Of a stretch of DNA of 42,240 nucleotides, positions 1 to 42,240 are shown in pieces. How positions within the stretch are numbered: position 1 is the stretch's first letter; the number at the start of each line of letters is the position of its first letter. The stretch is taken from the UHGV virus genome UHGV-0128348; one strand, written 5' to 3'. Source of the DNA: a virus. Made by a program: the position numbers and the translations under genes. Below the pieces are notes generated by a model, which was not told the origin of the DNA, did no database searches, and saw only the letters and a program-made list of their open reading frames with translations.

Positions 1-774
1 GTTAGTGACTTTTTGCATTGAGCCGGACACTGTCGGCGGCAACGAGGAAAACTCCCCCTGTAACACACCTAACTGGCTGATTAATGCTGGTACGACTTTA
101 TCAATCGTGAGTTGCCCCTGGTCAGCCATCGCTTTAAGATCTTTTCGGGCAACCCCCATACCAGCAGCCAGGGCACGGATGACACGATCCCCAGCTTCGT
201 TAACCGCGTTAAACTCTTCGCCACGCAAAACACCCTGAGCAAGCGCCTGGCTAAACTGGGTAATAACAGAACCGGCTTCTTCTGTGCTTGCACCAGATAG
301 CTTTAGTCCTGTTGATACCGCTTCGGTGATTTTGAGCACTTCATCTGAGCTGTAGCCAAATTCACGCATTGATGCTGCAGCGCGTGAAAATAAATTAGCG
401 TTATCAGTAAAAGCAGTGCCCGTACTCTGGCTGATCGCCATTAATCGGGTCTGAGATAAAGTAAAATCATTCGTAGACACTGAGGCTTGTTTAAGCCGTG
501 CATTTACTGAGTTCCATTGGTCTGCAATCTGAACCAGTTTTCCTGTTGCAAATGCTGCAGCTGCAGCTGTAGCAGCTCGACCCGCTGAAGCAAATCCATC
601 CGTTAAATCGGAAAGAGCTTTTTGGCTTTCTTTCGCAGCGGCAGCAGCCTGGCGCCCACCATTCTGCATGGTTTTATAATAGTCTTGCCCCATGCGTGAA
701 GCTCGGGCGATCTCAGTCTGGAATGATTGAGAGTTTGCTGAAACCTTTATGATAAGCTCACGTAGGGTTGCCAT
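1..774 (-). CDS. phage tail tape measure protein, N-terminal part (gene continues past window start)
   Basis: Minus-strand frame open from ATG 774..772 (GAGGA RBS) to window edge; translation MATLRELIIKVSANS...FTDNANLFSRAAASMREFGYS...EEFNAVNEAG; lies downstream of the G/T chaperone pair. Confidence 0.7.
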   Translation of the reverse strand, partial: MATLRELIIKVSANSQSFQTEIARASRMGQDYYKTMQNGGRQAAAAAKESQKALSDLTDGFASAGRAATAAAAAFATGKLVQIADQWNSVNARLKQASVSTNDFTLSQTRLMAISQSTGTAFTDNANLFSRAAASMREFGYSSDEVLKITEAVSTGLKLSGASTEEAGSVITQFSQALAQGVLRGEEFNAVNEAGDRVIRALAAGMGVARKDLKAMADQGQLTIDKVVPALISQLGVLQGEFSSLPPTVSGSMQKVTN

Positions 775-792
775 TTGTATCCTCACAGGTAT

Positions 793-819
793 AAAAAAAC
801 CGCCTAAGCGGTTTTCTTT
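793..819. terminator. bidirectional rho-independent terminator
   Basis: Hairpin AACCGCCTAAGCGGTT flanked by A-run upstream and T-run downstream. Confidence 0.55.
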
Positions 820-835
820 AATTAGCAAGAATGTA

Positions 836-1357
836 TCAACTACAAATCTCGCCCCATAGTTTAGAAAATTCAGTTCCACCATCATCAATAATGGTCATTC
901 CACTTTTACTTACATACCTTTTAAACCCAGCATATGCACCAAAGCTGTTTTTAGCATTTACTTGTCCGCATACATATCCGTCACGACCAACGATCTGATT
1001 TTTGAAGGTTGCAGATTCGGGGTCTTTTAATTCAGCCTTAACACTAGGGTTGCTTGCTGATATAACATTCATGTTGTTGTATCTTTTCTGCCTATCGTTC
1101 TCGCTAATTCTCATTAGCTCCTCATGGTTCTCATACCTCTCCCCCCACAAAGGGACCATTGAGTTAACAAAAAACAAGACAAATACAGAACCGAGAATTA
1201 TCAAAAGAGAAGCAATTTCCCCGCCAATCTTATCAATATATTTTAAAGGAATAACCAAAACAGCAAAAAGAAACACAATTGATATTGGTTGCCTTAACGC
1301 AATAATAAATGCTATAGCAAAAACTACTAAAGATAAAACGCCCAATATTTTTTTCAT
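836..1357 (-). CDS. AT-rich membrane protein of unknown function (moron between tail chaperone and tape measure genes)
   Basis: 173-aa ORF; N-terminal hydrophobic segments then a soluble C-terminal domain; low GC versus flanking tail genes; own downstream terminator. Confidence 0.55.
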   Translation of the reverse strand: MKKILGVLSLVVFAIAFIIALRQPISIVFLFAVLVIPLKYIDKIGGEIASLLIILGSVFVLFFVNSMVPLWGERYENHEELMRISENDRQKRYNNMNVISASNPSVKAELKDPESATFKNQIVGRDGYVCGQVNAKNSFGAYAGFKRYVSKSGMTIIDDGGTEFSKLWGEICS

Positions 1358-1431
1358 TTTTTATCCCAATAGGTAGAAAAGAACTAAAATCCTACCATTG
1401 GTTATGTAAAACTTCAGCTATCATTGTTTGT

Positions 1432-1737
1432 TCAAACTGATGCCGCGAGCAAAGCGGCCTCCAAGCCTGCAAAAGGATCGCCGCTGTCGCTTGCCTCGCC
1501 CTCTTCTGCGCTCCACTGAATCTGTGCGTCTTCAATGGTGACTTTACCGCCCTGTGCCCCGTACATCGCTGAAACCAGCTGAGCATTGAGAATATCGCCG
1601 CGAATATCGCCGATTGGGCTGATACGGTCGTATTCAGCCCACATCCGGAATTCGCCGACTGTCATGGTTTGTCGCAGTTCGCCCAGCGTGCGGCCCATCC
1701 GGAGCGCCAGCGCCATCAGGAACTGCATGCCAGGCAA
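1432..1737 (-). CDS. tail assembly chaperone frameshift extension (gpT-like), probably made as a G-T fusion by -1 frameshift
   Basis: ORF in the -1 frame relative to the upstream chaperone, overlapping its last codons (GCA AAG TAA); no ATG of its own (first codon TTG). Confidence 0.5.
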   Translation of the reverse strand: MPGMQFLMALALRMGRTLGELRQTMTVGEFRMWAEYDRISPIGDIRGDILNAQLVSAMYGAQGGKVTIEDAQIQWSAEEGEASDSGDPFAGLEAALLAASV

Positions 1738-1739
1738 TT

Positions 1740-2144
1740 TTACTTTGCTTTGGCATCATCCGCATCACGAATGAGATCAAGTGCCTGTTTCAACAACCGG
1801 GAATGGACAGGGCCATAAATTGCTTCAACCTGTTCGGTATCTTCGACGGTGAAAACGTACTGCAGGTCGGTATCCAGCAGAATATCAATGAAGAGTGTGA
1901 CATCTGCCCGCATCGTGCGGAACGCGCGTTCTGAAGGGGTCAGTTCTGGCACCTCTGGCGCTTCCTGCCCTTCCGGTGGTTTTGGTTGTTCCGGGCTGGC
2001 AATCCCCTGCCAGCGAATCCAGGCTTCAGCCGATGGTTCACGAATGATAACTTTGGCGTTTTCCCACTCCGGAACGGTGACTTCTTTTTTACGGAAACCC
2101 GCCATCGGGGCCAGCGCCAGCGCTTTAAGATTCTGTTTTGACAT
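1740..2144 (-). CDS. phage tail assembly chaperone (gpG-like)
   Basis: 134-aa acidic ORF between major tail and tape measure genes; canonical G position. Confidence 0.65.
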   Translation of the reverse strand: MSKQNLKALALAPMAGFRKKEVTVPEWENAKVIIREPSAEAWIRWQGIASPEQPKPPEGQEAPEVPELTPSERAFRTMRADVTLFIDILLDTDLQYVFTVEDTEQVEAIYGPVHSRLLKQALDLIRDADDAKAK

Positions 2145-2174
2145 TAAGTTTATCGCCGGTTTCCCGGCGCTCCA

Positions 2175-2879
2175 TTAACTGATGGTGACGGTGTGGTCAG
2201 CAGAGGTGATAACGGTGCCATCGGCATCTGTAACCACGCAGGAATAAACCCCGGCGTCACCTGATACTGCGCTGGACTTATTAAACGTTGCGCTGGTCTG
2301 CCCGCTGACTGTAGAAGAGCCTTTTTTCCAGACGTAGGTATAAGGCGCCGTGCCGCCCTGAACCACCACACCCATTGTCAGGGCGCTTCCGGCTGCTACC
2401 GTCTGCGATGCAGGAAGGTCTGTGGCAAAAGACAGTGCCGCAGCAGCATCAATATTTCCTGGCTTGCCTTTCAGGCGCAGGGAGAACGTTGCGGCCACTA
2501 CGCCATTGGTTTGAGAATCCCAGGTGTGCTGACGTACCTCAGCGCGCCACATGAACCCATTTCCAGACGGGAAAATAACCTTAAATCCATAAATGCCGTC
2601 GTTATCGTACGCTTTGCGAAGCGCATCCTGCGCCGGGTTGCGGTAGAAGTTACCAGAGAGGGACACTTCCGACGGGGCAGGAAGGCCGTTGATATTCTCC
2701 GTTTCTTCCGAGCATAGAGTGGTCACGTCAATATCGTTTTTGTGACCAGCGGTAAAGCTGGCCTGTTTAATGGTGCAACTCAGGTTGAGCCAGGTCGCTG
2801 TTTCAAGTTCATCCGCAGTGACCGGCACTGACGTAATCATTACTTTCGTTTTTTGGGCGCGTTCGTACAATGCTGACAT
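2175..2879 (-). CDS. major tail protein with C-terminal Ig-like domain
   Basis: ORF 2175..2891; probable start at second ATG (2879) preceded by GGAGG; C-terminal Ser/Thr/Gly-rich segment ...TAPYTYVWKKGSSTVSGQTSATF...GVYSCVVTDADGTV resembles Big_2/Ig-like. Confidence 0.65.
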   Translation of the reverse strand: MSALYERAQKTKVMITSVPVTADELETATWLNLSCTIKQASFTAGHKNDIDVTTLCSEETENINGLPAPSEVSLSGNFYRNPAQDALRKAYDNDGIYGFKVIFPSGNGFMWRAEVRQHTWDSQTNGVVAATFSLRLKGKPGNIDAAAALSFATDLPASQTVAAGSALTMGVVVQGGTAPYTYVWKKGSSTVSGQTSATFNKSSAVSGDAGVYSCVVTDADGTVITSADHTVTIS

Positions 2880-2895
2880 TGCAGCCTCCATAAAT

Positions 2896-2926
2896 GAAAA
2901 AACCGCCAGCGGCGGTCAGATTGGAT
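2896..2926 (-). terminator. rho-independent terminator/attenuator upstream of major tail gene
   Basis: Minus-strand hairpin ACCGCCGCTGGCGGT followed by TTTTTT. Confidence 0.45.
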
Positions 2927-2935
2927 TGGTTCCTG

Positions 2936-3283
2936 TCAGGCAATGACCGTTATTTCAAGCGTTGCCCGATGCAAGTGGGTTGTGGTGTCGTAGCCGGGGA
3001 TTTTGGTCACTTCGGTAGGTGAAAGCACTTCCAGCCGGGAAAGGGCCTCAAGCCGCAACGCCCTGGCCTCATCGTTAGTTTCTGCCCACACGTCTATCTG
3101 AATGTGCAGCGTCGATTCGGCCTGCCCACAGAAAACATCCCCGGCAACATCAGTCGGTATCGAGAAAATAATGTAAGGAGCGGCCACTGCGGGTAAATCG
3201 TCGCTGCCAAGCGGCACGACATACGGATAAACCCGCCCATCTGCCAGCGACGACAGCAGGGTATATATATCATCCTCTGTCAT
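2936..3283 (-). CDS. tail completion / tail terminator-like protein (DUF3168-like position)
   Basis: 115-aa ORF between HK97 gp10-like and major tail genes; call rests on gene order. Confidence 0.45.
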   Translation of the reverse strand: MTEDDIYTLLSSLADGRVYPYVVPLGSDDLPAVAAPYIIFSIPTDVAGDVFCGQAESTLHIQIDVWAETNDEARALRLEALSRLEVLSPTEVTKIPGYDTTTHLHRATLEITVIA

Positions 3284-3729
3284 TTCGCCAGCACCTCATC
3301 GATCGCCTTGTTCATTCTCTCCATCGCTACCTTTGCAGCCTCTTCCTGTCGGGTATCAAAAGCGGGGCGAACAAAAGGATGTGCCGGGGCCGTAGATGTT
3401 CCCAGCTCCACGAAGCGCCAGTAGAAAGCATTCCGCTTGTTGCTGGCCTTCATGGTGTTGTCGCTGTTCCCCGTTCGCGGATTAACGCCACGAATATGCA
3501 CCCCCGACGCGATTTCCCCACGGCGACGGCTTTTCTGGGTAACGACAACAACGTTTTTCTTCAGTTTTCCACTTTGCTCAGGAGCCCGATCAATCACTTC
3601 CTGCCGGAGGACTTCAGCCCCGGCCCGAGTAGAGTCCCGGAGGACTTTGTTGTTTTCGGCTTTGCTGAGGATTTGCAGGTCTCGGGCGATATCCTCTAAG
3701 CCGGAAAAATCCAGATTCACATCAATCAT
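3280..3729 (-). CDS. HK97 gp10 family tail component
   Basis: 149-aa ORF with ...FVRPAFD... motif and canonical position; 4-nt overlap with neighbours. Confidence 0.6.
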   Translation of the reverse strand: MIDVNLDFSGLEDIARDLQILSKAENNKVLRDSTRAGAEVLRQEVIDRAPEQSGKLKKNVVVVTQKSRRRGEIASGVHIRGVNPRTGNSDNTMKASNKRNAFYWRFVELGTSTAPAHPFVRPAFDTRQEEAAKVAMERMNKAIDEVLAK

Positions 3730-4067
3730 TTTTCGGTCCCCTGTTTGCAGAGAATTTCCAGCCGGGTACCTTTGCTATCTGGCACCGGAGGCCCGGTGAC
3801 ATTCAATGTCACTCCTTTGTAGGGACCGTTCAGGACAAGAAGCCGCGATGATGCCGAAATATCTTTGCGATATCGAACCCAGACACGAATTGTAGCATCT
3901 GCCCTTTCTGCTCCTGCTGTCAGGTTCTCTCGTCCACTGATTCCCTTTACCTCTGCCCAGATAGTGGCGCCGTCAGACCACTCTTCTGTTGGCTGACCAC
4001 TCGGTGTTCGCGTAGTAATAAAATTTCGGATGGTGATCCGATGCCGCATTGGTCCAATTTTCATCAT
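3726..4067 (-). CDS. head-tail adaptor / head closure protein (SPP1 gp16-like)
   Basis: 113-aa ORF with ...IRVWVRYR...LEILCKQ... pattern typical of head-tail joining proteins. Confidence 0.6.
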   Translation of the reverse strand: MMKIGPMRHRITIRNFITTRTPSGQPTEEWSDGATIWAEVKGISGRENLTAGAERADATIRVWVRYRKDISASSRLLVLNGPYKGVTLNVTGPPVPDSKGTRLEILCKQGTEK

Positions 4068-4076
4068 CCCCTCCGG

Positions 4077-4415
4077 CTAAACACCCATTTGAATTCGCCA
4101 GGGATTCAGCAACCAGCGTGCGGGTCCTGGGATATCAGGACTCAGATCATCCCCGCGGTTTTCATACAACCAGCCCACTATAAGAAGAACCGCGCTCTGA
4201 ATGGAGGGCGTGATGATAAGAGGACGATCGCCGGCACTTTCATTCTCAACAGCACTATCCAGAGCAGCCTGGTCAGCAAAAAAGCGTCGGTTAAGAAACT
4301 GCATAGCAGCATCCTCCGCAGCGGCAAGATACCCCTCCACCATTGTTTTATCAATTTCATCATCCAGCCTGAGATGTTCCATGGCTGTTTCAGTGTTGAT
4401 TACCGTCATAACCAT
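4077..4415 (-). CDS. gp6-like head-tail connector protein
   Basis: 112-aa ORF ...HLRLDDEIDKTMVEGYLAAAEDAAMQFLNR...; first gene after capsid module. Confidence 0.6.
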   Translation of the reverse strand: MVMTVINTETAMEHLRLDDEIDKTMVEGYLAAAEDAAMQFLNRRFFADQAALDSAVENESAGDRPLIITPSIQSAVLLIVGWLYENRGDDLSPDIPGPARWLLNPWRIQMGV

Positions 4416-4672
4416 TACCCTTTGGTTTCGGGGGCGCGGTTCATTTTGTTATCAGGGACTTCACCAACTATCGTCACCAGCCCGTTACCTTTGAGCTCGG
4501 CAGCACGTAAGCGAGAGACATGAAAAGGATCATCGGCGGGCGTCCTGAAAATATCGCCATCCATAAAACGCCGGACAGGCTGAACCTGAATAGTCCCGGC
4601 TTCAGTGGGTTCTGGCGCCACATTTTTACCGTCGGATACAGACGGTTCAGCCACATTTTTTCTGGCCATCAC
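4415..4672 (-). CDS. hypothetical small protein
   Basis: 85-aa ORF between major capsid and connector genes; no recognisable motif. Confidence 0.35.
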   Translation of the reverse strand: MMARKNVAEPSVSDGKNVAPEPTEAGTIQVQPVRRFMDGDIFRTPADDPFHVSRLRAAELKGNGLVTIVGEVPDNKMNRAPETKG

Positions 4673-4685
4673 AATCTCCTCAGAA

Positions 4686-4712
4686 AGAGAGGGCCGCTAA
4701 GCGGCCCTGAAT
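4686..4712 (-). terminator. terminator downstream of major capsid gene
   Basis: Hairpin GGGCCGCTAAGCGGCCC followed on the minus strand by a T-rich run. Confidence 0.45.
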
Positions 4713-4714
4713 TG

Positions 4715-5935
4715 TCAGCCGCCAGAAGCGGTTACATTACCGGTGACAAATGCTTCCGGACGATAAACTGCTAATGCCAGACGCTCTTCCGCACGAATGG
4801 TGACCATATTTTTAATAAAGTCATCTTCGTTCTCAGTGGAGAGCAGCACTTCGATATCCATGCGATCGAAGATTTGCGCAGCCATGTTGAAGGCTCCAGT
4901 CAGGAAGTTGTTCTGCGCCATAGCCTGAGTTTCCACAACAGGAAGACCCCAGATACGTGGAACACCACCATTGACCGGCTGCGCAATGATGTAGCGGCCT
5001 TCGTTATCTTTGGTCAACTCGATGCCGGCCCAGTCAATCGGGTTCAGTACAAAACCAGACGCCGGATATTCTGCAAGAACGGCCTGCAGAACAGCCAGGC
5101 GAAGACGGTCGATCGGCGTGGCGTTGGACAGGGTAAGCGCTGGAGCAAATTCTGTTGCCTGCGGCAGAATACCGAGGATATTCGCGCCGGTGCCATCGCC
5201 GCTCAACAATTGCTGCTCCTCTTTAAAGCGAAGACCATACTGAGCACGGCCATCGATATAACTGGCCAGACCGGGCGCATCGTCCAGGATCTGACGGGAC
5301 GCTTTAAAATAATGCGCAATGGTACGTACCGGCGCACTTTTCAGCTCAAACTTAATGTCTGATTTTGGCTTCAGGACACCTTCCGCCACAGCTGCAGCAT
5401 TATTGGTAAACCCCGTTTCCTGAACGAATTCAATACCGTTGGATGCAGTATTACCGGGGATCAGCAGGTTACGGATGGTCAGAGTGCGTTCCGGTGGTGC
5501 GATAATGCCCTGAACACGATCGGATACAACCAGACTGTTTGTTGCGCTCACGCCAGTGCCCGTAGTCGCCGGCACGTTCATAATATCTTTCTGTTCCAGC
5601 TTGACGCGGATGCTCTTACGGGCCGAACTGTCCATGCCTTTGAACTCTTCACTTTCGACCACCAGCTCACCGAGCGATTTTCGCTGTGCAGGTGCATCGT
5701 TCGGGCGGCGTGCACCTTTTTGCTCCAGCTCAGTGAGGCGTTCTTTCAGCTCGTTCATCTGATTAAGGCTTTCGTCCGTTCTTTGTTTCAGTTCCAGCGA
5801 AACGGTTTCTCCTGCCTCCATTTTTCTCTTCACGTCTTCACCGAAGTTTTTGACCTGATCAATCACCATGGTGAGCTGGGAGGAGATTTCGCCAATACTT
5901 TGTGGCTGATCGTCAGCCGATTTTTTCTGGTACAT
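4715..5935 (-). CDS. HK97-family major capsid protein
   Basis: 406-aa ORF; N-terminal coiled-coil scaffold-like delta region then capsid-like body; immediately downstream of prohead protease. Confidence 0.85.
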   Translation of the reverse strand: MYQKKSADDQPQSIGEISSQLTMVIDQVKNFGEDVKRKMEAGETVSLELKQRTDESLNQMNELKERLTELEQKGARRPNDAPAQRKSLGELVVESEEFKGMDSSARKSIRVKLEQKDIMNVPATTGTGVSATNSLVVSDRVQGIIAPPERTLTIRNLLIPGNTASNGIEFVQETGFTNNAAAVAEGVLKPKSDIKFELKSAPVRTIAHYFKASRQILDDAPGLASYIDGRAQYGLRFKEEQQLLSGDGTGANILGILPQATEFAPALTLSNATPIDRLRLAVLQAVLAEYPASGFVLNPIDWAGIELTKDNEGRYIIAQPVNGGVPRIWGLPVVETQAMAQNNFLTGAFNMAAQIFDRMDIEVLLSTENEDDFIKNMVTIRAEERLALAVYRPEAFVTGNVTASGG

Positions 5936-5944
5936 ATAAATCCC

Positions 5945-6631
5945 TTAGAGAATTTTTGGGAGAGAAAACTGGCTCAGTTGCTGGCGCATCGCCGCAATAG
6001 CCGCTTTGGTTTCGCCGTCTTCGCCCCCGGACTCACTCCGGTCAAGCAGATAGGACAGTCCGCGGGAGGCGACCGCGGCGGACTGACTTTTCGAGAAACC
6101 TGCCTCTCGCAGGAACTTCTCAAATTCAGGTAAGGAAGGAAGATCACCGTGTGACAGCTTCGACTTAATGACGTCAATACGCGCATCATCATTGGCCGGC
6201 ACGGTAACAATGGAGATTTCAACCAGGTCGAGCTTCGTTAAGGTGCGGATCCGGGTTTTCTCATCGTAATTTGACTCACGGACGTAATAGCCAATGGAAA
6301 GGCCGGTAATGGCACGGGTTTTCATGCCCCGCCAGGCGGTTTTCGCGTAGGCCGCGTCTTCAAGCCACAGGGCCCCTTCACCAAAAAGCCCATGTTTATC
6401 TTCTTTCAGGGTCGAGATGTCCCAGTTCCCGATGGGTTCGCCGGTGCGATGCTGCCAGAGAACCGGAAACGTTCTCCCCTTCGCCCGTGTTTCCTCAATA
6501 CTTTCGAGGAAAGCACCCGGCGCCACGACTTCGTTGTAACTATCCACCACATCGAAGACAGAACCGTACCCAGAAAAAAGGCCGTCATCATTGACGGCCT
6601 TAATGTCGAAGTCGAATGCCTTTACTTTCAT
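5945..6631 (-). CDS. HK97-family prohead protease
   Basis: ORF 5945..6652; likely start ATG 6631 overlapping portal stop (ATGA); lies between portal and capsid. Confidence 0.8.
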   Translation of the reverse strand: MKVKAFDFDIKAVNDDGLFSGYGSVFDVVDSYNEVVAPGAFLESIEETRAKGRTFPVLWQHRTGEPIGNWDISTLKEDKHGLFGEGALWLEDAAYAKTAWRGMKTRAITGLSIGYYVRESNYDEKTRIRTLTKLDLVEISIVTVPANDDARIDVIKSKLSHGDLPSLPEFEKFLREAGFSKSQSAAVASRGLSYLLDRSESGGEDGETKAAIAAMRQQLSQFSLPKIL

Positions 6632-7947
6632 GGCTGCGTTTTTCCGGTACATTCCGGCGTCTCCTCTGATTTAATGCCAAGCCATTCCCGCAATGCGTTT
6701 TTGGCCGATTCACTGTCGCCGGACTTGCCAAGCTGATCTATCGGCAGCAGGTTGGATTGAACGGTAAGTTGATCAGCGCCGGGTTTTGGCTGAAGGTTTT
6801 CTTTTTGCCGTGCTTCATTGCGAGTCATCAGACCATTCTGGGTCATCGTTGAGTAAAAAGCGGCACGGGCGGCGCTGTCGGCACGTAAGAGACCTTCGAT
6901 GGAAAACTCTGCGAAGTACTTATTTCTTTCTCCCGGAGCCAGGAGGCTTTTACGAATCGCCTGCTCAATACGGGTCAGCCATGGACGAAGTGAAAACGTT
7001 AAAAAGCCAATCAGCATCTGTTCGACGCCACTTCCCCACATTGTCTGCCCCTGGGCGCTGTGTCCAATCAACCCCGGCCATACTCTGAACCACCGACAAA
7101 TCTCTTCGATATTGAATGCCCTGGACTGCAGCATCTGGGCGTCTTCCGGGTTGAGGTCAACTGGCTGAAACTTCATTCCCGCTTCAAGAACCATCATTTT
7201 CCCGGTATTCATGGATCCAGAAAATTGTTCAACCATGCTTTCACGTACTTCATTGCGCTGCTCTTTTTTCAGGATCTGATCCATTGAGAGAACGCCGCTG
7301 GGCCGCATACCGTTTTTAAAAACTTTGGCGCTGGCTTCATCTGTTGCCATTGCCAGACCAAGTGTCTGTCGGGCATAACTGACAGGTGACAGGCCCATGA
7401 CACCATTGGTGCTGAACGCACGGATGTGCATGATGTCCCGTTCATCAATGTTTCGGGATGTACCTGAAGGCCAGTCACGGTAGGTATAAATTGGATCTCC
7501 GCTCTTGCTTAAATCAACCTTCATCCTTTCTGGCCTGAGCGGTACAAGCGAGGTAATACGCTTCCCGGTACGGTCGATTTCCGCGTAAGCATTCCCCCAT
7601 AAAAGAAGGCTGGCCATGATCATTTCCCAGAACTCCACAGCGGTCATGTCAGCATTCGGTTGATTATGTAGGAGCTCATAAAGCGGGTGATCATTTGCAC
7701 TCTGGCGACCATCAGCTGTTTTTTCGTAAAAACCAACAGGCAACGTCGCGATGGTTTCGGATAACAGCCTTACGCATGACCACACTGCCGATAACTGCAG
7801 GGCTTTATCAACCGTAACGGATTTGCCTGCTGCGGACTGCCCACCAGCATAAGCAACCCAGAATTCACCGTCTGTAAGTGAGATGGGTACGCCGAGCCAC
7901 CGGCGAACGGCGCTTTTTATCCGGCCTGGCTTCTTATCTTTATTCAT
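6628..7947 (-). CDS. HK97-family portal protein
   Basis: 439-aa ORF with portal-like sequence; follows terminase large subunit. Confidence 0.85.
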   Translation of the reverse strand: MNKDKKPGRIKSAVRRWLGVPISLTDGEFWVAYAGGQSAAGKSVTVDKALQLSAVWSCVRLLSETIATLPVGFYEKTADGRQSANDHPLYELLHNQPNADMTAVEFWEMIMASLLLWGNAYAEIDRTGKRITSLVPLRPERMKVDLSKSGDPIYTYRDWPSGTSRNIDERDIMHIRAFSTNGVMGLSPVSYARQTLGLAMATDEASAKVFKNGMRPSGVLSMDQILKKEQRNEVRESMVEQFSGSMNTGKMMVLEAGMKFQPVDLNPEDAQMLQSRAFNIEEICRWFRVWPGLIGHSAQGQTMWGSGVEQMLIGFLTFSLRPWLTRIEQAIRKSLLAPGERNKYFAEFSIEGLLRADSAARAAFYSTMTQNGLMTRNEARQKENLQPKPGADQLTVQSNLLPIDQLGKSGDSESAKNALREWLGIKSEETPECTGKTQP

Positions 7948-7953
7948 GGTGAC

Positions 7954-9690
7954 TCACACAATGATGGGATTACTGAAAAAGTCGTCGATATCGCCAGAAT
8001 CATCCTCATAGCCTTCGGAGGCACCGATTGCCATAGCGCCCGCTACAATGCCGTCGATACGCCCGGTACTTTTTTTCTTGGCAAAAATTCGGTTTTCTTT
8101 CTGATCAGCCTCCGTCACTGCTGAAGCCGCATTCCAGCGAAGACAAGGGTTCGTCCTGATGATAATGACGCTGTCATCAAGCAACTCTTCAAACAATTCG
8201 ATGGAGTGAGGCATCCACAGCCCGGAGTCTTTCGCTTTGTAATACCCTTGCCCATGAGGGATTAAGGGAACAGAAACAGATGCTTCCTCAAGCTCCGGCT
8301 CAAGATATTTAATGCGATACTGGTCGAAGGCGATGGCCTTGATATCAAACTTTTGAGTCAGATCTGCAATGCGCTGGGCAACAAAGCCGTATTTCACTGC
8401 TTTGCCAGGTGTGGTGTGTATGTGACCATCGCGCTCCCAGGCGTCATAAGGTACCCGGTCCGTTTTGGCCCGTTCCAGTAACGTATCTTTCGGGGTCCAG
8501 AACTCCACCAGCAACTTACGTTGTTTTGGAAAAAACAACGCCAGTGCCGTCAAATCACGCGATCCGGACAGGTCCAGACCGCCATAGCATTCCTCACCTT
8601 CCAGTTCATCTGGATCAAAGCTCTCCTCACAACCCATCCAGACATCACTGCTCATCCACGGATTAGCCGCGTCAACCCACTGACAGAAGTTAAGACGTCT
8701 GACGATGCTCTCTTTCGATGGCATCCCGCGGGCCTGAGTCACCTGCTCACGAAGATAGCTTTCTTCAAAGGTGTGACCCAGCGAAGGGTTAGCTTTCTTC
8801 CAGCAGGACTCATCCTTGAAAGGATCGTCTCCTTCATCCAGAGAACAAATGAAGGCAAAAAAGCTGTCATCTTCTATCGAACCGCCAGACACCTTTCGGC
8901 CGTATTCGTGATAGTCATAGCAGACGCTGGTTTTATCGTGCCCACTGTTGGTGATCATGAAAATCAGCGCCTGCCGACGACCTTTGGTACCGGCACGCAT
9001 CATTTCAACGACCTGATTGCTTTTATGCTCGTGAACTTCATCAATAAGAGCACAATGCGGTCGCGGGCCGGACTGCCCGTCATCTGAACTGATTGGACGA
9101 AAGAAGGAACCAGACTGAAGAAAAGCCAGGTTCCATTCCTTACCGGCACCACCTGATTTCTGAATACGTGCGGAAAGAGCTGGAGATTGATCCACCATCG
9201 CAACCGCATCACGGAAAAGGACCATTGCCTGGTCTTTCTTCGTGGCAGCGGCATAAACTTCAGCGCGTGCTTCTTTATCCGCAGTGAGACAGTAAAGTCC
9301 TATACCCGCAGACAGAGGGGATTTACCGGATCCCTTCCCGGACTCCACATAGACCATTCGGAACCGGCGAAAACCTCTGGCGTTTTTCCAGCCAAAAATC
9401 GAACCGACGATGAAGCACTGCCATGGCAGCAACACGAAAGGCTCGCCTTCGAAATCACCACCATTGAGCTTCAGAACTTTCGCAAAATAGTCAATCGAGC
9501 GTTGCGCCGCCTCAACATCCCAGTGCAGACCACGGGCATGGCATGACTTCAGGTCATTGAGATGGCGCTGGCATGAGTTACGGATGTCAGGACCAGCCAG
9601 TTCTTTGCCCGAGGTTACATCCATCGCATATTGGGTTGCAGGATCAACCGAAGAACTTGTCGAGCGTGTCCTCTTCGGGGTCTTCGCCAT
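7954..9690 (-). CDS. terminase large subunit
   Basis: 578-aa ORF; ATPase region (...VESGKGSGKS...) and C-terminal nuclease region; start could alternatively be the internal ATG at 9627. Confidence 0.85.
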   Translation of the reverse strand: MAKTPKRTRSTSSSVDPATQYAMDVTSGKELAGPDIRNSCQRHLNDLKSCHARGLHWDVEAAQRSIDYFAKVLKLNGGDFEGEPFVLLPWQCFIVGSIFGWKNARGFRRFRMVYVESGKGSGKSPLSAGIGLYCLTADKEARAEVYAAATKKDQAMVLFRDAVAMVDQSPALSARIQKSGGAGKEWNLAFLQSGSFFRPISSDDGQSGPRPHCALIDEVHEHKSNQVVEMMRAGTKGRRQALIFMITNSGHDKTSVCYDYHEYGRKVSGGSIEDDSFFAFICSLDEGDDPFKDESCWKKANPSLGHTFEESYLREQVTQARGMPSKESIVRRLNFCQWVDAANPWMSSDVWMGCEESFDPDELEGEECYGGLDLSGSRDLTALALFFPKQRKLLVEFWTPKDTLLERAKTDRVPYDAWERDGHIHTTPGKAVKYGFVAQRIADLTQKFDIKAIAFDQYRIKYLEPELEEASVSVPLIPHGQGYYKAKDSGLWMPHSIELFEELLDDSVIIIRTNPCLRWNAASAVTEADQKENRIFAKKKSTGRIDGIVAGAMAIGASEGYEDDSGDIDDFFSNPIIV

Positions 9691-10108
9691 TCACTTTCAC
9701 CTTCGTCCTTGCCGCTGGCGTCAGACCGAATTCAACCAGGTAACTTTTAAAACGGCGGTCGGCATCGGCCAGCATCGAAACGGCCGGGTTAGCTTTGATA
9801 AGAAAACCACCCTCGGTCTGGACGGTATAGGTTCTTCCCTCTACTGCGATGGTGTCGCGCAACTGAAGAATATCAGCGTAAATATCGCATAGCCGTTCAA
9901 GGGCTAAGGTGTCGGCAACTGTCAACACCCCCATCCCGTCAAGGAGAACAGTCAACCTTCCCCAGGCAACCTTTCCCCAGTCGGTCAGGTGCGCCGGCGG
10001 GCTTGGAATTTCTCGCGCCGGACTCGGTTCTTTATCGTTGAGTTTACGTTTGCCCGGGTTGCCGGAGACCACTTTGAGGTGGGTCGGTTTCGGGCGTCGT
10101 CCTGCCAT
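9644..10108 (-). CDS. terminase small subunit (P27 family)
   Basis: 154-aa ORF MAGRRPKPTHLKVVSGNPGKR...; GGGAGG RBS; overlaps large subunit start. Confidence 0.75.
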   Translation of the reverse strand: MAGRRPKPTHLKVVSGNPGKRKLNDKEPSPAREIPSPPAHLTDWGKVAWGRLTVLLDGMGVLTVADTLALERLCDIYADILQLRDTIAVEGRTYTVQTEGGFLIKANPAVSMLADADRRFKSYLVEFGLTPAARTKVKVNGEDPEEDTLDKFFG

Positions 10109-10289
10109 CGGAACCTCCCGGAAAAAAACTTTTCATTTCGCGGTTGTGCACAAAAAGGATGGGCGGCGGTCATTCAGGTTAGAGGTTCTGAACTTTTGAC
10201 CCGCCCCTCCCCTCAGATGAGAATTAATATCATTTGAATGCTAATTATTTCAATTAGCAATCACTTTTGAGGTGTATTGATAATGGTTA

Positions 10290-10631
10290 TCACTTAAACC
10301 AATGAGAAGCCGGGTCCAGTGGCATCCCGTTTTCATCGCAGCCGATCACGGTGCCACGCTTCTCCATTCGCTGCTTCGTTGAATCGTGGTGCTGCTTACA
10401 CAACCCTTGCCAGTTCTTCCGGCTCCAGAAAAGCTTTTGCGCCTTCGCTATTGCCTGGCTGTCACCAGAGCGCAGAGCCTCTTTCAGTTTGTGCGGGGTG
10501 ATGTGATCAACCACTGTTGCCGCTGTCACCCTGCCTTGCTCCTGGCACATGACGCACAAGGGGTGCGTACGAAGGAAGATAAGACGCTCACGATCCCACT
10601 TGCTGCCGTAAATGCGGGGCTCTTTGTTCAT
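10290..10631 (-). CDS. HNH endonuclease
   Basis: 113-aa ORF with Cys pairs and ...VDHITPH...CKQHHDSTKQ... HNH motif; typical partner of HK97/P27-type terminases. Confidence 0.8.
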   Translation of the reverse strand: MNKEPRIYGSKWDRERLIFLRTHPLCVMCQEQGRVTAATVVDHITPHKLKEALRSGDSQAIAKAQKLFWSRKNWQGLCKQHHDSTKQRMEKRGTVIGCDENGMPLDPASHWFK

Positions 10632-10640
10632 GCTCTGGTC

Positions 10641-10877
10641 CTATTGCTTGGATGGGCGTACGATCCTCATTTGACCGAACAGCGTCTGCCGCTTAACCTC
10701 GCCGTTCTCGACAGTGAAATGACCACAACTATCGTGCACAGCGGCAATCACCACACCTCTATCATCGTCAGCAGAGAAAACGTGCTTTACCTCAACGCCA
10801 TTGAGATAAACCGTGATACGTTCGCGACCAGGTTCGATGCGTTCGCCCGTATCGTCGTCGAGAACTGTCAGGCGCAT
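10641..10877 (-). CDS. hypothetical small phage protein
   Basis: 78-aa ORF upstream of HNH gene. Confidence 0.45.
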   Translation of the reverse strand: MRLTVLDDDTGERIEPGRERITVYLNGVEVKHVFSADDDRGVVIAAVHDSCGHFTVENGEVKRQTLFGQMRIVRPSKQ

Positions 10878-10884
10878 ATTGCCC

Positions 10885-10915
10885 CCAATAAAAAAGCCCC
10901 ACGTAAGCGGGGCTG
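10885..10915 (-). terminator. rho-independent terminator
   Basis: Hairpin GCCCCGCTTACGTGGGGC followed by TTTTTTATT on the minus strand. Confidence 0.5.
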
Positions 10916-11009
10916 ATAATTCGGGTGTGAATGTACTGAAATACTATTTTGGAAAACTGGCTACTTTTTCTATTTCAGTACAGGCTAGTGTCACATAAGG
11001 ATGCTTCAG

Positions 11010-11273
11010 CTATGTATCGTCTCTTTCTGTAGCCTTCATCACATCATCAAAGGCAGCTTCCTCGTTGTCCTCTGGGTCATCATAGCCATACAACTCATTG
11101 ATGCTATCCGGACCGTCTTCGTCGTCTTCGTCTTCGTCGTCTTCTTCTTCTACTTGGGAATCGTCATCTTCTTGAAAATCATCATCTTCTTGAGAATCAT
11201 CATCTTCTTGAAAATCATCATCTTCTTGAAAATCATCATCTTCTTGAAAATCGTCATCGTAAACATTAGACAT
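11010..11273 (-). CDS. highly acidic hexapeptide-repeat protein (candidate DNA mimic)
   Basis: 87-aa ORF MSNVYDDDFQEDDDFQ... with six EDDD(F/S)Q units then an Asp/Glu-rich tail; encoded by 18-bp tandem DNA repeats. Confidence 0.55.
   Translation of the reverse strand: MSNVYDDDFQEDDDFQEDDDFQEDDDSQEDDDFQEDDDSQVEEEDDEDEDDEDGPDSINELYGYDDPEDNEEAAFDDVMKATERDDT
11146..11259. repeat. 18-bp tandem repeat (about six units, TCATCTTCTTGAAAATCA) inside the acidic protein gene
   Basis: Five near-perfect consecutive 18-mers 11164..11253 plus partial flanking copies. Confidence 0.8.
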
Positions 11274-11391
11274 AAATCGCCCTCAATGATCTTCCTCCAC
11301 AATTTTGTGGAACGAAAATCTTAAACCAGAATTGATTAAATAACTATCGCAGCTTAACCAACAGGTGTGTTTGCAATCATCATTTAGCACT

Positions 11392-11598
11392 TTATGGACA
11401 GTTGGCCTTTACTGCTTTGTTAAGCGCCAGAATGTCGCGCTTGGTCTGCTTATCCAGCACATCGATATCGTGGTCAGTCAGGTAGATGATCCGCACCCAG
11501 TTGCAGGCCGTATCAACGACTACTGGGGCGGGTAAATCTTTCGCGCAGCTCGCGATCAACATAGTCATCGCCCATACGCTTAACGTCTTCCTGTACAT
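11392..11598 (-). CDS. candidate o-spanin (outer-membrane lipoprotein, Rz1-like) overlapping the i-spanin 3' end
   Basis: ATG at 11598 inside ORF 11392..11757; MYRKTLSVWAMTMLIASC... has signal peptide and lipobox-like IASC; runs past i-spanin stop in another frame. Confidence 0.45.
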   Translation of the reverse strand: MYRKTLSVWAMTMLIASCAKDLPAPVVVDTACNWVRIIYLTDHDIDVLDKQTKRDILALNKAVKANCP

Positions 11599-11794
11599 CA
11601 CTGGCCCCTTTCGTGACTTCAGCACGGCGTTCTGCCGCGGCGACAGTAGCAGCGGCGTTTTCTTCGGTACGCAGCTGTTCGGCTTTGGCTTCCGCCTTAC
11701 TTGTTCCGCGAGCATGACCGATGCCAAACGCGCCAGCGATAGCGCCCAGAATGACAACCACCAGCCCCGCGATAGCTTCTATTCCCATGATCAT
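11513..11794 (-). CDS. candidate i-spanin (Rz-like)
   Basis: 93-aa ORF with N-terminal TM helix then charged Ala/Glu-rich helical region; directly downstream of endolysin. Confidence 0.5.
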   Translation of the reverse strand: MIMGIEAIAGLVVVILGAIAGAFGIGHARGTSKAEAKAEQLRTEENAAATVAAAERRAEVTKGASDVQEDVKRMGDDYVDRELRERFTRPSSR

Positions 11795-12420
11795 CCCACC
11801 AGTACCGATTTTGCTTTCAGGAAGCGGGCGCGTCGGTCATCAATGCCGTTTTGCCCGCCGTTGATAATCTGGGTCACCCGCAATAAATCTCCGGGGTATT
11901 TCAAACACCCATTTGATGTGTAAAACCATGCTGCGCTGCGTGCCGCATTAATATCTTTCTCCAACAACTCAGGGTTGCTGACTAAATCCAGTTTCAGTGC
12001 ATTACCGCACTTCATATAATTTTCGAGGAAGGTGATCCCGATAATTCCACGCCCTCGGTATTTCCAGCCATCGCCCGCAGCCTTATTGCCAAAACGATTG
12101 TTGTAGACGAGATTAGCGATCGCTCGTTGACGTTCGATCGGTAAAACCTTTTCGTAAGTTTTACGCCCTAAGGTGTTCGCCTGGTCTTGCGTGATGCGCT
12201 TCACCTTCACAAAACCAGCCAGGCCGGCAACGCTATAGTTAAAACTTTCGACCATCTGGGTAAATGATGTGCTTTCGTGTCCACACTGCGCTATGAACAT
12301 CGCCTGATCGAGTGGAGCTGTAATGCCGAATTCTTTCATCGCAGCATCAATATGCGGAAACCAGCGCGCAGCTAACCCGGCGCTGATACCAGCCGCCCTT
12401 TGAAATTGTGATTGGTTCAT
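11791..12420 (-). CDS. endolysin, glycoside hydrolase family 19 (chitinase-like lysozyme)
   Basis: 209-aa ORF with ...CGHES... and ...YRGRGIIGITFLENY... GH19-type motifs; lies in the lysis cassette. Confidence 0.75.
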   Translation of the reverse strand: MNQSQFQRAAGISAGLAARWFPHIDAAMKEFGITAPLDQAMFIAQCGHESTSFTQMVESFNYSVAGLAGFVKVKRITQDQANTLGRKTYEKVLPIERQRAIANLVYNNRFGNKAAGDGWKYRGRGIIGITFLENYMKCGNALKLDLVSNPELLEKDINAARSAAWFYTSNGCLKYPGDLLRVTQIINGGQNGIDDRRARFLKAKSVLVG

Positions 12421-12698
12421 CAGTGCCTCAGTGCATCAACCAGTCGCGCCACATTCCCCCTGAACCAGAGAACCGCGCCGCAGATAAGAATGTTAGCCAG
12501 CACCACCAGCCAGTGGGATGACTCGTACAGACCAAACAGGAAACGGAAAGGGATGCTGGCATAAACCAGCACCATGAGATAAGCCAGAACGGATATGCCA
12601 GGACGGTGTCTCGCACTACCTCGTTGGTAGAACATCAATGCCAGCACAATGACGGCGCAAATGACTGCATTAGCCAGCGCTGAAGGATCATTTACCAC
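12420..12698 (-). CDS. small membrane protein (holin/antiholin-like)
   Basis: 92-aa hydrophobic ORF between holin and endolysin with overlapping start/stop. Confidence 0.5.
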   Translation of the reverse strand: MVNDPSALANAVICAVIVLALMFYQRGSARHRPGISVLAYLMVLVYASIPFRFLFGLYESSHWLVVLANILICGAVLWFRGNVARLVDALRH

Positions 12699-13077
12699 TT
12701 GAACCTCCTCCCCGGAACCGGGTCAGCATATTGAACAAGCTATTTAGATCCTGGCTGTTGAGAAACGTCAGAACTTTGATGATAAGCGCTGATATTAATA
12801 CGGCTCCCAACGCATCAAGCGGACGGTCGCTGTAGCCAGTCCAGCTTGAAAGCTTGGAACCCACCAGACCGGCGCCCAGAACACCAACAATGAATGACGT
12901 CATAAAGTATGCCACCAGCTTACCGCGCGATATGTTAGCTGCCGTGGCCACGTAAAAAACCGCCCCGGCGAACGCACCAAATACCACGCCGTAATCTATT
13001 CCGGTAGCCAGACCGAACATGCTAGCCCCCATCAGGCCGCCGGCCGCAACTGAAGTACCAGAGACAGGATCGGACAT
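12688..13077 (-). CDS. holin
   Basis: 129-aa ORF with about three predicted TM segments and charged C-terminus; first gene of lysis cassette. Confidence 0.55.
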   Translation of the reverse strand: MSDPVSGTSVAAGGLMGASMFGLATGIDYGVVFGAFAGAVFYVATAANISRGKLVAYFMTSFIVGVLGAGLVGSKLSSWTGYSDRPLDALGAVLISALIIKVLTFLNSQDLNSLFNMLTRFRGGGSSGK

Positions 13078-13122
13078 TTAGCCCCCTCTATTGCTGTGGA
13101 TCCTCTCAGAACGAGGGGAAAA

Positions 13123-13137
13123 TAGGATGGCCGCCAG
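13123..13137. repeat. 15-bp direct repeat TAGGATGGCCGCCAG, left copy
   Basis: Identical 15-mer at 13736..13750; the pair brackets ORF 13320..13730. Confidence 0.7.
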
Positions 13138-13319
13138 GTGACAGCCACCAAAAATCACTGTAAAAATATCAGGATTCACCACCCTCTCAGACGGATTTAT
13201 TCTTCTTGTTCAGTCTCGTCCGCGTACGAAGCCAAGGATGTATCCAAGACCAAAACAAGAAAAACCGAATCCCACCAAGGGTAATACTGAATAAATAAAA
13301 TCAGGCATAGGGAAATCTC

Positions 13320-13730
13320 ATGGAAATTATTTCAGTAATCGGAGTGATACTGACACTGCTAGGGCTCTTTATTCCGTCACTAATCAGTAACCATTCGTCA
13401 CGTAAGGCAGAGTTCAGGAAGCATTCCGCACCACTGCGGGGAAAGTTGCTAAGCGAAATTGAGGCTATTGAAGGAGGCTCTTATCCATTCAGGCTTATCA
13501 GCGATGCTGATTTCAATCAGTTGCTACCTTACGCCCCGAGGCGCAGGAAAAACGCTCTCCTTGATGCTTACACCAGTTATCTCGACGCTCATACGATGGC
13601 CACCACGAAGCACTGGCACGATGAACATCCATCCGATGGAATGCTATTTTTCCCGACGGGTTTCTCAGTCACTAATTCAGATGAGGTACTGAAGAAAATG
13701 CAACCTCTGAAAAAAGAACTCAGCAGATAG
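13320..13730 (+). CDS. hypothetical membrane-anchored protein (plus-strand cassette between lysis genes and late cargo)
   Basis: 136-aa ORF with N-terminal TM helix; opposite strand to the late operon; plus-strand terminator at 13929..13957. Confidence 0.5.
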   Translation: MEIISVIGVILTLLGLFIPSLISNHSSRKAEFRKHSAPLRGKLLSEIEAIEGGSYPFRLISDADFNQLLPYAPRRRKNALLDAYTSYLDAHTMATTKHWHDEHPSDGMLFFPTGFSVTNSDEVLKKMQPLKKELSR

Positions 13731-13735
13731 TCCTT

Positions 13736-13750
13736 TAGGATGGCCGCCAG
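13736..13750. repeat. 15-bp direct repeat TAGGATGGCCGCCAG, right copy
   Basis: Perfect match to 13123..13137. Confidence 0.7.
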
Positions 13751-13928
13751 ATGGATTAACGACAAAGCACAGAGTGAATGATGCTCTGGTGGCACAAATA
13801 AAAAAGCCACGCAAATGCATGGCCTTGTGATTTGAATCCGTTATTTACAAAATGTATTCGAGACAGTATCTTTCGACTTCCGGACAAAAAAACATATACC
13901 GGGACAAAATCTAAATGTAACTGCCTTG

Positions 13929-13957
13929 CCTGCATGAAACCATGCGGGCTTTTTTTT
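13929..13957 (+). terminator. rho-independent terminator (plus strand)
   Basis: Hairpin CTGCATG-AAAC-CATGCGG followed by a T8 run. Confidence 0.5.
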
Positions 13958-13961
13958 GCCC

Positions 13962-13986
13962 AAAGAAAAAGCCCACCGAAGTGGGC
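13962..13986 (-). terminator. rho-independent terminator (minus strand), convergent with previous
   Basis: Hairpin GCCCACTTCGGTGGGC followed on the minus strand by TTTTTCTTT. Confidence 0.5.
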
Positions 13987-14363
13987 CTTACAGCTATCAT
14001 CATTTTTTATTAGGTGTGGTGCCGGGTGCCTCCCGGTGAGCATGCCCCAACAGACATCACTCGCGTGGTATTCACAGGGCTTTCGCTCTATTAGTTGGAC
14101 GCCCCTCCGCATAGGGGGATTCACCACACGGATAATTTAGGATGTAGTCATGGGCGGCGTCAATAACTGACACTCTGTCAAAGGCACCATTACGATGCCT
14201 TTTGCACAGTGCTAATCACTGGCTCTAATAAGGGGCCAGAGCAAAGCGATTACCCCGGCTACCAGCACGCCATCAGCCAGGATTGACATCATTTTGCTGG
14301 TGAAGTCGATAGCAACCACCAGAAACAAAAGCACCCCAGCTGCGGCCCAGCGAAGTTTACCGA

Positions 14364-14789
14364 TCACAGGTACTGGTCCAGTGGAAGTTGCAGAGCCTGG
14401 GCGATTTTCTTCAGCTGTTTCTCTTCTTCTTCCCCGATGCCGTCGTTATCAGCTACATCAAGACACAGGCAAAGAACATCGACAGCGTCATCCGTCCCGG
14501 CAACGTCAGCCAGTTCGCGCAGCGCCTGAGCGTTGGCTGAACGCGGTGATTCTTCATAGCGAGCGCGAATATTCGAGCTCATCTGGGCAATTTCACCAGC
14601 AAATGGCGCAAATGCCGGGAGGGCCGAAATAGTCTTCTCCAGCACTGCAATCTCTTTTGCATCGCAGGTACCATCAGCGTATGCAATCGAGTACGCTCCC
14701 CAGACCGTGGCTTCTACGGCATCGCGGTTTTCCATTTTTTTCACCTCAACAACGGCTTTACGGGCTTTCTTTTTAAAAATACCAAACAT
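14364..14789 (-). CDS. TerB-like (tellurite-resistance TerB family) protein
   Basis: 141-aa acidic ORF with ...YADGTCDAKE... and ...DVADNDGIGEEEEKQL... segments resembling TerB repeats; recalled similarity only. Confidence 0.45.
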   Translation of the reverse strand: MFGIFKKKARKAVVEVKKMENRDAVEATVWGAYSIAYADGTCDAKEIAVLEKTISALPAFAPFAGEIAQMSSNIRARYEESPRSANAQALRELADVAGTDDAVDVLCLCLDVADNDGIGEEEEKQLKKIAQALQLPLDQYL

Positions 14790-14920
14790 AGTGACTTTCC
14801 TTTTAGCGGGTGAGCCAGCGCTCAGGAATGATCAGCCCACAGAGACAGTCACACTGACTACTCCCTATGGCTCACCCCTGAAAGGCTCTGTGGTTTAATA
14901 GCGCCGAGCGTGGCGCGGAT

Positions 14921-14948
14921 ATGAAAAAGGCCCGCGAATGCGAGCCCT
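14921..14948 (-). terminator. terminator downstream of the two-gene AT-rich cassette
   Basis: Hairpin GGGCTCGCATTCGCGGGCC followed on the minus strand by TTTTTCAT. Confidence 0.45.
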
Positions 14949-15012
14949 AACAGCATGAAAATAATATGAATAAAAACCAGAACAAAGCAGATCTACTAAA
15001 CCATGTTGTAAT

Positions 15013-16302
15013 TTACAACTCTCGGTAAGCTGGTTGCAAAGCTTCACACCATTGTCTTAAAGTCGAAGCTCTTCGTTTCTTAGTTTTATCGCTAAGCGAT
15101 AAGCACATATCAAACAAAAAAGGCTCCGCCGTTGTGGGATCTAGCTCTGAAAGATTTTTTGCCTGGCTCCATTGTATCCAAGCCCAACCACAATGACTGG
15201 CCTCAAAACCACGAGCCGCAATTCTTAATCTCTTTTCATGATCAGATTCAGCTAATTGTTGTCCCATTGCAGAGATTGAACCATTTTCATTAAGTAAACC
15301 TAGTATTTTACCTGCGTGTATATAGTACAGTATATGGCGAGTATCCAACCCTGTACTAATTAGATCGAGATATATCCCCTTCCATTTTAACTCTACAACT
15401 TTAAAAACTTGATCAATTAAATTTGCTTGGGGCACCTGATAACCGCCAACAACCTGGGCAGACATCTTAGCCAAAGCTGTTGAGTAAAACTCAGCATCCG
15501 TTTTTCGAACCGTTAATACAATCTCATCTGTATAGTTATTTTTCAATTCAAAACTTGAACTTGTATTAACAACAGAGTCAAATAAAGCCGAAAGCATTTG
15601 AACATCAATCTTATTATTTTTAATAAAACTAACTATATCACCCTTAAGACGAATCAGATCATTTAGCTCTTTTAATAACGGCTCTACTGTCTGCATTTTC
15701 TCTGCCTGAAAAGAAAGCACAAAAGATCCAGGGCGACCCGCCACTGGTCGCATCAAGTCCTTTTCATCAAAAGAGTTAATTATAGATGAATATAAGTTAT
15801 TGAAACATTCGAATAATTTAGAAACACCACTTAGTACTAATGGGTCCGTAGATGACTTAGTTTTCTCCACATGTATTTCATGCGTTGAAAACTCAATTGC
15901 CTTGCCTATTTTACCATTAGCTAAAACAGGCAGTACAGAGCTTATAAACAATCCACTTTGTGGCAAAGTCATGTTGTTAGATACTTCAGACGAATCTAAA
16001 GCCAATGCTACAACACGCTCATCCTCATAAAAAATATCTAACTGATAGTATTTCTTTTGTTCTTGGTGCATTAGAACGCTACGAATATCTATTCTTTTTC
16101 TTTCCAAAGATTCTAAGCGTTCAGCAGATATAGGAATGATGATCCACTTTTCGAAGTCATCAAAGTCCCCTAACCAATAAACAACAAAGAGACTATTTAT
16201 CTCATTAGTCACTGAGAAAAATTTTGGACCTTCGAAAAACTCATAGACATTTTCGTATTTTAGTTCACCAAACACGCTGTCTTTAAGGAAGATGTTACTC
16301 AT
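15013..16302 (-). CDS. hypothetical protein, 429 aa, second gene of AT-rich two-gene cassette
   Basis: Long ORF with low GC; 4-nt overlap with upstream gene; no Walker A or other motif I recognise. Confidence 0.65.
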   Translation of the reverse strand: MSNIFLKDSVFGELKYENVYEFFEGPKFFSVTNEINSLFVVYWLGDFDDFEKWIIIPISAERLESLERKRIDIRSVLMHQEQKKYYQLDIFYEDERVVALALDSSEVSNNMTLPQSGLFISSVLPVLANGKIGKAIEFSTHEIHVEKTKSSTDPLVLSGVSKLFECFNNLYSSIINSFDEKDLMRPVAGRPGSFVLSFQAEKMQTVEPLLKELNDLIRLKGDIVSFIKNNKIDVQMLSALFDSVVNTSSSFELKNNYTDEIVLTVRKTDAEFYSTALAKMSAQVVGGYQVPQANLIDQVFKVVELKWKGIYLDLISTGLDTRHILYYIHAGKILGLLNENGSISAMGQQLAESDHEKRLRIAARGFEASHCGWAWIQWSQAKNLSELDPTTAEPFLFDMCLSLSDKTKKRRASTLRQWCEALQPAYREL

Positions 16303-16745
16303 TTATCCAACCTCCTTATACAAACGAATTTGGCATGAACCTGAGATTCGTTGTAAAGCCATATTGTGTAGTGAGTTGAATCAGGAGCTCCAGTTTTTAG
16401 AATAACACCGTCATTAGCTGCAAACTCACCCTGAGCAACAAATCGCTCTCCAATACCATCAGGAAACTTATTAAAGGCATTAATAATTGAATTTTCATCA
16501 GTATAAACTGATACGCCATAACAACATTTTAGCTTATGCCCTTTAAATTTTTTTAATCGTTTAGGATTTTCATCTTTCATATTCAAAAAGCACTGATCCC
16601 CTGGAGGATTTGCCTTTGTAAGACGAAAGAATACACCTGAAGCATCTTGCGCTTCCTTAGGTGGAGTGCCCGCAGGGAAGTCCGCGGGAAACGTTAACGA
16701 TTTTTTATTTTTTGTCGTTTGCTGTGAGATTTGAGTCATGTCCAT
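16299..16745 (-). CDS. hypothetical protein, 148 aa, first gene of AT-rich two-gene cassette
   Basis: ORF preceded by about 300 bp of very AT-rich sequence; no signal peptide; no recognisable domain. Confidence 0.6.
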   Translation of the reverse strand: MDMTQISQQTTKNKKSLTFPADFPAGTPPKEAQDASGVFFRLTKANPPGDQCFLNMKDENPKRLKKFKGHKLKCCYGVSVYTDENSIINAFNKFPDGIGERFVAQGEFAANDGVILKTGAPDSTHYTIWLYNESQVHAKFVCIRRLDK

Positions 16746-17058
16746 AATCCAAGACGATTAACAGAAAAACTGCCAATCACTTTGGTAAATCAGGACAATC
16801 CGTTGGCATTAGATGCAATATAGCAACAAGTAAACACTTCATAAATGCCATTTGGTTATATAAAGAATGACTTAACAACTCCATTTGTTATAAATGCTAT
16901 ATATTGATAGTTGAGCATATTTAGGCACTAAATATGTCCAATTACTGTTAATTGGCTATGTATATATTGAACCTATTCCCCGAGCTCCACATAAGTTCCG
17001 TTTCGTGGAGCCGATACCGACGGTTTTGCACCGGAAGAATCTTCGCGGGAGTATGTAG

Positions 17059-17131
17059 TGCTGGTTGACGGAACTGAACCGCCTACATCCTGCTTACAAG
17101 GCAGGCGCTCTCCCAACTGAGCTAACCCAGC
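17059..17131 (-). tRNA. tRNA-like gene, anticodon UGU (Thr), with non-canonical features
   Basis: Minus-strand cloverleaf: acceptor GCTGGGT, D-arm GCTCAGTTGGGAGAGC, anticodon stem CCTGC/GCAGG with loop CTTGTAA, T-arm GGCGG-TTCAGTT-CCGTC; G6-A67 mismatch; G at position 58; no encoded CCA. Confidence 0.5.
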
Positions 17132-18171
17132 AAATTACGCATTTCCATGACCGTTTGATCAAATCGCTCGGTTTCCAGTTCAACACCGATTCCACTCCGC
17201 CCGAGCAGAGCAGCTTGCTTTAGTGTGGAACCCGAACCAGCAAAGAAATCAGCTACGACATCCCCTGGCCAACTGCTTGCAGTAATGATCTGCTGAAGCA
17301 TATCGGCAGGTTTTTCGCATGGGTGCTTACCTGGATAAAACTGAACCGGCTTATGTGTCCAGACGTCGGTATATGGCACCGTGACCGACACGCTAAATGG
17401 GCGCCGTAACCGGTAATACTCCTGCTGAAGTTCAGAATACTTCCGGTTAAGTGATTGCCAGGTAGCGACAAGCTGGTGGTGAGGTTTTCCCAGTTCGTTG
17501 CGTGAGTGCTTATCCATGGCGATTTTTTGAAACAAAGCCTGCAACTTCAAATAATCGGCTTCATTCGGCAGTTGCCACTGGCTAAGGCCAAACCAGTGGG
17601 AAACCATATTTTTTTTACCCGTGGCTTCTGCAATCTGGGCCGACGTCACGCCAAGAGATTCCCGGGCATCCCGGAAGTAAGAAATTAAAGGCGTCATGAC
17701 GTGTTGCTTTAACTCATTACACTTTGCGGCATATCCATCGTCTTTGGGCCTGTATGGCCCCTGATAATGGTCGGCAAAAATGATACGCTCAGTTGCGGGG
17801 AAATAAGCGCGTAAGCTCTCCTTATTGCAGCCGTTCCATCGCCCTGATGGCTTAGCCCAGATGATATGGTTGAGCAAGTTAAACCGCTCTCTCACCAACA
17901 GCTCAATATCCGCTGCCAGGCGTTGCCCACAGAAGAGATACATGCTGCCGGCAGGTTTTAACACTCGCCAGAACTGTGCCAGACAGCTATCCAGCCAACG
18001 TAAATAGTCCTCGTCCCCCTTCCATTGGTTATCCCAGCCGTTTGGCTTCACCTTAAAATAAGGCGGATCGGTAACAATAAGATCAATGGAGTTATCGGGT
18101 ATCGATGGGAGGTATTGCAGGCAATCAGCATTGATTAATTCAATACTGGATATTTTTACAGTATTTTTCAT
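17122..18171 (-). CDS. DNA N6-adenine methyltransferase (DPPY motif, Dam-like phage methylase)
   Basis: 349-aa ORF with N-terminal ...LIVTDPPYF... and C-terminal ...FFAGSGSTL... AdoMet motif; last 10 nt overlap the tRNA-like gene. Confidence 0.8.
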   Translation of the reverse strand: MKNTVKISSIELINADCLQYLPSIPDNSIDLIVTDPPYFKVKPNGWDNQWKGDEDYLRWLDSCLAQFWRVLKPAGSMYLFCGQRLAADIELLVRERFNLLNHIIWAKPSGRWNGCNKESLRAYFPATERIIFADHYQGPYRPKDDGYAAKCNELKQHVMTPLISYFRDARESLGVTSAQIAEATGKKNMVSHWFGLSQWQLPNEADYLKLQALFQKIAMDKHSRNELGKPHHQLVATWQSLNRKYSELQQEYYRLRRPFSVSVTVPYTDVWTHKPVQFYPGKHPCEKPADMLQQIITASSWPGDVVADFFAGSGSTLKQAALLGRSGIGVELETERFDQTVMEMRNLLG

Positions 18172-18320
18172 AGATCAGTAAGCTTAACTCTGATAGGCTC
18201 ACTTTGCTTTTGCGCTAAAGCAGTGGGCCGTGGTTAGCTTGTGACCTGAAAGCATGAGCTGATGGCTGGTCGGGTGCTACAACACCCACCAGCCGCCCAT
18301 TTTCACAGCAAAAACCCCCA

Positions 18321-18512
18321 TTACTGAAGGCGCTTATAACATCCGAACTGATAATCAGATAACCCCGCCATTACCAGCTGCGTAAGTATGAGCTGGCAGC
18401 GTTCGCGGCTCAGGTGAGTATTCTGAGCAATCTCCCCAGCCGTAGCCGGTTTGTCACTTAACTCATCAAAAACAGCCTTGGCTGTTTCCGTCATATCTTG
18501 CTGATTTAGCAT
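18321..18512 (-). CDS. hypothetical small protein (possible HTH)
   Basis: ORF 18321..18572; likely start ATG 18512 with GAGGT RBS; first ORF after the late terminator. Confidence 0.4.
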   Translation of the reverse strand: MLNQQDMTETAKAVFDELSDKPATAGEIAQNTHLSRERCQLILTQLVMAGLSDYQFGCYKRLQ

Positions 18513-18611
18513 GTCTTTTACCTCAAATAAGTGGTGTGACATACAGATAACTCTGGTGACGGTATCCAGCAAGAACTAATTGAAAGAGAAGAAGATTTTA
18601 TCGATTTTAGC

Positions 18612-18640
18612 CCATAAAAAAACCCGCTCGCTGGCGGGTT
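18612..18640 (-). terminator. late terminator (tR'-like) downstream of Q
   Basis: Strong hairpin AACCCGCCAGCGAGCGGGTT followed on the minus strand by T7. Confidence 0.6.
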
Positions 18641-18722
18641 AATCAACGTTGAACATACAAAGCCCATCGTTATAGATAAAATTACACAAAAGCGGCAACT
18701 TTGCAAGTAACGTGTCGCTAAA
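18641..18722 (-). promoter_or_regulatory. putative late promoter (pR'-like) with Q-utilisation region
   Basis: Minus-strand TTGCAA -N16- TAATTT between Q stop and the terminator; assigned by lambdoid analogy. Confidence 0.4.
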
Positions 18723-19553
18723 TTATGCGATATTTATCAAATCAGAAACCTTTGTCACACATTTAAGTTGTGAGTCGGTATAACTCTCTTCCTCAAAGCA
18801 TTTTGTAACCAGACTTTCATAGAAAGGTTTCCAGCTGTATCGCCAGGTTCGTTCTGGCAGACCAGGCAGCTCAGAGAGCATACCCCTGTAAGCATTTGAA
18901 GACTTAGGACGACTATAACCGCGGCCTTCACAACGTTTACATACTTTGTAGACAGGCACTCCCTGCATCTCTGACTCTTTACGGTCCAGGGTTTTTCCCG
19001 TACCGCCACACTGGCATCGCTTGCTGATTTTCCCGGTGCCGCCGCATTTGAAGCAGAGAACATGGTCAACCTCTTCCACCTGACGTTTTACTTCAAAATC
19101 CGAAGGTGACTGCCCGAGGTCTTTTGCCCATTGCGGTAATCTCATTTTGTAGTGGCTTTTTTCCACCATTGAGGTTTTTTTTATGAAGCCTGAACCAGAA
19201 CACTTCCTGCAATCTACGCTGTCAGCTGCAGACGAGGCATAGTCGTTATAAGCGAACCGAGCTATTATCAGCATACACAGCGGGAACTTCTTCCCTGCTG
19301 CTTTTCTTATCGATCGAGGCGCTTTTGATTTTGCATATTCAGCCAACCAACTGACGGATGCCTTTCTGTCGTGTTCGCTGATTCCAGCTTTACCCAAAAA
19401 CATTGACAGGCCTATTCCTGCCTCTGCCTGTGTCATCCCCAGAGCGGCCATTACATCTGTCACAGTGAGTTGCTCGCTGGCGGTTGCACGACCGCTATCG
19501 GAAATATGCATTCCTTTGGGCGCGAAAAATTTGGGAATTGATTCAATATTCAT
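18723..19553 (-). CDS. late antitermination protein Q-like
   Basis: ORF 18723..19571 begins with GTG; likely ATG start at 19553; paired CxxC motifs (CRKCSGSG, CFKCGGTG, CQCGGTG, CKRCEGRG); upstream of late terminator. Confidence 0.65.
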   Translation of the reverse strand: MNIESIPKFFAPKGMHISDSGRATASEQLTVTDVMAALGMTQAEAGIGLSMFLGKAGISEHDRKASVSWLAEYAKSKAPRSIRKAAGKKFPLCMLIIARFAYNDYASSAADSVDCRKCSGSGFIKKTSMVEKSHYKMRLPQWAKDLGQSPSDFEVKRQVEEVDHVLCFKCGGTGKISKRCQCGGTGKTLDRKESEMQGVPVYKVCKRCEGRGYSRPKSSNAYRGMLSELPGLPERTWRYSWKPFYESLVTKCFEEESYTDSQLKCVTKVSDLINIA

Positions 19554-19571
19554 GCTCAGTACTCCATACAC

Positions 19572-20627
19572 TCAAGCTTTTACAATGACGCCGACACCCA
19601 TTACCCGATCCAGAAAACGAGCCCACAGCTCTAACTGAGTGCCATATTTCTTTTCGAACTCTGATGTATTGGCGTGTAATTCATCGTGATGCACTCTGCA
19701 CAGTGGTATCACGAAGAGATCATGGGCCTTTGTTGCGGTACCTCCCAGACCATTCCCTATTATATGGTGTGGATCGTCTGATGGTTGCCTACAGCATTCA
19801 CATGGCTGAGTTTTAACCCAACGTGTGTAAACTTCGCAGGTCCAGCGCCGGCGCTTTGGGCGGCGCATAAATGATTCGGGGCTGTTCGGATCGACACTAA
19901 GCCTCAGAATGGGTTTACTTTCAATCTGAGGTTGCTCAATGAGTACGCTGGCGTCCGCCAGGTCTATGCCCTCAACAAGATCCTGAAGGATTTCACCTGC
20001 AGCAAATGACGGGACAATATCGCTATCCTTATAAACGGACAGGAAAGGTTCCTCAGGCAGTCTTAAGGCCTGTTGCGCCATCGTCTCGGTTATTGCGTCA
20101 GCAATGCCGGATTTCACAGCCCACCAGCAGAGCTCCGCCATAGATAATTCGCGCTCCTTATTGTATCCAAGGCTGATCAACACCCTTTCAATCACCCACT
20201 GAACCAGATTCTGATAAGCCAGCTCTGACAACATTTCGGTGGTCTGCTCACGTAATTCATTATCACAATGCCAGCAGACAACCATGGCGCCAGGCGGATG
20301 CCGCATAGTCACTAATTCATGGTGGTGATAGTGGGAATGCGGGTACTGGCACTCTCTGACATGTCGTAGAAGCCAGGCCTCAAGAGCGTTAATTCCACCC
20401 GCTGCGTTAATAACCCTCTCATCCCTCATAAAAAAACGCAGAATGTCCATTTCTGCAAGCGGCTGACGTGCATCGGCGATCCGCCCAGTGGGCAGTGTTT
20501 TCATCTTCTCTGGCTGACGCTCTATCAGGACACGACCGCCGGTAAAGAGAGACATCAATTCGCGGCCTGGTTTGAAAAGAACAACGCCCAGGCGCGGCAC
20601 AATTTCCGGAGTAAGCAATGCTCGCAC
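19572..20627 (-). CDS. DUF968-like phage protein (nin-region)
   Basis: 351-aa ORF with C-terminal ...PHHIIGNGLGGTATKAHDLFVIPLCRVHHDELH... motif. Confidence 0.6.
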   Translation of the reverse strand: MRALLTPEIVPRLGVVLFKPGRELMSLFTGGRVLIERQPEKMKTLPTGRIADARQPLAEMDILRFFMRDERVINAAGGINALEAWLLRHVRECQYPHSHYHHHELVTMRHPPGAMVVCWHCDNELREQTTEMLSELAYQNLVQWVIERVLISLGYNKERELSMAELCWWAVKSGIADAITETMAQQALRLPEEPFLSVYKDSDIVPSFAAGEILQDLVEGIDLADASVLIEQPQIESKPILRLSVDPNSPESFMRRPKRRRWTCEVYTRWVKTQPCECCRQPSDDPHHIIGNGLGGTATKAHDLFVIPLCRVHHDELHANTSEFEKKYGTQLELWARFLDRVMGVGVIVKA

Positions 20628-20635
20628 AATCCCCC

Positions 20636-21166
20636 CTAAACAGTCAGATCTTTAAGCTTCTGCACGGCTTTACCAACTTCAGCCATAGCATCTACGAACT
20701 CGTCAAACTTCCTGCTGGCCATTCCATATGCCTGGAGAATCTCCAACTTCAAGGGATCGAGCTGTTTCTTAATTTCTGCACGATCTCCGGCTTTTTTCTC
20801 CGCTTCCTCTGCCGCTTTGATCAAGGCGTCAGCCTGTTTACGTAATGCTTCCGGAGTTACTTCGAGCTGTTTATTCATTTTGCATTCCATCGTCGGCTGA
20901 GGAGGTGTCATTACAGGCGCCACAGATTTGTGACCATATTTAGGGTGGTGCAAGGTAGTAGACCTTCCATCATCTATCACGAAGAGCAGCCCGCTTTCCC
21001 GGATAATATCAATCAGAGTCTCTTTGTCTTTTCGATTGAGCCCGCTATATGCCGCCACTTTGTGCGTCAGGTGGGTTAGCGTTGCGCCTTCTGGTTGCTT
21101 CTCTACAAAACGCTTTACCCTGGAGAGAACTGGTTGCAGGTGTGGAGGTATCATTCTCATGTTCAC
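20636..21166 (-). CDS. hypothetical protein
   Basis: 176-aa ORF with coiled-coil-like C-terminus. Confidence 0.5.
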   Translation of the reverse strand: MNMRMIPPHLQPVLSRVKRFVEKQPEGATLTHLTHKVAAYSGLNRKDKETLIDIIRESGLLFVIDDGRSTTLHHPKYGHKSVAPVMTPPQPTMECKMNKQLEVTPEALRKQADALIKAAEEAEKKAGDRAEIKKQLDPLKLEILQAYGMASRKFDEFVDAMAEVGKAVQKLKDLTV

Positions 21167-21169
21167 CCC

Positions 21170-22012
21170 TTACTGCGTGACAACGCCAATGAGCTTTAAA
21201 AGCTCAGGAAATTTCGATTCGAAGAAGTGCGGTTGCGTCTCACGTGGATTTGCCGGGCTGGTGATGTTTTTACCGTACAGACAACCTTTTGCCGTAACAG
21301 ACCAGAATCTTTTCACGCCATTGATACCCGTTCGGCTGCGACGCTCCTTCTGCTCGACTACGCCGTGACCAGCCATAAGGTGATAAGCCTGGTTCGCGGT
21401 CATTCTGATGTTGTTAGCTTTAAGCAAAGCGCTAAGAGACAGCGTTGGTCTGCTGGAACCATCCTGCGCGCCAGCTGGTGCATCAATGGCATATGAAGGC
21501 ATTAAATCAGGCAGCCCTGCTACCTGCTGAAGCTTCTGATATGCCCCGAGCTTTGACGAATTAGAGAGATTGAGCATTTTGGCTGCAGATTCCAGGAGGA
21601 TTATGCCAGCCTGAATGCGATCGGTATTGACGGTTGCAGCCCCAGCAGTGTGGAGCGCGTCAAACGTTCTGATGACCTTCAGATTAAAAACAGCGCTGAT
21701 CCACATCGCGTAGGCATACACCAACTCACGGCAAACATAGGTACCTTGCTCATTTCCGCCGCGGATGACACTTACAGGTTCTGAAATATCCGAGTTGCTA
21801 TTTTGCAACTCGCCTATCAATTGCGCAGTTTGTTCGTTACGGAGCCAGAATGCAGGCTTATGGCGGTCAAGGGAGCCGGAAGCACGATGGAGATCGTTTA
21901 GGCAATAACGACCAAGGACATCACGACGAACAGAAATACCATCAATAACAAAAAAAGTGTGATTATTGGATGCAGCAGCACCCATGACGTGGTTAGTCAT
22001 AGCTTTCTCCAT
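21170..22012 (-). CDS. KilA-N domain protein (antirepressor-like)
   Basis: 280-aa ORF with N-terminal ...FFVIDGISVRRDVLGRYCLNDLHRASG... KilA-N-like region. Confidence 0.65.
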   Translation of the reverse strand: MEKAMTNHVMGAAASNNHTFFVIDGISVRRDVLGRYCLNDLHRASGSLDRHKPAFWLRNEQTAQLIGELQNSNSDISEPVSVIRGGNEQGTYVCRELVYAYAMWISAVFNLKVIRTFDALHTAGAATVNTDRIQAGIILLESAAKMLNLSNSSKLGAYQKLQQVAGLPDLMPSYAIDAPAGAQDGSSRPTLSLSALLKANNIRMTANQAYHLMAGHGVVEQKERRSRTGINGVKRFWSVTAKGCLYGKNITSPANPRETQPHFFESKFPELLKLIGVVTQ

Positions 22013-22085
22013 ACATTTTTATGTGACGAAGGGCCTGCACGCCCGAGTTGGCACTCTTTGACATTACTGCCATATCGGCGAACTT

Positions 22086-22484
22086 TCAACCCACAGCTGT
22101 ACATGTATCCACCACTTTTTGATAGCAGACTATGGTGATTTCTACCCTACCTCCTTCGACGATTTCACCCCATTCAATAGCCATACGCTTAACCTGGTTG
22201 TCGTCCTCCCAGATACCGGCATAAGTCAAAGCATCAAGAAGTGCCTTGTTGTAATTGTCCAGGTCACGCCGGCGATAGTCTGGCGGATAGAGAATAATTT
22301 CTACAGCTGCTGGCGCGGTAGATGGTTTTGGTATTGCACGCAGTTGCTCAATGATCGCTGACCGTACTGCATGTTTGAATTTACGGCCGGCTGCGCTGAC
22401 AAGGTGTTTACCTTTTGAGGGCCCCTTGTTTGGGGACCGCCAGTAGGTGTTCACGCTGGGTGGGAATGGAAGAATAAATTTCAT
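22086..22484 (-). CDS. rusA: Holliday junction resolvase RusA
   Basis: 132-aa ORF MKFILPFPPSVNTYWR...DLDNYNKALLDALT... matching RusA hallmarks. Confidence 0.8.
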   Translation of the reverse strand: MKFILPFPPSVNTYWRSPNKGPSKGKHLVSAAGRKFKHAVRSAIIEQLRAIPKPSTAPAAVEIILYPPDYRRRDLDNYNKALLDALTYAGIWEDDNQVKRMAIEWGEIVEGGRVEITIVCYQKVVDTCTAVG

Positions 22485-22957
22485 TCAGCCTCCAGCACTA
22501 TCTTCAACTCAAACGGAACATCTCCTCCGCAATAGCAGAGCGGGCCAAGGTCAGACATAAGGCTCCACAGGGTCATTGACGTATAGCCATTTTCGTCTGT
22601 TACCGGGGGCGAAAAGTCCCCGAAGATCCTCGGGTGCTGGATTCGATTCTGCTCGTGTTGTTTTTCCAAATGTCTGAGGGAGACTTCATTAAGTTTCACT
22701 TTTACGATGCTGTTGAGATTGACCGATATTTCTCTGGCCAACAGCGAAGGGGTGATACTGATACCGCGAGAAACCCCGCGGGTAATCTTGATGGCCCCTT
22801 TTCTCTCCAGCGCCTTGAGGTGCGTTGCTGCTGCATTGGGGGACCGGCACCCCAGCATTCCGGTCAGTTCGTAAGTTGTAGGCGGAAAACCATGTTTACG
22901 CTGATATTCGATCAGGAGGTCCAGGACCTCCTGCTGCCTTAAGGTCAAGGAAGTCAT
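22481..22957 (-). CDS. LexA-like winged-helix DNA-binding protein with uncharacterised C-terminal domain
   Basis: ORF 22481..22984; likely ATG 22957 overlapping the C5-MTase stop (ATGA); ...LTLRQQEVLDLLIEYQRKHGFPPTTYELTGMLGCRSPNAAATHLKALERKGAIKI... resembles LexA N-terminal DBD. Confidence 0.55.
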   Translation of the reverse strand: MTSLTLRQQEVLDLLIEYQRKHGFPPTTYELTGMLGCRSPNAAATHLKALERKGAIKITRGVSRGISITPSLLAREISVNLNSIVKVKLNEVSLRHLEKQHEQNRIQHPRIFGDFSPPVTDENGYTSMTLWSLMSDLGPLCYCGGDVPFELKIVLEAE

Positions 22958-24936
22958 GCTGCCTGCTCCTCTCTGTTCACGCACATTTCGGGTAAGTTGG
23001 CGCGTACCAGCGCTTCGGCGAACGGCGGCGGGACGGCATTGCCACAGCGCGCGACCTGCTTATCTTTCGCGTATTTCACGCCGCGGTAATCCTGGTCAAT
23101 GATGTACCACTCCGGAAAGCCCTGCGCCCGGTAGAGCTCGTGCGGCTGCAGCATGCGCATGCCGATATCAACGATTCGGTAAGTCACCCCGCCAATTTCC
23201 ACCAGTCCGGTGCTATCCTTCCCGCAGTATTCCTGCAGGAACGCCAGCACCTGCTGCGCGCGCTCGTCGTCGTAGTCCTCGACCGCCAGGGTCGTTTTAA
23301 CCTCCCCCACGTGCTGGCCGCCAGCAGTGATAGTCGGCATCGGCTCGTCAGTAGTCTGGCCGTCACGGCAAGTACCGCGCAGTTTAACCAGATGAGAAGC
23401 GACTAATGCGTGGTGATCGACAGTCGTTACTGAATGCGCTGGCTCATCCAGCCCCACGCCGGCGCCCTGATAATTCCCACCGTAGTGTTTTGCCAGGAAC
23501 GCACCAACTACGGCATGTTTCCCACCACCAGCCACAACAGTTCCTAGCGGCTTATCCAGTCCTGGCACGCGAGGAGCCTGGCCGGGCCGTTCTCCGTATC
23601 CCATTTGAATGAGCGTCGGCACAACCAGCTGCGATTTACCGCCGCCGCCCGCGGTGATTGTTGCGCTTGGTTCATCGGCACGGTGTCCGACGCTGGCGCC
23701 AAACTGACGAGCGATGACCGGCGCAACAACACAAGCTCGTGACTCTTTCAGGATGGTGTGAGCGGGTTTATCGAGCGGGCGTGGTTTAGCCTGGTACTCG
23801 CTGCCGCCATTGCCAGCCAGGAACGGAGCCAGCTCTGCTTCAACAATACCCATAGCGTGACCATTCCCGCCCGGGCGTTTTGCGGTACCGGCCGTCACCG
23901 TCGGCAACGGATCGGTGACTTCCTGCCCGGTAGCTCCGGTTCGGAATTTTGTCAGATGAGGTACCGCAATTGCGTAGCCGTGGGTTTTCGTAATCGTCTG
24001 TAGCGGATCGTCCAGCGCCTGTCCCCGGAAACAGTCATATTTGCCACGTGTCGTTGTGTGATTGCACTTCACGATGAATGGCGAAGCACTTTCGATAACA
24101 AAGCGCTGAATGCCGCGGGCAATCCGTTTTAGCGTATTCTCTGCCAGTGACTTTTTGCGACCGAAGATGCTCGGCGCGGGGATTGACCAGTCTATGCATT
24201 CCGCAGCTGTACGCCACGGCTCAAGCTGGCCCGCCAGCACGGCGGCAGACTTCGGATCCCCGTGCGTGGCTTCCGGCCAGACTATCGGTTTCCCGTCCCG
24301 GCGCATCACCATGAAGAACCGCTTACGGATGGTCGGCGCGCCATAATCGCAGGCGCGCAGCTCGCGAAAATCGACGACATAACCCAGCCCGGCAATTAAG
24401 CGCTTGGCCTGCTCGCTATCCGGTGAAAACTCCAGAAACTCGCAACACTCCACCAGTGCAGGATGATCTGCTGGAATACCGGTGGTAAGCATCCCGACAA
24501 ATGCATTGAAAGTTTCACCGATGCGTGCCGGATCCGGTCGCATTTCTGCCGCGAGTAACGGACCCCACGTCTTAAACTCTTCGACGTTTTCCAGCATCAT
24601 GACTCGCGGGCCAACATCCAGCGCCCAACGAATGACGATCCATGCCAGCCCTCGAATATCTTTCTCTACTGGTTTAGCACCTTTCGCTTTAGAAAAGTGA
24701 CGACAGTCAGGCGAGAACCATGCCAGGCCGACAGGCTTACCACTGGTAGCGGCTAATGGGGATACATCAAACACACTTTCGCAATAGTGAAGCGTGTCGG
24801 GATGGTTAGTGCGGTGCATAGCAACGGCGTTAACATCGTGGTTAATCGCGATATCAACGCTACGCCCTATCGCCAGCTCAATACCTGTACTGGCGCCACC
24901 GCCACCAGCAAAATTATCGACAATAATCTCACGCAT
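22954..24936 (-). CDS. DNA (cytosine-5)-methyltransferase with long repeat-containing variable region
   Basis: 660-aa ORF; motif I FAGGGG, PC-type FSPDCRHFS, ENV (MLENVEEF), motif X RCGNAV; seven D(E/K)P..T(I/V)TAGG-like repeats between them. Confidence 0.8.
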   Translation of the reverse strand: MREIIVDNFAGGGGASTGIELAIGRSVDIAINHDVNAVAMHRTNHPDTLHYCESVFDVSPLAATSGKPVGLAWFSPDCRHFSKAKGAKPVEKDIRGLAWIVIRWALDVGPRVMMLENVEEFKTWGPLLAAEMRPDPARIGETFNAFVGMLTTGIPADHPALVECCEFLEFSPDSEQAKRLIAGLGYVVDFRELRACDYGAPTIRKRFFMVMRRDGKPIVWPEATHGDPKSAAVLAGQLEPWRTAAECIDWSIPAPSIFGRKKSLAENTLKRIARGIQRFVIESASPFIVKCNHTTTRGKYDCFRGQALDDPLQTITKTHGYAIAVPHLTKFRTGATGQEVTDPLPTVTAGTAKRPGGNGHAMGIVEAELAPFLAGNGGSEYQAKPRPLDKPAHTILKESRACVVAPVIARQFGASVGHRADEPSATITAGGGGKSQLVVPTLIQMGYGERPGQAPRVPGLDKPLGTVVAGGGKHAVVGAFLAKHYGGNYQGAGVGLDEPAHSVTTVDHHALVASHLVKLRGTCRDGQTTDEPMPTITAGGQHVGEVKTTLAVEDYDDERAQQVLAFLQEYCGKDSTGLVEIGGVTYRIVDIGMRMLQPHELYRAQGFPEWYIIDQDYRGVKYAKDKQVARCGNAVPPPFAEALVRANLPEMCVNREEQAA

Positions 24937-25882
24937 GAGCGGTCCCCCTCATGCTGCCGACCAGCCCACCAGCAACGGTGATGATTTCGCTGGTGGGCAC
25001 GCGCTCCAGCCACAACTGGTTAATGTGGGCCTTCAGCTTGTTCTGCTGGGAGAACTCCAGATCCTCTGCGCCTTGTACCTGTCCAAAGACGAGTCCAACT
25101 TCCAGTGGCCAGATCCGGGATTCAGGCTCAGCCAATGATGCAACAGCATCGGGGATGATCACTTCAGGAGACTGAACTGGCGAAACTGGTGACAGGAATT
25201 TTCCTGCAGCAAACTCAGCCAGCGCCATACTTGCGCGCCCTTTTGCTTCCAGCTCAACGCGATCGATATAGCTAAAATGTTCACCGCGCCAGGTCTTATC
25301 AAATACCGCAATGGCCCCGGCAAAGAATGCGCTGGTGGGCTTCTGCTTTTCGTCGGCCGGCACAAACCACGTTGGGAGATCGAATCCAATACGACCACGA
25401 ATAAACATGATGTGATCGGCATATTCCGGCCACCATGTTTCACTTGTTGCTGACTTCACGAGGTAAATGTAACGACCACCCTTTTCACGCTGCTCGGCGG
25501 TATAGTTCATAATATGAGTCATGCCAGTGATGGCTTGTTTTTCATGGTACTGCGAACGGCTGTACGGCGGATTAGCAAAGGCCGCTCCTCCGAGTTCTAC
25601 CAAACGACCAGACCAGTCCTGCGTCAGCGCATTATCTTCAGCGGTATACCATGCCGGACATTTTGTATTGCTGTCGTCTGCAAACAGGTCCAGTACCAGC
25701 GGGCCAAACATAGCGTTAACGCCCCAGAACAGCAGATCAGGGGTACGCCATTGATCCCCGACTTCTTTTAAATAATGCGCACTACGCTGGCGCTGTTCCT
25801 CAAGTGCCAGGCAATAAGGGCTGACGGTTTTAGTTAAAGTTTGCTCTTCTGCGGTCATAGCTTCTTGTACTTCCTGACTCAT
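24929..25882 (-). CDS. phage N6-adenine DNA methyltransferase (NPPY motif)
   Basis: 317-aa ORF with ...AFANPPYS... motif; overlaps C5-MTase start by 8 nt. Confidence 0.65.
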   Translation of the reverse strand: MSQEVQEAMTAEEQTLTKTVSPYCLALEEQRQRSAHYLKEVGDQWRTPDLLFWGVNAMFGPLVLDLFADDSNTKCPAWYTAEDNALTQDWSGRLVELGGAAFANPPYSRSQYHEKQAITGMTHIMNYTAEQREKGGRYIYLVKSATSETWWPEYADHIMFIRGRIGFDLPTWFVPADEKQKPTSAFFAGAIAVFDKTWRGEHFSYIDRVELEAKGRASMALAEFAAGKFLSPVSPVQSPEVIIPDAVASLAEPESRIWPLEVGLVFGQVQGAEDLEFSQQNKLKAHINQLWLERVPTSEIITVAGGLVGSMRGTAHA

Positions 25883-26073
25883 AGTTTTCCCCTGCGCTGA
25901 TCAGCATCAACAAGTGCTCTCAGTAACCAGTAACGGCGATCAAAGCTGAAAAGGTCATCTCTGAGGAGTGCGTATTTTCTGCGAAAAATAACGTCGTGCT
26001 GCCACCAGTAACGCCAGTGATGCAAACGCACAAGGCGCCGGAGACTTATCAAAATCTTCTTCAATCGGAGCAC
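25879..26073 (-). CDS. hypothetical small basic protein
   Basis: 64-aa Arg/Trp-rich ORF in overlapping operon context; weak. Confidence 0.3.
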   Translation of the reverse strand: MLRLKKILISLRRLVRLHHWRYWWQHDVIFRRKYALLRDDLFSFDRRYWLLRALVDADQRRGKL

Positions 26074-26519
26074 AAGTCACCTCCGCAGTAATTTCCTGCC
26101 AGATAGCATGACCCGGCGGAATCATTCATGTTTCTGGCGTTTCGAACAGAAGCATTCTTAAGACGCAGGTACCGCTCTCTTGCTTTAGCCGTACAGTTGC
26201 TGTCACAAAGTTGCTGCCATACCGTCGCCGCACGGCGGTAATAGCGTTTCTCTTCCAGCTTTTTGGCTGTCGCTTCAAGGGCAAGAATCTCCCCCGAAAG
26301 CCCACCAGGCAGGTACTCTTCAATATCGATGGATCCCGCTACGAAGTAGATAAACCCACCAGTAACTTCAACGCTGGCAAGTTCCCCGTCGTAGTACAGG
26401 CGATGAACAGCGCTCTTCACTGTTACCGGTTTGGTTTCAGGAAATGCCGCAGTGATATCGCGCAGCATTTTGCCTGGATTCTTCTCAATAAATTCAAAGA
26501 TCGACTTGGCTATGTTCAT
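26061..26519 (-). CDS. hypothetical protein (possible PerC-like C-terminal region)
   Basis: 152-aa ORF directly downstream of replication initiator gene. Confidence 0.45.
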   Translation of the reverse strand: MNIAKSIFEFIEKNPGKMLRDITAAFPETKPVTVKSAVHRLYYDGELASVEVTGGFIYFVAGSIDIEEYLPGGLSGEILALEATAKKLEEKRYYRRAATVWQQLCDSNCTAKARERYLRLKNASVRNARNMNDSAGSCYLAGNYCGGDLCSD

Positions 26520-27427
26520 CCCCGGAACCCCCGTGGAATAGTGGTTTGTACTGGACTAATTGAATTAACATCCCGCGGTCTGGTTTTGTCCCACAACTCC
26601 CTTGGCGGGCGGCCTTTGGCATCCCAACGGATAGCGCTTTGCAGATATCCCTCGAATTTTTTAGGGCCGAAAAGTGTCTCGGGTCGCATGTACTGGTATT
26701 GCTCGTCGTTGCCATGCCAGTGCTCATGCTTAACGTCGATTACCAGTTTCAAGTCGCTAACGGTATGACCTTCGCGGAGGCGGGCGCGAATGTTCTCCAG
26801 TGAGGTCTTAGATTTCTGGTAACGGGAACCGCTGACCAGATTCAGGTGTGCCAGAACTTCGATCGCGTTATCGGTAATAACAACTTCAGGATCCGGCTTA
26901 TCGTCGGGTTCCGCAGGAGCCCGACAAGAAGGTTTTTTAGATGACGGATCTAATGACGGATCTAATGACGGATCGCCTTCAACCATTGAGGGGTCCTCCC
27001 GCAATATTTGAGGGGGTACAGACCCATTATTTGAGGCATCAGAATTTGACCCCTCAAATTTTGAACCCTCAAATTCTGAGGCATCAAATTTTGATTGTTC
27101 ACGTGGCGTTGCGTAGAAGATTTTTGCTTCAGCTGCTGCACGTTCCAGCATGTCAACATTGAGTTTATAAACGTTCGAATTATTCTTTCCGCCCACGCGC
27201 CGTTCCTGCTTCTTCAGCCAGCCTTTAGCCTGAAGCTTTTTGATAGCGCTGCGGACAGTATTCTCGCTCTTTGCGCCGATCTGTCGCTGAATAGTGGTTA
27301 CCGCTGGCCATGACACCCCTTCGTCATTACTGAAGTCTGCCAGGCGAGCCATGACCGCTATTTCAGAGATTATCAGCCCTTTGAAAGCGCATGCTTCCCA
27401 TACGAGGCCGTGTAATTTACTGCTCAT
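26516..27427 (-). CDS. replication initiator (lambda O-like; N-terminal HTH, conserved phage C-terminus)
   Basis: 303-aa ORF; N-terminal ...WPAVTTIQRQIGAKSENTVRSAIKKLQAKGWL...; central low-complexity linker encoded by iteron-like repeats. Confidence 0.7.
   Translation of the reverse strand: MSSKLHGLVWEACAFKGLIISEIAVMARLADFSNDEGVSWPAVTTIQRQIGAKSENTVRSAIKKLQAKGWLKKQERRVGGKNNSNVYKLNVDMLERAAAEAKIFYATPREQSKFDASEFEGSKFEGSNSDASNNGSVPPQILREDPSMVEGDPSLDPSLDPSSKKPSCRAPAEPDDKPDPEVVITDNAIEVLAHLNLVSGSRYQKSKTSLENIRARLREGHTVSDLKLVIDVKHEHWHGNDEQYQYMRPETLFGPKKFEGYLQSAIRWDAKGRPPRELWDKTRPRDVNSISPVQTTIPRGFRG
26941..27094. repeat. putative origin of replication: tandem 12-bp repeats plus iteron-like inverted/direct repeats inside the O-like gene
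   Basis: ATGACGGATCTA x3 (26941..26976); ATTTGAGGGGG / CCCCTCAAATT inverted copies and TGAGGCATCA(G)AATTTGA direct copies (27005..27094). Confidence 0.55.
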
Positions 27428-27596
27428 GGCTGCCCTCTACTTCCCTGAACTTGCGTTGAAACTGATCGAGTGGGCTAAAGCACTCGTGGGAATAGCCTTC
27501 CCGCAGGTAGATGACGCGACGTGTCTCAGGCTCCCAGCGGATAACTCTGACTGGATTGCCATAGTGGTCTTTGAACTTCCGGTTAACTTCTCGCAT
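27417..27596 (-). CDS. hypothetical small basic protein
   Basis: 59-aa ORF (MREVNRKFKDHYGNPVRVIRW...) with GGAGG RBS; overlaps O-like start by 11 nt; below ORF-track size cutoff. Confidence 0.35.
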   Translation of the reverse strand: MREVNRKFKDHYGNPVRVIRWEPETRRVIYLREGYSHECFSPLDQFQRKFREVEGSHEQ

Positions 27597-27768
27597 AGCG
27601 CTTTAGCCCTCCGGTTAAAGACCCCCACAACTCCGCGTGCCCGACTGTGGTTACACTCGACCCATTTACCGCATACCATGCGCTCATACCGAAACGACGA
27701 AACACCCGGGATCGGGTACATCCGTAGTTGCGGTAATTGAAGATTTACGATTAAATTGCTCATGCGGA

Positions 27769-28320
27769 TTATTTCTCCATACACAAAGATTTATTCGCCA
27801 CGACGCCCGGAGCTGCACACTCGCGGGCGTCACTCTTTTCTGGCTGGCAAAAGACACGGAAAAGCAATGTCAAATGTTCCTGCCATTTCGCCATCACCTG
27901 ATAACTGTTCTCCTCGATCTGCTCGCGTTCTTCCTGGTCAATAACACCGTCAGCTGTAGCTTTACGGAGATACTGTGAGTGCTTTCCGATCCACTCGATA
28001 GACTCCATCAGGCGCTGGTTAATATCGGCGTTGTCCACATCCTCAATGTCTGCCAGCGGCACAAAGACCCCGTTCGAGTGGCGCGCTATCGCATTGGCGA
28101 TATGATTCGTCCCACCAGCACGCTGTAGAACCATTGCCCAGCCGAGAGGGAAAATTTGATCACCATCGGCACGTAAGCGGTTAAACAATGCGTTTTCAGT
28201 AACGCCAAGCCATTCAGCTGCTTCTGCATACCCCCCGTCCAAATCAGTGATCGTTTTTTTAATCGCAGCTACCAGCCAAGCTGGCTGCTTATCAACTTTC
28301 CATTCTGGTTCTATACCCAC
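27769..28320 (-). CDS. early regulatory protein at the cII position (CII/YdaT-like)
   Basis: 183-aa ORF downstream of cro-like gene with ...YAEAAEWLGVTENALFNRL... HTH-like segment. Confidence 0.45.
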   Translation of the reverse strand: MGIEPEWKVDKQPAWLVAAIKKTITDLDGGYAEAAEWLGVTENALFNRLRADGDQIFPLGWAMVLQRAGGTNHIANAIARHSNGVFVPLADIEDVDNADINQRLMESIEWIGKHSQYLRKATADGVIDQEEREQIEENSYQVMAKWQEHLTLLFRVFCQPEKSDARECAAPGVVANKSLCMEK

Positions 28321-28349
28321 GGCTTACCCCCCTACCTCTGTGGTTTCTG

Positions 28350-28580
28350 TTACACCCCTGAAGCGCTATCGTTCTGATTAGCACCCTCGCCATAGAGCAA
28401 CCAATGAGGATCGCAATGCAGGGCTGAAGACAATTCAATGATGTAACGGGGTCTCTTTGTTAAACCCGCCTCGATCGCTTGTAATGACTGCTGGGTCATT
28501 CCGACCAATTCAGCCAATTGCGCTTGTGAGAGATTCATCTCTTCACGTTTATTCTTTAATCTTTGAGAAATTGATTCCAT
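28350..28580 (-). CDS. Cro-like HTH repressor (XRE family)
   Basis: 76-aa ORF ...LSQAQLAELVGMTQQSLQAIEAG...; divergent from cI-like gene. Confidence 0.7.
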   Translation of the reverse strand: MESISQRLKNKREEMNLSQAQLAELVGMTQQSLQAIEAGLTKRPRYIIELSSALHCDPHWLLYGEGANQNDSASGV

Positions 28581-28584
28581 AACA

Positions 28585-28650
28585 CCTCCACAGTTTTATC
28601 TGTATTTTTGAACAGATACTACTGTTTGTCAATCACAGTTTAAACTGTGA
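28585..28650. promoter_or_regulatory. OR-like operator/promoter region between cro and cI
   Basis: Clustered palindromes ACAGTTTTATCTGT, ATCTGT-N8-ACAGAT, perfect CACAGTTTAAACTGTG. Confidence 0.6.
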
Positions 28651-28677
28651 CCATGAGGCCATGGGAATGGAGGAGCT

Positions 28678-29310
28678 ATGAGCCTTGCAGAACGCGTAAA
28701 ACAAAAAAGAATCGAACTTGGTCTTACTCAAGAGCAAGCAGCTGAAAAGGCAGGAATAAGGCAACAATCATGGGCCAGCATTGAGGATGGAAAAACTAAA
28801 AAGCCTCGCAACATAGTAGGAATAAGCAAAGCACTTAAGTGCGACCCAACATGGTTGATGAACGGTGGGCCTTTCATGGCTCTGGACGATGTGAATTCAA
28901 GGAAAGTACCTTTGATCAGTTACGTCCAGGCTGGAGCGTTAGCAGAAAAACACCCTATTGATGCATTTGATGGTAGCTTCGAATACATCATGACTGACCT
29001 TGATATTTCTGAGTTTACTTTTGCACTAAGGATAGAAGGTGATTCAATGGAGCCTGACTTTAAAGAAGGCGACATTATCATTGTTGATCCAGAGTTAGAG
29101 CCCGTTCCGGGCGAATTTGTTGTTGCTAAAAATGGTGAAAATGAGGCTACTTTTAAAAAGTACCGTCCTACATTTACCGATATTTCAGGCCGCCAGCAAT
29201 ATGAACTGGTCCCCCTTAATGACGACTACCCCACCATTAATAGCTCTGAACGCCCGTTGAAAATTATCGGCGTAATGGTCGAACATAGAATTTACAGGCG
29301 AAAAAGGTAA
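28678..29310 (+). CDS. CI-like repressor (HTH plus S24 LexA-type autopeptidase domain)
   Basis: 210-aa ORF; N-terminal HTH ...LGLTQEQAAEKAGIRQQSWASIEDG...; C-terminal ...GDSMEP... Ser and downstream Lys; GGAGG RBS. Confidence 0.8.
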   Translation: MSLAERVKQKRIELGLTQEQAAEKAGIRQQSWASIEDGKTKKPRNIVGISKALKCDPTWLMNGGPFMALDDVNSRKVPLISYVQAGALAEKHPIDAFDGSFEYIMTDLDISEFTFALRIEGDSMEPDFKEGDIIIVDPELEPVPGEFVVAKNGENEATFKKYRPTFTDISGRQQYELVPLNDDYPTINSSERPLKIIGVMVEHRIYRRKR

Positions 29311-29326
29311 ATCCTTCCTCACATGA

Positions 29327-29351
29327 ACCGGCCGGCGCCGGTTTTTTTACG
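29327..29351 (+). terminator. rho-independent terminator after cI
   Basis: Hairpin AACCGGC-CGGC-GCCGGTT followed by T7. Confidence 0.55.
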
Positions 29352-29410
29352 TCTTTAGTTTCATAAAAAACAATAAATTACAGTTTTTTTAGTATAGATC
29401 ATCACTCAAT

Positions 29411-29455
29411 ACAGTTTTGACTGTTGACGCATTAACAGTTTTATCTGTATTATTA
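29411..29455 (+). promoter_or_regulatory. OL/pL-like promoter with overlapping operators
   Basis: TTGACG (29424..29429) and TATTAT (29448..29453) with operator half-site repeats ACAGTTTTGACTGT and AACAGTTTTATCTGT. Confidence 0.55.
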
Positions 29456-29556
29456 ATTCATCAACAGCGAACAGGCAGGACGCCCACGAAGTAGCCGCCC
29501 GGGGCATATGAAGACCAGGATGATTCGCTAACAGATAAACCAAATAGGAACAGAAC

Positions 29557-29790
29557 ATGGCGAGCAAAGGCATTGAAAACCTTATCAAGGACGCATTAGC
29601 AAACGGCTGTCATGTAGTCCGTAAAGCGCATCGCTTCGAAGTAAGCAAGAAAGGCAAAAAATCAATCACTCTTATTATTTGTGAAGATGGCACAGCTTAC
29701 CGCGGAGATATTGACCTAACGATCGCCATAGCCATTCGCACTCAAAAAGAAATGCGTAGCGTCCTCGGCCTGCCGGCTAAGGCAATTTAA
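29557..29790 (+). CDS. hypothetical small protein, first gene of early-left operon (N position, not N-like)
   Basis: 77-aa ORF with AGGAA RBS; no Arg-rich N-terminal motif. Confidence 0.5.
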   Translation: MASKGIENLIKDALANGCHVVRKAHRFEVSKKGKKSITLIICEDGTAYRGDIDLTIAIAIRTQKEMRSVLGLPAKAI

Positions 29791-29799
29791 TTACCTCAG

Positions 29800-30700
29800 G
29801 TGTCTTCGGGAGGGGTTGCGGAGCTGGATTGACCACCAGCAACAGAAACTCACCCGACATACAGCAGCCGTTTAACCCACGGCGTCGGGGGTCCAGTAGA
29901 CCTGGATTAATACTGTAGGGGTTGTGCCGGTTGGTCGCCGGCGCCCCGCCCGAAGATACCTGATCGAACATGGCGAAAGCCGACAGCGTTGAAGGCGATT
30001 TTCTCGGTTTGCGCGCTAAACAATAGCGGGGGTGAAATCGGGGCGGAGAAGCAGAATCCGCGATGTCGGGACTTGATACTTCCGGCCATACCAACAAGCC
30101 GAATGATCGCGTAACGATCCTTTGCATCTGCCCCGGCGAGGTGGCGCCGCCGGACCGGGGTAGATGAATCGTACACAACATGAAAGCGCATTCCATCTTC
30201 ATACGTCGTGGGGACTGGTTTGTAACTGAAGGAGTGCGCTTCCAGTTGTGAACGGCAATATTCACGACCGTTGTATGGCACATGCAGCGTTAGCAGCCCG
30301 GATGGTTCCCTTGAAGTTCCATGCGCTATCCGGACAACTGGAATGTGCAAGCTAAGTGTTTCAGGCACGACGTGCGCCCCACCAGCGCGGCGAAAAGGTG
30401 TGACGCCCGGGAAGAGTCCGGGACACAACGATGAGGGCATTGACGAGCAAGGCACAGAGTCTGGTTCGATTCCAGACGCCAGGATAGTTCTATATCTGGT
30501 GATGGGCAGGGAAAAGGTCCGTTCGATTCGGACACCGGCAGTGCTCTCTTCGTTGTGGTAATTGCGGCTATGCGCACGTGACGAGCCAAACCCGTTCATT
30601 GAATGCGTTTCCGGGCAGTGTACGTCGCCGGTTATGGCTTAACCCGGCAGGTGGAGGCACCACCGCCACAACCTAGTTAACTGTGCTGTGTGTAGTCTTG
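29800..30700 (+). other. GC-rich segment without convincing ORFs; candidate structured noncoding RNA or leader
   Basis: About 0.9 kb with only short or overlapping low-complexity ORFs; many local hairpins; two tRNA T-arm-like hairpins at 30460..30476 and 30517..30533. Confidence 0.4.
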
Positions 30701-30770
30701 GCGGTTATCCAGTTTTCCACTATCCAAAGGAGGAAGAGGATAACGTTCTGATGGATAACCGCCCTTTTTA
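30700..30770 (+). terminator. large terminator-like hairpin with T-run (tL-like)
   Basis: GGCGGTTATCCA ... TGGATAACCGCC 12-bp perfect stem then CTTTTT. Confidence 0.5.
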
Positions 30771-30908
30771 CACAATACACAAGAGCATCACCGGGCGACG
30801 GGCTCATAACCCAATCCACCCGGGCGGCGTCCTAACCGCAGGTGCTCTTCTGTGTTGTGTACGGAGAAATTCCCGGCGGTGGCAGCCGCCTTTCGAGAGG
30901 GTAAAACC

Positions 30909-31280
30909 ATGAGTAATGATCGCATGACAGTCGTGCCCGATTTCCTGGGCGAACTGGACGCCGGCGTATTCATGAACAAGATTGCGGCGGCTCTGAATAC
31001 CACCGCGCTCGGCGTTCTGAACAACGGCAACAAAGGCAAAGTAGTCCTGACCTTTGATTTTGAGCGTATGGGCAACTCTGTTGAAGAGAAGCGCGTCAAG
31101 ATTAAGCACAAGCTGAACTACAGCACCCCAACTCCCCGCGGCAAAGCGTCGGAAGAGGACACCACCGAAACACCAATGTGGGTCAATAAAGGCGGCAAGC
31201 TCACCATCCTGCAGGAGGATCAAGGGCAACTCTTCGGTATCACCGGCACGGTGGACGGAAAGCTTAAAGCGGCTCAGTGA
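30909..31280 (+). CDS. hypothetical early phage protein
   Basis: ATG 30909 with GAGAGGG RBS inside ORF 30852..31280; about 123 aa. Confidence 0.55.
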   Translation: MSNDRMTVVPDFLGELDAGVFMNKIAAALNTTALGVLNNGNKGKVVLTFDFERMGNSVEEKRVKIKHKLNYSTPTPRGKASEEDTTETPMWVNKGGKLTILQEDQGQLFGITGTVDGKLKAAQ

Positions 31281-31336
31281 TCCGCACGCACAAATTCACT
31301 GATACCACTTCGCTAATCAGTTAATAAGGAATTTTT

Positions 31337-32164
31337 ATGTCTCAGTTAGACAGCGGTACTTTTCAGCAGGTTAAAGACCTGGTGCTTTCCGGTTATCACC
31401 TGAACGATATCCACGGTCTGGCCTGCCCGACCGCCCTGTTACCACAAAATACAAGCGTTGAAAGCCTGGAGCGTTTTTCTTATGAGCGCTTCCGTTTCCG
31501 TGGAGCCATGGACACAACCAGTATTGATGATTTCGTTCGCTATTCTGTTGGTTATGCCCAGGAAGAAGAAAAAGCCCGCTGCTTTATCGATGCGGACAAC
31601 ATGCTGGCCCGTTCTATCTTCAACATCGGTACGCTGGATAATCCCGGGCACGCTGATAACGTCGCCTCGATCAAGCTGAAGAAAACAGCCCCATTCCGCG
31701 CGCTGCTGTCGATCAACGGGGATCACCTTAACCAGAAGCAAATCGCCGAATGGCTGGAAGACTGGAGTGATTACCTGATTGCATTCGATGCCGACGGTAA
31801 CACGATGAAAATCGCCCAGGCCGCGCAGGCAGTTCGCCGCGTCACCATCCAGCAAACTAATGCCTCCGATCATGAAGATGGTGATTTCAGTGGCAAAAAG
31901 TCGCTGATGCAGAGTATCGAAGCCAGCAGTAAAGACGTGATGCCGGTGGCGTTCGAGTTCAAATGTGTGCCGTATGAAGGACTCGGAGAACGTGCATTCA
32001 GCCTGCGCAACAGCCTGCTGAAAAGTAATGATCCGGTATTCGTCATGCGTATCGTCCAGTTGGAAGCCCAGGAAGAAGCGATCGCCAATGAGTTCCGCGA
32101 CCTGTTGATCGGTAAGTTCGACGGTAAGCCTGTCGAGGCCTTCATCGGTACTTTCAAAGCCTAA
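31337..32164 (+). CDS. hypothetical phage protein (possibly DUF2303/YfdQ-like)
   Basis: 275-aa ORF; family assignment from memory only. Confidence 0.5.
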   Translation: MSQLDSGTFQQVKDLVLSGYHLNDIHGLACPTALLPQNTSVESLERFSYERFRFRGAMDTTSIDDFVRYSVGYAQEEEKARCFIDADNMLARSIFNIGTLDNPGHADNVASIKLKKTAPFRALLSINGDHLNQKQIAEWLEDWSDYLIAFDADGNTMKIAQAAQAVRRVTIQQTNASDHEDGDFSGKKSLMQSIEASSKDVMPVAFEFKCVPYEGLGERAFSLRNSLLKSNDPVFVMRIVQLEAQEEAIANEFRDLLIGKFDGKPVEAFIGTFKA

Positions 32165-32287
32165 GCCTGATTGCTCAGCCTTAAATCTCCGCTGCTGCGG
32201 GGATTTATTGAAGCGTAATCCTGTAATTAATCGCCACCTGGCGAGGGATTCCTACACCCAAAAAACAGCGCTGTGCAGGCGTAAAGT

Positions 32288-32827
32288 ATGGAGAAAAAAA
32301 TGAGCTTTATTCAAACCTTTTCAGGCAAACATTTTAACTATCTCGACATCCAGCAAGACGCCATCGAGATCGAAGATATTGCTAATGCACTCTCGAACAT
32401 CTGCCGCTTTGCCGGTCACCTGCCTGAGTTCTATAGCGTCGGCCAGCACAGCGTTTTAACAAGCCAACTGGTACCTCAAGAATTTGCGCTTGAAGCGCTG
32501 CTGCATGACGCCGCCGAGGCATATTTGCAGGATATCCCTGCCCCATTGAAACGCCTTCTTCCTGACTACCGCGCCATTGAAGATCAGGTTGATGCAGCTA
32601 TTCGCCAAAAATTCGGCCTGCCGGCTGAGCAGCACCCAACCGTTAAATATGCCGACCTGGTGATGCTGGCCAGCGAACGTCGCGACTTTGAGATCGACGA
32701 CGGCACCCACTGGCCGATGCTCGACGGCGTCATTCCTACTGACCAGTTTGTGATTAACCCCGTCCGCCCGGGCCAGTCTTACGGCATGTTCATGAACCGC
32801 TTTAACCAACTGATGGAGCGGCGCTAA
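32288..32827 (+). CDS. HD-domain phosphohydrolase (YfdR-like)
   Basis: 179-aa ORF with ...GQHS... and ...LLHDAAEAY... HD motif elements. Confidence 0.6.
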   Translation: MEKKMSFIQTFSGKHFNYLDIQQDAIEIEDIANALSNICRFAGHLPEFYSVGQHSVLTSQLVPQEFALEALLHDAAEAYLQDIPAPLKRLLPDYRAIEDQVDAAIRQKFGLPAEQHPTVKYADLVMLASERRDFEIDDGTHWPMLDGVIPTDQFVINPVRPGQSYGMFMNRFNQLMERR

Positions 32828-33027
32828 TGGCACATGTGAAAGTGAAAGAATTGGTTGCTGCAGCATACGCTGCAGCACCTGACCTACCACCAGCAGCAGC
32901 ACAATTAATGCAAGACATAGCGTCAAGGCTGGATGTGACCTTTGTCGCCCTTACAGAGGCAATGGACCAGAACACCGCTATGGCCGCGATGATAGCGAAC
33001 CTGAGCGAGGAAAACAGAAATGGCTAA
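32827..33027 (+). CDS. hypothetical small protein
   Basis: 66-aa Ala-rich ORF with overlapping start/stop. Confidence 0.35.
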   Translation: MAHVKVKELVAAAYAAAPDLPPAAAQLMQDIASRLDVTFVALTEAMDQNTAMAAMIANLSEENRNG

Positions 33028-33805
33028 AAACTCGATCGATGCTTATGGCGCCAGCGGCAAGACAAACGTTCTGATGTTTGAGCCGGAAAATCTGCATATT
33101 GTCACTGACAAGGCACACCCGCTTTACGATGAGCGTATTCACTTACCTCTCAGTGAGGCAATGGTGCTGAACATCATAGACCAGGGTGTTCTGGAGCCGA
33201 TTATTGTGTGGAAAGACCCGGAAACGGGGATGTCCTGTGTGGTCGATGGCCGTCAGCGCGTCCGTCATACCCTGGAAGCTAACAGTCGTCTTGCAAAAGA
33301 GGGTAAAAACCCGCTGCTGGTTCCGGCGGTCACTAAACGCGGTTCTGCTGTTCGCATGGCGCAGGCAATGGTCAGCGCAAACGAAATCCGCCAGGCCGAC
33401 ACACCGCTGGGCCGAGCCAAAAAGATGGCTGATGCGCTGGAGCGCGGGCATGACGAGGAAGACCTCGCACTGATGTTCGGCGTCAGCGTCCCCACTGTAC
33501 GCGCAACACTATCACTGCTGGATGCCACTCAGGCAGTCAAAGACGCGGTAGAGTCCGGCACAGTGACCGTTACCCAGGCGCGTCAACTTGCATCACTGAA
33601 ACCGGAAGAACAGCGGGAAAAGGTAGCCGAAATCGAAGCGGCGACCGCTGGTACCAAAGGCCACGAAAAAGCCCGTCGGCAACGTCAGATACTCGGTGAA
33701 GCAAAGCCGCGTATCAAATCACGCAAGGAAATTGCAAAAGCCCTCGAAGATGCCAGCGGCGAATATGCCGAGGCTCTTCTCTGGGTACTTGGGGAGGCGA
33801 AATGA
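33020..33805 (+). CDS. ParB-like nuclease domain protein
   Basis: 261-aa ORF with N-terminal ...EPIIVWKDPETGMSCVVDGRQRVRH... ParB/Srx-like motif. Confidence 0.65.
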   Translation: MAKNSIDAYGASGKTNVLMFEPENLHIVTDKAHPLYDERIHLPLSEAMVLNIIDQGVLEPIIVWKDPETGMSCVVDGRQRVRHTLEANSRLAKEGKNPLLVPAVTKRGSAVRMAQAMVSANEIRQADTPLGRAKKMADALERGHDEEDLALMFGVSVPTVRATLSLLDATQAVKDAVESGTVTVTQARQLASLKPEEQREKVAEIEAATAGTKGHEKARRQRQILGEAKPRIKSRKEIAKALEDASGEYAEALLWVLGEAK

Positions 33806-33932
33806 ACTTTGAACCTGAAAATTACAGCCGGCGCGCCCTTCTCTGGTTTGCTGCACTGGCCAGTGTTGTCGGGTGGGTTGCAGTAGTCGCTGTAATCTGG
33901 GGCGTATGCATCATGATCGAATGGGTGACAGC

Positions 33933-34241
33933 ATGAAAGAACTGAAATTTTACGGTGCCAGTGATGACCTTTTCGAGTGCGAAGGTGCAATTCGTGAAGA
34001 GATCTGCATGTACAGCAACCCTGGAGTTTATCACCTCAAGTCATCTGAAGGTGAGATGCTCGTTACTGCCTGCTATACGGACGAGGGATGCTGGGCTATT
34101 GGCGTTGGCCAGGTCAATGAAGAAACCCAACTTCCAGCATGGCCGGCATCTTTCAGTCAGCATGACCGTGGTTATAGCGTGGTTCTAACATTACAGGTTC
34201 CTGACGACACTGAATTGGTGCTGGAGGATAGCGATGACTGA
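33933..34241 (+). CDS. hypothetical protein
   Basis: Probable start at internal ATG 33933 (MKELKFYGASDD...) within ORF 33873..34241. Confidence 0.45.
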   Translation: MKELKFYGASDDLFECEGAIREEICMYSNPGVYHLKSSEGEMLVTACYTDEGCWAIGVGQVNEETQLPAWPASFSQHDRGYSVVLTLQVPDDTELVLEDSDD

Positions 34242-34848
34242 TATCACCGTACTGGCGCAGAGCCTGAAAGTGGCAGCAGAGAATGCTATTGGGGCGCATG
34301 AACGGCTCGCAGCATATCCATATGGTGAGATTATCGATATCTCTCAGCATGAAGGTGAACTGATTGATATCGATATCACTGATCTGAATGAATTCAACAA
34401 AGAAGCCAACCCGGTAAACATCCTCGCGCTGGTAGAGGCGCTGGAGAAGTCAGAATTACGGCTTCATGAAGTCGCCGTGGCGTGCGCAACAGCAGAGCAG
34501 GCGCTGGAGAAGGCGCAGCAGAGAAACTCAGAACTTGAAGCGCAAAACGAATATATCCGTAAGCGCTATCAGCAGCTCGATCTGCTGATCGGGAAAGATA
34601 TCCTGGTTATGCAGGCCGCAATCATCGAATGGCAGGCCACTGGCGATGCTAAAAACGGGCTGGCGTGGATTTATAACACGCTCTTCGGGCCAGGCGAATT
34701 GCCTGATGAAGCGGAGAAAGACGCACAGGCATATTTCGACCGCAAATATGCTCCGCTCGATGAAGAGCTCATGGCGCTTCACAAGTGGTTTTGGGAACAA
34801 AGCGAGGCTGAACGTGCCGCCGCTGGCATCAAGGTGGAGGCTGAGTGA
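34234..34848 (+). CDS. Ead/Ea22-like protein
   Basis: 204-aa acidic coiled-coil ORF typical of lambdoid Ea22-like proteins. Confidence 0.55.
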   Translation: MTDITVLAQSLKVAAENAIGAHERLAAYPYGEIIDISQHEGELIDIDITDLNEFNKEANPVNILALVEALEKSELRLHEVAVACATAEQALEKAQQRNSELEAQNEYIRKRYQQLDLLIGKDILVMQAAIIEWQATGDAKNGLAWIYNTLFGPGELPDEAEKDAQAYFDRKYAPLDEELMALHKWFWEQSEAERAAAGIKVEAE

Positions 34849-35020
34849 TGCGTAAAACATCAATAGCAATCTCAATGGCGCTTGCCTCGATAGGTACAGT
34901 TTCTTTGGCGTCGGAAAGTACCATTTACACACTTCAGCCGCAATCATATCCGGTTTCAAATCGTCATACTGGGAAGGCGGCAGAGCGCCGAAACGCCAAG
35001 CGCCGCAGGAGAGCAAAGAA

Positions 35021-35863
35021 ATGACCAAATCAACCATAACCAGAGAAGAAAACATTCAGGCCGTATTCGATTTAAAGGCTGGTTATACATTGGGGCTCGC
35101 CGATGTAGAGATTCTCAAGCGAGTAGCTCGCATGGCGCTGGCCGCAATGGATAGCGAGCCGGTTGAGATGCCTCTCGACTACCTACAGGGGCACAAAGAT
35201 GGTCTGGAGTGGGTCGCTCAACTGGCAGAAGCCAATCACCCTGAAACCGGAGACTGGCTTTACGATGACCCTATCGAGCTGGCAAAGGCTATTCGCAAGG
35301 GTCCAGATATGCCGCCAGCGCCGGTAGTGCCGGAGAATCGCGTAACAGCAGAACACCGACGCGTTATTGAAATGCTGCTCAACGTATGCGGGGCCGCATT
35401 TGAACTCGCGGATGATAGTTGCCAGCAAGATGTTGACGGGGAAGATTGTCATGTTGTTCCAGACGGTGCATTTCAGAAACTAAGTGATGCGCTGGACGAA
35501 ATAGAAAACACTCTTCCGACCGAAGATATCGACAGACCAGATGTATTTCTTGCCTGGTCGGCAATGCCAAGGGCAGCACTAAAATCTATTCTCAATGCTG
35601 GCAACTCTCCGGTAATTCCAGAGGGTTACGTGATGGTGCCGATGAGGTTAACCGCTGAGAACGGCGCAAAGGGTGTGCTATCTGGCGAATTTTCAGAAAC
35701 ACAGTTTGTAAACTGCCCGGAGTGTTTTGGTGATGATGAGTGCGAAACATGCGACGGCAGCGGCAGAATTGAAATAAAAGTGCCAGTCAGTTGGACGACT
35801 ATAAAAGAAATTTGGATTAAAGGTGTCGAGCATTTTGCAGCCGCACCGCAGGAGAATAACTAA
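35021..35863 (+). CDS. hypothetical phage protein with C-terminal Cys cluster
   Basis: 280-aa ORF with ...CPECFGDDECETCDGSG... Confidence 0.55.
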   Translation: MTKSTITREENIQAVFDLKAGYTLGLADVEILKRVARMALAAMDSEPVEMPLDYLQGHKDGLEWVAQLAEANHPETGDWLYDDPIELAKAIRKGPDMPPAPVVPENRVTAEHRRVIEMLLNVCGAAFELADDSCQQDVDGEDCHVVPDGAFQKLSDALDEIENTLPTEDIDRPDVFLAWSAMPRAALKSILNAGNSPVIPEGYVMVPMRLTAENGAKGVLSGEFSETQFVNCPECFGDDECETCDGSGRIEIKVPVSWTTIKEIWIKGVEHFAAAPQENN

Positions 35864-35864
35864 C

Positions 35865-36431
35865 GTGAACCATTTAATGATCGACATCGAAACAATGGGT
35901 AACAAGCCTACTGCGCCAATTGTCGCGATCGGCGCTGTATTCTTCGACCCGCAAAGCAGTGAGTTGGGCGCAGAGTTCTATGTGGCCGTTAACCTCGCCA
36001 GCGCTATGGATCAGGGTGCGACACCTGACGGTGACACTATCCTGTGGTGGCTCAAACAATCATCAGAGGCCCGAGCAGCTATTTGTACCGACGATACCAG
36101 AAGCATTACATTTGCTCTCTCCGAGTTGAGTTCATTTATCAGCCGCCACTCTGACAACCCACGTTATATCAAAGTCTGGGGTAATGGTTCCAACTTCGAC
36201 AATGTGATTTTACGCTCAGCCTACGACCGCGCCGGCCAAACCTGCCCGTGGTTATTCTGGAACGACTGCGACGTGCGCACCATGGTGTTGCTCGGTAAAC
36301 AACTTGGTTTCGACCCCAAAAGCAATATGCCATTTGATGGTGTAGCCCACAACGCATTGGCCGATGCCCGCCACCAAGCAAAATATGTATCGGCAATCTG
36401 GCAGAAACTATTGCCTACAAGCGACGAATAA
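35865..36431 (+). CDS. 3'-5' exonuclease (DnaQ-like fold)
   Basis: Start GTG 35865 (GGAG RBS) or ATG 35877; ...MIDIETMGNKPTAPIVAIGAV... with D-x-E motif. Confidence 0.6.
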   Translation: MNHLMIDIETMGNKPTAPIVAIGAVFFDPQSSELGAEFYVAVNLASAMDQGATPDGDTILWWLKQSSEARAAICTDDTRSITFALSELSSFISRHSDNPRYIKVWGNGSNFDNVILRSAYDRAGQTCPWLFWNDCDVRTMVLLGKQLGFDPKSNMPFDGVAHNALADARHQAKYVSAIWQKLLPTSDE

Positions 36432-36473
36432 CAACCCTTATCGCCCGGGTGCAGCCGGGCAATGGAGAAATCT

Positions 36474-36680
36474 ATGCTGAGCCTCGATTGTGTTCCCATC
36501 TCAACTTATTGCAAAGAGACAGGCGAAACCCCTGATGCCATAAATAAGCGCATCCAGCGCGGCGTATGGCGTGAAGGGGTACAGGTGCTAAAGGTCGAAG
36601 GCGTTAAGGAAAGATGGATAGATCTTAGTGAGGTTGCAAAATGGGCTCGACAAAATCGCCTAAACTCCCGCGCGGCGTAA
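36474..36680 (+). CDS. xis: excisionase
   Basis: Small basic ORF directly upstream of and overlapping integrase; start at second ATG with GGAG RBS. Confidence 0.55.
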   Translation: MLSLDCVPISTYCKETGETPDAINKRIQRGVWREGVQVLKVEGVKERWIDLSEVAKWARQNRLNSRAA

Positions 36681-37831
36681 CGATCAGGAAACATAGTACT
36701 GGGGAAACTATCAATATTACCTTTACCTATAAGGGGGTGAAATGCCGGGAACCTTTATCAAACCTTGAAATTAATAGCAAAAACATTAAATACGCCGAGC
36801 GAACACTCGGCGAAATTCACAATAAAATTGAGCGGGGTACATTCAATTATGGTGAACACTTTCCCCGTTCGGCACGACTTAAAATATTTGGTAATTCTTC
36901 AACAGGAAAAACGGTAAAAAATTATCTCGATGAATATCTTGTAATTTGTGAAACGAGAAAATTATCTCCCTCAACAATCGGCGGATATAAGAAATGTTTA
37001 AATGCTCTGGCATCACTTCACGTTTTTCCTGCCAGCGAATTAACACCTGCTGCTTTAAAAACATGGATCCAGAGTCAGAAAACGACATTAAAGACGATTA
37101 GGAACCAACTTTCATTCCTACGCTCAGCACTGGATGAAGCTGTGACTGATGGTGTATTGCAGATTAACCCTGTTTCACTGGTGACAGCCTCGCGCTACCA
37201 GAGTAGTAAAACCGAGGATGAAAGTGATTATATTGTTGATCCGCTTTCGCCAGCCGAGGTTGAAGCGCTTTTGCATGCCGCAGGTAACAAGCAGTGGGAA
37301 AACATATTCCGCTTTGCAATTGAAACCGGGCTACGTAGTTCTGAACTCTGCGCCCTCCGTTGGCGCGATATCGACTTTATCGGCAAAACAGCGCATGTGC
37401 AAAATGCCAGCGTAGTGGGGGTAATTAAGGGCACGAAAACTAAAGCTGGAACACGTAAAGTTGAGTTAACCGAAGAAGCCTTGTATGCCCTGACTTCTCA
37501 GAAGCCTTTCACCTTTATGAAAGATGCAACGATCTTTGAGGATCCTAAGACAGAAAAACCATGGGCGGGTGCCGATGCGATAAGAAAGAAAGCCTGGGTG
37601 CCAACTTTACGTAAAGCTGGGATCAGGTACCGTAATCCATACCAGACCAGGCATACGTTCGCGACCCGACATATAAGTCGTGGCGCTAACCTGTTCTGGC
37701 TGGCATCACAGATGGGACATAAAGGGCCAGAAATGTTGTTCAGGCATTATGGACGCTATCTGAAGGAGTATGACGGCAACACTGAAAAACGACCCAAGCT
37801 GGTCAGCGGTGGAACCTCAAAGGAGCCGTAA
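36641..37831 (+). CDS. int: tyrosine integrase (lambda Int family)
   Basis: 396-aa ORF with C-terminal catalytic region ...RHTFATRHISRGANLFWLASQMGHKGPEMLFRHYGRY...; adjacent att core. Confidence 0.85.
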   Translation: MGSTKSPKLPRGVTIRKHSTGETINITFTYKGVKCREPLSNLEINSKNIKYAERTLGEIHNKIERGTFNYGEHFPRSARLKIFGNSSTGKTVKNYLDEYLVICETRKLSPSTIGGYKKCLNALASLHVFPASELTPAALKTWIQSQKTTLKTIRNQLSFLRSALDEAVTDGVLQINPVSLVTASRYQSSKTEDESDYIVDPLSPAEVEALLHAAGNKQWENIFRFAIETGLRSSELCALRWRDIDFIGKTAHVQNASVVGVIKGTKTKAGTRKVELTEEALYALTSQKPFTFMKDATIFEDPKTEKPWAGADAIRKKAWVPTLRKAGIRYRNPYQTRHTFATRHISRGANLFWLASQMGHKGPEMLFRHYGRYLKEYDGNTEKRPKLVSGGTSKEP

Positions 37832-37889
37832 AGGATCCGCAGCAAAACGCTAAATTTTTTTATCATTGTTTATCATGATGTTATTAAGT

Positions 37890-37925
37890 TTCGGGCGCGG
37901 GTTCAACTCCCGCCAGCTCCACCAA
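37890..37925 (+). other. tmRNA (ssrA) 3'-end fragment = prophage att core
   Basis: TTTCGGGCGCGGGTTCAACTCCCGCCAGCTCCACCA matches the enterobacterial ssrA 3' end as I recall it; upstream sequence is not ssrA. Confidence 0.7.
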
Positions 37926-37955
37926 ACATTCATTCATGATGCATCATGAACCTTA

Positions 37956-37993
37956 AAAAAGCCTGCAACTTCAACGAGTTGCAGGCTTTTTTG
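37956..37993 (+). terminator. rho-independent terminator (probable native ssrA terminator)
   Basis: Hairpin GCCTGCAACT-TCAACG-AGTTGCAGGC flanked by A6 and T6. Confidence 0.65.
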
Positions 37994-38090
37994 TTGCATG
38001 TGTGGTCATGATCTCTGTATGAATCTTGAGCATTATGTATCTTGTTTTGCACCGCGTTGCCTGAACGCTAAAAAAACAAGGTGCAAAAAC

Positions 38091-39338
38091 ATGCCTAAGG
38101 TATTGAAATCCCTAACCAATACCGAGATCGCTGCCGCCAAGCCGCAGAAGACCGAGTATATGCTGCGCGATGGCGACGGACTGGCGTTGTTGATTAAGCC
38201 ATCCGGCAGAAAGATCTGGTACTTCGAATACACTCCCCCGGCGCTGAAAAAACGGACCAAAATCAGCATTGGCCCCTATCCGGTAGTCACCCTCGCCATG
38301 GCGCGAGATTTCAGGTTGCAATACCGGCGTTTACTCGTGCAGGGCATCGACCCGCAGGCCCATCTGGAGCAGGTTGCAGAGGAGCAACGACTCCAGAATG
38401 AATGCACGCTGGAAAAAGTGGCAGAACAGTGGCTCAAAGAGAAAAAACGGACCAGCGATCTTAGCGAAGATCACGCCAAAGATGTCTGGCGCTCGCTGGA
38501 GATGCACGTCTTCCCTTCTCTGGGTAATACACCCGTTACCGAGATCCGTCCCAAAATGCTCAAGGAACACCTTACACCGCTGGAAGAACAGGGCATCCTC
38601 GAAACGCTGCGGCGGGTTATCTCACGACTCAATGAAATCTTCCGCTTCGCCATCTCCGAAGAGCTTATCGAGTTTAACCCAGCAGACAACCTGGTCGCCC
38701 GCTTTAAGAAACCGAAAAAGCAGAATATGCCCGCCCTTCACCCCAGCGAGCTGGGCAGGCTGATGCTGGCGCTATAGAACGCCTCTATCCGCAAGGAAAC
38801 CCGCTGCCTTATCGAATGGGAGCTACTGACCTGGGTTCGCCCCGGCGAAGCCGTCAGCGCCCGCTGGTGCGACATCGATATGAAAAAAGCGGAATGGCGC
38901 ATCCCCGATACTTTTATGAAGATGAACCGTTCGCACACGGTGCCGCTCAGCAAACAGGCGCTGCGCGTTCTTCAGGTTATGGAGCCCGTCAGTCGCCATC
39001 GCCCGTGGGTTTTCCCCAGTATCCGCAAACCACTGGAGCATATGCACCAGCAGACCGCGAACGCCGCGCTTATCCGCATGGGGTTCGGCGGCGAACTGGT
39101 CGCCCACGGCATGCGCAGCATCGCCAGGACCGCAGGAGCAGGTCATTTTCCCCGTGAAGTCCTGGAATCTGCGCTAGCACACCAGAAAGAAGACGAGATC
39201 GAAGCGGCCTACAACCGCAGCGACTATCTGGAACAAAGGCGACCGCTGATGCAGTGGTGGGGAAACTACGTTGATGCTGCCAGACGGCAGGCATTGCTCG
39301 GTGAAGAAGAACCGCTGCGGATCGTGGAAGGAGAATAA
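38091..39338 (+). pseudogene. P4-type (IntA-like) integrase interrupted by one in-frame TAG
   Basis: ORFs 37998..38777 and 38880..39338 share a frame; the frame is open across 38778..38879; only stop is TAG 38775..38777; N-terminus MPKVLKSLTNTEIAAAKP..., C-terminus ...YNRSDYLEQRRPLMQWW... Confidence 0.7.
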
Positions 39339-39339
39339 T

Positions 39340-39984
39340 GTGACCAGTCCCATTCGTCAGAATCTGTTTGAACGGGAATGCGATATGCCGCTGCTGGAAG
39401 CGCGGCATCTCGCCCTTCTGCTTCTCGGCCTTGATGCTTCCCAACCTGCAAACGCCCTACCGGAAGAACATCAGGAGAATTACCGTATCCTGCACGACGC
39501 CATCAGCCGCACCATCAAAGCCACAGGCATGGTCAGCGCCCCTGCAAACAAACGTATGTTCTATGCCGATGAGATGTTCGCGCTGGCCTGGCGGCTTATT
39601 GATGACGAACTCACGCCGCCAGAAATTAAGGCCCGCAGCCTGAAGGCGGTGATGAAACTGTCGCGTAACGGTCGTGGTCGCAAGTGGCTGAAGACGCTCG
39701 GCGACGACGCGCTACCGGATCTCACTGCTTCCGCACAACCTTCCCAGCGTGGAATGTATAAGCGCGACAAAGCGCGGGAGAATACTGCCCGACTCTGCTG
39801 GCTACTGGTTCAGCTACTGGTTGAGGAGACTGACGGACGGTATGGGACGTATGATAAACCAGCTTCGGATCGGATACTTCGAAAGCTGAAAATGCTGGCG
39901 CAGGAGCGGGAATTGCCGTCGGATGGGCTTGGACGGGGGACGTTTTATGAGGTGTTGAAGATGGGGCGGGTGAAGAAAGTGTAG
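39340..39984 (+). CDS. hypothetical protein
   Basis: ORF 39271..39984; likely GTG start 39340 with GGAAGGAG RBS just after integrase stop. Confidence 0.45.
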   Translation: MTSPIRQNLFERECDMPLLEARHLALLLLGLDASQPANALPEEHQENYRILHDAISRTIKATGMVSAPANKRMFYADEMFALAWRLIDDELTPPEIKARSLKAVMKLSRNGRGRKWLKTLGDDALPDLTASAQPSQRGMYKRDKARENTARLCWLLVQLLVEETDGRYGTYDKPASDRILRKLKMLAQERELPSDGLGRGTFYEVLKMGRVKKV

Positions 39985-40256
39985 GTAGTTGCTGCATAGT
40001 GTCGGGATGTAACGAACCGATTAAACTCTGAAACCGCCTGATGTATAGTTGGCTTGGAGCCAATAGCAGATATGAATGAATCGATTGCAACAGAATCTCC
40101 GTCTGATCAAGACGTCTTCAAATTCTTGAGGTTATAGTGTGTGGTGCTCAATGAATCGTTGCGCAGGAAATTTGACCTGCGGACCATTTCAGCTGCAGCA
40201 AAAACAGGTAGCGTATCAAATACAGATGAAATCAGGCATTATGCAATGGAGACAAG

Positions 40257-41048
40257 ATGATAGATGAGAGCGCAAAAACGATAGCCGAAAAGCTCGCTGT
40301 TCCGGTTTATGAAGATGCCCTGAGCCCTTTTGCTAAAGAATTATCAAAGGGGTTAGTCTCTATTGCCAGAATGGTAAATTCGGGAATATTCCTAGTTGAA
40401 GACAGTGTGCATGCGGTGACAAGCGTCTTACGGATGACAGCTGAGAATCTGGCATTATTACCACCCAAGCAAATTTCATTCGATCGGCCAAGGGTTGCTC
40501 TTCAGGCTCTAAATGAGGCCAAATTTGCAATAAATGAAGATGAAATACAGCGCCTTTTTTCAAATCTAATATCGGCAAGCCTAGACAAGAAAACTTCGGG
40601 GATTGCTCATCCAGCGTACATCGAAATAATCAAACAGCTCCAGCCGGATGAAGCCAGGATCCTTCGGTTTATGTTTAATAAAGAAAAGAATAGAAAAGGT
40701 CATGCACCCACAATTGATATTGTCCAACAAGATTCAAAGGATAGTAACTTCAGAACCACATCAACTACACCGGAAGTAAACCTAATTTGTGAAGATGCTG
40801 GTTGCGATATCCCCGAAAACTCATTTATGTATTTCTCCAACTTAAAACGATTGGGCCTGCTAACTACAACATCAGGAACTTCTTTCCCAAAGGAAGAGCA
40901 TGAAAGAATTTTCTCATCAGAGAAGGTAAAAGAAATATGCAGTGTAAATTCGCATCTAGATAGAGTTTCTTATAAAAGCGGGCAATATAGTTTTACAGGT
41001 TTTGGTCAAGGCTTTGTAGATTCGTGTATCGGCAGACATAGTATTTAA
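40257..41048 (+). CDS. AT-rich hypothetical protein, possibly Abi-alpha-like
   Basis: 263-aa low-GC ORF beside an integrase; N-terminal ...AEKLAVPVYEDALSPFAKELSKG... recalls Abi_alpha/DUF4393 (memory only). Confidence 0.4.
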   Translation: MIDESAKTIAEKLAVPVYEDALSPFAKELSKGLVSIARMVNSGIFLVEDSVHAVTSVLRMTAENLALLPPKQISFDRPRVALQALNEAKFAINEDEIQRLFSNLISASLDKKTSGIAHPAYIEIIKQLQPDEARILRFMFNKEKNRKGHAPTIDIVQQDSKDSNFRTTSTTPEVNLICEDAGCDIPENSFMYFSNLKRLGLLTTTSGTSFPKEEHERIFSSEKVKEICSVNSHLDRVSYKSGQYSFTGFGQGFVDSCIGRHSI

Positions 41049-41424
41049 CAAGTCAATAAACTGTGTCGGTTATTGAGGCCTTAACGTTCGCAATTCGCTC
41101 AGGCTGTGTAAAAATGTTTTTGATTGCAGAAATGGCCTAAAATAGAACTGAAAATCGCTTCCCTATGTAAAATTCGACTCTGATAATCAGCCGTTTGATT
41201 CCAGATTTTGCATAACCTCATGCATTCCAGTATTCGATGAGAGTTTTCACACAGCCTGCGCTCATAGCAGACCAAGTACCACTTCAGTAGGTCCGCTTTG
41301 TGCAAGATATATAGGTATTAAGCTGTTCCATTGGCTAACACACTATGATGTTAGTAATGTCTTCATTATCAATATGAGGGCATCCCCATGAAGAAGCGTT
41401 TTTCCGACAAACAGATCATCAGTA

Positions 41425-42240
41425 TTACTCCACAAGCGGGATAAGCTTTTTACCCGTATCTTCGAAGAATGAAAATGAAGCCCAGCGATATGTATATACC
41501 AAAGCAATCTTGCCAGAATGTGCCTCAATAACTTCTTTTAAATATGACTTACGTTTGCTGCCATCTGGAAATTTAGCCGAAAAGGTCACTATTGCTCGTG
41601 ATGATAGTCCGCCACCATTTCGCATAAAGAGAATAAAATCACTCCCTCTAAACACATTAAACTCCGCGCAATTTGTCACATCATTATCAAACTTAGCAAC
41701 TACATTTTTTATTTTGTCATAGAGGCTAACCATATCCCCAAAAATATTTCCATCTGCTAACTGAATATTTCTTTTATTTAACTCGGCTATATACCCATCA
41801 TCATTAACTTTTCCAATCGGGTATCGTGCCTGAAGTACTATATCTTGTGACGCAATTTGCAATAGCTTCAATTCGTCAACGGTTAATGCCAACTCCAAAT
41901 CAATAGCCATCCTATCAATCTTATGACCATAATCGCGAAACTTAAGATCTATCGTGTCTTTTTGCGCACCAAGATTCATTAAAAGAATCGCAGACTTTAA
42001 CAGCATTTCGAAAGCATACCCCAACATAAGCCTGCTTGTTTTATCTGTTGCTGATGCGATATCGATATATTCATGCACAACGGGAGATTTCTTACTTGTA
42101 GCCAGAAACAAGCTCTTGTTTCGATCACCTTCACTTCTCAAAAGCTTTGCTGATAAATACAGCTTTTTGGACTCTGTTAACCAAGCCTTACGATCAAAGA
42201 TACCTTTTCCATTTTTCTGCGTAATTATTTCGCTCTGCAT
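41425..42240 (-). CDS. AT-rich hypothetical protein (start at or beyond window end)
   Basis: 271-aa low-GC minus-strand ORF whose first ATG is at the window edge. Confidence 0.5.
   Translation of the reverse strand: MQSEIITQKNGKGIFDRKAWLTESKKLYLSAKLLRSEGDRNKSLFLATSKKSPVVHEYIDIASATDKTSRLMLGYAFEMLLKSAILLMNLGAQKDTIDLKFRDYGHKIDRMAIDLELALTVDELKLLQIASQDIVLQARYPIGKVNDDGYIAELNKRNIQLADGNIFGDMVSLYDKIKNVVAKFDNDVTNCAEFNVFRGSDFILFMRNGGGLSSRAIVTFSAKFPDGSKRKSYLKEVIEAHSGKIALVYTYRWASFSFFEDTGKKLIPLVE

Follow-up and report, generated by a model that had tools for sequence, protein, structure and literature searches.

The moron slot before the tape measure protein (TMP) gene is a textbook feature of phage genomes, and among the cargos found in it we know of a demonstrated function for HK97 gp15 only. 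Other exclusion proteins that act at genome entry include Ltp of phage TP-J34, which targets the tape measure protein, SieA of P22, and Imm and Sp of T4; ltp lies between int and the repressor gene, and sieA lies in the P22 immunity region. In the HK97 record, the genes run in the order GT, gp15 (“moron product”), terminator, and TMP, with nearly the same spacing as in the locus described here. The gp15 protein inserts in the inner membrane and has been shown experimentally to mediate superinfection exclusion of HK97 and HK75, an effect that depends on the tail of the incoming phage (PMC3594210). The gene 15 moron was the subject of Juhala et al. 2000 and Cumby et al. 2012, as summarised in PMC3594210.

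Further exclusion and defence functions have been described. SNIPE is a defence acting at the tape-measure-mediated entry step (PMC13190303), and the mEpimmI exclusion lipoproteins illustrate that phages can be excluded by lipoproteins encoded within structural modules (PMC11893012). No mEp phage was found among the tblastn matches to the lipoprotein allele of the slot described below, so homology to mEpimmI is not claimed. We also weighed two tail-assembly-inhibition defences and discarded both: Tai has to do with the J tail fibre, and Tab is an 83-aa product encoded between the terminase genes, whose sequence resembles no protein or domain with a known function.

The prophage and its late operon

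Here, we analyzed a gene from UHGV virus genome UHGV-0128348. By “the window” we mean the whole stretch of DNA that was analyzed, 42,240 nucleotides in length. The nearest GenBank records to the window are Klebsiella pneumoniae prophages and phages. Since it carries an integrase gene, the window most probably represents an integrated prophage. Its left 10 kb form the late operon of an HK97-like siphophage on the minus strand, which begins with the large terminase and runs out of the window within the TMP gene. See Table 1 for the coordinates of all features. The operon includes genes that we take to encode the portal, protease, major capsid protein, and head-tail connectors, based on their position and on the annotations of relatives. 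The tail assembly protein T is probably produced as a G-T fusion via a -1 frameshift, by analogy with the HK97 annotation (“translated due to a -1 frameshift”). The gene under study, which we call ORF173, lies between T and TMP.

Table 1. Coordinates of the features discussed in the text, in order of position in the window
Feature	Position	Strand	Evidence or remark
Tape measure protein (TMP), N-terminal 257 aa	4..774	-	Pfam TMP_3 E 1.4e-52; phrog_339 E 1.7e-112; exits window
Intrinsic terminator	793..818	both directions	8-bp stem, 4-nt loop, A-run on one side, T-run on the other
ORF173, moron gene; predicted 173-aa inner-membrane-anchored periplasmic protein	836..1357	-	phrog_16400 E 1.9e-42; phrog_2320 E 3.7e-27, both function unknown
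ORF173 residues 109-173, conserved alpha-beta4-alpha domain, predicted periplasmic	839..1033	-	Motifs LKDPESATF and CGQVNAKNSFGAYAG; Cys130/Cys172
ORF173 residues 68-108, predicted single long helix (~40-residue stalk)	1034..1156	-	AlphaFold2 secondary structure
ORF173 residues 1-66, three predicted TM helices (2-20, 24-39, 46-66)	1160..1357	-	AlphaFold2, hydropathy, charge count
AT-rich leader of ORF173, 74 nt, 29.7% GC	1358..1431	-	Composition
Tail assembly protein T frame	1432..1737	-	Pfam Phage_tail_T E 5.8e-18
Tail assembly chaperone G	1740..2144	-	Pfam Phage_TAC_1 E 1.7e-43; PHROG 344
Major tail protein	2175-2891		Late operon
Large terminase	7954-9690		Start of late operon
Glyco_hydro_19 gene, presumably endolysin	11791-12420
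Holin	12688-13077
Integrase	36641-37831

An AT-rich gene with its own leader and terminator

The original prediction, made from the letters of this DNA, had placed a 173-aa AT-rich gene with an AT-rich upstream region and a bidirectional terminator between the tail chaperone and TMP genes. All of these elements were recovered. ORF173 has a GC content of 36.2% (32% at third codon positions), whereas T reaches 58.8% and the structural genes at 1432-9690 have 52.4%; it thus shows the deviating base composition of a moron. The region upstream of it is richer still in A and T (Table 1). Two ORFs on the plus strand, at 831-998 and 1002-1376, were dismissed as antisense shadows of the AT-rich gene.

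ORF173 is a real gene by three measures. Its dN/dS is 0.10-0.20 when compared to alleles that are 91-99% identical in nucleotides, and purifying selection therefore acts on it. Homologues at 55, 51, 48, and 40% identity keep its length and architecture, and AlphaFold2 produced a confident model of the whole chain, with a mean pLDDT of 85.

The terminator hairpin, AAAACCGC-CTAA-GCGGTTTT, occupies positions 796-815. As it sits between an A-run and a T-run, it should be able to terminate transcription in both directions, as had been predicted. Folded as minus-strand RNA it reaches -20.3 kcal/mol (z = -4.4), and none of 200 shuffled sequences folds as well. ORF173 is thus followed by a terminator of its own, as is usual for morons, located ~15-20 nt upstream of the TMP ribosome-binding site (GAGGA, 781-785). 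The same terminator accompanies other cargos on the same TMP allele; therefore, it is a feature of the slot and not of the ORF173 cargo.

The leader contains a weak Shine-Dalgarno sequence, GGGA, and a candidate extended -10 element, TGgTAGGAT, read by eye from 1397 down to 1389 on the minus strand. The part of the leader at 1387-1431, including this element, is common to one allele with a lipoprotein cargo (L009) and is absent with other cargos. A scan for consensus sigma-70 sites on the minus strand upstream of ORF173 found none, so ORF173 could be expressed solely with the late operon. A promoter in the leader is therefore no more than a candidate.

A replaceable cassette between the tail chaperones and TMP

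We fetched 80 IMG/VR loci whose T protein shares at least 89% identity with that of the window and were able to delimit the slot in 77 of them. In the relatives compared, the G/T and major-tail genes are 87-93% identical in DNA, yet the slot holds different genes. Where the cargo is another one, homology to the window breaks at about 808-828 and again at about 1437-1448. The T stop codon marks the right edge of the slot, and from the TMP side homology reaches 808-828 in three of the relatives (L001, L066, and L032). Slot length varies from 277 to 2029 nt across the 77 loci. All slots examined are AT-rich, with a GC content of 33-40% in simple slots and 42-50% in longer ones with extra genes; in those above 40%, additional genes of the anti-repressor type or an IS are present. 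In all five slot sequences that were inspected, the last element ahead of the TMP start or ribosome-binding site is a hairpin.

At least eight alternative cargos occupy the slot in the 77 loci. The commonest alternative is a gp15-like gene, present in 31 loci and disrupted by an IS in one of them; in sister Klebsiella prophages, the position of ORF173 is thus taken by homologues of HK97 gp15. The ORF173 domain is present as a lipoprotein in about 19 loci and in the 3-TM form of the window in 11, so that roughly 40% of these Klebsiella-prophage alleles encode the periplasmic domain of ORF173. The remainder includes a 94-aa Cys-rich secreted protein (about 8 loci), a 148-aa lipoprotein (3 loci), and single cases of KilA-N/anti-repressor (Ant)-like genes, recognized in a Pfam check, and of other secreted proteins. 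No slot contains both a gp15-like and a domain-bearing cargo. Named phages show the same diversity: Klebsiella phage ST13-OXA48phi12.2 has the 94-aa Cys-rich secreted protein, and Klebsiella phage 1 LV-2017 has a 77-aa gp15 homologue with one TM helix (49% identity, E 8e-18).

Of the 24 GenBank phage records that match the window, 22 lack ORF173 itself; in 21 of these 22, the alignment of the G/T and major-tail genes extends across the slot boundary. It is likewise missing from 66 of the 77 IMG/VR loci, a distribution under which the earlier moron reading stands and that of a universal, conserved tail component does not. It is an extra gene between genes that are adjacent or differently separated in relatives. 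Furthermore, one TMP allele (97-100% identical at the N-terminus) is paired with at least five different cargos, and ORF173 therefore cannot be required for tail assembly. The idea that ORF173 is a tail-assembly or virion component of the G/T-TMP module is suggested by its position in the tail operon and the stable TMP linkage of its 3-TM homologues, and by nothing else. We consider it extremely improbable: unrelated genes (the 94-aa secreted protein, the 148-aa lipoprotein, and gp15-like genes) replace ORF173 in phages that have the same T and, at 97-99% identity, the same TMP allele, its base composition is foreign to the operon, and a three-TM inner-membrane protein would be unexpected in a tail.

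Our data support a reading in which ORF173 is moron cargo, carried by a replaceable cassette that lies between the tail chaperones and TMP of an HK97-like Klebsiella prophage. The slot before TMP in Klebsiella prophages is, in effect, a hot-swap site. As it also takes unrelated cargos such as the KilA-N/Ant-like genes, position alone cannot fix the function of any one of them.

Predicted architecture of ORF173

The original prediction had called the product a membrane protein, and our topology check by AlphaFold2 and hydropathy agrees, giving three predicted TM helices at the N-terminus, followed by a helical stalk and a C-terminal domain (Table 1). A conserved LRQPIS turn and a VNSMxPLWGERY exit motif were seen in the alignment within the TM region or just after it. 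The predicted orientation has the N-terminus in the cytoplasm and the C-terminus in the periplasm. This is supported by the MKK start, the KYIDK loop, the extra soluble domain that longer relatives carry N-terminal to TM1, the Cys pair, and the export signals found across the family.

In the AlphaFold2 model, the elements of the alpha-beta4-alpha domain span residues 117-172, and the domain modeled alone reaches a pLDDT of 93.5 and a pTM of 0.81. Residues D112, P113, S115, G131, V133, N134, K136, N137, S138, G140, and G144 are invariant in the alignment. C130 and C172 are at least 90% conserved there, and 146 of 149 family representatives retain the Cys pair; the two residues are predicted to form a disulfide within the periplasmic domain. 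The best fold matches of the domain are cystatin, PepSY domains (YpmB, YpeB), and NTF2/VirB8-like rolls. However, identity to these is 3-18%, there is no common motif, and the scores are in the range of generic folds. These matches are therefore no evidence of homology or shared function.

The locus resembles that of HK97 gene 15 in its place between the G/GT chaperones and TMP, in having a short leader, a small AT-rich ORF, a hairpin terminator, and then the TMP ribosome-binding site, and in encoding a membrane-anchored product. The proteins differ. BLASTP of ORF173 against gp15 showed no homology (E 0.86 over 7 residues), and gp15 is a 62-aa protein comprising a single TM helix and a short coiled tail, whereas ORF173 has 173 aa and is predicted to consist of three TM helices followed by a stalk and a globular domain in the periplasm. 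Additionally, exclusion has been demonstrated for gp15, whereas for ORF173 we propose it by analogy.

The sister alleles in the same slot display the same domain in a different way. They are true lipoproteins, with lipoboxes LAGC, LSGC, and INAC, and may be compared to known lipoprotein or membrane exclusion proteins. As 3-TM and lipobox anchors bear the same domain in the same slot, it is suggested that periplasmic display is what matters.

ORF173 belongs to a large uncharacterised domain family

The domain is recognized by two motifs, KDPxSAxF and CGxVNAKNSFGxYxG (CGxVNAKNSFGGYxG in the family consensus). A profile search of 1.84 billion cluster representatives (50%-identity clusters) returned 14,843 at E<=1e-3 and 7,686 at E<=1e-10. 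ORF173 is a clear member of this family, given its matches to two PHROGs (Table 1), the invariant motif residues, the Cys pair, and the same predicted fold. Seven PHROGs carry the domain, six of them at E<=1e-9, and all are listed as “unknown function”; they include PHROGs 16400, 2320, 35207, 36625, 38187, and 21797. A signal peptide, lipobox, or TM segment precedes the domain in 142 of 149 representatives, and in ORF173 three predicted hydrophobic helices take this place.

Most family members are short secreted proteins or lipoproteins, or have a zinc ribbon and one TM helix, unlike ORF173. The 3-TM and stalk anchor sets apart a group at the subfamily level, sometimes with an extra cytoplasmic N-terminal domain. 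Phage-borne fusions of the domain to PG_binding_1 and to SPOR also exist. Conservation is highest at residues D, P, S, N, K, N, S, and G, which are invariant from Proteobacteria to Actinobacteria.

Existing libraries gave little further information. Pfam and NCBIfam scans of ORF173 returned nothing significant, and PADLOC-DB v2 returned no family at E<=1. When 10 and subsequently 145 family representatives were scanned with Pfam, N-terminal zinc ribbons alone were identified, never the domain itself. Searches of PDB sequences, by single sequence and by profile, gave chance matches only, and a BFVD structure search gave only uncharacterised phage proteins and one Gordonia phage lipoprotein. The RefSeq/PGAP name for the family is “hypothetical protein.” Our literature search found no report of a phenotype or of expression for any protein with the domain and no description of the repeated TMP linkage of the family across Proteobacteria and Actinobacteria; the motif strings matched KdpD papers only. 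The slot and the moron concept are known, and the cargo here comes from a very large uncharacterised family rather than being gp15.

Relatives recur beside the tape measure gene and in lysogeny regions

The 3-TM homologues at 51% and 40% identity (L158 and L159) lie directly upstream of TMP on the same strand. The same placement is seen for a further family member (P0015) and in IMG/VR loci L122, L128, L131/133/137/139, L135/136/138, L144-147, L148, and L150. Six further, unrelated lineages are represented here, in that the long ORFs scanned downstream in L122, L128, L131, L135, L148, and L150 have differing best tape-measure PHROGs (28, 1506, 1107/1538, 25966/24, and 2854). Relatives are also found beside TMP on the opposite strand. 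In Gordonia phage Kita, gp16 is a lipoprotein encoded between the tail chaperones and TMP in this orientation (hhalign probability 98.5%, E 1.9e-15), and the same match occurs in about 60 Gordonia phage records. Likewise, p57 of Paracoccus phage Pkon1, in which PG_binding_1 is joined to the domain, and family member P0023 adjoin TMP on the opposite strand.

A second location is between the tail-tip genes K and I, where the domain occurs in Klebsiella phage KpLi5, Pseudomonas phage AUS531phi (as a fusion to SPOR), and Escherichia phage Fraca, and probably in L116-119, judged from the spacing after the end of TMP. These placements bear on a specific mechanistic version of exclusion, in which the protein would act in the periplasm to inhibit a cell-wall hydrolase or peptidase borne by the tail, and its cystatin/PepSY-like domain would block the muralytic or peptidase activity of an incoming TMP or tail-tip K-type protein. 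T4 Spackle, which acts on the gp5 lysozyme, offers a comparison. The relative in AUS531phi comes right after an NlpC/P60-type tail protein K, as do those in KpLi5 and Fraca, and one neighboring TMP (L128) has a transglycosylase region. The peptidoglycan-binding fusions and the fold matches to cystatin, PepSY, and NTF2/VirB8-like proteins point the same way. We find direct inhibition of a hydrolase quite unlikely.

Other relatives sit in regions associated with lysogeny. Two (P0016 and P0018) are immediately downstream of a CI-type Peptidase_S24 repressor gene and co-oriented with it, one (P0021) is next to an integrase gene, and in the P2-like SEN4 and SEN5 the domain is encoded between ogr and int. 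Genomic context was sampled for seven family members; each belongs to a phage or prophage, and four of the seven are beside a TMP gene. Together, the repressor-operon and opposite-strand placements argue for expression in the lysogen, and rexAB of lambda, located behind cI, is the established analogy for repressor-linked expression.

The same placements weigh against a function expressed late, with the tail operon, during lytic growth. Such a protein might stop progeny from injecting into lysing or infected cells, as has been proposed for T5 Llp with lysing or already infected cells, or it might modulate lysis. ORF173 is indeed co-oriented with the late operon, its leader is short, and no consensus promoter was found in our scan. 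However, a strong terminator right after ORF173 makes the most sense for an independently transcribed unit, relatives in Gordonia, Paracoccus, and P0023 phages lie beside TMP on the opposite strand, others are downstream of CI repressors, and the lysis cassette of the window is elsewhere (Table 1). A late function thus seems very unlikely to us.

Superinfection exclusion as the proposed function

We propose that ORF173 is a prophage-expressed, inner-membrane-anchored, periplasm-facing factor of the superinfection-exclusion type, analogous but not homologous to gp15, and we would put the chance of this at about even. This is in line with the original prediction, which had named superinfection exclusion or other lysogen-benefit functions as frequent among morons at this place. 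The reasons for favoring exclusion are that ORF173 shares the slot and architecture of the gene 15 moron and alternates as an allele with gp15 homologues; additional reasons are the predicted extracytoplasmic domain, the recurrent TMP linkage, the lysogen-type contexts, and other defence cargo. The promoter, lysogenic expression, membrane topology, exclusion activity, and target are all inferred, and we envisage the following course. ORF173 would be transcribed alone in the lysogen, with the terminator halting read-through into the repressed TMP gene; transcription of the late structural operon would have to cross this terminator. The protein would insert into the inner membrane by its three TM helices with the N-terminus inside, and the ~40-residue helical stalk would hold the disulfide-bonded domain in the periplasm near the peptidoglycan. 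There, it would interfere with envelope crossing by incoming siphophages with related tails, at the step of genome entry mediated by the tape measure or the tail tip. The net effect would be gp15-like exclusion by an unrelated protein.

In this role, ORF173 would resemble Ltp, SieA, Imm, and Sp, in that these are encoded by phages or prophages and anchored in the cytoplasmic membrane, with the active part facing outward and an effect after adsorption. ORF173 matched none of the Pfam, PADLOC, and NCBIfam models, the level at which it was compared to them. Ltp, in addition, has a fold of helix-turn-helix-like repeats, whereas the ORF173 domain is predicted to be an alpha-beta4-alpha roll.

The invariance of the motif across phyla is more readily explained by a conserved host ligand or a structural role than by the recognition of phage proteins, which evolve fast; for this reason, we retain both hydrolase inhibition and lysogenic conversion of the envelope as alternatives. 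The conserved ligand is perhaps peptidoglycan, given the PG_binding_1 and SPOR fusions. As an envelope factor unrelated to exclusion, the domain would bind such a ligand and alter tolerance to host lysozymes, bacteriocins, T6SS effectors, or stress, and the slot would merely be a permissive insertion site. The invariant motif, the two kinds of fusion, the presence of the domain in about 14,800 clusters, and the unrelated cargos of the slot are all consistent with this, and the morons Bor, Lom, and SodC act on host fitness (PMC3594210). Against it, every one of the sampled members is borne by a phage or prophage, more than half of them beside TMP, and the domain alternates, without ever co-occurring, with a proven exclusion gene in the slot. 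We regard a purely envelope-related role as unlikely.

Returning to exclusion, a broader proposal is that the 65-residue domain defines a large, undescribed family of prophage-expressed, TMP-linked superinfection-exclusion proteins in siphophages of hosts from Proteobacteria to Actinobacteria, which would block the passage of the genome, mediated by the tape measure or the tail tip, through the periplasm and cell wall. We raise this tentatively, as possible but on the doubtful side. That the domain reappears repeatedly in the slot would be explained if an exclusion gene is linked to the tail, which determines its specificity. Should exclusion be its function, the domain would form a first-line barrier, and a widespread one, against incoming siphophages and would offer a tool to dissect how tape measure proteins take DNA across the periplasm. 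This would also matter for phage therapy of K. pneumoniae, as prophage-borne exclusion narrows host range. Even without an exclusion function, it is an envelope protein that prophages carry very commonly.

As for the other defence cargo named among the reasons above, the same prophage carries further AT-rich defence-like genes (PD-T4-10-like), and an Abi_alpha/PDC-S47 gene lies just past the prophage integrase.

Leaders and cargos of the T-TMP slot

We compared the AT-rich leader upstream of ORF173 (1358-1431 in the window) with those of L009 and L008/L014, which are alleles of the slot between gene T and the tape measure gene that carry other cargos, and two leader types were found. One, with TGgTAGGAT, is common to the three-TM and lipoprotein alleles of the domain (residues 109-173 of ORF173), and the other, with GTGACA-17 nt-TAGGAT, is common to the gp15-like and Cys-rich alleles. 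All compared leaders have the TAGGAT motif, with comparable spacing to the start codon. The shared sequence therefore suggests that a putative weak, conserved promoter is a property of the slot, not of the individual cargo. In one relative with a gp15-like slot (L045, IMGVR_UViG_2857980404_000009), the gp15 homologue is split by an IS5-like transposase gene (326 aa, opposite strand).

In longer slot versions among the IMG/VR relatives (L040, L046-L048, L024, L051, L028, L033, L067, and L076), the gene for a small secreted protein is preceded by one of KilA-N or anti-repressor (Ant/BRO-like) type. In L135 and L150, which represent two unrelated phage lineages, the domain gene ahead of TMP likewise has anti-repressor-like genes on its upstream side, and a KilA-N gene is found near the domain gene of Paracoccus phage Pkon1 (L162). 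Such pairing may be more than chance.

The domain and slot in other records

The putative lipoprotein gene of Escherichia phage Cyrano that carries the domain adjoins a transcriptional regulator in divergent orientation, and this copy is likely one more that is expressed in lysogeny. The phage is 108 kb, also encodes ParB, and is possibly a phage-plasmid. The observation covers PhiR41_1 as well.

Among complete E. coli genomes, only one in 5,426 has the slot itself, at 98.9% identity. This locus, in strain W409, keeps the gene order G-T-ORF173-TMP seen in the window. Either a Klebsiella-type prophage has moved across genera, or the taxonomic assignment of the strain may need checking.

Other accessory regions of the window

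A second AT-rich island in the window (15013-16745, minus strand, 36-37% GC) contains two genes, and their matches indicate that it is probably a further defence moron carried by the prophage. At 36641-41048, an integrase gene is followed by a truncated-looking integrase ORF and then by an Abi_alpha gene. This region by the prophage end may be what is left of another integrative element or a defence islet.

Features of the window and of the Escherichia loci
Feature	Location	Strand	Details
148-aa product	within 15013-16745	minus	PADLOC PD-T4-10_A, E 1.7e-11
429-aa product	within 15013-16745	minus	Pfam DUF6575, E 3.7e-38; weak PADLOC PD-T4-10_B, E 1.5e-05
Phage tRNA-Thr(TGT)	17058-17131		adjoins the two-gene island
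DNA methylase	17122-18171		type II-like methyltransferase; adjoins the two-gene island
Phage integrase	36641-37831		
Second integrase ORF, apparently truncated	37998-778		Arm-DNA-bind_3 and Phage_int_M only
Abi_alpha gene, AT-rich	40257-41048		PADLOC candidate PDC-S47, E 5.6e-36
266-aa "putative membrane lipoprotein" with the ORF173 domain	Escherichia phage Cyrano (L155), 101404-102204		
Slot in E. coli W409 (L160)	NZ_CP122499.1, 1520308-1520965		chicken, China

Follow-up and report, generated by a model that had tools for sequence, protein, structure and literature searches.

A minimal A_AAG slip site as the probable −1 frameshift signal of a lambda-type G/GT tail-assembly chaperone pair in a prophage

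The window analysed here (the whole 42,240-nucleotide stretch from UHGV virus genome UHGV-0128348) begins within a minus-strand run of tail genes, in which a major tail protein gene is followed by the tail-assembly chaperone genes G and T, an additional small ORF and a tape measure gene. The features concerned, from the upstream gene to the downstream one in the direction of transcription, are the following.

2175..2891, minus strand: major tail (tube) protein with a C-terminal Ig-like domain, immediately upstream of G; weak Pfam matches to Ig_2/Ig_3, Phage_TTP_11 and Phage_tail_3
1740..2144, minus strand: gene G, tail assembly chaperone, 134 codons plus a TAA stop
1756..1758, minus strand: TGA in the −1 frame, the 5' limit for a productive shift
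1740..1755, minus strand: the only stretch open in both the zero and −1 frames, 16 nt, TGCCAAAGCAAAGTAA
1743..1749, minus strand: putative shift site A_GCA_AAG, with the core tetranucleotide A_AAG at 1746..1743 and the Lys codon AAG at 1745..1743
1740..1742, minus strand: zero-frame TAA stop of G, directly 3' of the slip codon
1432..1755, minus strand: T ORF in the −1 frame, open over 107 codons up to TGA 1434..1432
1432..1743, minus strand: T domain as it would be read after the slip, 103 codons (VKLPGMQFLM...AASV) plus TGA
1679..1737, minus strand: candidate clade-specific hairpin, UUGCCUGGC...GCUGGGCGA, starting 5 nt after AAG in the minimum free energy (MFE) fold
836..1357, minus strand: extra 173-aa ORF between T and the tape measure gene, with no Pfam match and outside the frameshift cassette
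796-815: hairpin between T and the tape measure gene
1..774, minus strand: 5' part of the tape measure gene (PF20155, TMP_3, E=4e-53), which runs off the start of the stretch

Both G and T are genuine genes, members of the lambda G and T families. In Pfam searches, G matched PF06222 (Phage_TAC_1, the lambda gpG family, E=1.7e-43) and the −1 ORF matched PF06223 (Phage_tail_T, the lambda gpT family, E=6.8e-18); G also matched PHROG 344 'tail assembly chaperone' (E=4.8e-40), and one profile, PHROG 14766, takes G at its positions 3-122 and then T at 122-222. An earlier note on this DNA, made from the letters and ORF translations alone, had placed the second ORF in the −1 frame relative to the first, with only a narrow window open in both, and frame translation bears out the two statements, the overlap with G being exactly 16 nt (1755..1740) at a 3' end of G that reads GAT GAT GCC AAA GCA AAG TAA. 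The same note was mistaken in giving the second ORF no ATG, as the listed ORF begins with TTG 1737 and contains in-frame ATGs at 1728..1726 and 1716..1714.

Upstream, the gene homologous to 2175..2891 is annotated as a major tail subunit in relatives. Downstream, the earlier call of a tape measure gene holds in that the PF20155 gene starts at 774, but it is not the immediate neighbor of T, with the 173-aa ORF (1357..836; PHROG 16400/2320, function unknown) lying between the two. This ORF is present in relatives L001 and L003 and absent in L002, and since the slot is variable we regard its occupation here as a minor deviation in synteny. The pair is very probably this prophage's counterpart of the lambda G/GT tail-assembly chaperone pair.

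Where the ribosome could change frame is narrowly circumscribed. G holds a single in-frame A_AAG, formed by its last sense codon, and such tetramers are scarce in the late genes of this phage (9 per 3306 codons), so that only about 0.011 would be expected in the four-codon dual-open stretch and a chance origin of the slip site is unlikely. In the zero frame, this A_AAG lets tRNA-Lys re-pair cognately on AAA. The complete site, A_GCA_AAG_TAA, is not an X_XXY_YYZ heptamer, and its slippery part is the A_AAG tetramer only; a GCA codon preceded by A would face AGC in the −1 frame, where it does not re-pair, and thus a slip here would involve a single tRNA rather than the classical tandem pair. The label 'G/GT-like' in the earlier note therefore suits the gene families and their frame relation but not the motif, which is a tetra- or hexanucleotide site with no heptamer. 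Transcriptional slippage was dismissed, as a long homopolymer run is absent (AAA G only).

Evolutionarily, the site can be followed across a broad set of relatives. We analysed 117 related loci, representing 106 unique G/T sequences (34 of them <95% identical in protein to one another), from sources that include Klebsiella, Raoultella, Serratia, Pantoea, Erwinia, Kosakonia, Symbiopectobacterium and others. In 117/117 loci (106/106 unique sequences), T is read in the −1 frame relative to G. All 106 unique sequences use AAG at the homologous Lys position, as against 912 AAA versus 182 AAG for Lys elsewhere in the same G/T genes. Alignment of the slip region in related phages, which had been proposed as a check, thus finds the −1 frame and A_AAG kept throughout. 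The codon before AAG is always NNA (GCA in 81, AAA in 12, GAA in 7 and GGA in 6 of the 106 unique sequences), and at the Ala codon at −3 all four synonyms are in use. In a synonymous-site scan, the slip codon was identical in 100% of same-residue sequence pairs, versus 46% expected; the flanking windows reached only about 1.4x expectation, comparable to some unrelated windows, which argues that there is no clear additional conserved element around the slip codon.

The relatives narrow the position of the shift further. A synonymous GCC to GCT change in most close relatives puts a stop in the −1 frame, and in 55 related loci the dual-open stretch is cut to 10 nt (AGCAAAGTAA), so that in those relatives a fusion is possible only at GCA AAG. 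Elsewhere in the family, the homologous position is occupied by textbook heptamers, A_AAA_AAG or, as in lambda, G_GGA_AAG, and the spacing from the Lys codon to a conserved F-L-M motif is 7-8 residues throughout. GCA_AAG followed by a stop occurs at no fewer than four (at least 4) places in a neighbor-joining (NJ) tree, interleaved with heptamer lineages. The stop adjoins AAG directly in 30 of the 41 non-redundant relatives, and this holds for every GCA_AAG lineage; in some G_GAA_AAG relatives the stop lies 2-6 codons away. On this comparison, −1 slippage at AAAG just before the stop of G, as first suggested from the single sequence, is the best-supported reading.

Public annotations of all close relatives give G and T as separate proteins. 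A search for natural or annotated GT fusions in a 5.8-billion-protein collection returned, among close homologues, only separate 134-aa G proteins, and three sequences considered as natural GT fusions (P0066, P0067 and P0118) proved to be sporadic indel or frame-error products and not informative. Isolated Klebsiella phages, among them vB_VIPKPNMC05 and '1 LV-2017', have the same G/T arrangement.

The same comparison bears on whether T is simply a decaying, unexpressed remnant in this prophage, its overlap with G fortuitous. Such decay would accord with a slip motif that is degenerate relative to the heptamers of relatives and with the lack of a detected stimulator (below), but the ORF is intact over its 107 open codons and retains its PF06223 match (E=6.8e-18), the protein is conserved across many genera, GCA_AAG lineages persist at their several places in the tree, and the isolated Klebsiella phages share the arrangement. 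We consider decay the least probable of the readings weighed here.

A further question is whether T starts independently, as free T made by termination-reinitiation with no fusion, the ribosome restarting 2 nt past the TAA at TTG 1737 (ATG in close relatives) or at ATG 1728. There is indeed a start codon 2 nt past the stop (TAA AA TTG here, TAA AA ATG in 85 related Klebsiella-clade loci), from which GenBank and PGAP annotation derive a separate T CDS. We found no Shine-Dalgarno (SD) sequence before the in-frame T starts TTG 1737, ATG 1728 and ATG 1716 (anti-SD energies of −0.4, −0.4 and −1.5 kcal/mol, respectively), which speaks against a restart, but G too is without a well-spaced SD, so that the absent SD is not decisive in this phage. 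The ATG is weakened to TTG in this prophage, and no start codon before the FLM motif is conserved across the family: one is present in the Klebsiella clade only, and the Pantoea, Erwinia and Kalamiella GCA_AAG lineages read KVKEPGTF, KVRQPGTF or KVKQPLTF, with no ATG, GTG or TTG ahead of the motif. In lambda, moreover, T acts only within GT (Atkins et al. 2016, PMC5009743). Reinitiation would also not need an invariant −1 frame, AAG and NNA codon, all of which are invariant in the 106 unique sequences, and we regard it as unlikely.

Much less probable still is a +5 hop over the stop, in which peptidyl-tRNA-Lys would pass from AAG 1745..1743 to AAA 1740..1738 and translation would resume at TTG 1737, giving a junction ...AKAK-LPGM that lacks the Val-Lys of a −1 product. 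Matched take-off and landing Lys codons do stand on either side of the stop (AAG TAA AAT here), and low-level +5/+6 hops over stops in E. coli were reportedly seen by Weiss et al. 1987. However, the landing codon is missing in lineages with the same site (AAG TAA GAC AGC in L031/L032; AAG TAG CCC in L004, L011 and L013), so that hopping cannot be the conserved mechanism, and hops over stops are generally much rarer than A_AAG slips.

RNAalifold on 33 diverse junctions retained 2 pairs (−0.42 kcal/mol), and a family-wide downstream RNA stimulator was rejected; downstream MFE z-scores at the junctions were about −0.5 to −0.9 and not significant, with z=−0.75 for the 70 nt downstream of the site in this prophage. 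Tetramer-type junctions had neither stronger structure (mean z −0.50 vs −0.85) nor a stronger SD (mean energy −4.1 vs −5.2 kcal/mol) than heptamer-type ones. No upstream SD-like stimulator was found in this prophage (anti-SD duplex of −3.3 kcal/mol), and a few relatives do have such an element, for example L012 (UGAGGAGG, −12.1 kcal/mol). No Rfam frameshift element came near threshold at the junction, and the sole Rfam match, mycoplasma_FSE (23.6 bits vs a gathering score of 88), lies outside it at 1341..1419 and was put down to chance. A hairpin noticed by eye about 36 nt downstream (GCGCUCC-GGAU-GGGGCGC) was rejected as too distant from the site, with a C:C mismatch in the clade of this prophage on manual reading of the alignment and only the 2 pairs kept by RNAalifold.

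The hairpin at 1737..1679 deserves separate weighing, as it is what a translocation-stage slip would call upon. In that 'hexanucleotide' NNA_AAG mode, tRNA-Ala on GCA would occupy the P site and tRNA-Lys on AAG the A site, the hairpin would stimulate, and the stop would play no part. In the MFE fold, a 9-bp stem with further inner pairs begins 5 nt past AAG, a typical stimulator spacing, and since some G_GAA_AAG relatives have their stop 2-6 codons off, the family can do without an adjacent stop. tRNA-Ala(cmo5UGC) is a tRNA of high wobble propensity. A shift in this mode is favored by P-site tRNAs of high wobble propensity, and in IS1222 and IS3 constructs NNA_AAG sites act in the same manner, with a pseudoknot placed downstream (PMC5009743). 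Against this, the hairpin does not exceed shuffled sequence in stability (z=+1.5, beside the −0.75 of the 70-nt downstream stretch), shows no compensatory changes among the 9 unique sequences of its clade, has its inner pairs broken in clade members and is without counterpart in other lineages, other GCA_AAG ones included; the stop, by contrast, directly adjoins AAG in every GCA_AAG lineage. We regard the hairpin as an unsupported candidate for a stimulator and consider the translocation-stage slip rather improbable, if less so than reinitiation.

Mechanistically, we posit that this prophage makes GT by −1 frameshifting, a reading to which, as an argument from comparative sequence data, we assign a probability of roughly 80%. 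Most ribosomes would stop at TAA 1742..1740 and yield the 134-aa G, while a minority would move back 1 nt on A_AAG (1746..1743) as the single tRNA-Lys(UUU) lets go of AAG and pairs anew, with a perfect match, to the overlapping AAA. The −1 frame would then be read as GUA AAA UUG CCU..., with nucleotide 1743 read twice in the predicted GT, to give a 237-aa fusion with the junction ...D-A-D-D-A-K-A-K / V-K-L-P-G-M-Q-F-L-M.... The slip would most likely occur when peptidyl-tRNA-Lys occupies the P site and the stop codon, slow to be decoded, stands in the A site, TAA beside AAG serving as a pause signal, or 'shifty stop'; stop codons adjacent to a slip site are said to have been described as stimulators under that name by Weiss et al. 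1987. That the shift occurs, at what stage, with what help from the stop codon and how efficiently is what we infer from the pattern of conservation, and since no structural or SD stimulator was detected, the efficiency could be very low unless the adjacent stop stimulates. By analogy with lambda, the G portion of G and GT would coat the tape measure protein, and the T portion of the rare GT would recruit the major tail protein.

The host is probably Klebsiella or a related enterobacterium, judging from the nearest relatives, and decoding of both AAA and AAG by one tRNA-Lys(UUU) is the general enterobacterial picture. The tRNA encoded by the phage itself is a tRNA-Thr. Atkins et al. likewise describe a single enterobacterial tRNA-Lys(UUU) that reads AAA and AAG (PMC5009743). 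Going further, and with somewhat less than even confidence, we suggest that the essential signal in this G/T branch may be A_AAG plus a stop alone, used in a P-site single-tRNA slip for which neither P-site re-pairing nor an RNA or SD stimulator would be needed, the upstream codon drifting freely among AAA, GAA, GCA and GGA and possibly tuning the G:GT ratio.

The lambda-type G/GT system is already known, and what is new here is a further member with a minimal slip site. In practical terms, the annotation of the pair should read G and a frameshifted GT, not two proteins, both in this prophage and at roughly 90 near-identical loci of Klebsiella/Raoultella phages and prophages, and predictors that rely on heptamers alone would miss the A_GCA_AAG site. 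The family also offers a natural allelic series at one position (A_AAA_AAG, G_GGA_AAG, G/A_GAA_AAG and G/A_GCA_AAG, with the stop adjacent or not) that could be used to measure the shares of P-site re-pairing and of the neighboring stop in enterobacterial −1 frameshifting, and to gauge how much GT tails really need. If the reading of A_AAG plus stop as the whole signal were true, heptamers in G/T genes would be embellishments that can be dispensed with, and minimal recoding sites overlooked by heptamer-based predictors would lie concealed behind many annotations of 'two separate genes'.

Compared with known systems, the likeness to lambda G/GT extends to the families (PF06222 for G, PF06223 for T), to T lying in the −1 frame over the 3' end of G, to the order of major tail protein, G, T and tape measure (here with the extra ORF before the last), and to a slip Lys AAG that is homologous in position, lying 7 residues ahead of the conserved F-x-x helix start. 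The −1 frameshift in lambda is established (Levin, Hendrix & Casjens 1993; Xu, Hendrix & Duda 2004, 2013, 2014, as cited in PMC5009743), and the G:GT ratio that lambda requires is about 30:1 (Atkins et al. 2016, PMC5009743). In lambda, however, the site is a heptamer (G_GGA_AAG) that precedes the G stop by 5 codons within a 64-nt dual-open stretch, whereas here A_GCA_AAG stands beside the stop in 16 nt and its P-site codon cannot re-pair; the lambda T domain is about 140 aa, and that of this prophage 103 aa.

Natural NNA_AAG sites are known from B. subtilis cdd (A_CGA_AAG) and IS1222 (G_CGA_AAG) (Atkins et al. 2016, PMC5009743). As here, only A_AAG re-pairs in them, with a single tRNA-Lys(UUU) and a low expected efficiency, but their 5' codon is CGA rather than GCA, and IS1222 and reporter constructs use a downstream pseudoknot, whereas the present site has no detectable stimulator besides the adjacent stop. 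Values for individual NNA_AAG codons are said to be given by Licznar et al. 2003. No tetramer shifts frame more readily in E. coli than A_AAG; Z_ZZN tetramers lacking a stimulator barely exceed background (0.147% vs 0.112%), and it took the IS3 pseudoknot to bring A_AAG to 5.6% (Sharma et al. 2014, PMC4066793).

E. coli dnaX (A_AAA_AAG) shares with this site the AAG Lys codon, slippage of tRNA-Lys and an enterobacterial host, but it combines a full heptamer with an upstream SD-like element and a downstream hairpin, none of which stimulators was found here. The dnaX site shifts at about 50%. Within the same family and at the same position, E. coli O157:H7 and other enterobacterial prophages (L004, L011-L013, L015, L020 and others) carry A_AAA_AAG plus a stop. 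These junctions resemble the present one in having the stop directly after AAG and a predicted junction K/V-x-x-P, and differ in being full dnaX-type heptamers at which tandem re-pairing is possible, AAA being replaced here by GCA. A plausible route from AAA to GCA, to judge by the codons of relatives, would pass through GAA as a one-step intermediate of the kind seen in L010.

The late genes of this phage run on the minus strand, 5' to 3', as terminase, portal, protease, capsid, connectors and major tail protein, followed towards the window edge by the tail chaperone region:

2891..2175, minus: major tail protein with an Ig-like C-terminus
2144..1740, minus: G, lambda gpG-family tail assembly chaperone, 134 codons (PF06222, E=1.7e-43)
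1755..1432 (open), minus: T, lambda gpT-family domain, -1-frame ORF (PF06223, E=6.8e-18)
1357..836, minus: extra ORF of 173 codons separating T from the tape measure gene
774 to window edge, minus: start of the tape measure gene (PF20155, E=4e-53)

The Pfam matches and reading frames confirm the paired tail chaperone ORFs in -1 relation described in the earlier note. G and T also tile PHROG 14766 (224 positions; G matches 3-122, T matches 122-222), so phage annotations do include a fused GT family. Against 5.8 billion proteins, the close homologues of the predicted GT were only separate 134-aa G proteins and three sporadic indel-type fusions, so the fusion is unannotated in this clade.

At the junction, the zero frame reads GAT GAT GCC AAA GCA AAG TAA AAT TGC CTG GCA TGC and the -1 frame TGA TGC CAA AGC AAA GTA AAA TTG CCT GGC ATG, with a stretch open in both frames of exactly 16 nt (1755..1740), as had been claimed. 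The candidate slip site, A_GCA_AAG (1749..1743), does not fit X_XXY_YYZ; the P-site tRNA-Ala at GCA would face AGC after a -1 shift, without re-pairing. Its core, A_AAG, is scarce in frame (9 in 3306 codons of the late genes), the single in-frame copy in G is the last sense codon, and only ~0.011 would be expected by chance in the four-codon dual-open window; its placement at the end of G is unlikely to be chance. A_AAG is the most shift-prone E. coli tetramer, giving 5.6% in a reporter with the IS3 pseudoknot, while tetramers without a stimulator barely exceeded background (0.147% versus 0.112%; Sharma et al. 2014, PMC4066793). Natural NNA_AAG sites include A_CGA_AAG in B. subtilis cdd and G_CGA_AAG in IS1222, with efficiency depending on the wobble properties of the 5'-codon tRNA (Atkins et al. 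2016, PMC5009743).

Conservation was assessed in 6 annotated relatives, lambda among them, and 116 more loci (36 Enterobacterales species genomes and 80 IMG/VR viral contigs), from which 117 loci could be analysed, yielding 106 unique G+T sequences. T lay in the -1 frame of G with A_AAG at the homologous position in 117/117 loci, and the homologous Lys codon was AAG in 106/106 unique sequences, against 912 AAA to 182 AAG for Lys elsewhere in the same genes; at the sequence level, this supports the -1 frameshift that the earlier note had thought probable. The preceding codon ended in A throughout (GCA 81, AAA 12, GAA 7, GGA 6), whereas the Ala codon lying another two codons 5', our internal control for neutral drift, used all four synonyms (GCT 51, GCC 33, GCG 6, GCA 6). 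A pairwise synonymous-site scan (34 sequences, <95% identity) likewise gave 100% identity of the slip codon among same-residue pairs versus 46% expected. A synonymous change from GCC to GCT creates a -1-frame TAA in 55 close relatives and shrinks the dual-open window to AGCAAAGTAA, so that any fusion there must form at GCA AAG. A stop codon directly follows AAG in every GCA_AAG lineage and in 30/41 non-redundant junctions overall.

These data bear on the rival explanations. The main one is termination-reinitiation at TTG 1737 (ATG in close relatives). Contrary to the 'no ATG' of the earlier note, the second ORF has in-frame TTG 1737, ATG 1728 and ATG 1716. None of the three is preceded by a Shine-Dalgarno sequence (anti-SD duplexes of -0.4, -0.4 and -1.5 kcal/mol), the start codon is not conserved beyond the clade of the window, and reinitiation does not account for AAG, NNA and the frame relation being invariant. 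In the window, a ribosome could hop +5 from AAG to AAA, but the landing codon for this is missing from other lineages that retain the site. A dead T gene is contradicted by an intact, conserved ORF that is present in isolated phages.

On a rough neighbour-joining tree of fused GT proteins, GCA_AAG occurred in four or more separate places, with A_AAA_AAG and G_GGA_AAG lineages interspersed between them: a Klebsiella/Raoultella clade including the window (sister to an A_GAA_AAG locus), and the related loci L027/L031/L032, L024 and L034/L038. AAA, GAA, GCA and GGA are linked by single-base steps that each preserve the third-position A; together with the interleaving, this indicates that the P-site codon is evolutionarily labile and A_AAG fixed. 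In Candidatus Symbiopectobacterium endolongispinus (~1440-1540 of that locus), the slip-site A-run is one A longer (GCC AAA AAA AAA G TAA), so that T is read in frame with the C-terminus of G (AKKKVTQPGMQFLM), and the resulting junction, ...AKKK-VTQPGMQFLM..., is exactly of the predicted type; the G N-terminus is disrupted there, and thus the prophage appears to be decaying.

Stimulators were sought around the site. RNAalifold found essentially no conserved downstream structure among 33 diverse junctions (2 pairs, -0.42 kcal/mol), 70-nt downstream folds were no better than shuffles (mean z -0.5 for junctions with only the A_AAG tetramer, -0.85 for those with a slippery heptamer), and the junction fragment of the window itself showed no stabilisation (z=+1.5). 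The window had no SD-like element upstream of the slip site (-3.3 kcal/mol), and no Rfam frameshift family came near threshold. The minimum free energy fold contains a hairpin at 1737..1679, beginning 5 nt 3' of AAG; it is not supported as a stimulator, since the clade shows no compensatory changes and the other GCA lineages lack an equivalent. A translocation-stage slip aided by this hairpin would be a variant with the same outcome and is less well supported. Separately, several related loci (L038, L042 and L041; ~1502-1512 in each) carry SD-like AAGGAG/AAGGAA directly 3' of the G stop (TAA AGG AGC C); the closest in-frame ATG lies ~18 nt away, too far for initiation there.

Elsewhere in the tail operon, as read from the sequence alone, a GC-rich hairpin (cgccgg-GAAA-ccggcg, 2169..2154, minus) lies between the major tail protein stop and the G start, with GGAG (2173..2170) just upstream. 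No SD stands at the usual distance from the G start, ATG 2144, and the hairpin might draw GGAG nearer the G start or set the tail protein:G ratio. The 836-1357 product has a hydrophobic N-terminus, no Pfam match, and PHROG matches only to function-unknown families (16400, 2320); a GC hairpin with A/T runs on either side follows (796-815). As similarity in many related phages ends exactly at the T stop (1437), this ORF looks like a variable 'moron' slot. Outside the operon, we noted:

15013-16745: low-GC island (0.36-0.37 versus ~0.51 elsewhere), encoding a 429-aa DUF6575 protein (E=3.7e-38) and a 148-aa ORF without Pfam or PHROG match
17058-17131: tRNA-Thr(TGT), adjoining the island
17125-18171, 22957-24936, 24932-25882: three DNA methyltransferase genes in one prophage (as listed: N6/N4 type; 660-aa protein with a C5-cytosine methylase domain; Dam-like enzyme)
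36641-37828: full tyrosine integrase
37998-38774: second integrase-like ORF, N-terminal part only
40257-41045: Abi_alpha abortive-infection gene, in low-GC DNA

The first island is probably accessory prophage cargo, and the gene content of 36641-41045 hints at an island in the same attachment region, either a neighbour or a remnant.

For the junction, slippage of peptidyl-tRNA-Lys at AAG beside the stop codon is the most likely mechanism; homology, frames, site conservation and the lack of Shine-Dalgarno sequences at the in-frame starts are observed here, whereas that the shift takes place, when it does so and how efficiently are inferred. The majority of ribosomes would stop at TAA (1742..1740), releasing G, whereas in a minority peptidyl-tRNA-Lys would slip back from AAG onto the AAA that overlaps it, most likely with the stop codon waiting in the A site; an adjacent stop codon reportedly stimulates slippage ('shifty stops', Weiss et al. 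1987). GUA (Val) would then be decoded, and translation would continue through T to TGA 1434..1432, yielding a 237-aa GT with the junction ...DADDAKAK-VKLPGMQFLM.... Correct annotation is worthwhile, and the junction would offer recoding specialists a convenient natural test case.

In lambda, tail assembly needs G:GT at ~30:1, and the T domain functions within the GT protein (Atkins et al. 2016, PMC5009743). Counted from the slip Lys, the conserved F-L-M lies 7 residues away in both the window and E. coli O157:H7 prophages (A_AAA_AAG TAG), as does F-A-L in lambda (G_GGA_AAG), and 8 residues away in the G_GGA_AAG CCG TAA group; by sequence comparison, the slip position and the proven site of lambda are homologous. 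The junction is not a new kind of system, and is an ordinary lambda G/GT member with a minimal slip site by the stop codon.

Follow-up and report, generated by a model that had tools for sequence, protein, structure and literature searches.

Between the lysis and the packaging genes of the virus genome UHGV-0128348 (the 42,240-nucleotide stretch of DNA analysed here, hereafter referred to as the window) lies a small gene for an extremely acidic, repeat-containing protein, and we asked what kind of protein this is and how it might act. The initial annotation had taken it for a typical DNA mimic of the Ocr or ArdA type. According to the ORF list and its translations, the coding sequence occupies 11010..11273 on the minus strand (stop codon, 11010-11012) and specifies an 87-residue product, MSNVYDDDFQEDDDFQEDDDFQEDDDSQEDDDFQEDDDSQVEEEDDEDEDDEDGPDSINELYGYDDPEDNEEAAFDDVMKATERDDT. 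Asp and Glu account for 48 of the 87 residues (55%) and Lys/Arg for two, giving a net charge of about -46; the strongly acidic character described earlier is thus correct, while the figure of about 60% Asp/Glu is not. A Shine-Dalgarno-like GAGGG, read from the sequence at 11280..11284 (minus strand), lies 6 nt 5′ of the ATG, and every neighbouring late gene is likewise on the minus strand. The ribosome-binding site, the shared orientation, a terminator and constrained codons in the core of the protein (see below) identify 11010-11273 (minus strand) as a real gene. We rejected the opposite-strand ORF at 11001-11324 (plus strand; 107 amino acids, rich in Ile, Phe and Leu) as a shadow cast by the GAT/GAA codons: a ribosome-binding site is lacking, and the ORF is opposed to the direction of the operon and is not kept in L007 or L009, and it is the minus-strand frame that is under purifying selection.

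Tandem Repeats Finder detected an 18-bp period of 5.6 copies at 11159-11258 (95% matches, score 179). When read in the register DDD(F/S)Q(E/V), the array comprises six units at 11151..11258 (minus strand), in the order DDDFQE three times, DDDSQE, DDDFQE and DDDSQV; DDDFQE thus occurs four times, DDDSQE once and DDDSQV once, at the end. This bears out the six-unit, 18-bp tandem repeat claimed earlier; an array of this kind far exceeds chance. These units form the variable-copy part of an acidic linker, and they are joined by a second acidic tract, EEEDDEDEDDED (11114..11150, minus strand), which consists of short GAA/GAC repeats and is microsatellite-like (Tandem Repeats Finder periods 3, 9 and 15).

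Four further copies of the acidic gene were found, all in near-identical prophages. In describing them we denote DDDFQE as F, DDDSQE as S and the terminal DDDSQV as S*. Two of them, L004 (Klebsiella michiganensis GCA_049597855) and L005 (a sequencing-run assembly), have a single unit, DDDSQV alone, in a protein of 57 residues, and their flanks are 98-99% identical to those of the window, which served as the reference for flank identity. The window allele has six units (F F F S F S*; 87 residues). L010, a human-gut metagenome contig, has seven (six F followed by S*; 99 residues; flanks 95% identical), and L006, an IMG/VR viral contig, has eight (F F S S F F F S*; 102 residues; flanks 96% identical). 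Thus, as the initial annotation had predicted, repeat number differs between strains: 1, 6, 7 and 8 units occur among prophages with 95-99% identical flanks, and unit order varies as well as copy number. The second acidic tract also differs in length by allele, with EEE, EEEEE or EEEEEE and with DDEDEDDED or DDEDEDEDDEDED. Within the cassette that carries the gene (see below), the window and L004/L005 are distinguished by a 90-bp in-frame block and one base substitution, with no other difference, and the ribosome-binding site and the terminator are intact and identical across all alleles. The predicted net charge ranges from about -26 (one unit) to about -57 (eight units).

Because the unit is 18 bp long, the frame is maintained automatically, and frame maintenance is therefore not in itself a sign of selection. 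Because a one-unit allele exists, the repeat is dispensable. Repeat number is best read as a fast-evolving length dial in a non-essential part of the protein. The locus shares with in-frame coding VNTR loci a unit that is a multiple of three and a copy number and unit order that vary in near-identical genomes; in contrast to such loci, it has no on/off phase switch and no link to a surface antigen. Since only the length and the charge of a segment predicted to be disordered change, the acidic-repeat locus does not qualify as a phase switch.

The position of the gene between lysis and packaging genes was correctly described before. On its 5′ side, all on the minus strand, are two holin genes (12688-13077 and 12420-12698; PF16931 and PF05449 for the pair), a GH19 endolysin gene (11791-12420) and an i-spanin/o-spanin pair (11392-11794; phrog_1026 and phrog_1275). 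On its 3′ side, beyond the terminator, are a 78-residue ORF (10641-10877; phrog_3540) and an HNH endonuclease gene (10290-10631; phrog_2323), with TerS (9644-10108) and TerL (7954-9690) farther downstream. The rest of the window has the features of a lambdoid, HK97-like prophage, including a Q antiterminator, two orphan DNA methyltransferases and a CI-like repressor.

The spacer from the o-spanin stop codon to the acidic gene (11274..11391, minus strand) is 118 bp long and AT-rich, with a palindrome, CCACAAAATTGTGG, at 11297-11310. Promoter and terminator scans of this spacer found no sigma-70-like promoter and no terminator, and a relaxed sigma-70 scan (at least 8 of 12 matches) upstream of the acidic gene on the minus strand also found none; these scans cover the sigma-70-type consensus. 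The gene does have a terminator of its own downstream, as had been claimed: the terminator scan placed an intrinsic terminator at 10885..10914 (minus strand), in which AGCCCCGC-TTAC-GTGGGGCT is followed by a T-run, the 8-pair stem (6 G-C) and T-run lying at 10914-10895. The 3′ untranslated region additionally contains a perfect 12-nt inverted repeat with a 27-nt spacer (10932..10982, minus strand; repeat search), which is kept in the other alleles. The RNA of 10880-11012 (minus strand) folds at -40.7 kcal/mol (z = -3.7), and an Rfam scan of 10500-11900 yielded sub-threshold chance matches on the terminator region and nothing else. Because the scans found no promoter of its own and no terminator after the spanins, the acidic gene appears to ride the late lysis transcript; most likely, judging from the sequence, it is co-transcribed with the late lysis-to-packaging operon. 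The terminator behind it would then halt only transcription that is not antiterminated. Since no own promoter was found, expression from the lysogen is not expected.

The gene is part of a cassette of about 490 bp (10899..11391, minus strand) with a G+C content of 40%, as against 50-55% in the flanks. When the region 10600-11800 was compared by megablast with 50,697 phage records, 17 matches were obtained, none of which spanned 10899-11391; they end at the spanin (window positions ~11392-11424) or at the 78-residue ORF (up to ~10898). The cassette is thus present or absent between conserved flanking modules. It is missing from related Klebsiella and Escherichia phages, in which other small hypothetical genes fill the slot, and megablast found no match in complete E. 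coli genomes. These comparisons point to an acquired cassette in an accessory slot that immediately follows the spanin genes. Lambda bor exemplifies the morons, accessory cassettes that have entered between modules of late genes. The present cassette shares with the lambdoid morons the insertion between conserved modules, the deviant composition and the possession of its own terminator. The site behind the lysis genes is known as an accessory slot and is used also in another viral contig (L013). The cassette differs from the morons in that no sigma-70 promoter of its own was detected.

Evidence for function comes from the other end of the protein. Its last ~30 residues form a conserved stretch with two predicted helices (GPDSINELYGYDDPEDNEEAAFDDVMKATE). 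This C-terminal module, GPDSINELYGYDDPEDNEEAAFDDVMKATER, is encoded at 11022..11114 (minus strand), with the helices at residues 58-62 and 67-85, and defines a family. Over the 31-codon core, the window and L007, a distant homologue, differ by 18 synonymous and 3 non-synonymous codons, and the minus-strand frame is therefore under strong purifying selection. An exhaustive HMM search with the core, covering 1.84 billion representative proteins, returned 29 matches, and in every non-repetitive one the module is the extreme C-terminus, within a few residues of the protein end. Two distant homologues, P0002 (51 residues) and P0003 (58 residues), have only GPxSxxxxYGYDDPEDNEEAAFDDVxKAxE in common. 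The initial annotation, centred on the repeat, had missed that the conserved and selected part is the non-repeat C-terminal 30 residues.

A profile search extended the family to 79 protein clusters, all of them labelled 'hypothetical' and devoid of a Pfam domain. Altogether the family comprises 3 close and about 80 wider protein clusters, none of which is annotated and whose common part is the extreme C-terminal module only. It occurs in beta- and gamma-proteobacteria, with hosts including Pseudomonas, Zoogloea, Massilia, Paraburkholderia, Burkholderia-related genera, Halomonas, Stenotrophomonas and Klebsiella. The module consensus is (E)LPSLxD-h-YGY-(E/D)(D/N)-x-EDN(E/D)EAA(L/F)DDVLK(A/I)QE. 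In the window protein it corresponds to residues 54-85, and G63, N70, E72, A73, A74, D76, K80 and E83 are invariant among 42 sequences. The motif strings were found in no paper by a full-text literature search. By sequence, then, the module with YGY...EDNEEAA...DDVLK at the C-terminus appears to define an undescribed family.

The family has short forms (44-100 residues), which consist of an acidic tract and the module and include the window protein, and long forms (~141-181 residues) with an additional N-terminal helical domain of about 85 residues. As shown by a listing of 94 members, an acidic low-complexity linker directly precedes the module, its length varying from about 10 to about 70 residues; in the window protein this linker is the DDDFQE array plus the second acidic tract. 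The long form of Terasakiispira (L012) has a linker repeat of its own, an 18-bp unit in 4.1 copies encoding GLDEDE, and its Metapseudomonas otitidis orthologue is without the repeat. The linker thus appears to have been expanded by tandem repeats independently, at least twice. DDSG-type long tracts are found in the linkers of other long forms, and an 80-residue subfamily has a counterpart of DDD(F/S)Q in DVDFQN or DDDSQN, matching the Phe/Ser alternation. Linker aromatics are, however, not general across the family and are absent from the one-unit allele, and the repeat unit is therefore unlike a binding motif. We considered DDDF as an imitation of the tip of SSB, the sequence of which is DDDIPF, and rejected it: Ser replaces Phe in two of the window units and in the sole unit of the one-unit allele, and many linkers of the family have no aromatic residue.

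AlphaFold2 modelling of the window protein with a 42-sequence alignment gave residues 1-55 without secondary structure (pLDDT 56-60) and helices at 58-62 and 67-85 with pLDDT ~95, so that only residues ~56-85 are confidently predicted. In the long form, four helices are predicted with confidence, the linker falls below pLDDT 50 and the two C-terminal helices reach ~90. The acidic repeat region is thus predicted to be disordered. A Foldseek search against viral models gave nothing below E = 1. Searches of Pfam (cut-off E <= 0.1), PHROGs, NCBIfam and PADLOC with the window protein and its short and long relatives gave nothing meaningful, and profile searches against the sequences of all solved structures (E <= 10), solved DNA mimics included, gave nothing relevant. 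A tblastn search of the phage collection also returned nothing, low-complexity masking being the probable reason. One long form had a weak, sub-threshold match to archaeal P1, which reflects composition.

We then compared the gene neighbourhoods of the family members. The viral contig L013 has an unrelated lambdoid lysis cassette (holin, lysozyme, and Rz with embedded Rz1) followed by a 58-residue member, which thus lies directly after Rz/Rz1, in the slot that the gene occupies in the window. In L016, a member is present in a long one-strand run of small genes with the look of a phage early region. The M. otitidis long form (L011) adjoins DUF2274, TrbI, TrbG, TrbF and TrbL, and an integrase and a Trb-type T4SS flank one short form, which also adjoins a methyltransferase. 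The Trb neighbours raised the possibility that the module is a T4SS secretion signal, an idea that we set aside because the phage members do not fit it. The N-terminal domain alone occurs as a 102-residue protein on the small mobilisable plasmid pETEC_5. The gene of the 80-residue subfamily overlaps by 8 nt the gene of a ~333-residue protein with TALE-like repeats (E = 1.3e-7 to PDB 4osl), and this pair lies beside genes for GmrSD, a QatC-like protein, DNA methylases, nSTAND and SNF2, in defence islands. In distant Burkholderia pairs the small partner keeps a Cys-rich N-terminal part and has a Cys-rich C-terminal part in place of the acidic module, which indicates that the module has been swapped in. 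Some long forms stand alone on the chromosome, in one case beside a methyltransferase fragment. These comparisons show the module to be portable, occurring alone with an acidic tract, fused to the 85-residue helical domain or fused to a Cys-rich segment, and they place the family on mobile elements and in conflict loci. Defence and methylase genes are frequent on mobile elements in any case, so that their proximity to family members is only circumstantial.

How might such a protein act? We tentatively favour the following reading, while according it somewhat less than even confidence: the window protein would be an accessory-cassette protein of the late operon, whose tail docks on a partner while a length-variable, disordered polyanion competes with nucleic acid. 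The conserved acidic amphipathic module would dock on a specific partner protein, or would first dimerise; the tethered polyanion would then occupy, or repel nucleic acid from, a nucleic-acid-binding surface on or near that partner. In effect, the mobile element would gain a nucleic-acid competitor or decoy that works electrostatically, for use in anti-defence or host takeover. Several points speak against this mechanism. Placement in a late operon is unexpected for a protector of incoming DNA; some long forms are solitary and chromosomal, with no obvious mobile-element context; and a two-helix unit of 30 residues could equally be a dimerisation element devoid of target specificity.

We allow a modest chance that the module is instead a generic oligomerisation or docking tag, and that the protein regulates a DNA-binding protein of the element itself, as an anti-repressor, a chaperone or an antitoxin-like factor, rather than acting on host defence. 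A partner encoded nearby, however, is not apparent in the window, where the adjacent genes are those of the spanins and, past the terminator, that of the phrog_3540 ORF of 78 residues, which belongs to a different family; as regards the antitoxin-like variant, no toxin gene adjoins the acidic gene, and the protein has no Pfam, NCBIfam or PADLOC match. The TALE-like pairs do not supply the partner either: the distant ones lack the module in the small protein, and the module is therefore not the binder of the 333-residue protein.

The favoured docking mechanism can also be stated in a bolder form, which is speculative and to which we accord a rather small chance. The module would be a portable docking tag for one conserved proteobacterial nucleic-acid-binding hub, used alike by phages, conjugative elements and defence islands, and the variable tract would mimic nucleic acid as a tunable, disordered segment. 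The two would constitute a new class of disordered inhibitor for anti-defence or host takeover, with repeat slippage setting its potency or specificity as an arms-race dial.

It is improbable, in our estimation, that the ORF is a functionally neutral passenger of the window prophage and its repeat variation plain replication slippage. The automatic frame-keeping of an 18-bp unit, which leaves frame maintenance silent on selection, would accord with neutrality, as would the absence of the gene from closely related phages and its great rarity: the tight motif had no match in 185,579 species (one genome per species) and single matches in viral and metagenome collections. Neutrality, however, would not account for the strong purifying selection on the C-terminal module and its conservation in both beta- and gamma-proteobacteria, for expression signals, namely the ribosome-binding site and the terminator, preserved without change in every allele, or for linker expansions that recur independently in the family.

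We consider it distinctly doubtful that the protein is a classical folded DNA mimic in the Ocr/ArdA sense, in which a rigid array of carboxylates imitates B-DNA and blocks Type I restriction-modification or BREX. Ocr (T7 gp0.3) and ArdA are rigid folded dimers, and Ocr is expressed early, from the genome end that enters first. Like them, the window protein is small, very acidic and encoded by a mobile element, and competition with DNA is a plausible activity; members of its family occur near orphan methyltransferases and in defence islands. [quoted passage not shown] The likeness does not extend further. The Pfam and solved-structure searches revealed no sequence similarity to Ocr or ArdA, and no PHROG match was obtained. 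Instead of an ordered dimer, the AlphaFold2 model predicts an acidic tract without secondary structure over residues 1-55, which is variable in length and, as the one-unit allele demonstrates, contains a dispensable repeat; the conserved 30-residue C-terminal module is too small to imitate a long DNA duplex. Neither does the expression pattern agree with that of Ocr, in that the gene has no sigma-70-like promoter upstream on the minus strand and follows the spanins in a late operon, with no terminator between. The typical-mimic reading of the initial annotation thus fails on sequence, ordered fold and early expression, and the window protein should not be filed as Ocr- or ArdA-like. The looser reading, that it may be an electrostatic nucleic-acid competitor or an anti-defence protein, is still plausible.

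Finally, a role as the phage's own lysis or packaging accessory, for example as a scaffold or as a factor controlling the spanins, the HNH nuclease or terminase, is very improbable. In its favour are the location of the gene between the lysis and the HNH/terminase genes, its probable co-transcription with both, and the second family member directly behind Rz/Rz1 in the unrelated lambdoid contig. Against it, the gene is missing from phages that have the same lysis or packaging modules, and further family members are found where lysis and packaging genes are absent, namely on conjugative elements, plasmid-like contigs and chromosomal islands.

If the docking mechanism that we favour is true, it would have several implications. 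To our knowledge, the characterised nucleic-acid-mimicking inhibitors are rigid folded proteins, and a disordered, length-tunable type would join their short list. The C-terminal module would provide a name and a search handle for about 80 unannotated clusters from phages, conjugative elements, plasmids and defence islands. The series of 1, 6, 7 and 8 units in near-identical Klebsiella prophages would be a natural experiment on the length of a polyanionic tail versus its function. Should the gene be neutral, it would still be a clean case of a prophage accessory slot in which a coding repeat evolves rapidly and in frame.

Among known systems, T7 gp5.9 and lambda Gam, DNA mimics that inhibit RecBCD, come close in size and charge. 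The former is small, highly acidic (pI 4.0), helical and dimeric, and both are compact, dimeric and helical (PMC9836394). The window protein (87 residues, 55% Asp/Glu, charge about -46) is likewise small and highly acidic, and its short helical C-terminal module could dimerise in a similar manner. It nonetheless has no sequence similarity to them detectable in the solved-structure search. Unlike gp5.9, a compact parallel coiled coil that displays its charges on an ordered surface, it has most of its charge in the repeat that is predicted to be disordered, the two C-terminal helices being the only part predicted to be ordered.

A different kind of likeness is seen with SSB and with the ribosomal stalk proteins P1/P2 and L7/L12, all of which have a flexible linker followed by a short conserved C-terminal binding element. 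The analogy is architectural (an optional N-terminal anchor, a flexible linker and a short conserved C-terminus) and does not imply homology: the module of the window protein is a two-helix unit of about 30 residues, as compared with a tip of 8-15 residues, and its linker is polyacidic, whereas those of SSB and the stalk proteins are rich in Gly, Pro and Ala. By this analogy, the window protein is built more like SSB and the ribosomal stalk proteins, with their tethered C-terminal peptides, than like the rigid mimics. The general kind to which it belongs, that of small acidic accessory proteins of mobile elements, is known; what appears to be new, from the sequence comparisons, is the family and its disordered, repeat-tunable variant.

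In its 3′ untranslated region, the acidic gene carries a perfect 12-nt inverted repeat on the minus strand (TGTACTGAAATA and TATTTCAGTACA, separated by a 27-nt spacer; window 10932–10982), which sits just upstream of the terminator (10914–10895, minus strand). The RNA fold of the 133-nt 3′ region of the gene was scored at −40.7 kcal/mol, with z = −3.7. The inverted repeat is kept by the other alleles of the acidic gene, and it could act as an RNA stability element or as a protein-binding site. On the 5′ side, the palindrome CCACAAAATTGTGG (window 11297–11310) lies directly 5′ of the GGAGG/GAGGG ribosome-binding region. This palindrome, which could be an operator-like site or form a small hairpin, is the same in the near-identical prophage loci L004, L005 and L006.

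Relatives of the acidic protein were found in several other genetic settings. The acidic linker of the long form encoded on the Terasakiispira papahanaumokuakeensis chromosome (L012, 4685–4758) has its own 18-bp tandem repeat (4.1 copies, 98% matches), encoding GLDEDE units; it is independent of the repeat in the window, and the Metapseudomonas otitidis orthologue lacks such a repeat. The long forms have a helical N-terminal domain of ~85 aa, which also occurs as a stand-alone protein of 102 aa (WP_000136652.1), encoded at 1138–1446 of L029 on the E. coli E24377A plasmid pETEC_5. This stand-alone domain, annotated as hypothetical, is known from both E. coli and Shigella, where it is carried by small mobilisable plasmids of the MOBP type. 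P0003, a short member of the family, is encoded on a 1.3-kb contig directly behind two other ORFs (L009, 19–802): one of 94 aa that is VapD/Cas2-like, with a weak PF09827 match, and a small one whose weak matches are of the helix-turn-helix type. A plasmid or toxin-antitoxin-like context is possible for P0003.

The C-terminal acidic module of the family appears, in addition, in a conserved module of two genes that overlap by 8 nt, in which a small Cys-rich protein is paired with a ~333-aa protein with TALE-like repeats (matching Hax3, PDB 4osl, E = 1.3e-7); one lineage of the small protein has its C-terminus swapped for the acidic module. The pair is found at L015 7247–8243, L025 5965–7243, L026 4546–5782, L031 5001–6276 and L032 5001–6276, with GmrSD, a QatC-like protein, methylases, McrBC, PycTM and nSTAND as defence-island neighbours, and it may represent an undescribed defence or regulatory pair.

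In the window prophage itself, the stretch from the Q/methyltransferase region to the holins holds cargo that varies. A 429-aa DUF6575/DUF7226 protein and its 148-aa partner (window 15013–16745) occupy a region where L004 instead has an AP2/HNH_3 gene, and a 136-aa ORF on the opposite strand (13320–13730) is conserved in L004 and L006. The prophage also encodes two orphan DNA methyltransferases, one N6_N4_Mtase (17122–18171) and one 660-aa C5 methylase (22954–24936), consistent with self-protection against restriction systems. Finally, the 303-aa ORF at 26516–27427 (minus strand) contains short tandem arrays at 26941–26974 (12 bp, 2.8 copies, 100% matches) and 27029–27094 (15 or 30 bp, 4.3 or 2.2 copies), which look similar to the origin iterons that lambdoid phages have within their replication-initiator genes.

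Follow-up and report, generated by a model that had tools for sequence, protein, structure and literature searches.

A 15-bp direct repeat around a probable moron-type cassette at the Q-lysis junction of a lambdoid prophage

In the moron concept of Juhala and Hendrix, lambdoid phages carry accessory loci, for example the stx, tRNA and sRNA loci located in the Q-to-S interval of Stx and other prophages, and in the modular-exchange model short conserved boundary ('linker') sequences are found at the junctions of lambdoid modules. The locus analyzed here is part of a 42,240-nt stretch of DNA (the window, which denotes this whole stretch), which is a lambdoid prophage of Klebsiella type, and consists of a segment enclosed by two copies of a 15-bp direct repeat. 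Our analysis indicates that this segment is probably a moron-type accessory cassette at the Q-lysis junction, and that the repeat represents a recombination joint rather than a functional att pair.

Similar to morons, the cassette is absent from near-identical relatives at the same collinear position (flanks 97-98% identical in L075), is situated between the Q/late-promoter leader and the lysis genes, and shows a lower GC content (45%, compared to 52-53% in the flanking lysis genes and TerB/DUF3927), its own predicted sigma-70 promoter and, at one edge, a terminator hairpin. Unlike morons, in which a single gene lies between promoter and terminator, it holds two divergent genes, lacks its own factor-independent terminator after the gene for a 136-aa protein, has its predicted -35 element inside a terminator hairpin which serves the opposite strand, and is enclosed by 15 bp of duplicated target border. 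The likeness to lambdoid linkers lies in a conserved hairpin element (termed X) and a 9-base arm, GGCCGCCAG, both positioned at junctions of unrelated modules and with crossovers inside them (L016, and L111/L116 versus L051); in contrast to such linkers, the linker here is made up of RNA hairpin/terminator arms, and one border is duplicated around cargo. Perfect direct repeats around an insert, with a single copy in empty sites, are also reminiscent of the target-site duplications of transposable elements and MITEs. However, the cassette has no terminal inverted repeats (the longest match between its left end and the reverse complement of its right end is 4 nt, with no terminal pair), no transposase and no dispersed copies, a length of 15 bp is atypical for a target-site duplication, and 9 of the 15 bp come from the insert's own hairpin. 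The real IS insertions present in this cassette, namely IS1 in L072, an IS5-family element in L095 and IS21 in L036, look quite different.

The locus is a case of ordinary phage mosaicism, with a moron at the Q-lysis junction and mosaic joints at terminator-type hairpins, and it provides a base-resolved example of accessory genes entering and moving within the lambdoid late-operon leader. Where crossovers fall in terminator-type hairpin arms common to different modules, the short duplications left behind may be taken for att sites or target-site duplications.

The repeat pair and its setting in the late region

The 15-mer TAGGATGGCCGCCAG was found on the plus strand at 13123-13137 (copy 1) and 13736-13750 (copy 2), and a search of the window retrieved no further copy, even when two mismatches were allowed. 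A first-pass annotation of this DNA had described perfect 15-bp repeats at these positions, flanking a gene for a 136-aa protein opposite to the late operon. Both statements were confirmed, with the holin and endolysin genes at 11791-13077 on the minus strand and the 136-aa ORF at 13320-13730 on the plus strand, and the 15-mer did not turn out to be the dispersed motif which that annotation had considered as the contrary case. The pair encloses the 136-aa ORF between the STnc100 late leader RNA and the holin.

The late region, encoded on the minus strand, comprises on one side of the cassette an N6 methyltransferase gene (17122-18171), a PD-T4-10-like gene pair (15013-16745), TerB/TciA (14364-14789), DUF3927 (14212-14367) and a full-length STnc100 late-leader sRNA (13958-14152; Rfam RF02076, covariance-model score of 96 bits against a gathering score of 47), for which a terminator at 13968-13989 and a promoter-like site at 14163-14134 were recognized. 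On the other side follow a holin gene (PF16931, 12688-13077) with its leader (13078-13120), the two together (12688-13120) forming the left homologous flank of the insertion, a second holin gene (12420-12698) and a GH19 endolysin gene (11791-12420). Beyond copy 2, a minus-strand intrinsic terminator (13803-13826), the U-tract of which runs on to ~13797, begins a 244-bp block (13797-14040). Other Klebsiella phages contain this block at 98-99% identity, next to other holins. In E. coli prophages, STnc100/PasD-type sRNAs adjoin Q antiterminators and PasA/PasC sRNAs adjoin the holin operon (bioRxiv 10.64898/2026.05.13.724894), and the cassette site therefore corresponds to the well-known variable interval between late leader and lysis genes.

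The chance level of exact 15-mer direct pairs was determined by second-order Markov simulations of 42-kb sequence. Such pairs occurred anywhere in the sequence with a mean of 1.5 per simulation and at least once in 64% of the simulations, and a pair spaced within 1 kb in 2% of them only. As a pair anywhere is common and a pair within 1 kb is unusual, the observation stands, but the argument made below rests on comparative data and not on statistics.

Empty sites, junctions and crossovers

Homology with published cassette-less Klebsiella phages and prophages encoding an identical holin protein ends at 13120-13122, just before copy 1, and resumes at 14015-14017. Six out of ten contexts of phages with this holin carry the cassette, and four do not. 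The block which is polymorphic among near-identical prophages spans 13121-14014 (894 bp) and is replaced by a 53-bp single terminator in L075, L071 and L074, and by a different 190-bp filler in L076; the flanks of L075 are 97.3% and 98.0% identical to the window on the two sides. Thus, the unit exchanged between close relatives is 894 bp, and not the 628 bp between the repeat ends. This block is itself composite, and its part from 13797 onwards belongs to the segment shared with other Klebsiella phages (13797-14040, see above). The cassette-less near relatives of the L075 kind contain no copy of the 15-mer; the prediction accompanying the first-pass annotation, namely that related prophages lacking the cassette retain a single repeat copy, accordingly failed in near-identical prophages, which lose the larger block.

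A single-copy site was observed in a more distant phage, L067 (IMGVR_UViG_3300045988_046400), which has the same holin/leader type at 73% nucleotide identity over 11396-13140. The leader of L067 runs straight into ...GAGGGGAAATTAGAAAGGCCGCCAGATGGATTAACG..., which corresponds to X, with no cassette in between. Its single copy, TAGAAAGGCCGCCAG, matches the 15-mer at 13 of 15 positions and is followed by the sequence that follows copy 2 in the window, and L067 positions 7895-7913 align to both window copies. The empty-site pattern had L067 as its sole match in IMG/VR and the metagenome collection. These results support a discrete insertion, as the first-pass annotation had proposed, and provide the anticipated cassette-less relative with one copy, although only in a distant phage. 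Since the sole same-leader empty site is distant and mismatched at 2 of 15 positions, the event is old and the order of events is not reconstructable.

The sequence from copy 2 onward corresponds to X, a conserved ~60-nt hairpin (13736-13796, minus strand; stem 13743-13751/13785-13793), which from 13737 reads GGCCGCCAGAT(G/T)GATT(A/T)ACGACAAAGCAC...TCTGGCGGCAC. Cassette carriers aside, database matches to 13100-13800 start at copy 2. Using a search pattern that fixed one stem arm to collect X loci, X was found in at least 12 other left-hand contexts (IMG/VR), positioned, in the late sense, a short distance upstream of unrelated holin genes and, in most contexts, directly downstream of a late-strand intrinsic terminator; L005, L053 and L064 (E. 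coli-type) are without one. The natural X borders preceding GGCCGCCAG are TAGGAAT, TGGGAAT, TGAAT or TAGAAA. As copy 2 onward represents X, and as X has such TAGGAT-like natural borders, copy 2 including its TAGGAT is the native left edge of X, continued by the outer stem arm of the hairpin.

X folds into a long hairpin (z = -5 in L067) and may carry a function of its own, which could explain its conservation. No Rfam match was obtained over 13737-13799 (X) or over the cassette, the neighbouring STnc100 being the only one, and the presence of X in just 1 of 5426 E. coli genomes suggests that it is probably not one of the common PasA/PasC sRNAs. This element, located upstream of many unrelated holins, is missed by annotation. 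A peptide ORF within X was rejected by eye, since in the alignment the commonest open frame gains a stop in GTCGTAAATC variants.

Copy 1, which adjoins the end of the holin leader, is composed of TAGGAT and GGCCGCCAG and forms the 3' arm of a terminator-like hairpin in the late (minus-strand) RNA (13126-13149; 10 pairs, -16.5 kcal/mol, followed by CUAUUUUCCCC). This hairpin is homologous to the canonical minus-strand terminator of orthologous cassettes from five genera, AGGCUGCC-loop-GGYGGCC-U6, and in the window carries an AUCCUA spacer between stem and U-tract. On their holin side, eight of the orthologous cassettes (68-77% protein identity; E. coli, Kosakonia, Leclercia and uncultured viral contigs) start with an A-run and GGCC(G/A)CC-loop-GGCAGCC(T), i.e. 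a canonical late-strand terminator; the hairpin is absent in the most divergent intact orthologs, Mixta L037, L098 and L102 (51-55%). Based on the homology of the window hairpin to the ortholog terminator, the GGCCGCCAG part of copy 1 is cassette-intrinsic. TAGGAT is the only part of copy 1 that is foreign to the cassette and equals the X border, and GGCCGCCAG, which accounts for 9 of the 15 repeat bases, is common to the cassette terminator arm and the outer arm of X. Around the orthologous cassettes, neither flanking repeats of at least 9 nt in a sensible position nor an X on the right were found. At the other end of the cassette, homology with the Kosakonia ortholog reaches about TCCTTTA(A)G, which includes the first 2-3 bases of copy 2; judged from this one ortholog, the right junction involves a possible microhomology of 3-4 nt.

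The same cassette lineage is present in a second phage background, represented by the metagenome contigs L111 and L116, which are 95-97% identical to the window over 13127-14915. To the left of ATGGCCGCCAG, the leader and lysis module of these contigs differ from those of the window (...GGGCCTGTATGA|ATGGCCGCCAGATAGCAGCC...); their leader is that found next to X in phages of the L041/L051 type. The empty counterpart of L111/L116 is L051, the 13 nt ATGGCCGCCAGAT of which align to both L111 copies. The right copy of L111 keeps the window-type TAGGAT, and its left border is of L051 type (tgaAT). Judged by their sequence, the borders of L111 are as a single crossover in the shared arm would produce them between a window-type donor copy 1 and an L051-type X, and are not those expected from independent insertion. 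In L016, the cassette and the left half of X are joined to a right half that differs from that of the window, and X is continued by three different sequences among the cassette carriers, indicating that crossovers also took place inside X. With the shared arm found in the cassette terminator and X, in L067 and in L111/L051, the repeats therefore represent short-homology crossover points or scars and not the sites of a dedicated recombinase. The recombination-site pair of the first-pass annotation thus holds only in the weak sense of short-homology crossover points (L111/L116 versus L051), and not in the sense of dedicated sites.

These results suggest a model for the origin of the two copies. 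In the order of events that we infer, and through whichever recombination enzymes were involved, a crossover in the shared GGCCGCCAG arm would have joined 'holin leader + X border' to the cassette, and a second join of low homology (~TA(A)G) would have reattached the far end of the cassette to the start of X. Two such joins with the X border retained would account for the present X border at either end of the cassette. The resulting repeat pair would permit short-homology exchange, at copy 1 or in X, with any X-bearing phage, and such exchange could move the cassette between lysis modules as well as between right-hand modules.

Two divergent genes in the cassette

The 136-aa gene (13320-13730, plus strand) encodes a protein in which an N-terminal hydrophobic, transmembrane helix and a basic stretch precede a helical bundle (AlphaFold2 pLDDT 81.6). 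It matches no known protein family, and the structural neighbours of the model are generic helical bundles only. The protein is represented by only 25 clusters among 1.84 billion representatives, and its exact sequence was retrieved from 1479 blocks of a public assembly index, mostly from Klebsiella genomes. Orthologs (51-77% identity) were found in E. coli, Kosakonia, Leclercia, Mixta and uncultured viral contigs, always between the antiterminator/leader region and the lysis module and on the opposite strand, with at least three holin families adjoining. All intact contexts examined are located between the Q/leader region and the holin; in Mixta L036, an IS21-family element occupies the place of the holin.

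The second gene (13210-13308) is located on the minus, i.e. the late-operon, strand and encodes a small membrane protein of 32 aa (MPDFIYSVLPLVGFGFSCFGLGYILGFVRGRD), which is unannotated and conserved. Eleven distinct orthologs, each exactly 32 codons long, share the C-terminal motif CFGLGYI(I/L/F)G(F/Y)VRGR(D/E), and their variable columns are distributed 16/7/29 over the three codon positions, as is indicative of purifying selection. Both cassette ORFs are coding. The Shine-Dalgarno sequence of the 32-aa ORF is of GAGG type in the E. coli, Leclercia, Mixta and viral-contig orthologs and GAGA in the window, and the ORF is frameshifted in Kosakonia L034 and L093 and split by IS21 in Mixta L036. 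No known family was found for the peptide in Pfam or NCBIfam. The start codons of the two divergent genes are 11 bp apart in the window (9-12 bp overall), and their ribosome-binding regions are mutually complementary. A strongly conserved 32-aa membrane-protein gene, divergent from that of an uncharacterised 136-aa membrane protein and located directly upstream of the lysis genes, escapes current annotation; neither this gene nor X alters the overall view of phage mosaicism.

A sigma-70 promoter for the 136-aa gene was predicted from the sequence at 13138-13167 (plus strand), with a -35 element GTGACA (13138-13143) inside hairpin 13126-13149 and an extended -10 element TGtAAAAAT (13159-13167). 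In the orthologs, the -35 element reads TTGGCA and is contained in the terminator loop and 3' arm, and 12 of 13 intact orthologous cassettes share the -10 block CTGTnnAAATATCAGG. With this conserved -10 element located past the 32-aa stop codon, the 136-aa mRNA would begin with a 5' leader of ~145 nt that covers the entire 32-aa gene in antisense, and, given the predicted antisense overlap, the two genes are probably expressed in a mutually exclusive manner. According to this model, the 136-aa gene would presumably be transcribed in the lysogen, from the conserved promoter within the terminator hairpin, and the 32-aa peptide would presumably be made from the Q-antiterminated late transcript, with mutual antisense interference between this transcript and the 136-aa mRNA. 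Lysis timing, exclusion or a toxin-antitoxin-like activity are candidate roles for the cassette.

Downstream of the 136-aa gene, the locus differs from the first-pass annotation, which had assigned the gene a terminator of its own. No plus-strand terminator was found between its stop codon (13730) and copy 2; hairpins 13126-13149 and 13803-13826 are terminator-like on the minus strand, and the first good plus-strand intrinsic terminator 3' of the gene (13928-13957) is positioned outside the repeat bracket, in a different module. In the Kosakonia and Mixta orthologs, a terminator directly follows the stop codon of the 136-aa gene.

The arrangement resembles type I toxin-antitoxin or 'excludon' pairs in that a small hydrophobic gene, here of 32 aa, is wholly overlapped by a predicted antisense transcript. 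Unlike in type I toxin-antitoxin systems, the predicted antisense RNA is the leader of a conserved protein-coding mRNA and not a dedicated sRNA, the 32-aa peptide, the toxicity of which is putative, matches no known toxin family, and it is frameshifted in some carriers (L034, L093). A tentative reading, which we regard as rather doubtful, takes the pair as a developmental switch of two genes maintained at the Q-holin junction across Enterobacterales, with an antisense-silenced 32-aa peptide and with X as a dedicated short-homology 'socket' for the passage of such cassettes from phage to phage. Under such a switch, the leader of the 136-aa mRNA made in the lysogen would silence the peptide until Q-antiterminated late transcription overrides it, and the pair might influence the timing of lysis or function as an exclusion or type-I-TA-like module.

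Alternative explanations for the repeat pair

The reading of the 15-mers as the recombination joint of a moron-type cassette has to be weighed against the view that the copies are kept for function, i.e. that identical hairpin arms are selected or gene-converted owing to a shared factor or RNA fold at work on either side of the cassette, which might for instance shield the holin from read-through in the lysogen. Across more than 30 independent loci with the cassette, both copies show no variation wherever the locus extends to them, while the adjoining bases vary; this includes K. michiganensis L070, in which both 15-mers are unchanged at 88.8% identity of the whole locus. Such perfect identity in all carriers could also reflect selection or gene conversion, with both copies folding as 3' hairpin arms in the late transcript, and the stem of copy 1 reaches 3 nt into TAGGAT, pairing with ACC, unlike the stems of the orthologs. 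However, orthologous cassettes work without a repeat pair, and the left border in L111/L116 is tgaAT and not TAGGAT, so that the full 15-mer is not needed on the left. Moreover, the AUCCUA spacer weakens the terminator instead of improving it, and the stem of copy 2 contains an A-C mismatch in the late-strand RNA. Overall, we consider a functional origin of the identity improbable.

An explanation that carries very little weight in our view regards the 15-mers as attL/attR-like cores of a site-specific mobile cassette (integron- or satellite-like) with its recombinase encoded elsewhere. Perfect direct repeats around discrete cargo, the single-copy sites in L067 and L051 and the occurrence of this cassette at an identical position of X in two phage backgrounds are all in line with such cores. 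In contrast, the repeat bracket contains no recombinase, its only ORFs being the 136-aa and 32-aa genes without family match, none adjoins it, and the only integrase of the window (36641-37831) is located at the prophage end. As indicated above, the cassette also lacks terminal inverted repeats, close relatives lose a different and larger block, and the L111 copies carry the borders of two parents, as from one homologous crossover and not from independent insertion. Furthermore, in IMG/VR and the metagenome collection no exact 15-mer was found without the cassette, i.e. no empty site with the exact 15-mer, and no 15-mer pair was found around any other cargo. A dedicated recombination-site pair is not supported, given the lack of an adjoining recombinase and of terminal inverted repeats and the orthologous cassettes that have no repeats. 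A possible alternative junction, given by L020/L095 lacking copy 1, was rejected, as an IS5-family insertion truncates the cassette there.

Least credible of all is a coincidental repeat, in which two unrelated GC-rich hairpin arms would share 15 bases: exact 15-mer pairs are expected by chance in 42 kb and the common terminator-arm sequence accounts for 9 of the 15 bases, but a pair within 1 kb is as rare as the simulations indicate, the copies are located exactly at both homology breakpoints set by L067, and TAGGAT is the X border and not part of a terminator arm. A third candidate copy inside the 136-aa ORF (13592-13609), which matches the 15-mer at 72%, was treated as a chance similarity.

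The X element and the holin leader

The X element, a hairpin of approximately 60 nt that is conserved in sequence, lies on the minus strand at window positions 13736-13796, its left edge being formed by the second copy of the 15-mer. It recurs in L004 (~2003-2063), L005 (~2003-2060), L067, where it is joined to the holin leader without the cassette (7895-7960), and approximately 20 further loci. Its usual position is directly after a terminator of the late strand and directly 5' of one of many unrelated holin genes, and junctions between modules map both at and within the element. No Rfam family was matched by X, which is rare in E. coli, being present in only one of 5426 genomes.

The holin leader (13078-13120, minus strand) contains a CCCCUC...GAGGGGG hairpin, which would sequester the holin Shine-Dalgarno sequence and is kept in L067, in L106 and in phages of the type of L075, a near-identical prophage lacking the cassette. 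With each alternative module, the junction of the leader is the U-tract of a terminator.

A candidate sRNA unit

A promoter-like site (TTTACA-17-TATCTT, 13844-13872) and, approximately 55 nt past it, a strong terminator (13928-13957), both on the plus strand, together delimit a predicted sRNA-sized unit that would be approximately 80 nt long. This putative unit (13844-13957) sits within a 244-bp block (13797-14040) encountered at 98-99% identity in several other Klebsiella phages, where different holins adjoin it. Copies of the motif CGGACAAAA(T)C recur in this block and also in the sequences flanking the Kosakonia (L034) and L102 cassettes on the right.

Cassettes in other genomes

In the Leclercia locus L035, the terminator hairpin AAAAAGGCCGCC-loop-GGCAGCCT is found at 2805-2828 and again at 3655-3678; the insert between these two copies is made up of the cassette, what remains of a PF16931-type holin leader, and a tRNA-like sequence. 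Judged from this arrangement, L035 looks like a second example of a duplicated terminator around inserted material.

Independent IS insertions have broken the cassette elsewhere: an IS1 lies within the 136-aa gene in L072, in L020/L095 the cassette is cut short at window position 13449 by an element of the IS5 family, and in the Mixta ortholog (L036/L101) the 32-aa gene is interrupted by one of the IS21 family.

Further repeats and a candidate defence gene pair

Two adjacent tandem arrays, one of period 15 (2.5 copies, 11114-11150) and one of period 18 (5.6 copies, 95% identity, 11159-11258), are located directly downstream of the lysis genes, where both strands carry open ORFs. In the early/immunity region, perfect 17-bp direct repeats of ACAGTTTTATCTGTATT (28590-28606 and 29435-29451), which may be operator-type sites, flank a 210-aa ORF (28678-29310, plus strand). 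Another perfect 17-bp direct repeat, AAAGCCTGCAACTTCAA, occurs within the methyltransferase gene (17534-17550) and just beyond the integrase gene (36641-37831) at 37958-37974; this pair may be due to chance, since a window is expected to contain approximately 1.5 pairs of this kind.

The interval from the methyltransferase to TerB holds an inserted pair of minus-strand genes. One (15013-16302) matches PADLOC PD-T4-10_B with E = 1.5e-5, as well as DUF6575 and DUF7226; the other (16299-16745) matches PD-T4-10_A with E = 1.7e-11. On these profile matches the two form a candidate anti-phage defence system (15013-16745). The pair, with a GC content of 37%, is missing from the relatives L007 and L015 and is carried by L006, L008 and L075.

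Follow-up and report, generated by a model that had tools for sequence, protein, structure and literature searches.

What the Q-to-lysis slot of this Klebsiella-type prophage carries, and what its cargo would do, are the questions raised by two adjoining genes in UHGV-0128348, which was analysed over a window of 42,240 nt. Current annotation misses the cassette, for which "DUF6575 domain-containing protein" and "hypothetical protein" are the only labels, and PHROGs and NCBIfam gave no useful family for its proteins. Our analysis indicates that the cassette is probably a horizontally acquired prophage "moron" that encodes a two-protein, toxin-antitoxin (TA)-like abortive-infection defence, a sister variant of PD-T4-10. 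PD-T4-10 was described in E. coli ECOR65 (proteins RCO36089.1 and RCO36088.1), where B is toxic and A neutralises it; A cannot be deleted, deletion of B abolishes T4 resistance, and the system defends against T-even phages by abortive infection (Vassallo et al. 2022; PMC9519451). It is thus a validated E. coli defence system whose proteins still carry the label "unknown function", and the present locus gives hypotheses that are testable across the family.

Layout of the cassette and its slot

The following elements were located in the window.
16299-16745, minus strand: gene A, 148-aa open reading frame; PD-T4-10_A homolog with a predicted ADP-ribosyltransferase (ART)-like fold
15013-16302, minus strand: gene B, 429-aa three-part protein of the DUF6575 family, the presumed effector/toxin partner
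16299-16317, minus strand: translational coupling signal read from the sequence, consisting of Shine-Dalgarno AAGGAGG (16317-16311), an 8-nt spacer and ATGA
16746-17057, minus strand: AT-rich upstream region with a candidate promoter and a near-palindrome
17058-17131, minus strand: tRNA-Thr(TGT), found by ARAGORN (Rfam 58 bits)
14927-14948, minus strand: intrinsic terminator with a 9-bp stem, 65 nt after B; phage-backbone element

Genes A and B lie on the same strand and overlap by 4 nt in an ATGA stop/start junction (16302-16299), and the strong Shine-Dalgarno site for B sits within the 3' end of A. The real start of gene A is probably Met3 (16739), the choice of homologs and gene callers, which would give a protein of 146 aa. 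The GC content of the cassette was 0.370, compared with 0.507 +/- 0.033 in other windows of 1733 nt (z = -4.2), and GC3 was 0.29 and 0.31 in the cassette genes as against 0.53 in the MTase gene and 0.46 in Q. This base composition counts in favour of a foreign origin of the cassette, as does the different cargo that the same slot holds in phage Kp4866-6.

The identity of the antiterminator Q was confirmed (PF03589, 151.6 bits), and holins and a GH19 endolysin lie downstream of the cassette (same prophage type, 96.8% DNA identity). A pR'/tR'-like terminator sits directly after Q (18640-18621), which places the cassette within the late transcription unit. The tRNA gene is within the segment that varies relative to Kp4866-6, where this tRNA is absent. 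It was considered as a part of the two-gene unit and rejected, because it is confined to the Klebsiella prophage type; in E. coli, Proteus and other loci the pair has no such tRNA beside it. Around the variable segment, the search for an insertion signature found only chance-level short repeats. The slot resembles the lambdoid moron slot (e.g. that of stx) in its position, adjoining tRNA genes, foreign composition and Q-dependent read-through. In contrast to the stx cargo of Stx phages, the cargo here is a cytoplasmic two-gene system of defence type.

In the upstream region, which measures 312 nt with a GC content of 0.37, no minus-strand promoter was detected by a strict sigma-70 scan. A relaxed PWM scan gave a candidate of moderate quality (score 7.5), with a -35 element TTTATG at 16845-16840 and an extended -10 element TGcTATATT at 16825-16817. 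DNA similarity to the E. coli cassette stops short of this region, and its near-palindrome (16908-16944), considered as a candidate autoregulatory operator, had no motif in common with other cassettes. The sequence-only reading had described two overlapping minus-strand genes of low GC with an AT-rich upstream region, placed between Q and the lysis genes beside a tRNA-like gene, and all of this agrees with the present results. It had also given the cassette its own terminator: the terminator is real, but it belongs to the phage backbone, because the cassette-less Klebsiella phage 5 LV-2017 has an identical stem-loop.

Protein A is related to PD-T4-10_A and has a predicted ART fold

Kinship to PD-T4-10 was measured entirely against the PADLOC profiles (PDLC04023 and PDLC04024). 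A matched PD-T4-10_A with an E value of 1.7e-11 and 42 bits, residues 26-146 aligning with positions 24-147 of 148, and the same profile was matched by 31 of 33 A family members (best E 4.2e-13). Judged from these alignments, A is homologous to PD-T4-10_A along nearly its full length, but distantly so. No Pfam match was obtained for any of the 33 A members, even at E <= 10, ART families (RES, DarT, ART etc.) included, and no PDB entry matched by sequence. The predicted structure of A contains the split beta-sheet core of the ART fold, and its nearest structural neighbours include RES, ParT, MbcT and DarT. An ADP-ribosyltransferase fold is predicted with confidence for A.

The invariant polar residues of A fall on beta1, beta2 and beta5, the three strands that bear the ART motifs. 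With positions assigned from the predicted strands, R41 is present on beta1 and Y76-G-x-S79 on beta2, and beta5 carries an invariant H125-x-T127 that lacks Glu, with His125 where the catalytic Glu usually sits. A thus carries neither the R-S-E nor the H-Y-E catalytic signature on these strands, and in one distant homolog the equivalent of R41 is Tyr. The ART fold is normally a fold of toxins. The "antitoxin" of the PD-T4-10 family is accordingly predicted to have a toxin-type fold, an awkward fit with an antitoxin role that speaks against the defence reading given above.

Small ART-fold proteins in two- or three-gene TA-like operons linked to phage defence are also found in DarTG, Xre-RES (Res, MbcT, NatT), ParST and CmdTAC (PD-T4-9). 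There the ART protein acts as the toxin with its catalytic residues intact, whereas A matches the PD-T4-10 antitoxin and has His for Glu. The partner also differs, as B is not a macrodomain, an Xre-HTH antitoxin or a SecB-like chaperone.

Protein B joins a PD-T4-10_B-like N-terminal domain to a different C-terminal part

B matched Pfam DUF6575 (PF20215) at 131.6 bits (cutoff 26.6) over residues 3-219, and RefSeq gives its E. coli homologs the same label. About 80 full-length relatives were found, with identities of 22-40%. The AF2 model of B (pLDDT 94.5, pTM 0.80) divides it into three parts.
15958-16302, minus strand: N-terminal beta-rich domain, residues ~1-115, the sole part common to PD-T4-10_B
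15448-15945, minus strand: middle alpha/beta domain, residues ~120-285, with an invariant G192-S193 motif
15016-15447, minus strand: C-terminal double winged-helix module, residues ~286-429, DUF7226-like and BrxA/FokI D1-D2-like

B aligned with PD-T4-10_B (E 1.5e-5) at residues 22-105, corresponding to positions 25-106 of 353, and not over most of its length. The profile was matched by 70 of 73 B family members; in ten further relatives the match ended by position ~165, and positions ~165-353 never aligned. PD-T4-10 and the cassette are alike in having two overlapping same-strand open reading frames with the small one first, in their location on mobile DNA, in full-length homology of A, and in a homologous beta-domain of ~100-130 residues at the N-terminus of B. 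Unlike PD-T4-10_B (profile length 353), B is longer and continues into the DUF6575 middle domain and a DUF7226/BrxA-like module. On this alignment the cassette is not PD-T4-10 proper, as B has only the N-terminal domain in common with it. Since B covers only about 23% of the PD-T4-10_B profile, it is doubtful that PADLOC or DefenseFinder would call the cassette as PD-T4-10 under score and coverage rules. We infer that the N-terminal domain serves as a docking or regulatory partner of A. In P0137 and P0188, an N-terminal extension of ~140 residues raised the possibility of a natural A-B fusion. This was rejected because the extension repeats B's own N-domain in tandem (hhalign probability to A, 0.1).

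For the middle domain, Foldseek returned no significant structural match in the PDB. The C-terminus is predicted to adopt the bi-lobed double-HTH fold of the BrxA/FokI-D1D2 type, although identity to BrxA (BREX, DUF1819) and to the DNA-recognition domains of FokI and N.BspD6I was only 9-11%. Unlike in BrxA and FokI, the module here ends a DUF6575 protein and is accompanied by neither a nuclease nor a BREX operon; its DNA binding is predicted. B itself scored 20.6 bits against Pfam DUF7226 (PF23871; cutoff 27), the threshold was passed by relatives (P0159, 34 bits), and precomputed matches exist on many homologs. The same C-terminal domain occurs at 36-41% identity (E ~1e-29) in P0166, P0192, P0201 and P0152, which are PLD-nuclease plus SF2-helicase or HNH proteins. 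They carry DUF7226 where restriction-type enzymes have the target-recognition domain, and they have recognisable nuclease and helicase domains, whereas B has neither. The PLD-helicase neighbours in locus L019 were also considered as carriers of the module and ruled out, as it is absent from them. The C-terminal module of B is thus predicted to bind nucleic acid, and the effector end of this variant appears to be a DNA-recognition module common to restriction-type PLD-helicases. No conserved catalytic or nuclease-type residues were seen in B, which obscures how B would kill and counts against the defence reading.

These results bear on two statements of the sequence-only reading. A lack of recognisable motifs is true at the sequence level but not for structure, where A shows an ART fold and B a BrxA/FokI-like module in the models. 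The description of the cassette as an undescribed defence system has to be abandoned, as both proteins match PD-T4-10 components and B is a member of Pfam DUF6575.

The pair is conserved as a unit and moves among backbones

Scanning IMG/VR with the alignment of A proteins (A3) gave 31 loci, and full-length B was immediately downstream of A in every one of them (31/31), although the Q types (33-99% identity) and the lysis modules differ. The A-then-B order, abutting or overlapping, persisted from 100% down to about 23% identity, in mosaic prophages as well as in non-phage defence islands. Prophages of E. coli, Klebsiella and Proteus likewise contain the pair, which occupies two different slots among them. 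In distant pairs (23-29% identity) the small partner is retained, with PLD-helicases, a TIR protein and SIR2 plus HerA as neighbours, and a RES-domain gene adjoins one related pair. Relatives were found in non-phage defence islands and in cyanobacterial-type and environmental contigs. That the pair would recur as a conserved unit elsewhere, a check proposed with the sequence-only reading, was therefore confirmed both in the viral loci and in non-phage defence islands.

The type of A co-varies with the type of the adjacent B N-domain. In locus L055, A scored 129 bits against PD-T4-10_A, and the first domain of the partner protein 140 bits against positions 1-130 of PD-T4-10_B. The family appears modular: A and the N-terminal domain of B make up a conserved core, to which exchangeable C-terminal parts are attached. 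It is also rare, occurring in 3 of 5,426 complete E. coli genomes, 0 of 50,697 GenBank phage records and 4 of 72,556 plasmids. A tblastn search with A and B found no relative in the 50,697 phage records, and the cassette DNA was absent from the 5,426 E. coli genomes and from GenBank phages, where only ~150 bp of backbone flank matched.

An abortive-infection model and its alternatives

By analogy with PD-T4-10, the cassette may lead to abortive infection, B acting as the toxin and A as the antitoxin. A and the N-domain of B would form the conserved regulatory or sensing core, kept in fixed proportion via translational coupling, in which A holds B inactive. Neutralisation would most likely be through binding; alternatively, the ART-like pocket of A could modify B or sense a nucleotide ligand. 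When another phage infects, the restraint would be lost, either because A is lost or inactivated or because a phage trigger acts on the complex of A and the N-domain. The C-terminal module of B would then act on DNA, where it might stop replication or transcription or occupy the nucleoid, and the cell would be arrested or killed before the invading phage finishes its cycle. In the lysogen, the AT-rich upstream region would have to supply a promoter for expression, and on induction the cassette would also be read through from pR' under Q.

Several observations count against this model. Neither the strict nor the relaxed scan gave a convincing promoter for expression in the lysogen, the family is rare in E. 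coli genomes, phage records and plasmids, and the late-operon position would also suit a gene of benefit to the phage. That this B is toxic, and what its C-terminus does, are extrapolated, less than one third of its length being in common with the validated PD-T4-10B. Anti-phage defence, one of the two functions proposed in the sequence-only reading, is nevertheless the best supported, and a secreted toxin of Stx type is not supported. The Q-to-lysis slot in prophages of Klebsiella and other enterobacteria would thereby gain a defence cargo, with a bearing on Klebsiella phage therapy.

A more specific proposal, which we regard as tentative and rather unlikely, is that A works as a non-canonical ART-fold enzyme or as an NAD+/ADP-ribose sensor, with R-S-H in place of R-S-E, and that homology extends this to the PD-T4-10 "antitoxin". 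A might control B catalytically, for example by ADP-ribosylating the N-domain of B in a type VII-like TA system with an ART antitoxin, or a B-guided A-B complex might modify invading DNA. If either is true, the ART fold would have a role in TA defence that has not been described before.

Somewhat less probable is a reversal of roles, still within defence or TA function, in which A is a toxic ART-fold enzyme acting on NAD+, protein or nucleic acid and B binds DNA and regulates, neutralises or targets A. Xre-RES and ParST systems offer a parallel, their ART-fold toxins being under the control of antitoxins that bear an HTH. The invariant polar residues on the ART-motif strands of A, the DNA-binding end of B, which resembles that of many antitoxins, its lack of conserved catalytic residues, and the RES-domain gene beside one related pair would all suit such an arrangement. 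However, the homologous PD-T4-10 A is non-toxic and neutralises a toxic B, and A carries His125 instead of the catalytic Glu, falls into no ART family by sequence and shows a Tyr for R41 in one distant homolog; the small gene stands first, in the usual antitoxin position.

We give the same low probability to an addiction or housekeeping role, in which a TA pair stabilises the prophage or tunes the timing of lysogeny and lysis and has no role against other phages. The TA-like architecture, the location within the Q-dependent late operon, after tR' and ahead of the holin genes, and a degraded prophage (L001) that kept the cassette when an IS element replaced its Q region are consistent with this possibility. 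On the other hand, relatives reside outside prophages in defence islands beside TIR, SIR2-HerA and PLD-helicase genes, the one homolog that has been characterised protects against T-even phages, and the pair moves among unrelated phage backbones and slots, as is typical of morons.

Less plausible again is a late effector of phage offence, in which A, an enzyme or ligand binder of ART type, alters components of the host or of competitors during lytic growth (like T4 Alt/ModA/ModB) or counters host defences, and B targets A to DNA. Because the pair has its strand and transcription unit in common with the late genes, late expression by Q read-through is expected, and the predicted ART fold of A and DNA-binding module of B would be compatible with such an effector. 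Homology to a host-protective Abi system, relatives in non-phage defence islands, the lack of any relative among the 50,697 sequenced phage isolates and the missing catalytic Glu of A all argue against it.

Finally, a secreted virulence toxin of AB type, in which A would be the ADP-ribosylating subunit in the manner of ArtAB, Plt or LT, is close to refuted, even though Stx phages carry stx in the Q-to-lysis slot. Both N-termini are polar with no hydrophobic signal-like stretch (translations inspected by eye), the catalytic Glu is missing from A, B has 429 aa and winged-helix domains and is no pentamer subunit of ~12 kDa, and relatives reside in defence islands and in cyanobacterial-type and environmental contigs.

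PD-T4-10-related gene pair in the cargo slot

Two overlapping low-GC genes, encoding a small protein (A) and a large protein (B), lie near a tRNA gene in the slot between the late antiterminator Q and the lysis genes, as the sequence-only reading had correctly described:

16299-16745, minus strand, gene A, 148-aa ORF
15013-16302, minus strand, gene B, 429-aa ORF
17058-17131, tRNA-Thr(TGT)

The ORFs overlap by 4 nt, and both homologs and gene callers place the start of A at Met3, giving 146 aa. The GC content of this cassette was 0.370, compared with 0.507 +/- 0.033 in same-length windows elsewhere (z = -4.2), and GC3 was 0.29 and 0.31 in its genes against 0.46-0.53 in flanking phage genes. The junction on the coding strand reads AAGGAGG, 8 nt, ATGA. 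Since this puts a strong ribosome-binding site within the 3' end of A and overlaps its stop with the start of B, translational coupling is a fair reading of the sequence.

Both proteins matched PADLOC profiles of PD-T4-10, A over most of its length (PD-T4-10_A, E 1.7e-11, residues 26-146 on profile positions 24-147 of 148) and B only over residues 22-105 (PD-T4-10_B, E 1.5e-5, profile positions 25-106 of 353). Across the family, 31 of the 33 A proteins and 70 of the 73 B proteins matched the same models. In addition, B belongs to Pfam DUF6575 (131.6 bits), among the domains newly tied to defence by Vassallo et al. (PMC9519451). PD-T4-10, two overlapping ORFs obtained from E. coli ECOR65 by functional selection, has a toxic B that is neutralised by A; A was not deletable, deletion of B abolished T4 resistance, protection followed the abortive-infection pattern, and neither protein yielded a domain by HHpred (PMC9519451). 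A 2024 survey still gave it as of 'unknown function'. The proposal of an undescribed anti-phage defense system thus holds insofar as defence is the best guess, but the PADLOC matches make the cassette a variant of a validated kind.

Conservation and mobility of the pair

Every close or mid-distance homolog of B, whether in a Klebsiella, E. coli or Proteus prophage, has the small gene directly upstream; the E. coli pair sits between Q and holin, and the Proteus pair separates the lysis genes from the small terminase. Scanning IMG/VR with an alignment of A yielded 31 viral contigs, and a full-length B homolog immediately followed A in all 31. The flanking Q types differed (33-99% identity to the two Q references used), and the holin and endolysin modules also varied. 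Distant relatives of B (23-29% identity) have an abutting or overlapping partner of 126-133 aa that is alignable to A and keeps its motifs, and two of these far pairs lie outside phages, in defence islands. The family occurred in 3 of 5,426 complete E. coli genomes, where its genes carry only the labels 'DUF6575 domain-containing protein' and 'hypothetical protein', in 4 of 72,556 plasmids and in none of 50,697 GenBank phage records. The A-B pair is therefore a conserved, mobile unit of a rare family, and its conservation elsewhere, which had been left as a check, was confirmed in the viral contigs, the three prophage hosts and the distant pairs.

In defence island L019 (966-9473), a distant pair lies between two PLD-helicase genes, which do not carry the C-terminal module of B; in defence island L020 (3150-10347), one lies with LD_cluster2/DUF7008, TIR protein, SIR2 and HerA-like genes. 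In K. michiganensis CP026285 (L001, 2802-8004), the Q region that would precede the methyltransferase has given way to an IS3-type transposase and an integrase, and the cassette is intact although the gene finder did not call A.

DNA similarity to the E. coli cassette (70.6%) is restricted to the coding region (16646-15026), so the AT-rich upstream region lies outside any conserved unit. A strict sigma-70 scan of this region found no coding-strand promoter, and a relaxed scan gave one candidate, TTTATG-17-TGcTATATT, about 70 nt 5' of the start codon. No counterpart of the upstream palindrome was found in the other cassettes compared.

Predicted architecture of A and B

A is predicted to adopt an ADP-ribosyltransferase (ART) fold. 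Because sequence searches of A detected no ART family, this assignment comes from one structural method, with modest scores and very consistent matches. Six strands are predicted in ART order, and the invariant polar residues, mapped on predicted strands and not by superposition, fall on the three strands that bear the ART signatures:

beta1, R41 in 'FFRL'
beta2, Y76-G-x-S79
beta5, H125-x-T127-x-W129

The usual ART catalytic Glu is absent from A, and one distant homolog has Tyr at the R41 position. We found no report of an ART fold for PD-T4-10A in the literature.

An exhaustive HMMER search with B gave 620 matches, about 80 of them spanning the full length (~430 aa) with 22-40% identity. The AlphaFold model, built on 73 full-length relatives, is confident (pLDDT 94.5, pTM 0.80) and has three parts:

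about residues 1-115, N-domain, beta-rich
about residues 120-285, middle domain, alpha/beta
about residues 286-429, C-terminal module, helical

Residues of catalytic type are almost never conserved in the N-terminal and middle domains, for which Foldseek found no significant solved relative; none of the sequence relatives has a solved structure. The C-terminal module, a weak DUF7226 match, is also found standing alone, N-terminal in proteins that combine a PLD nuclease with an SF2 helicase, and beside an HNH nuclease, with identity to B of up to 36-41% (E ~1e-29). Its conserved residues (Q292, R322, Y326, Y327, T407, R410 and R411) fit a putative nucleic-acid-binding surface, and this predicted restriction-type DNA-recognition module is the likely effector end of B.

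Alignments of the PD-T4-10_B profile to ten further B relatives all ended by position ~165; the family therefore shares with PD-T4-10 only A and the N-domain of B, whereas the remaining two-thirds of B differ. Where the N-domain is joined to other C-termini, an A homolog still abuts upstream (hhalign probability to A 96-97%), and in the B-related protein P0188 the C-terminus matches the PADLOC candidate PDC-M63B. Since another such protein, P0137, strongly matches the PD-T4-10_B N-domain at its N-terminal start (140 bits) and its partner strongly matches PD-T4-10_A (129 bits), the type of A tracks that of the neighbouring N-domain. We infer that A and the N-domain make up the conserved functional core, in the simplest case as a complex, and that the rest of B can be swapped; defence systems usually have their effector in such a swappable part. 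What is new here is this domain-level picture, computational as a whole, of a putative ART-fold 'antitoxin', a shuffled core of A and the N-domain, and a DNA-recognition module of restriction type as the likely effector end.

The N-domain is tandemly duplicated in P0137 (residues 1-135) and P0188 (residues 1-130), the latter near RuBisCO chaperone genes in surroundings of cyanobacterial type. At L055 (45-611), a gene for a RES domain, an ART-fold toxin, lies directly upstream of the PD-T4-10A-type small gene and P0137, which could be a functional link or coincidence.

The slot and late transcription

Upstream of the cassette are a DUF968 protein, Q (PF03589, 151.6 bits), an 83-aa ORF and an N6/N4 DNA methyltransferase; downstream are a TerB-like gene, two holins and a GH19 endolysin, with Pfam labels taken from the same prophage type (96.8% DNA identity). 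Similarity to phage Kp4866-6, whose backbone is ~96.6% identical, breaks at 14830 and 17127; the 901 bp that Kp4866-6 has in between hold an HNH-like ORF but lack a tRNA. Because the same backbone holds other content there, the slot is a true cargo site. The tRNA accompanies the cassette in this Klebsiella prophage type only. It shares 17122-17131 with the 3' end of the methyltransferase gene (349 aa); in Kp4866-6 (L015, 2313-2648 and 3089-4168) the slot ORF has 111 aa and the methyltransferase 359 aa with a different tail.

18640-18621, minus strand, strong intrinsic terminator directly after Q
14948-14927, stem-loop terminator 3' of B

A promoter-like stretch precedes the first terminator (region 18621-18730, minus strand), as in the usual pR'-tR' layout of promoter and terminator right after Q; the cassette therefore lies inside a Q-dependent late transcription unit. 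Another terminator-like site is at 18331-18314. The second terminator, previously credited to the cassette as its own, belongs to the backbone, because it recurs nearly base for base in the cassette-less Klebsiella phage 5 LV-2017.

The ~150-bp non-coding block at 14800-14953 comprises this terminator and the leader of the TerB-like gene. Its conservation, at 85-97%, covers 102 of 5,426 E. coli genomes as well as phage records from Klebsiella, Escherichia and even Actinobacillus, none of which annotate it; the block may serve the late operon as a conserved regulatory element. Between the TerB-like and holin genes, 13958-14152 (minus strand) matches the Rfam model of the gammaproteobacterial sRNA STnc100 over its full length (96 bits; gathering score 47). 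Within the late region, but on the opposite strand (13320-13730, plus), is an ORF of 136 aa that is conserved in related prophages and has no Pfam match.

Proposed mode of action

The cassette overall is probably a defence or toxin-antitoxin system, and we are much less sure of any single step. The observed basis is homology, pair conservation, context and predicted folds; the steps follow PD-T4-10 by analogy. B would be held in check by A until infection lifts this restraint, and the predicted DNA-binding end of B would then act on DNA, without cutting since no nuclease residues are conserved, stopping both cell and invading phage. A might neutralise B by binding it, by modifying it or by nucleotide sensing. 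Reversed roles, in which A would be the toxin, would invert the PD-T4-10 assignment and are unlikely; equally unlikely is a prophage addiction or housekeeping module. A late phage-offensive effector is somewhat less probable again, and a secreted AB toxin is very improbable.

The region 37998-42240, past the prophage integrase (36641-37828), starts with another integrase, which is split (37998-38774 and 38880-39335), and continues with an AT-rich islet (GC 0.38-0.41). The islet contains a 271-aa ORF running to the window end, with no Pfam match, and an Abi_alpha gene (40257-41045, PF14337, E 1.8e-40); this may be a small defence island in its own right.

Follow-up and report, generated by a model that had tools for sequence, protein, structure and literature searches.

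Three stand-alone DNA methyltransferases in a lambdoid Klebsiella prophage and their probable role in anti-restriction

Why would a single prophage carry three genes for DNA methyltransferases, and is one of them tied to the LexA-like protein encoded next to it? The window, i.e., the whole 42,240-nucleotide stretch that was analyzed (UHGV virus genome UHGV-0128348), belongs to a lambdoid (SfV/mEp460-like) prophage of Klebsiella, for which the original prediction proposed layered anti-restriction. We likewise favor the reading that the three stand-alone methylases pre-protect packaged phage DNA against restriction enzymes, and assign it a probability of about 0.68.

Three methylases of unrelated families

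The genes concerned span the delayed-early (nin-like) and early-late stretch of the prophage. Its main features are as follows.

17058..17131, minus strand: tRNA-Thr (TGT), detected with ARAGORN (Rfam tRNA, 58 bits)
17122..18171, minus strand: solitary beta-class N6-adenine methyltransferase, DPPY type, M.EcoGII family, 349 aa, in the putatively Q-dependent late "moron" slot
18321..18542, minus strand: small winged-helix protein of ~73 aa, phrog_331 (E = 2.9e-33), with weak wHTH matches in Pfam
18614..18706, minus strand: putative late promoter leader with tR'-like intrinsic terminator (terminator scan)
18723..19571, minus strand: Q-type late antiterminator (PF03589, E = 6.5e-45)
22086..22484, minus strand: RusA Holliday-junction resolvase (PF05866, E = 2.8e-16)
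22481..22957, minus strand: LexA-like protein, 158 aa, with a winged helix (residues 1 to 70) and a C-terminal domain without a recognized fold
22954..24936, minus strand: solitary cytosine-C5 DNA methyltransferase, 660 aa (PF00145)
24929..25882, minus strand: solitary phage N6-adenine DNA methyltransferase, NPPY type, 317 aa, in the early-right (nin-like) operon

All three methylase ORFs were found where they had been predicted, with their domains and motifs intact. They belong to three mutually unrelated families, and each is stand-alone. Their predicted placement also held: the NPPY and C5 genes lie in the early-right operon, with the replication genes on one side and the LexA-like/RusA/KilA-N/DUF968/Q block on the other, whereas the DPPY gene follows Q and the tR'-like terminator.

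The NPPY enzyme scored 146 bits against PF05869 and 187 bits against the NCBIfam equivalog TIGR01712 (cut-off, 97), has its NPPY motif at residue 104, and is 68 to 78% identical to the "dam" proteins of SfV, mEp460, ST64B, and phiNP. Its ATG overlaps the stop codon of an upstream 64-aa ORF (ATGA), and its ORF shares 8 nt (ATGCGTGA) with that of the C5 enzyme, in agreement with the overlap proposed before. The passage of bioRxiv 10.1101/173336 that cites M.EcoVT2Dam gives GATC as its target, but orthology of the NPPY enzyme to M.EcoVT2Dam could not be established.

The C5 enzyme scored 70.1 bits against PF00145 (cut-off, 22) and has all core motifs, namely, FAGGGG (residue 9), SPDC (75), ENV (116), TIRKR (202), QGFP (605), and GNAV (632); the SPDC form of motif IV is kept across 64 diverse members of its family. 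The AF2 model gave pLDDT values of mostly 80 to 98 for the core blocks and low-confidence values of 30 to 55 for the variable region. The best Foldseek matches to this predicted fold were the C5 methylases 3g7u, DNMT1, and M.HhaI. PDB entry 3g7u, the putative DNA modification methyltransferase of prophage CP-933R, is the best match among solved structures in both sequence and modeled fold and shares the motif VIII form DYGAPTIRxR, but it has only 376 aa, one short variable region, ~21% identity, and the canonical PPC motif IV.

The sole unusual feature of the whole arrangement is the variable region between motifs VIII and IX of the C5 enzyme, where seven modules of ~35 aa stand in tandem (residues ~307 to 564). 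This is reminiscent of the multispecific C5 enzymes of the Bacillus phages SPR, phi3T, rho11s, and H2, which are likewise phage borne and solitary, carry short tandem modules at the same position with a similar P/S-x-T-[ILV]-T/S-like core in each, and would share the same anti-restriction logic (PMC8936443, PMC12707154). However, a profile of the prophage-type module found nothing significant in the four Bacillus phage enzymes (best E, 0.015), and the prophage protein is larger and has SPDC rather than PC in motif IV. With a GC content of 0.578, against 0.49 to 0.53 in the flanking genes, the C5 gene looks like a cassette of higher GC that has been inserted between the PF05869 methylase and LexA-like genes.

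The DPPY enzyme matches PF01555 (N6_N4_Mtase; E = 4.5e-40) and has DPPY at residues 35 to 38 and FAGSG at residues 310 to 314. Over 349/349 residues, it shows 75% identity and 87% positives with M.EcoGII (sequence from Table S1 of PMC11551740). Likewise, it is 76% identical to the enzyme of phage 1720a-02, which was named a close relative in the M.EcoGII paper (PMC5778455). M.EcoGII, like M.EcoGI, is a prophage-borne, non-specific beta-class adenine DNA/RNA methyltransferase from E. coli O104:H4 C227-11. The DPPY enzyme is equally prophage borne and has the same length and motif order, i.e., an N-terminal DPPY, a central region with a helix-turn-helix recognition domain, and a C-terminal FxGxG. 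It differs in host genus (Klebsiella) and in its last residues, the latter because the tRNA-Thr gene abuts the ORF directly downstream and covers its last 10 nt. M.EcoGII modifies adenine whatever its sequence context, is silent in the lysogen, and is harmful to cells when expressed constitutively (PMC5778455); induction has been proposed to turn it on (PMC5778455; reviewed in PMC12707154). The reconstructed ancestors of its clade proved to be active adenine methylases on DNA/RNA, and Anc291 and SUPREM, two of these, were largely non-sequence specific (PMC11551740). The proposed anti-restriction role is the most plausible one.

Late control, recurrence, and the case for protection

The terminator scan placed a hairpin with a T run behind it at 18640-18621, and the leader contains a promoter-like pair, TTGCAA ... 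TAATTT, followed by AACCCGCCAGCGAGCGGGTTTTTTT; Rfam gave an attenuator-like, sub-threshold match in this region. By analogy with the organization of lambdoid genomes, we regard leader and terminator as a putative PR'/tR' unit that would place everything downstream under the control of Q. Given its location behind both Q and the terminator, the DPPY gene is probably a late gene. It occupies the slot where Stx phages carry their toxin genes. A homologue of the phrog_331 protein lies ~153 nt upstream of the DPPY gene in 24/26 other methylase-bearing loci, a count that leaves out the near-identical Kp4866-6 (25/27 with it).

The timing of expression, enzymatic activity, specificity, and protective effect that we infer would be as follows. 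In the lysogen, all three methylases are expected to be silent: the S24-type CI repressor would shut the early operon, and the terminator would block late transcription. A CI-like repressor gene with an S24 peptidase domain is present at 28678-29310, and three operators of the form ACAG-N6-CTGT were found. Upon induction or infection, the methylases would be expressed in two waves, replicating phage DNA would be methylated at adenines and cytosines ahead of packaging, and virion DNA may thus be protected from the outset against many of the Type I-III restriction systems that it meets in the next host. The expression of modifying enzymes by temperate phages on induction as an anti-restriction measure has been described (PMC12707154).

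The three-methylase arrangement is not unusual. The set is present in at least 22 of 80 related IMG/VR loci, which suggests an ordinary anti-restriction arrangement, and also in four sequenced phages, Citrobacter rodentium phiNP, E. coli Flotzy and Eeyore, and Klebsiella Kp4866-6, where the three types occupy the same relative positions. In phiNP, even the 8-nt overlap of the NPPY and C5 genes is the same; in Flotzy, the PF05869 gene encodes a longer fusion protein. The underlying nin-region module (replication genes, PF05869 "dam," LexA-DBD protein, RusA, KilA-N, DUF968, Q, small ORF, and DPPY methylase) is known from SfV, mEp460, cdtI, SfII, and Stx2 phages, with identical gene order and overlapping junctions and with identities to the prophage of ~68% (NPPY), ~78% (DPPY), and 62% (DNA-binding domain of the LexA-like protein). 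The prophage differs in the C5 gene inserted between the PF05869 methylase and LexA-like genes and in the C-terminal domain of the LexA-like protein, which is different and longer (158 versus 108 aa for the protein). The methylases also appear independent of each other, since a holin gene comes right after the DPPY gene in phiNP and L008, mEp460 and SfV have the NPPY gene but not the C5 gene, and the C5 gene lacks an adjoining LexA-like gene in phiNP and Flotzy.

Alternatively, the methylases might serve mainly within the phage cycle as epigenetic or replication/packaging factors that mark replicated DNA, time expression, or enable terminase cleavage. Some phage methylases do serve replication or packaging: cleavage at the pac sites of P1 needs the phage's own Dam-type methylase, Dmt, and many orphan methylases have been proposed to regulate the viral cycle (PMC12707154). 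In addition, the NPPY gene of every related phage comes right after the replication genes, and a GATC-type specificity of its product would duplicate that of host Dam, making it redundant for protection and its benefit doubtful. Yet, IMG/VR loci with the same backbone hold none, one, two, or three methylases, so that each is individually dispensable across close relatives; this speaks against a function that the phage cycle cannot do without, and the non-specific family of the late enzyme fits blanket protection better than site-specific regulation. We therefore consider an internal role unlikely as the main function. Heavy methylation, however, exposes DNA to Type IV (methylation-dependent) nucleases, and whether protection pays on balance would depend on the host.

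The LexA-like protein and RusA

The LexA-like protein lacks the S24 peptidase domain. It matches PF01726 (E = 2.4e-20) and residues 1 to 68 of E. coli LexA (E = 5e-17), the recognition helix reading SPNAAATHLKAL versus SPNAAEEHLKAL in E. coli LexA. The ORF list has it start at GTG 22984, but ATG 22957 yields 158 aa, which fits the 155 to 158 aa of its homologues. This ATG, preceded by the Shine-Dalgarno sequence AGAGGAG, overlaps the stop codon of the C5 gene (ATGA).

The overlap had been taken to suggest co-regulation, and conceivably the LexA-like protein could be dedicated to controlling transcription of the methylase gene upstream, analogous to a C protein. The overlap itself is real, and a methylase of one of three families directly precedes the LexA-like gene in 70 of the 80 IMG/VR loci (C5, 43; PF05869, 21; PF02086 Dam, 6). 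Specific co-regulation does not follow from this. ATGA recurs at the 64-aa ORF/NPPY and LexA-like/RusA boundaries and thus reflects normal operon packing rather than a special link; the upstream neighbor varies, with no methylase in seven loci, and phiNP and Flotzy have all three methylases, including the NPPY-C5 pair, but lack the LexA-like gene (phiNP lacks RusA there as well). The C5 family is plentiful in phages of Gordonia, Mycobacterium, and Pseudomonas, taxa that are absent among the LexA-like matches listed, contrary to the presumed tie between the two proteins. Furthermore, classical controller genes lie upstream of their methylase, whereas the LexA-like gene lies downstream. Its only invariant neighbor is RusA, which follows it in 80/80 loci, and a LexA-DBD::RusA fusion protein is known (P0169). 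A dedicated controller is thus very improbable; the LexA-like gene belongs to the backbone, where its partner is RusA, and has no part in the methylase function. Its product may be likened to gp6 of GIL01, another LexA homologue from a temperate phage, which activates a late promoter (PMC6182141), although GIL01 is a Bacillus tectivirus, unlike the lambdoid Klebsiella prophage.

Nuclease candidates

In line with the prediction that the methylases lack a restriction partner, no restriction endonuclease domain was detected in 40 prophage ORFs searched against Pfam or in 10 searched with PADLOC, and other phages have each of the methylases with no conserved nuclease partner. The nuclease-type matches in the prophage were RusA, a DUF968 protein (weak HNHc_6), the nuclease domain of TerL, and an Rv2179c-like exonuclease; the ORF adjoining the small terminase gene gave a weak HNH match. 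Candidates for an unrecognized nuclease do exist (the DUF968 protein, whose family is labeled HNH endonuclease in PHROGs, a 176-aa ORF, and a PD-T4-10-like two-gene cargo located ~380 bp downstream from the DPPY gene), but it is hardly credible that any of the three methylases forms half of a cryptic restriction-modification or other defense system: no scanned ORF matched a restriction enzyme family, the DUF968 gene is found in loci without any early methylase, and the PD-T4-10 genes are absent behind the DPPY gene in phiNP and L008. The PD-T4-10-like genes seem to be a separate acquisition, as their GC content is 0.37 to 0.38, compared with 0.49 for the DPPY methylase gene.

The three methylases and their setting

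The right arm of this lambdoid prophage is transcribed on the minus strand, and its genes are listed below as they follow one another leftwards from the immunity region. All three methylases of the original prediction are present and intact. The closest sequenced relative, Klebsiella phage Kp4866-6, shares 96% nucleotide identity with it across 96% of positions 17000-26000.

Gene order of the prophage, read leftwards from the immunity region
28678-29310, plus strand: CI-like repressor with an S24 peptidase domain, immunity region
beside the immunity region: Cro- and CII-like genes
26516-27427: replication protein
next: PerC-like activator
next: 64-aa ORF
24929-25882, minus strand: NPPY methylase
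22954-24936, minus strand: C5 methylase
22481-22957, minus strand: LexA-like gene
22086-22484, minus strand: RusA
next: KilA-N protein
next: 176-aa ORF
next: DUF968 (HNH-like) protein
next: Q
next: terminator-like hairpin
18321-18542, minus strand: small winged-helix ORF (about 73 aa, phrog_331)
17122-18171, minus strand: DPPY methylase
17058-17131: tRNA-Thr (TGT)
15013-16745, minus strand: low-GC two-gene cargo
next: holin and endolysin
next: HNH gene
next: terminase and head genes

The DPPY methylase (349 aa) matches PF01555 over residues 29-340 (E 4.5e-40), with DPPY at 35-38 followed by FAGSG at 310-314, which is the beta-class order of an N-terminal DPPY and a C-terminal FxGxG. BLASTP against M.EcoGII gives 263 of 349 positions identical over residues 1-348 with 2 gaps (75% identity, 87% similarity), and the two enzymes are equal in length and collinear throughout. 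The collinear stretch takes in the central recognition domain, at 160-237 in M.EcoGII (both the sequence of M.EcoGII, in Table S1, and these limits are from PMC11551740). The window protein is also 76% identical to the enzyme of phage 1720a-02, which has been singled out as a close relative of M.EcoGII (PMC5778455). M.EcoGII itself methylates adenine in any sequence context (PMC5778455), and reconstructed ancestors of its clade are active DNA and RNA adenine methylases, with Anc291 and SUPREM largely non-sequence-specific (PMC11551740). The degree of identity and the active ancestors suggest that the DPPY methylase may likewise modify adenine in any context. The gene is placed after Q, and just upstream of it a strong hairpin (18640-18621) with a T run comes after a promoter-like pair, in the manner of PR'/tR'; late, Q-dependent expression would be the natural inference. 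The final 10 nt of the methylase ORF lie within the tRNA-Thr gene, and because of this overlap the C-terminal residues differ from those of M.EcoGII, as if insertion of the tRNA had replaced the original 3' end.

The NPPY methylase (317 aa) is of the phage N6-adenine type and scores above both curated cut-offs (PF05869, 146 versus 28.1 bits; TIGR01712 equivalog, 187.1 versus 97.05), and NPPY at residue 104 supplies the catalytic (D/N)PPY motif. It is 62-78% identical to the "dam" family of SfV, SfII, cdtI, mEp460, ST64B, and many Stx phages. A passage in bioRxiv 10.1101/173336 cites M.EcoVT2Dam as targeting GATC; orthology to that enzyme is not established by the matches with an E value of ≤1e-60, as among the 60 of 65 covered no phage VT2-Sakai record was seen. 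Many Klebsiella prophages have a longer PF05869 methylase, of 449-460 aa (for example, loci L005-L007, 1659-3041), versus 317 aa in the window. RefSeq phage records name this family "phosphoadenosine phosphosulfate reductase," and one PHROG of that name matches the NPPY methylase via its methylase part only (profile positions 280-490 of 495). Fusion proteins are the probable source of the name, which misleads when applied to the short form.

The NPPY gene overlaps the C5 gene by 8 nt, as predicted. The C5 methylase (660 aa; PF00145, 70 bits versus a cut-off of 22) carries motifs I, IV, VI, VIII, IX, and X in order (FAGGGG at 9, SPDC at 75, ENV at 116, TIRKR at 202, QGFP at 605, and GNAV at 632). 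Motif IV has Asp-Cys where Pro-Cys is usual. The change is no sign of decay: on alignment with 63 diverse relatives (44-57% identical), Ser75, Pro76, and Cys78 are invariant and Asp77 is nearly so. AF2 models most of the core (residues 1-290 and about 590-650) at pLDDT 80-98, and Foldseek returned 3g7u, DNMT1, M.HhaI, and M.HaeIII with a probability of 1.00, the best match being 3g7u, the enzyme of prophage CP-933R. The fold matches also include PDB 8yf3, a DNA cytosine C5-carboxymethyltransferase; some enzymes of this fold transfer groups other than methyl, and no Cx-SAM synthase-like gene was found in domain scans of the window.

Recurrence and proposed role

At least 22 of 80 IMG/VR viral loci contain all three methylase types, a lower bound because the DPPY gene lies at the edge of the 4.5-kb flank, and so do Kp4866-6, the Citrobacter rodentium phage phiNP, and the E. 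coli phages Flotzy and Eeyore. The early block of NPPY, C5, LexA-like, and RusA genes is widespread in Klebsiella genomes. We found nothing specific in the literature on a Klebsiella three-methylase prophage or on the LexA-like nin gene. Little here is scientifically new: the three methylases belong to known kinds, their arrangement is common in public data, and earlier work or abundant public sequences already cover solitary phage methylases, the M.EcoGII family, and this gene order.

We believe, with a probability of about 0.68, that the methylases are repressed in the lysogen and then induced to pre-protect the packaged DNA from restriction by the next host. All three would be silent in the lysogen and, after induction, would be expressed in two waves; the phage DNA would then be methylated before packaging, and the progeny would withstand restriction when they enter the next host. 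Such "Trojan horse" logic is established for temperate-phage methylases (PMC12707154). M.EcoGII is unexpressed in the lysogen, its constitutive expression is harmful to cells, and its discoverers proposed that the enzyme turns on as the prophage excises (PMC5778455). A methylome study of 14 K. pneumoniae strains found CCWGG and MTCGAK as the only 5mC motifs, a result compatible with silent prophage methylases if those strains carry such prophages. That the three enzymes serve mainly as regulatory or packaging factors we regard as improbable. The original prediction had combined orphan status, layered anti-restriction, and coupling to LexA; the first is upheld and the second stands as a proposed role, while the coupling does not survive. 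Such prophages can release virions with broadly methylated DNA and thereby widen their host range across restricting Klebsiella strains, which is relevant to phage therapy and to gene transfer by transduction. In addition, the M.EcoGII-like enzyme is a ready-made reagent candidate.

Candidate partners of the methylase genes

The LexA-like protein has an N-terminal LexA winged-helix DNA-binding domain. It is not a LexA orthologue, since the Pfam scan gave no match to PF00717 (S24 peptidase), its score of 63 bits lies below the TIGR00498 cut-off of 111, and the alignment to LexA does not extend into its C-terminal 90 residues. An ATGA overlap does join the C5 and LexA-like genes, and co-regulation of the two had been proposed from it, but the same overlap recurs in the operon at the LexA-like/RusA junction and at the junction of the 64-aa ORF with the NPPY gene. 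In the 80 loci, which were fetched with the LexA-like alignment, RusA lies downstream of the LexA-like gene without exception. The upstream gene, by contrast, encodes a C5 methylase in 43 loci, a PF05869 methylase in 21, and a PF02086 Dam in 6; another 7 loci lack a methylase there, and the last 3 have no LexA-like ORF labelled separately. Furthermore, phiNP and Flotzy carry the NPPY-C5 pair without a LexA-like gene. Co-regulation with the C5 methylase is contradicted by these observations. They also make it very unlikely that the LexA-like protein is a methylase controller comparable to a C protein, as its pairing with a methylase is neither conserved nor exclusive and the C5 gene can do without it.

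One metagenomic contig encodes a LexA-DBD::RusA fusion as a single 208-aa ORF (protein P0169, locus L010:3145-3771). Taken together, the invariant adjacency to RusA, the varied upstream gene, and this fusion point to the LexA-like gene as a backbone gene and a partner of RusA, not of a methylase. The slot directly upstream of it is a hotspot for methylase cassettes. The GC content of the C5 gene (0.578, versus 0.49-0.53 in neighbouring genes) is consistent with insertion of such a cassette at the methylase/LexA-like junction. A profile of 273 positions, phrog_29443, matches both residues 1-155 of the C5 methylase and residues 30-158 of the LexA-like protein; in some phage the two genes have therefore been fused by a deletion, which leaves the methylase inactive. 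The conserved adjacency, the ATGA overlap, and the P0169 fusion suggest that a non-cleavable DNA binder of the LexA type and RusA, a Holliday-junction resolvase, are functionally linked.

As a weaker side possibility, the LexA-DBD protein may act on SOS-like operators during lytic growth. Among the characterised proteins that we found, the closest functional precedent is GIL01 gp6, a LexA homologue through which a phage activates a late promoter (PMC6182141). SOS boxes as targets of the LexA-like protein were not borne out: CTGT-N8-ACAG with one mismatch gave 17 matches versus 11.9 expected, which is no enrichment. The immunity intergenic region (28583-28678) contains three ACAG-N6-CTGT palindromes of the CI/Cro operator type (28590-28603, 28612-28625, and 28635-28648). 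The exact SOS-box core CTGTATTTTTGAACAG (28600-28615) arises from the gap between the first two, which are adjacent operators, and overlaps the -10 element of a rightward promoter-like site.

A true link between a winged-helix gene and a methylase is seen with the small ORF ahead of the DPPY gene. In 24 of 26 other loci with the DPPY/M.EcoGII-like methylase, phiNP and a K. quasipneumoniae prophage (75-78% identity) among them, it lies at a constant distance of about 153 nt upstream of the methylase gene. This small ORF may control the DPPY methylase, a possibly toxic enzyme. The spacer between the two (within 18172-18542) is without an Rfam match and folds at -57.6 kcal/mol, more stably than its shuffles (z, -2.7).

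Searches of 40 prophage ORFs against Pfam and of 10 against PADLOC returned zero matches to a restriction-endonuclease family. The nuclease-type matches were RusA, the DUF968 protein (weak HNHc_6), the terminase nuclease domain, a weak HNH in the ORF beside the small terminase gene, and an Rv2179c-like exonuclease in the left arm. The genes next to each methylase differ between phages: a holin gene lies directly downstream of the DPPY gene in phiNP and the K. quasipneumoniae prophage, the NPPY gene stands alone in mEp460, and the DUF968 gene is kept in loci without an early methylase. Given the empty domain scans and the comparative context, the term "orphan" is therefore apt for all three methylases; on the same evidence, a hidden restriction enzyme was rejected and a cryptic restriction system is very unlikely.

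Tandem modules of the C5 methylase and further elements

In a full scan of 1.84 billion cluster representatives, the C5 family comprised 8380 clusters (50% identity) at an E value of ≤1e-3 and 2572 at ≤1e-30, with lengths of about 470 to 1100 aa among the best 150 representatives. It occurs in 349 phage-collection records, mostly from Gordonia, Mycobacterium, Pseudomonas, Arthrobacter, and Vibrio phages, and the common form in Klebsiella and Raoultella prophages is 695 aa long. The family is thus very large, phage-borne, spread across phages of Klebsiella, Pseudomonas, Vibrio, Gordonia, and Mycobacterium, and uncharacterised. Between motifs VIII and IX, residues 307-564 of the window protein form seven tandem modules of 32-48 aa each, with the approximate pattern D-[DEK]-P-x-x-T-[IV]-T, several residues, hydrophobic-V-x-x-x-L, and then G. 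The number of modules ranges from 1 to 9 among 150 diverse representatives and is 8 in the 695-aa form. Single-linkage clustering of 705 modules at 55% identity was uninformative, nearly all being chained into one cluster, and modules were instead compared by best-match mapping. Each of modules 4-7 is matched at ≥50% identity in 54-98 of 149 representatives, mostly in the same order, whereas modules 1-3 are variable, with such matches in just 3-21. AF2 with 64 diverse relatives gave pLDDT 30-55 for this region, which affords no structural reading of the modules.

Such an array recalls the multispecific enzymes of Bacillus phages, whose target-recognising domains lie in tandem (PMC8936443, PMC12707154), but the modules have only a PT[IL]T-like core in common with them. 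Homology to the domains of SPR, phi3T, rho11s, and H2 was not borne out (hmmsearch, ≤4 bits and E ≥0.015 in a four-sequence database). Conceivably, though we consider it doubtful, the modules are independent target-recognition units, and multispecific C5 methyltransferases evolved a second time, independently, in this family. If so, gain and loss of modules would tune the number of restriction sites that a temperate phage masks. This modular family is the sole element here that could hide something new or repay experiment.

On the far side of the prophage integrase (36641-37831), the plus strand carries a truncated second integrase (37998-38777) and an Abi_alpha abortive-infection gene (40257-41048; GC about 0.41). 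The segment from 37998 to 41048 looks like the remnant of another element integrated at the same attachment site. Lastly, the two-gene cargo between tRNA-Thr and the lysis genes has a GC content of 0.37-0.38. Its 148-aa protein matches the PADLOC model PD-T4-10_A (E 1.7e-11), and its 429-aa protein matches PD-T4-10_B (E 1.5e-5) as well as Pfam DUF6575 and, weakly, DUF7226; the cargo is probably a prophage-borne anti-phage defence moron.

Follow-up and report, generated by a model that had tools for sequence, protein, structure and literature searches.

Background

Phage 933W, as Plunkett et al. reportedly described in 1999, carries the tRNA genes ileZ, argN and argO between Q/pR' and its stx cargo and lysis genes. 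By analogy with such Stx-converting phages, the prophage studied here appears to use the same slot, in the order Q, pR', tRNAs, cargo and lysis genes. The two differ in their tRNA species, which are Ile-CAU and Arg in 933W, in their cargo, a toxin in 933W and not a defence pair, and in the overlap between tRNA and methylase discussed below, which is not known from 933W.

In phage HK446, a tRNA-Asn and a tRNA-Thr(UGU) lie between the annotated pR'/tR' and the holin, that is, in the same Q-dependent late-leader slot. We use this tRNA-Thr as a stand-in for the tRNA-Thr21 of phage 21, for which two tRNA genes have been reported (PMC9119081). Phage tRNA-Thr(UGU) genes, that of the lambdoid phage 21 among them, rescue cells from P2 Old, which kills by cutting the host tRNA-Thr(UGU), called tRNA-ThrU, where a CNG motif is paired in its anticodon stem; a tRNA is resistant only if its CNG motif is altered and its stem is shortened as well (a 2025 study, PMC12445682). 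The large tRNA arrays of lytic phages contain another type, tRNA-Thr6, as in the Klebsiella jumbo phage vB_Kpn_AM_K6: it also has anticodon UGU and is a phage-borne substitute for the host tRNA-ThrU. Yet another type belongs to phage-plasmids.

Here we analyse a tRNA gene with anticodon UGU in UHGV-0128348, a lambda-like Klebsiella prophage; we call "the window" the whole stretch of 42,240 nucleotides that was analysed. An original prediction, made from the letters of the window, had described a near-canonical cloverleaf with several atypical features, and had left the choice between a functional phage tRNA, a degenerate copy and a relic of an older integration target.

The tRNA gene and its setting

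The late genes of the window lie on the minus strand, to which all coordinates in this section refer. Their order begins with a DUF968 protein, followed by the late antiterminator Q (18723..19571; Pfam PF03589, 6.5e-45; PHROG 127). The segment directly downstream of Q (18621..18722) contains a putative late promoter pR' (TTGCAA-16-TAATTT), recognized by comparison with the annotated pR' of HK446, a lambda-type sigma-pause element TAACGATGGG at 18663-18672, and a tR'-like terminator that the terminator scan places at 18621-18640. Then come a small winged-helix protein, a methylase and the tRNA gene, and after it two AT-rich ORFs, a terminator-like hairpin, a TerB-like protein, a match to STnc100 RNA, and the holin (12688-13077). 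The tRNA gene is thus downstream of Q, pR' and tR', upstream of the lysis cassette, and on the same strand. Because Q, the pR'-like promoter and the tR'-like terminator all precede it on that strand, it is predicted to belong to the Q-dependent late transcription unit. A consensus scan of the minus strand near 17131-17300 found no promoter of its own. This position suggests that the tRNA would mostly be made during the lytic cycle, cut out of the late transcript.

ARAGORN predicts a single tRNA in the window, tRNA-Thr(tgt), at 17058-17131, and the Rfam model RF00005 matches 17059-17131 from end to end, covering positions 1-71 of its 71, with 58.0 bits against a gathering score of 29 (E=4.1e-10 for the whole window). 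The gene, at 17059..17131, is 73 nucleotides long, without indels, and reads GCUGGGU UA GCUC AGUUGGGA GAGC G CCUGC CUUGUAA GCAGG AUGUA GGCGG UUCAGUU CCGUC AACCAGC A. Sequence and Infernal alignment agree on a D stem of 4 base pairs, an anticodon stem of 5 base pairs with a loop of 7 nucleotides, and a T stem of 5 base pairs. The bases U8, A14, G18G19, U33, the anticodon UGU, the purine A37, and U54U55C56 are all kept. In E. coli, the threonyl-tRNA synthetase ThrRS recognizes G1-C72, C2-G71, G35 and U36; as read from the sequence, the window tRNA has each of them. The cloverleaf on the minus strand with anticodon UGU is therefore borne out by ARAGORN, by Rfam and by direct reading, and the rejection by tRNA predictors that was to count against it did not occur.

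The atypical features are equally real, and there is one more of them than had been listed. In the acceptor stem, G6 faces A67, a purine-purine opposition that the Infernal alignment flags as non-standard ('v'); the stem consequently falls short of seven base pairs, while the consensus of the relatives described below has all seven. The minimum-free-energy fold is the cloverleaf, with acceptor pairs formed only between 1-5 and 68-72 (5 base pairs). The T-loop is U54 U55 C56 A57 G58 U59 U60, so that G stands in place of the conserved A58 and the reverse-Hoogsteen pair T54:A58 is lost. After A73 the window encodes CUA (17056..17058) and not CCA. These three observations confirm the original prediction; the additional oddity is A48, which stands opposite G15 where the Levitt pair 15:48 is G:C or A:U.

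A conserved trailer with hairpins follows the gene at 16960..17055. It was recognized from its fold and from the flanks of six other loci (L058, L067, L074, L004, L040 and L054), and it is common to relatives that carry other cargo. The trailer matches no Rfam family, and a permissive Rfam search of 16700-17200 for a second tRNA or a tRNA relic returned only noise.

A family of late-leader tRNA-Thr(UGU) genes

An exact-pattern scan with the core formed by the anticodon arm and the T arm found matches in 85 viral contigs, 30 metagenome contigs and 2 species-representative genomes, and yielded 119 loci. Since the pattern needs an intact anticodon arm, it is biased against decayed copies, and two scans anchored in the flanks complement it. 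The genome-contig scan covers one genome per species, and its 2 family members are too few for an allele frequency. A distant BLAST search showed that 712 E. coli genomes, mostly through their phage-plasmids, carry related tRNA-Thr genes, as do named phages. In several GenBank phage records, such tRNAs are missing from the annotation.

The consensus of the family, GCTGGTTTAGCTCAGCAGGTAGAGCGCCTGCCTTGTAAGCAGGATGTCGGCGGTTCGATTCCGTCAACCAGCA followed by CCA, has a perfect acceptor stem of 7 base pairs, C48, and the T-loop TTCGATT with A58. CCA is encoded in 108 of the 119 loci and was lost independently in the 11 others. Within the acceptor stem, G5-C68 alternates with A5-U68. In an alignment of 15 diverse tRNA-Thr(UGU) sequences, 98.4% of the cells are paired and compensatory changes occur at 11 of 21 pairs; the sole unpaired cell of the acceptor stem is the 6:67 of the window. 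The window tRNA is 92% identical to L004 and L042 and shares its core with all 119 loci. With a cloverleaf that is the minimum-free-energy fold, and a large homologous family in which changes are compensated, this tRNA-Thr(UGU) is a genuine tRNA gene and not a chance resemblance.

The relatives have four kinds of upstream context: the tRNA follows Q by ~200-240 nucleotides, or a terminator hairpin with a T-run by 4 nucleotides, or a tRNA-Asn, or the same methylase as in the window. On the 3' side, holin, endolysin and spanin genes come directly, or variable cargo. The family order would thus be Q, pR', tR', optionally the winged-helix gene and the methylase, the tRNA, optional cargo, and the lysis genes. 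The family is widespread in enterobacterial lambdoid prophages; it is of a known kind, the lambdoid late-leader phage tRNA, but has not been specifically described before.

Comparison with described tRNA-Thr genes shows where the family stands. The tRNA-Thr of HK446 and phage 21 has the same anticodon, an acceptor GCUGGUU/AACCAGC identical to the family consensus, and ~78% identity, and a tRNA-Asn precedes it as it does in some members of the family. The tRNA-Thr of phage-plasmids (Escherichia phage Cyrano, the P1-like D6, ~650 E. coli plasmids) is 85-86% identical. That of Cyrano has the same anticodon stem, CCUGC/GCAGG, and is part of an Asn-Thr(-Ser) array; however, the phage-plasmid genes have the acceptor GCCGGUU, a canonical T-loop with CCA, and lie in plasmid-prophages, not in a lambdoid late leader. 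The CUC (G30C/C40G) and the A27·A43 of the tRNA-Thr6 type are both absent from the family.

Across the family, tRNAs differ from each other at 1-3 of 76 positions, while their methylase flanks differ at 137-193 of 900 (15-21%). This disparity is the reason to place the family under strong purifying selection. At a second common junction, which ends in GAGCCCTGAACCAGATT, a flank-anchored scan found an intact tRNA-Thr at just 69 of 159 sites and decayed copies at 2, while the remaining 88 had other tRNAs (Asn, Gly, CAU-type, Arg) or unrelated DNA. The tRNA-Thr(UGU) is, on these counts, an accessory gene that is often gained and lost.

The window allele and its relatives

Judged by their flanks, the nearest relatives of the window are L004 and L042, which show 19 differences per 1000 positions (1.9%) in the upstream methylase. 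Over the tRNA and its CCA, they differ from the window at 6 of 76 positions: U6G, U20G, C48A, G57A, A58G and C75U. The tRNA has thus changed about four times as fast as its flank (6/76 versus 19/1000; Fisher p=0.006), in a family whose gene otherwise evolves about ten times slower than its flank. We also observe that the 3' half of the window tRNA resembles L064, so that a recombination breakpoint inside the tRNA could explain part of the excess of substitutions.

Of the 119 family loci, L050 alone shares the bases G6, A48 and G58 with the window; A58 and C48 are each found in the other 117. The CCA was lost through a point mutation from C to T, since the close relative L058 reads CCACATACTCCCGCG at the site where the window has CTACATACTCCCGCG. 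With its G6·A67, G20, A48, A57 and G58, the copy of the window is a rare mutated allele: a pattern specific for G58 matched 0 metagenome contigs, although these contain 30 canonical copies.

A sequencing error is excluded because the same allele is present in L050, a phage of different mosaic structure whose module of methylase, tRNA and PD-T4-10 genes is 99.5% identical to that of the window. This identity indicates that the allele has been transmitted, at a divergence too small to show constraint.

The damage can be put on a scale with the Rfam scores: canonical copies reach 72-76 bits, and the window scores 17.7 bits below its nearest relatives. Six loci that are close relatives by their downstream PD-T4-10 genes are spread along this scale. 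Two of them (L130 and L133) have a canonical tRNA, for which L004 sets the score at 75.7 bits. L131, with A73U, scores 72.3 bits, and L129, with C25U, G57A and CUA, 71.7 bits. The window/L128, with its six changes, scores 58.0 bits, and L132 falls to 36.2 bits with about ten changes: U6G, G19A, G30A, an anticodon UGU turned into UAU, mismatches in the T stem and the acceptor, and CAA. Outside these six, a scan anchored in the methylase adds L139, with T54C and C68A, at 66.3 bits. The sister loci form a decay series of 75.7, 72.3, 71.7, 66.3, 58.0 and 36.2 bits, in which the window stands part-way to loss.

It is thus natural to conjecture that the window carries a hypomorphic or decaying allele of a genuine but dispensable late-leader tRNA-Thr(UGU), a reading to which we give a probability of about 60%. 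With the pairs 6:67, G15:C48 and T54:A58 broken and CCA mutated, the tRNA would most likely work poorly or not at all, and the allele would represent an early-to-middle stage in the pseudogenisation of an accessory gene. Of the options left by the original prediction, this favours the degenerate copy, since the changes hit U6, C48 and A58, invariant in the family loci other than the window and L050, together with CCA.

However, there is always the possibility that the tRNA is fully functional: RNase P and 3' nucleases would trim it from the late transcript, the CCA-adding enzyme of the host would complete its 3' end, and after charging by ThrRS it would decode ACA. A score of 58 bits is twice the gathering score, the cloverleaf is the minimum-free-energy fold, the anticodon loop and the ThrRS identity bases are intact, and the allele is unchanged in two different phages; all of these speak for function and were counted against decay. 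The loss of CCA is, moreover, not damning by itself, as it recurs in otherwise canonical copies. The tRNAs of T4 that lack CCA are functional: they are matured by RNase BN (trimming of the RNase BN/Z type) and the CCA-adding enzyme, and enterobacteria can do without a CCA in the gene. In T4, though, its lack is the native state, whereas in the window it is a mutation, C75U, within a family that normally encodes CCA. Acceptor mismatches are also known in other phage tRNAs: in a comparison sample of 63, single mismatches elsewhere in the acceptor stem are present in 6, and a G·A of the G15·A48 type in 1. The same sample has A58 in 63 of 63 and G6·A67 in none. Three changes at positions that are invariant in the other 117 loci, the drop of 17.7 bits, a substitution rate about four times the flank's although the gene normally evolves about ten times more slowly, and sister loci that are further decayed or truncated make full function possible but rather unlikely.

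The change U6G deserves separate attention, as it occurs in three methylase lineages (those of the window, of L132 and of L150), the nearest relative of each having U6. Its recurrence may reflect either a mutational hotspot, an extension of a GG run that becomes visible once constraint relaxes, or spread by recombination. Together with the accumulation of substitutions in a gene that otherwise hardly changes, it could also be taken to suggest adaptive escape from a tRNA nuclease, or from a modification enzyme, of the host or of a rival phage that recognizes the elbow or the acceptor; phage tRNAs do evolve nuclease-resistant forms (PMC12445682, PMC11464382). We hold such escape to be very improbable. 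The known escape changes are in the anticodon arm, which is unchanged in the window tRNA; universally conserved tertiary contacts have been destroyed, which is not the tuning of a recognition surface; the allele is very rare; and L132, with the same U6G, is plainly dead, at 36 bits and with a changed anticodon.

The overlap with the methylase gene

The gene that precedes the tRNA encodes an N6/N4 DNA methyltransferase of 349 amino acids (17122..18171, minus strand; Pfam PF01555, 4.5e-40; PADLOC MTase_II, 1e-143). Its product ends in M R N L L G, and its stop codon TAG, at 17124-17122, is formed by nucleotides 8-10 of the tRNA. The two genes overlap by 10 nucleotides, the last three codons and the TAG spanning tRNA positions -2 to 10. 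The end of the methylase does, as had been noted, run into the acceptor stem.

This arrangement is not peculiar to the window. The junction AATTT followed by GCTGG(T/G)TTAG is found in 26 of the tRNA-anchored loci, a few of which have only a remnant at the methylase end, and in 39 contigs retrieved with a scan anchored in the 3' end of the methylase, which is free of the anticodon-arm requirement. AATTT followed by GCTGGTTTAG, encoding N L L V and a stop, is present in all loci with the same methylase, even when the methylases diverge by ~20% in DNA. The overlap between stop codon and tRNA is thus an old and conserved junction.

The 39 methylase-anchored contigs also show what happens to the tRNA beyond the junction. 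About 17 (17-19) have an intact tRNA, and there are three point-mutated copies (L050, which has the window allele, L139, and L151/L132). In 12 contigs the tRNA is cut off after nucleotide 7-32, and all 12 keep GCTGG(T/G)TTAG or GCTGGTTTAG; 8 others are of the type of Klebsiella phage Kp4866-6 and keep GCTGG alone. In total, the tRNA is truncated or replaced in ~20 of the 39. Since truncated contigs still keep the junction sequence, those tRNA nucleotides that the methylase uses are retained while the remainder is often lost.

Such a junction raises the question of a role for the tRNA-like structure in cis. As a processing signal, it would let the 5' cut of RNase P strip the methylase mRNA of its stop codon and of the three codons before it, an idea that we consider improbable. 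A given late transcript could then give a tRNA or a complete methylase but not both, the non-stop mRNA going to tmRNA; this switch is equally doubtful. So is its extension to the present allele, in which U6G and the other mutations of the acceptor, the elbow and CCA would weaken recognition by RNase P and tip the balance towards the methylase. In bacteria, this recognition relies on the stack of acceptor and T arm and on the 3' CCA, and all four structural mutations of the window hit features of this kind; the recurrence of U6G in three methylase lineages, and the preservation of the stop within the tRNA across methylases ~20% apart, also fit a switch. Against it, U8-A9-G10 is near-universal in tRNAs, so that an ORF that enters a tRNA in that frame stops there by default. 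We looked for a tRNA loss specific to the methylase by comparing the 39 sites with the 159 of the non-overlapping junction: an intact tRNA-Thr is found at ~44-49% of the former and at 43% (69/159) of the latter, fractions that are about equal and give no support for a conflict between the two genes. A search for a precedent in the literature found none. The overlap would most likely be a by-product of an old junction, with U8-A9-G10 as a stop that is kept by selection on the methylase.

The cargo downstream of the tRNA gene

The two AT-rich ORFs that follow the tRNA resemble PD-T4-10, a toxin-antitoxin-type abortive infection system that protects E. coli against T-even phages (PMC9519451). The first, at 16299..16745 on the minus strand, has 38% GC and encodes a PD-T4-10_A-like protein (PADLOC PDLC04023, 1.7e-11), a putative antitoxin by its role in the prototype (PMC9519451). 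The second, at 15013..16302 on the same strand, encodes a PD-T4-10_B-like protein with a DUF6575 domain (Pfam, 3.7e-38), a putative toxin; its weak PADLOC match (PDLC04024, 1.5e-5) is confined to the ~85 amino acids at the N-terminus. The ORFs overlap by 4 nucleotides, and so have the two-overlapping-ORF organization of PD-T4-10. That B is toxic and A neutralising is established for the E. coli prototype only (PMC9519451).

The closest sequenced relative of the window is Klebsiella phage Kp4866-6, with 93-97% identity across most of the window. It has no tRNA: the segment 14947-17126 of the window, with the tRNA and both ORFs, replaces ~230 base pairs of Kp4866-6 by 2.2 kb, and the methylase of Kp4866-6 is ten codons longer (ending in NLLEHRPPQPNPLP). 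The 2.2-kb module ends with a terminator-like hairpin (14927..14948, minus strand), found by the terminator scan inside a 59-nucleotide block common with Kp4866-6. Since similarity to Kp4866-6 ends within 5 nucleotides of the 5' end of the tRNA, and tRNA and defence genes form one indel of 2.2 kb, one can imagine that the tRNA arrived as part of a PD-T4-10 cassette, or that it is a relic of an attachment site. In line with the former, the tRNA is ~385 nucleotides upstream of gene A in all six of six close PD-T4-10 relatives in IMG/VR, in a search that reached close relatives only (85% identity or more).

We nevertheless give hardly any credence to either origin. More than 110 loci that lack PD-T4-10 have a full-length tRNA in this slot, in front of many other cargoes, and the 3' trailer is also present in loci of that kind. 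The 2.2-kb module has no integrase, and the integrase/att end of the prophage is ~20 kb away from the tRNA. No second copy of the 3' end of the tRNA (with up to 3 mismatches) was found in the window, and no direct repeats flank the module. The integration-target relic proposed originally is contradicted by the position of the tRNA, its completeness, the absence of a duplicated fragment, and the recurrence of the slot in more than 100 phages.

The tRNA appears, rather, to mark the upstream border of a slot with hypervariable cargo, filled here by a putative PD-T4-10-like toxin-antitoxin pair. We do not call the region 3' of the tRNA a defence hotspot: four other recurrent cargo ORFs have no PADLOC match and only a solute-binding-protein match in Pfam, and the ORFs that follow the tRNA in family loci are mostly lysis genes.

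Possible roles of the family

A lambdoid late-leader tRNA-Thr(UGU) brings to mind the rescue tRNAs of the Thr6 and Thr21 types that resist P2 Old. The family shares their anticodon, and its anticodon stem was compared with that of the host tRNA-ThrU, whose sequence was verified against 5,420 E. coli genomes. The tRNA-Thr of HK446 and phage 21 has U28-A42 and the mismatch G27·A43, which are features of resistance, and the CUC with A27·A43 of the Klebsiella jumbo-phage tRNA-Thr is the second solution described; the family, the window included, has CCUGC/GCAGG, with C28-U29-G30/C40-A41-G42 identical to the host. C27 and G43 are paired, in a stem of 5 base pairs of which 4 are G-C. With its CNG motif and its five pairs kept, the tRNA was not assigned to the rescue tRNAs that resist P2 Old. 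The copy of the window differs further from the HK446/21 type by G6·A67, A48, G58 and the lack of CCA.

The job of the family would be to provide an ACA-reading tRNA that supplements the single, rare host tRNA-ThrU. Codon figures are suggestive only, as they come without a host baseline: ACA makes up 17% of the threonine codons in the late genes and 33% in the cargo. By analogy with tRNA-Thr21, the family could also back up tRNA-ThrU when nucleases like P2 Old destroy the host copy; as it keeps the cleavage motif of P2 Old, it may counter another nuclease that targets tRNA-Thr.

Conclusions

The three options of the original prediction have fared differently: the degenerate copy is favoured, the integration relic finds no support, and a functional tRNA is retained as a possibility of low but real probability. 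We suggest that the gene be annotated as tRNA-Thr(UGU), with the remark that it is probably impaired or turning into a pseudogene.

A large family of tRNA-Thr genes from temperate phages, devoid of the known determinants of resistance to P2 Old, is a useful test set for the mechanism. For the biology of the prophages themselves, the meaning is modest: in Klebsiella and other enterobacterial lambdoid prophages, accessory tRNAs undergo birth and death at the late-leader slot. Most of them are Thr(UGU), with Asn, Arg, Gly and CAU types beside them, and exchangeable cargo follows, which can include a defence system.

A recurrent change in the tRNA

The change U6G, from GCTGGTTTAG to GCTGGGTTAG, is seen in three different methylase lineages: in the window, at position 17126, in L132, a close relative carrying a PD-T4-10-like cargo (tRNA at 2701-2773 of that locus), and in L150, a locus found by the scan anchored on the methylase 3' end. 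The same substitution turns the last residue of the methylase from V to G, and the tRNA is decayed or truncated in all three lineages. Parallel mutation, recombination and selection are candidate explanations of this recurrence.

Downstream of the tRNA

On the 3' side, the tRNA is followed by a conserved trailer of about 95 nt (16960-17055, minus strand) that is common to relatives with differing cargo. It contains hairpins, for example GCUCCAC...GUGGAGC, and a comparison with Rfam matched it to no family. The late-region cargo of the window includes a PD-T4-10-like toxin-antitoxin/abortive-infection gene pair (15013-16745, minus strand), whose GC content is 37-38%, against about 51% for the phage. 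The B profile is matched only weakly, and over the N-terminal part alone; the protein concerned also carries DUF6575.

Shortly before the holin gene, the stretch 13958-14152 (minus strand) strongly matches STnc100, an Rfam sRNA family (96 bits, E 1e-19). The element is present at the equivalent position in L042, a near relative by its methylase flank, in the mosaic phage L050, and in the PD-T4-10 relatives L129, L131 and L132: in these phages, that of the window included, it appears to be a structured, conserved leader of the lysis cassette.

Outside the late region

The phage has two methylases, since a second DNA methyltransferase, of the C-5 cytosine type and 660 aa long, is encoded in the early region (22954-24936, minus strand) in addition to the one that adjoins the tRNA. 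The similarity to Kp4866-6, the closest sequenced relative, stops at about 37931, past the prophage integrase (36641-37831, plus strand). Just beyond lie a second integrase, truncated and lacking the catalytic domain (37998-38777, plus strand), and a gene for an Abi_alpha protein (40257-41048, plus strand), which are probably the leftover of another island at this attachment site.

Exchange in the late leader

Among the loci anchored on the methylase 3' end (L134-L157), the breakpoints of cargo replacement lie within the tRNA, at numerous sites (nucleotides 5, 7, 10, 13-19 and 32); the first 10 nucleotides, which encode the methylase stop, are usually kept. The loci L158-L251 are anchored on GAGYYCTGARCCAGATT, the constant sequence that ends the pR'/tR' region. 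What follows it depends on the phage: Thr-UGU, Asn-GUU, Gly-UCC, a tRNA with anticodon CAU, Arg-UCU, or no tRNA. Some late-leader tRNA genes carry no annotation in their GenBank or RefSeq records: ARAGORN found them in Klebsiella phage 5 LV-2017 (KY271399; 4503-4578 of locus L088) and in HK446 (NC_019714; 2426-2581 of L089).

The cargo region of Kp4866-6 has a small HNH/AP2-like endonuclease ORF (3190-3525 of L001), with the TerB-like gene on one side and this phage's copy of the shared terminator block on the other, whereas the window has none; this is a further case of module swapping in the late-leader cargo region. The slot 3' of the pR'/tR' region, for its part, behaves as a tRNA exchange site.
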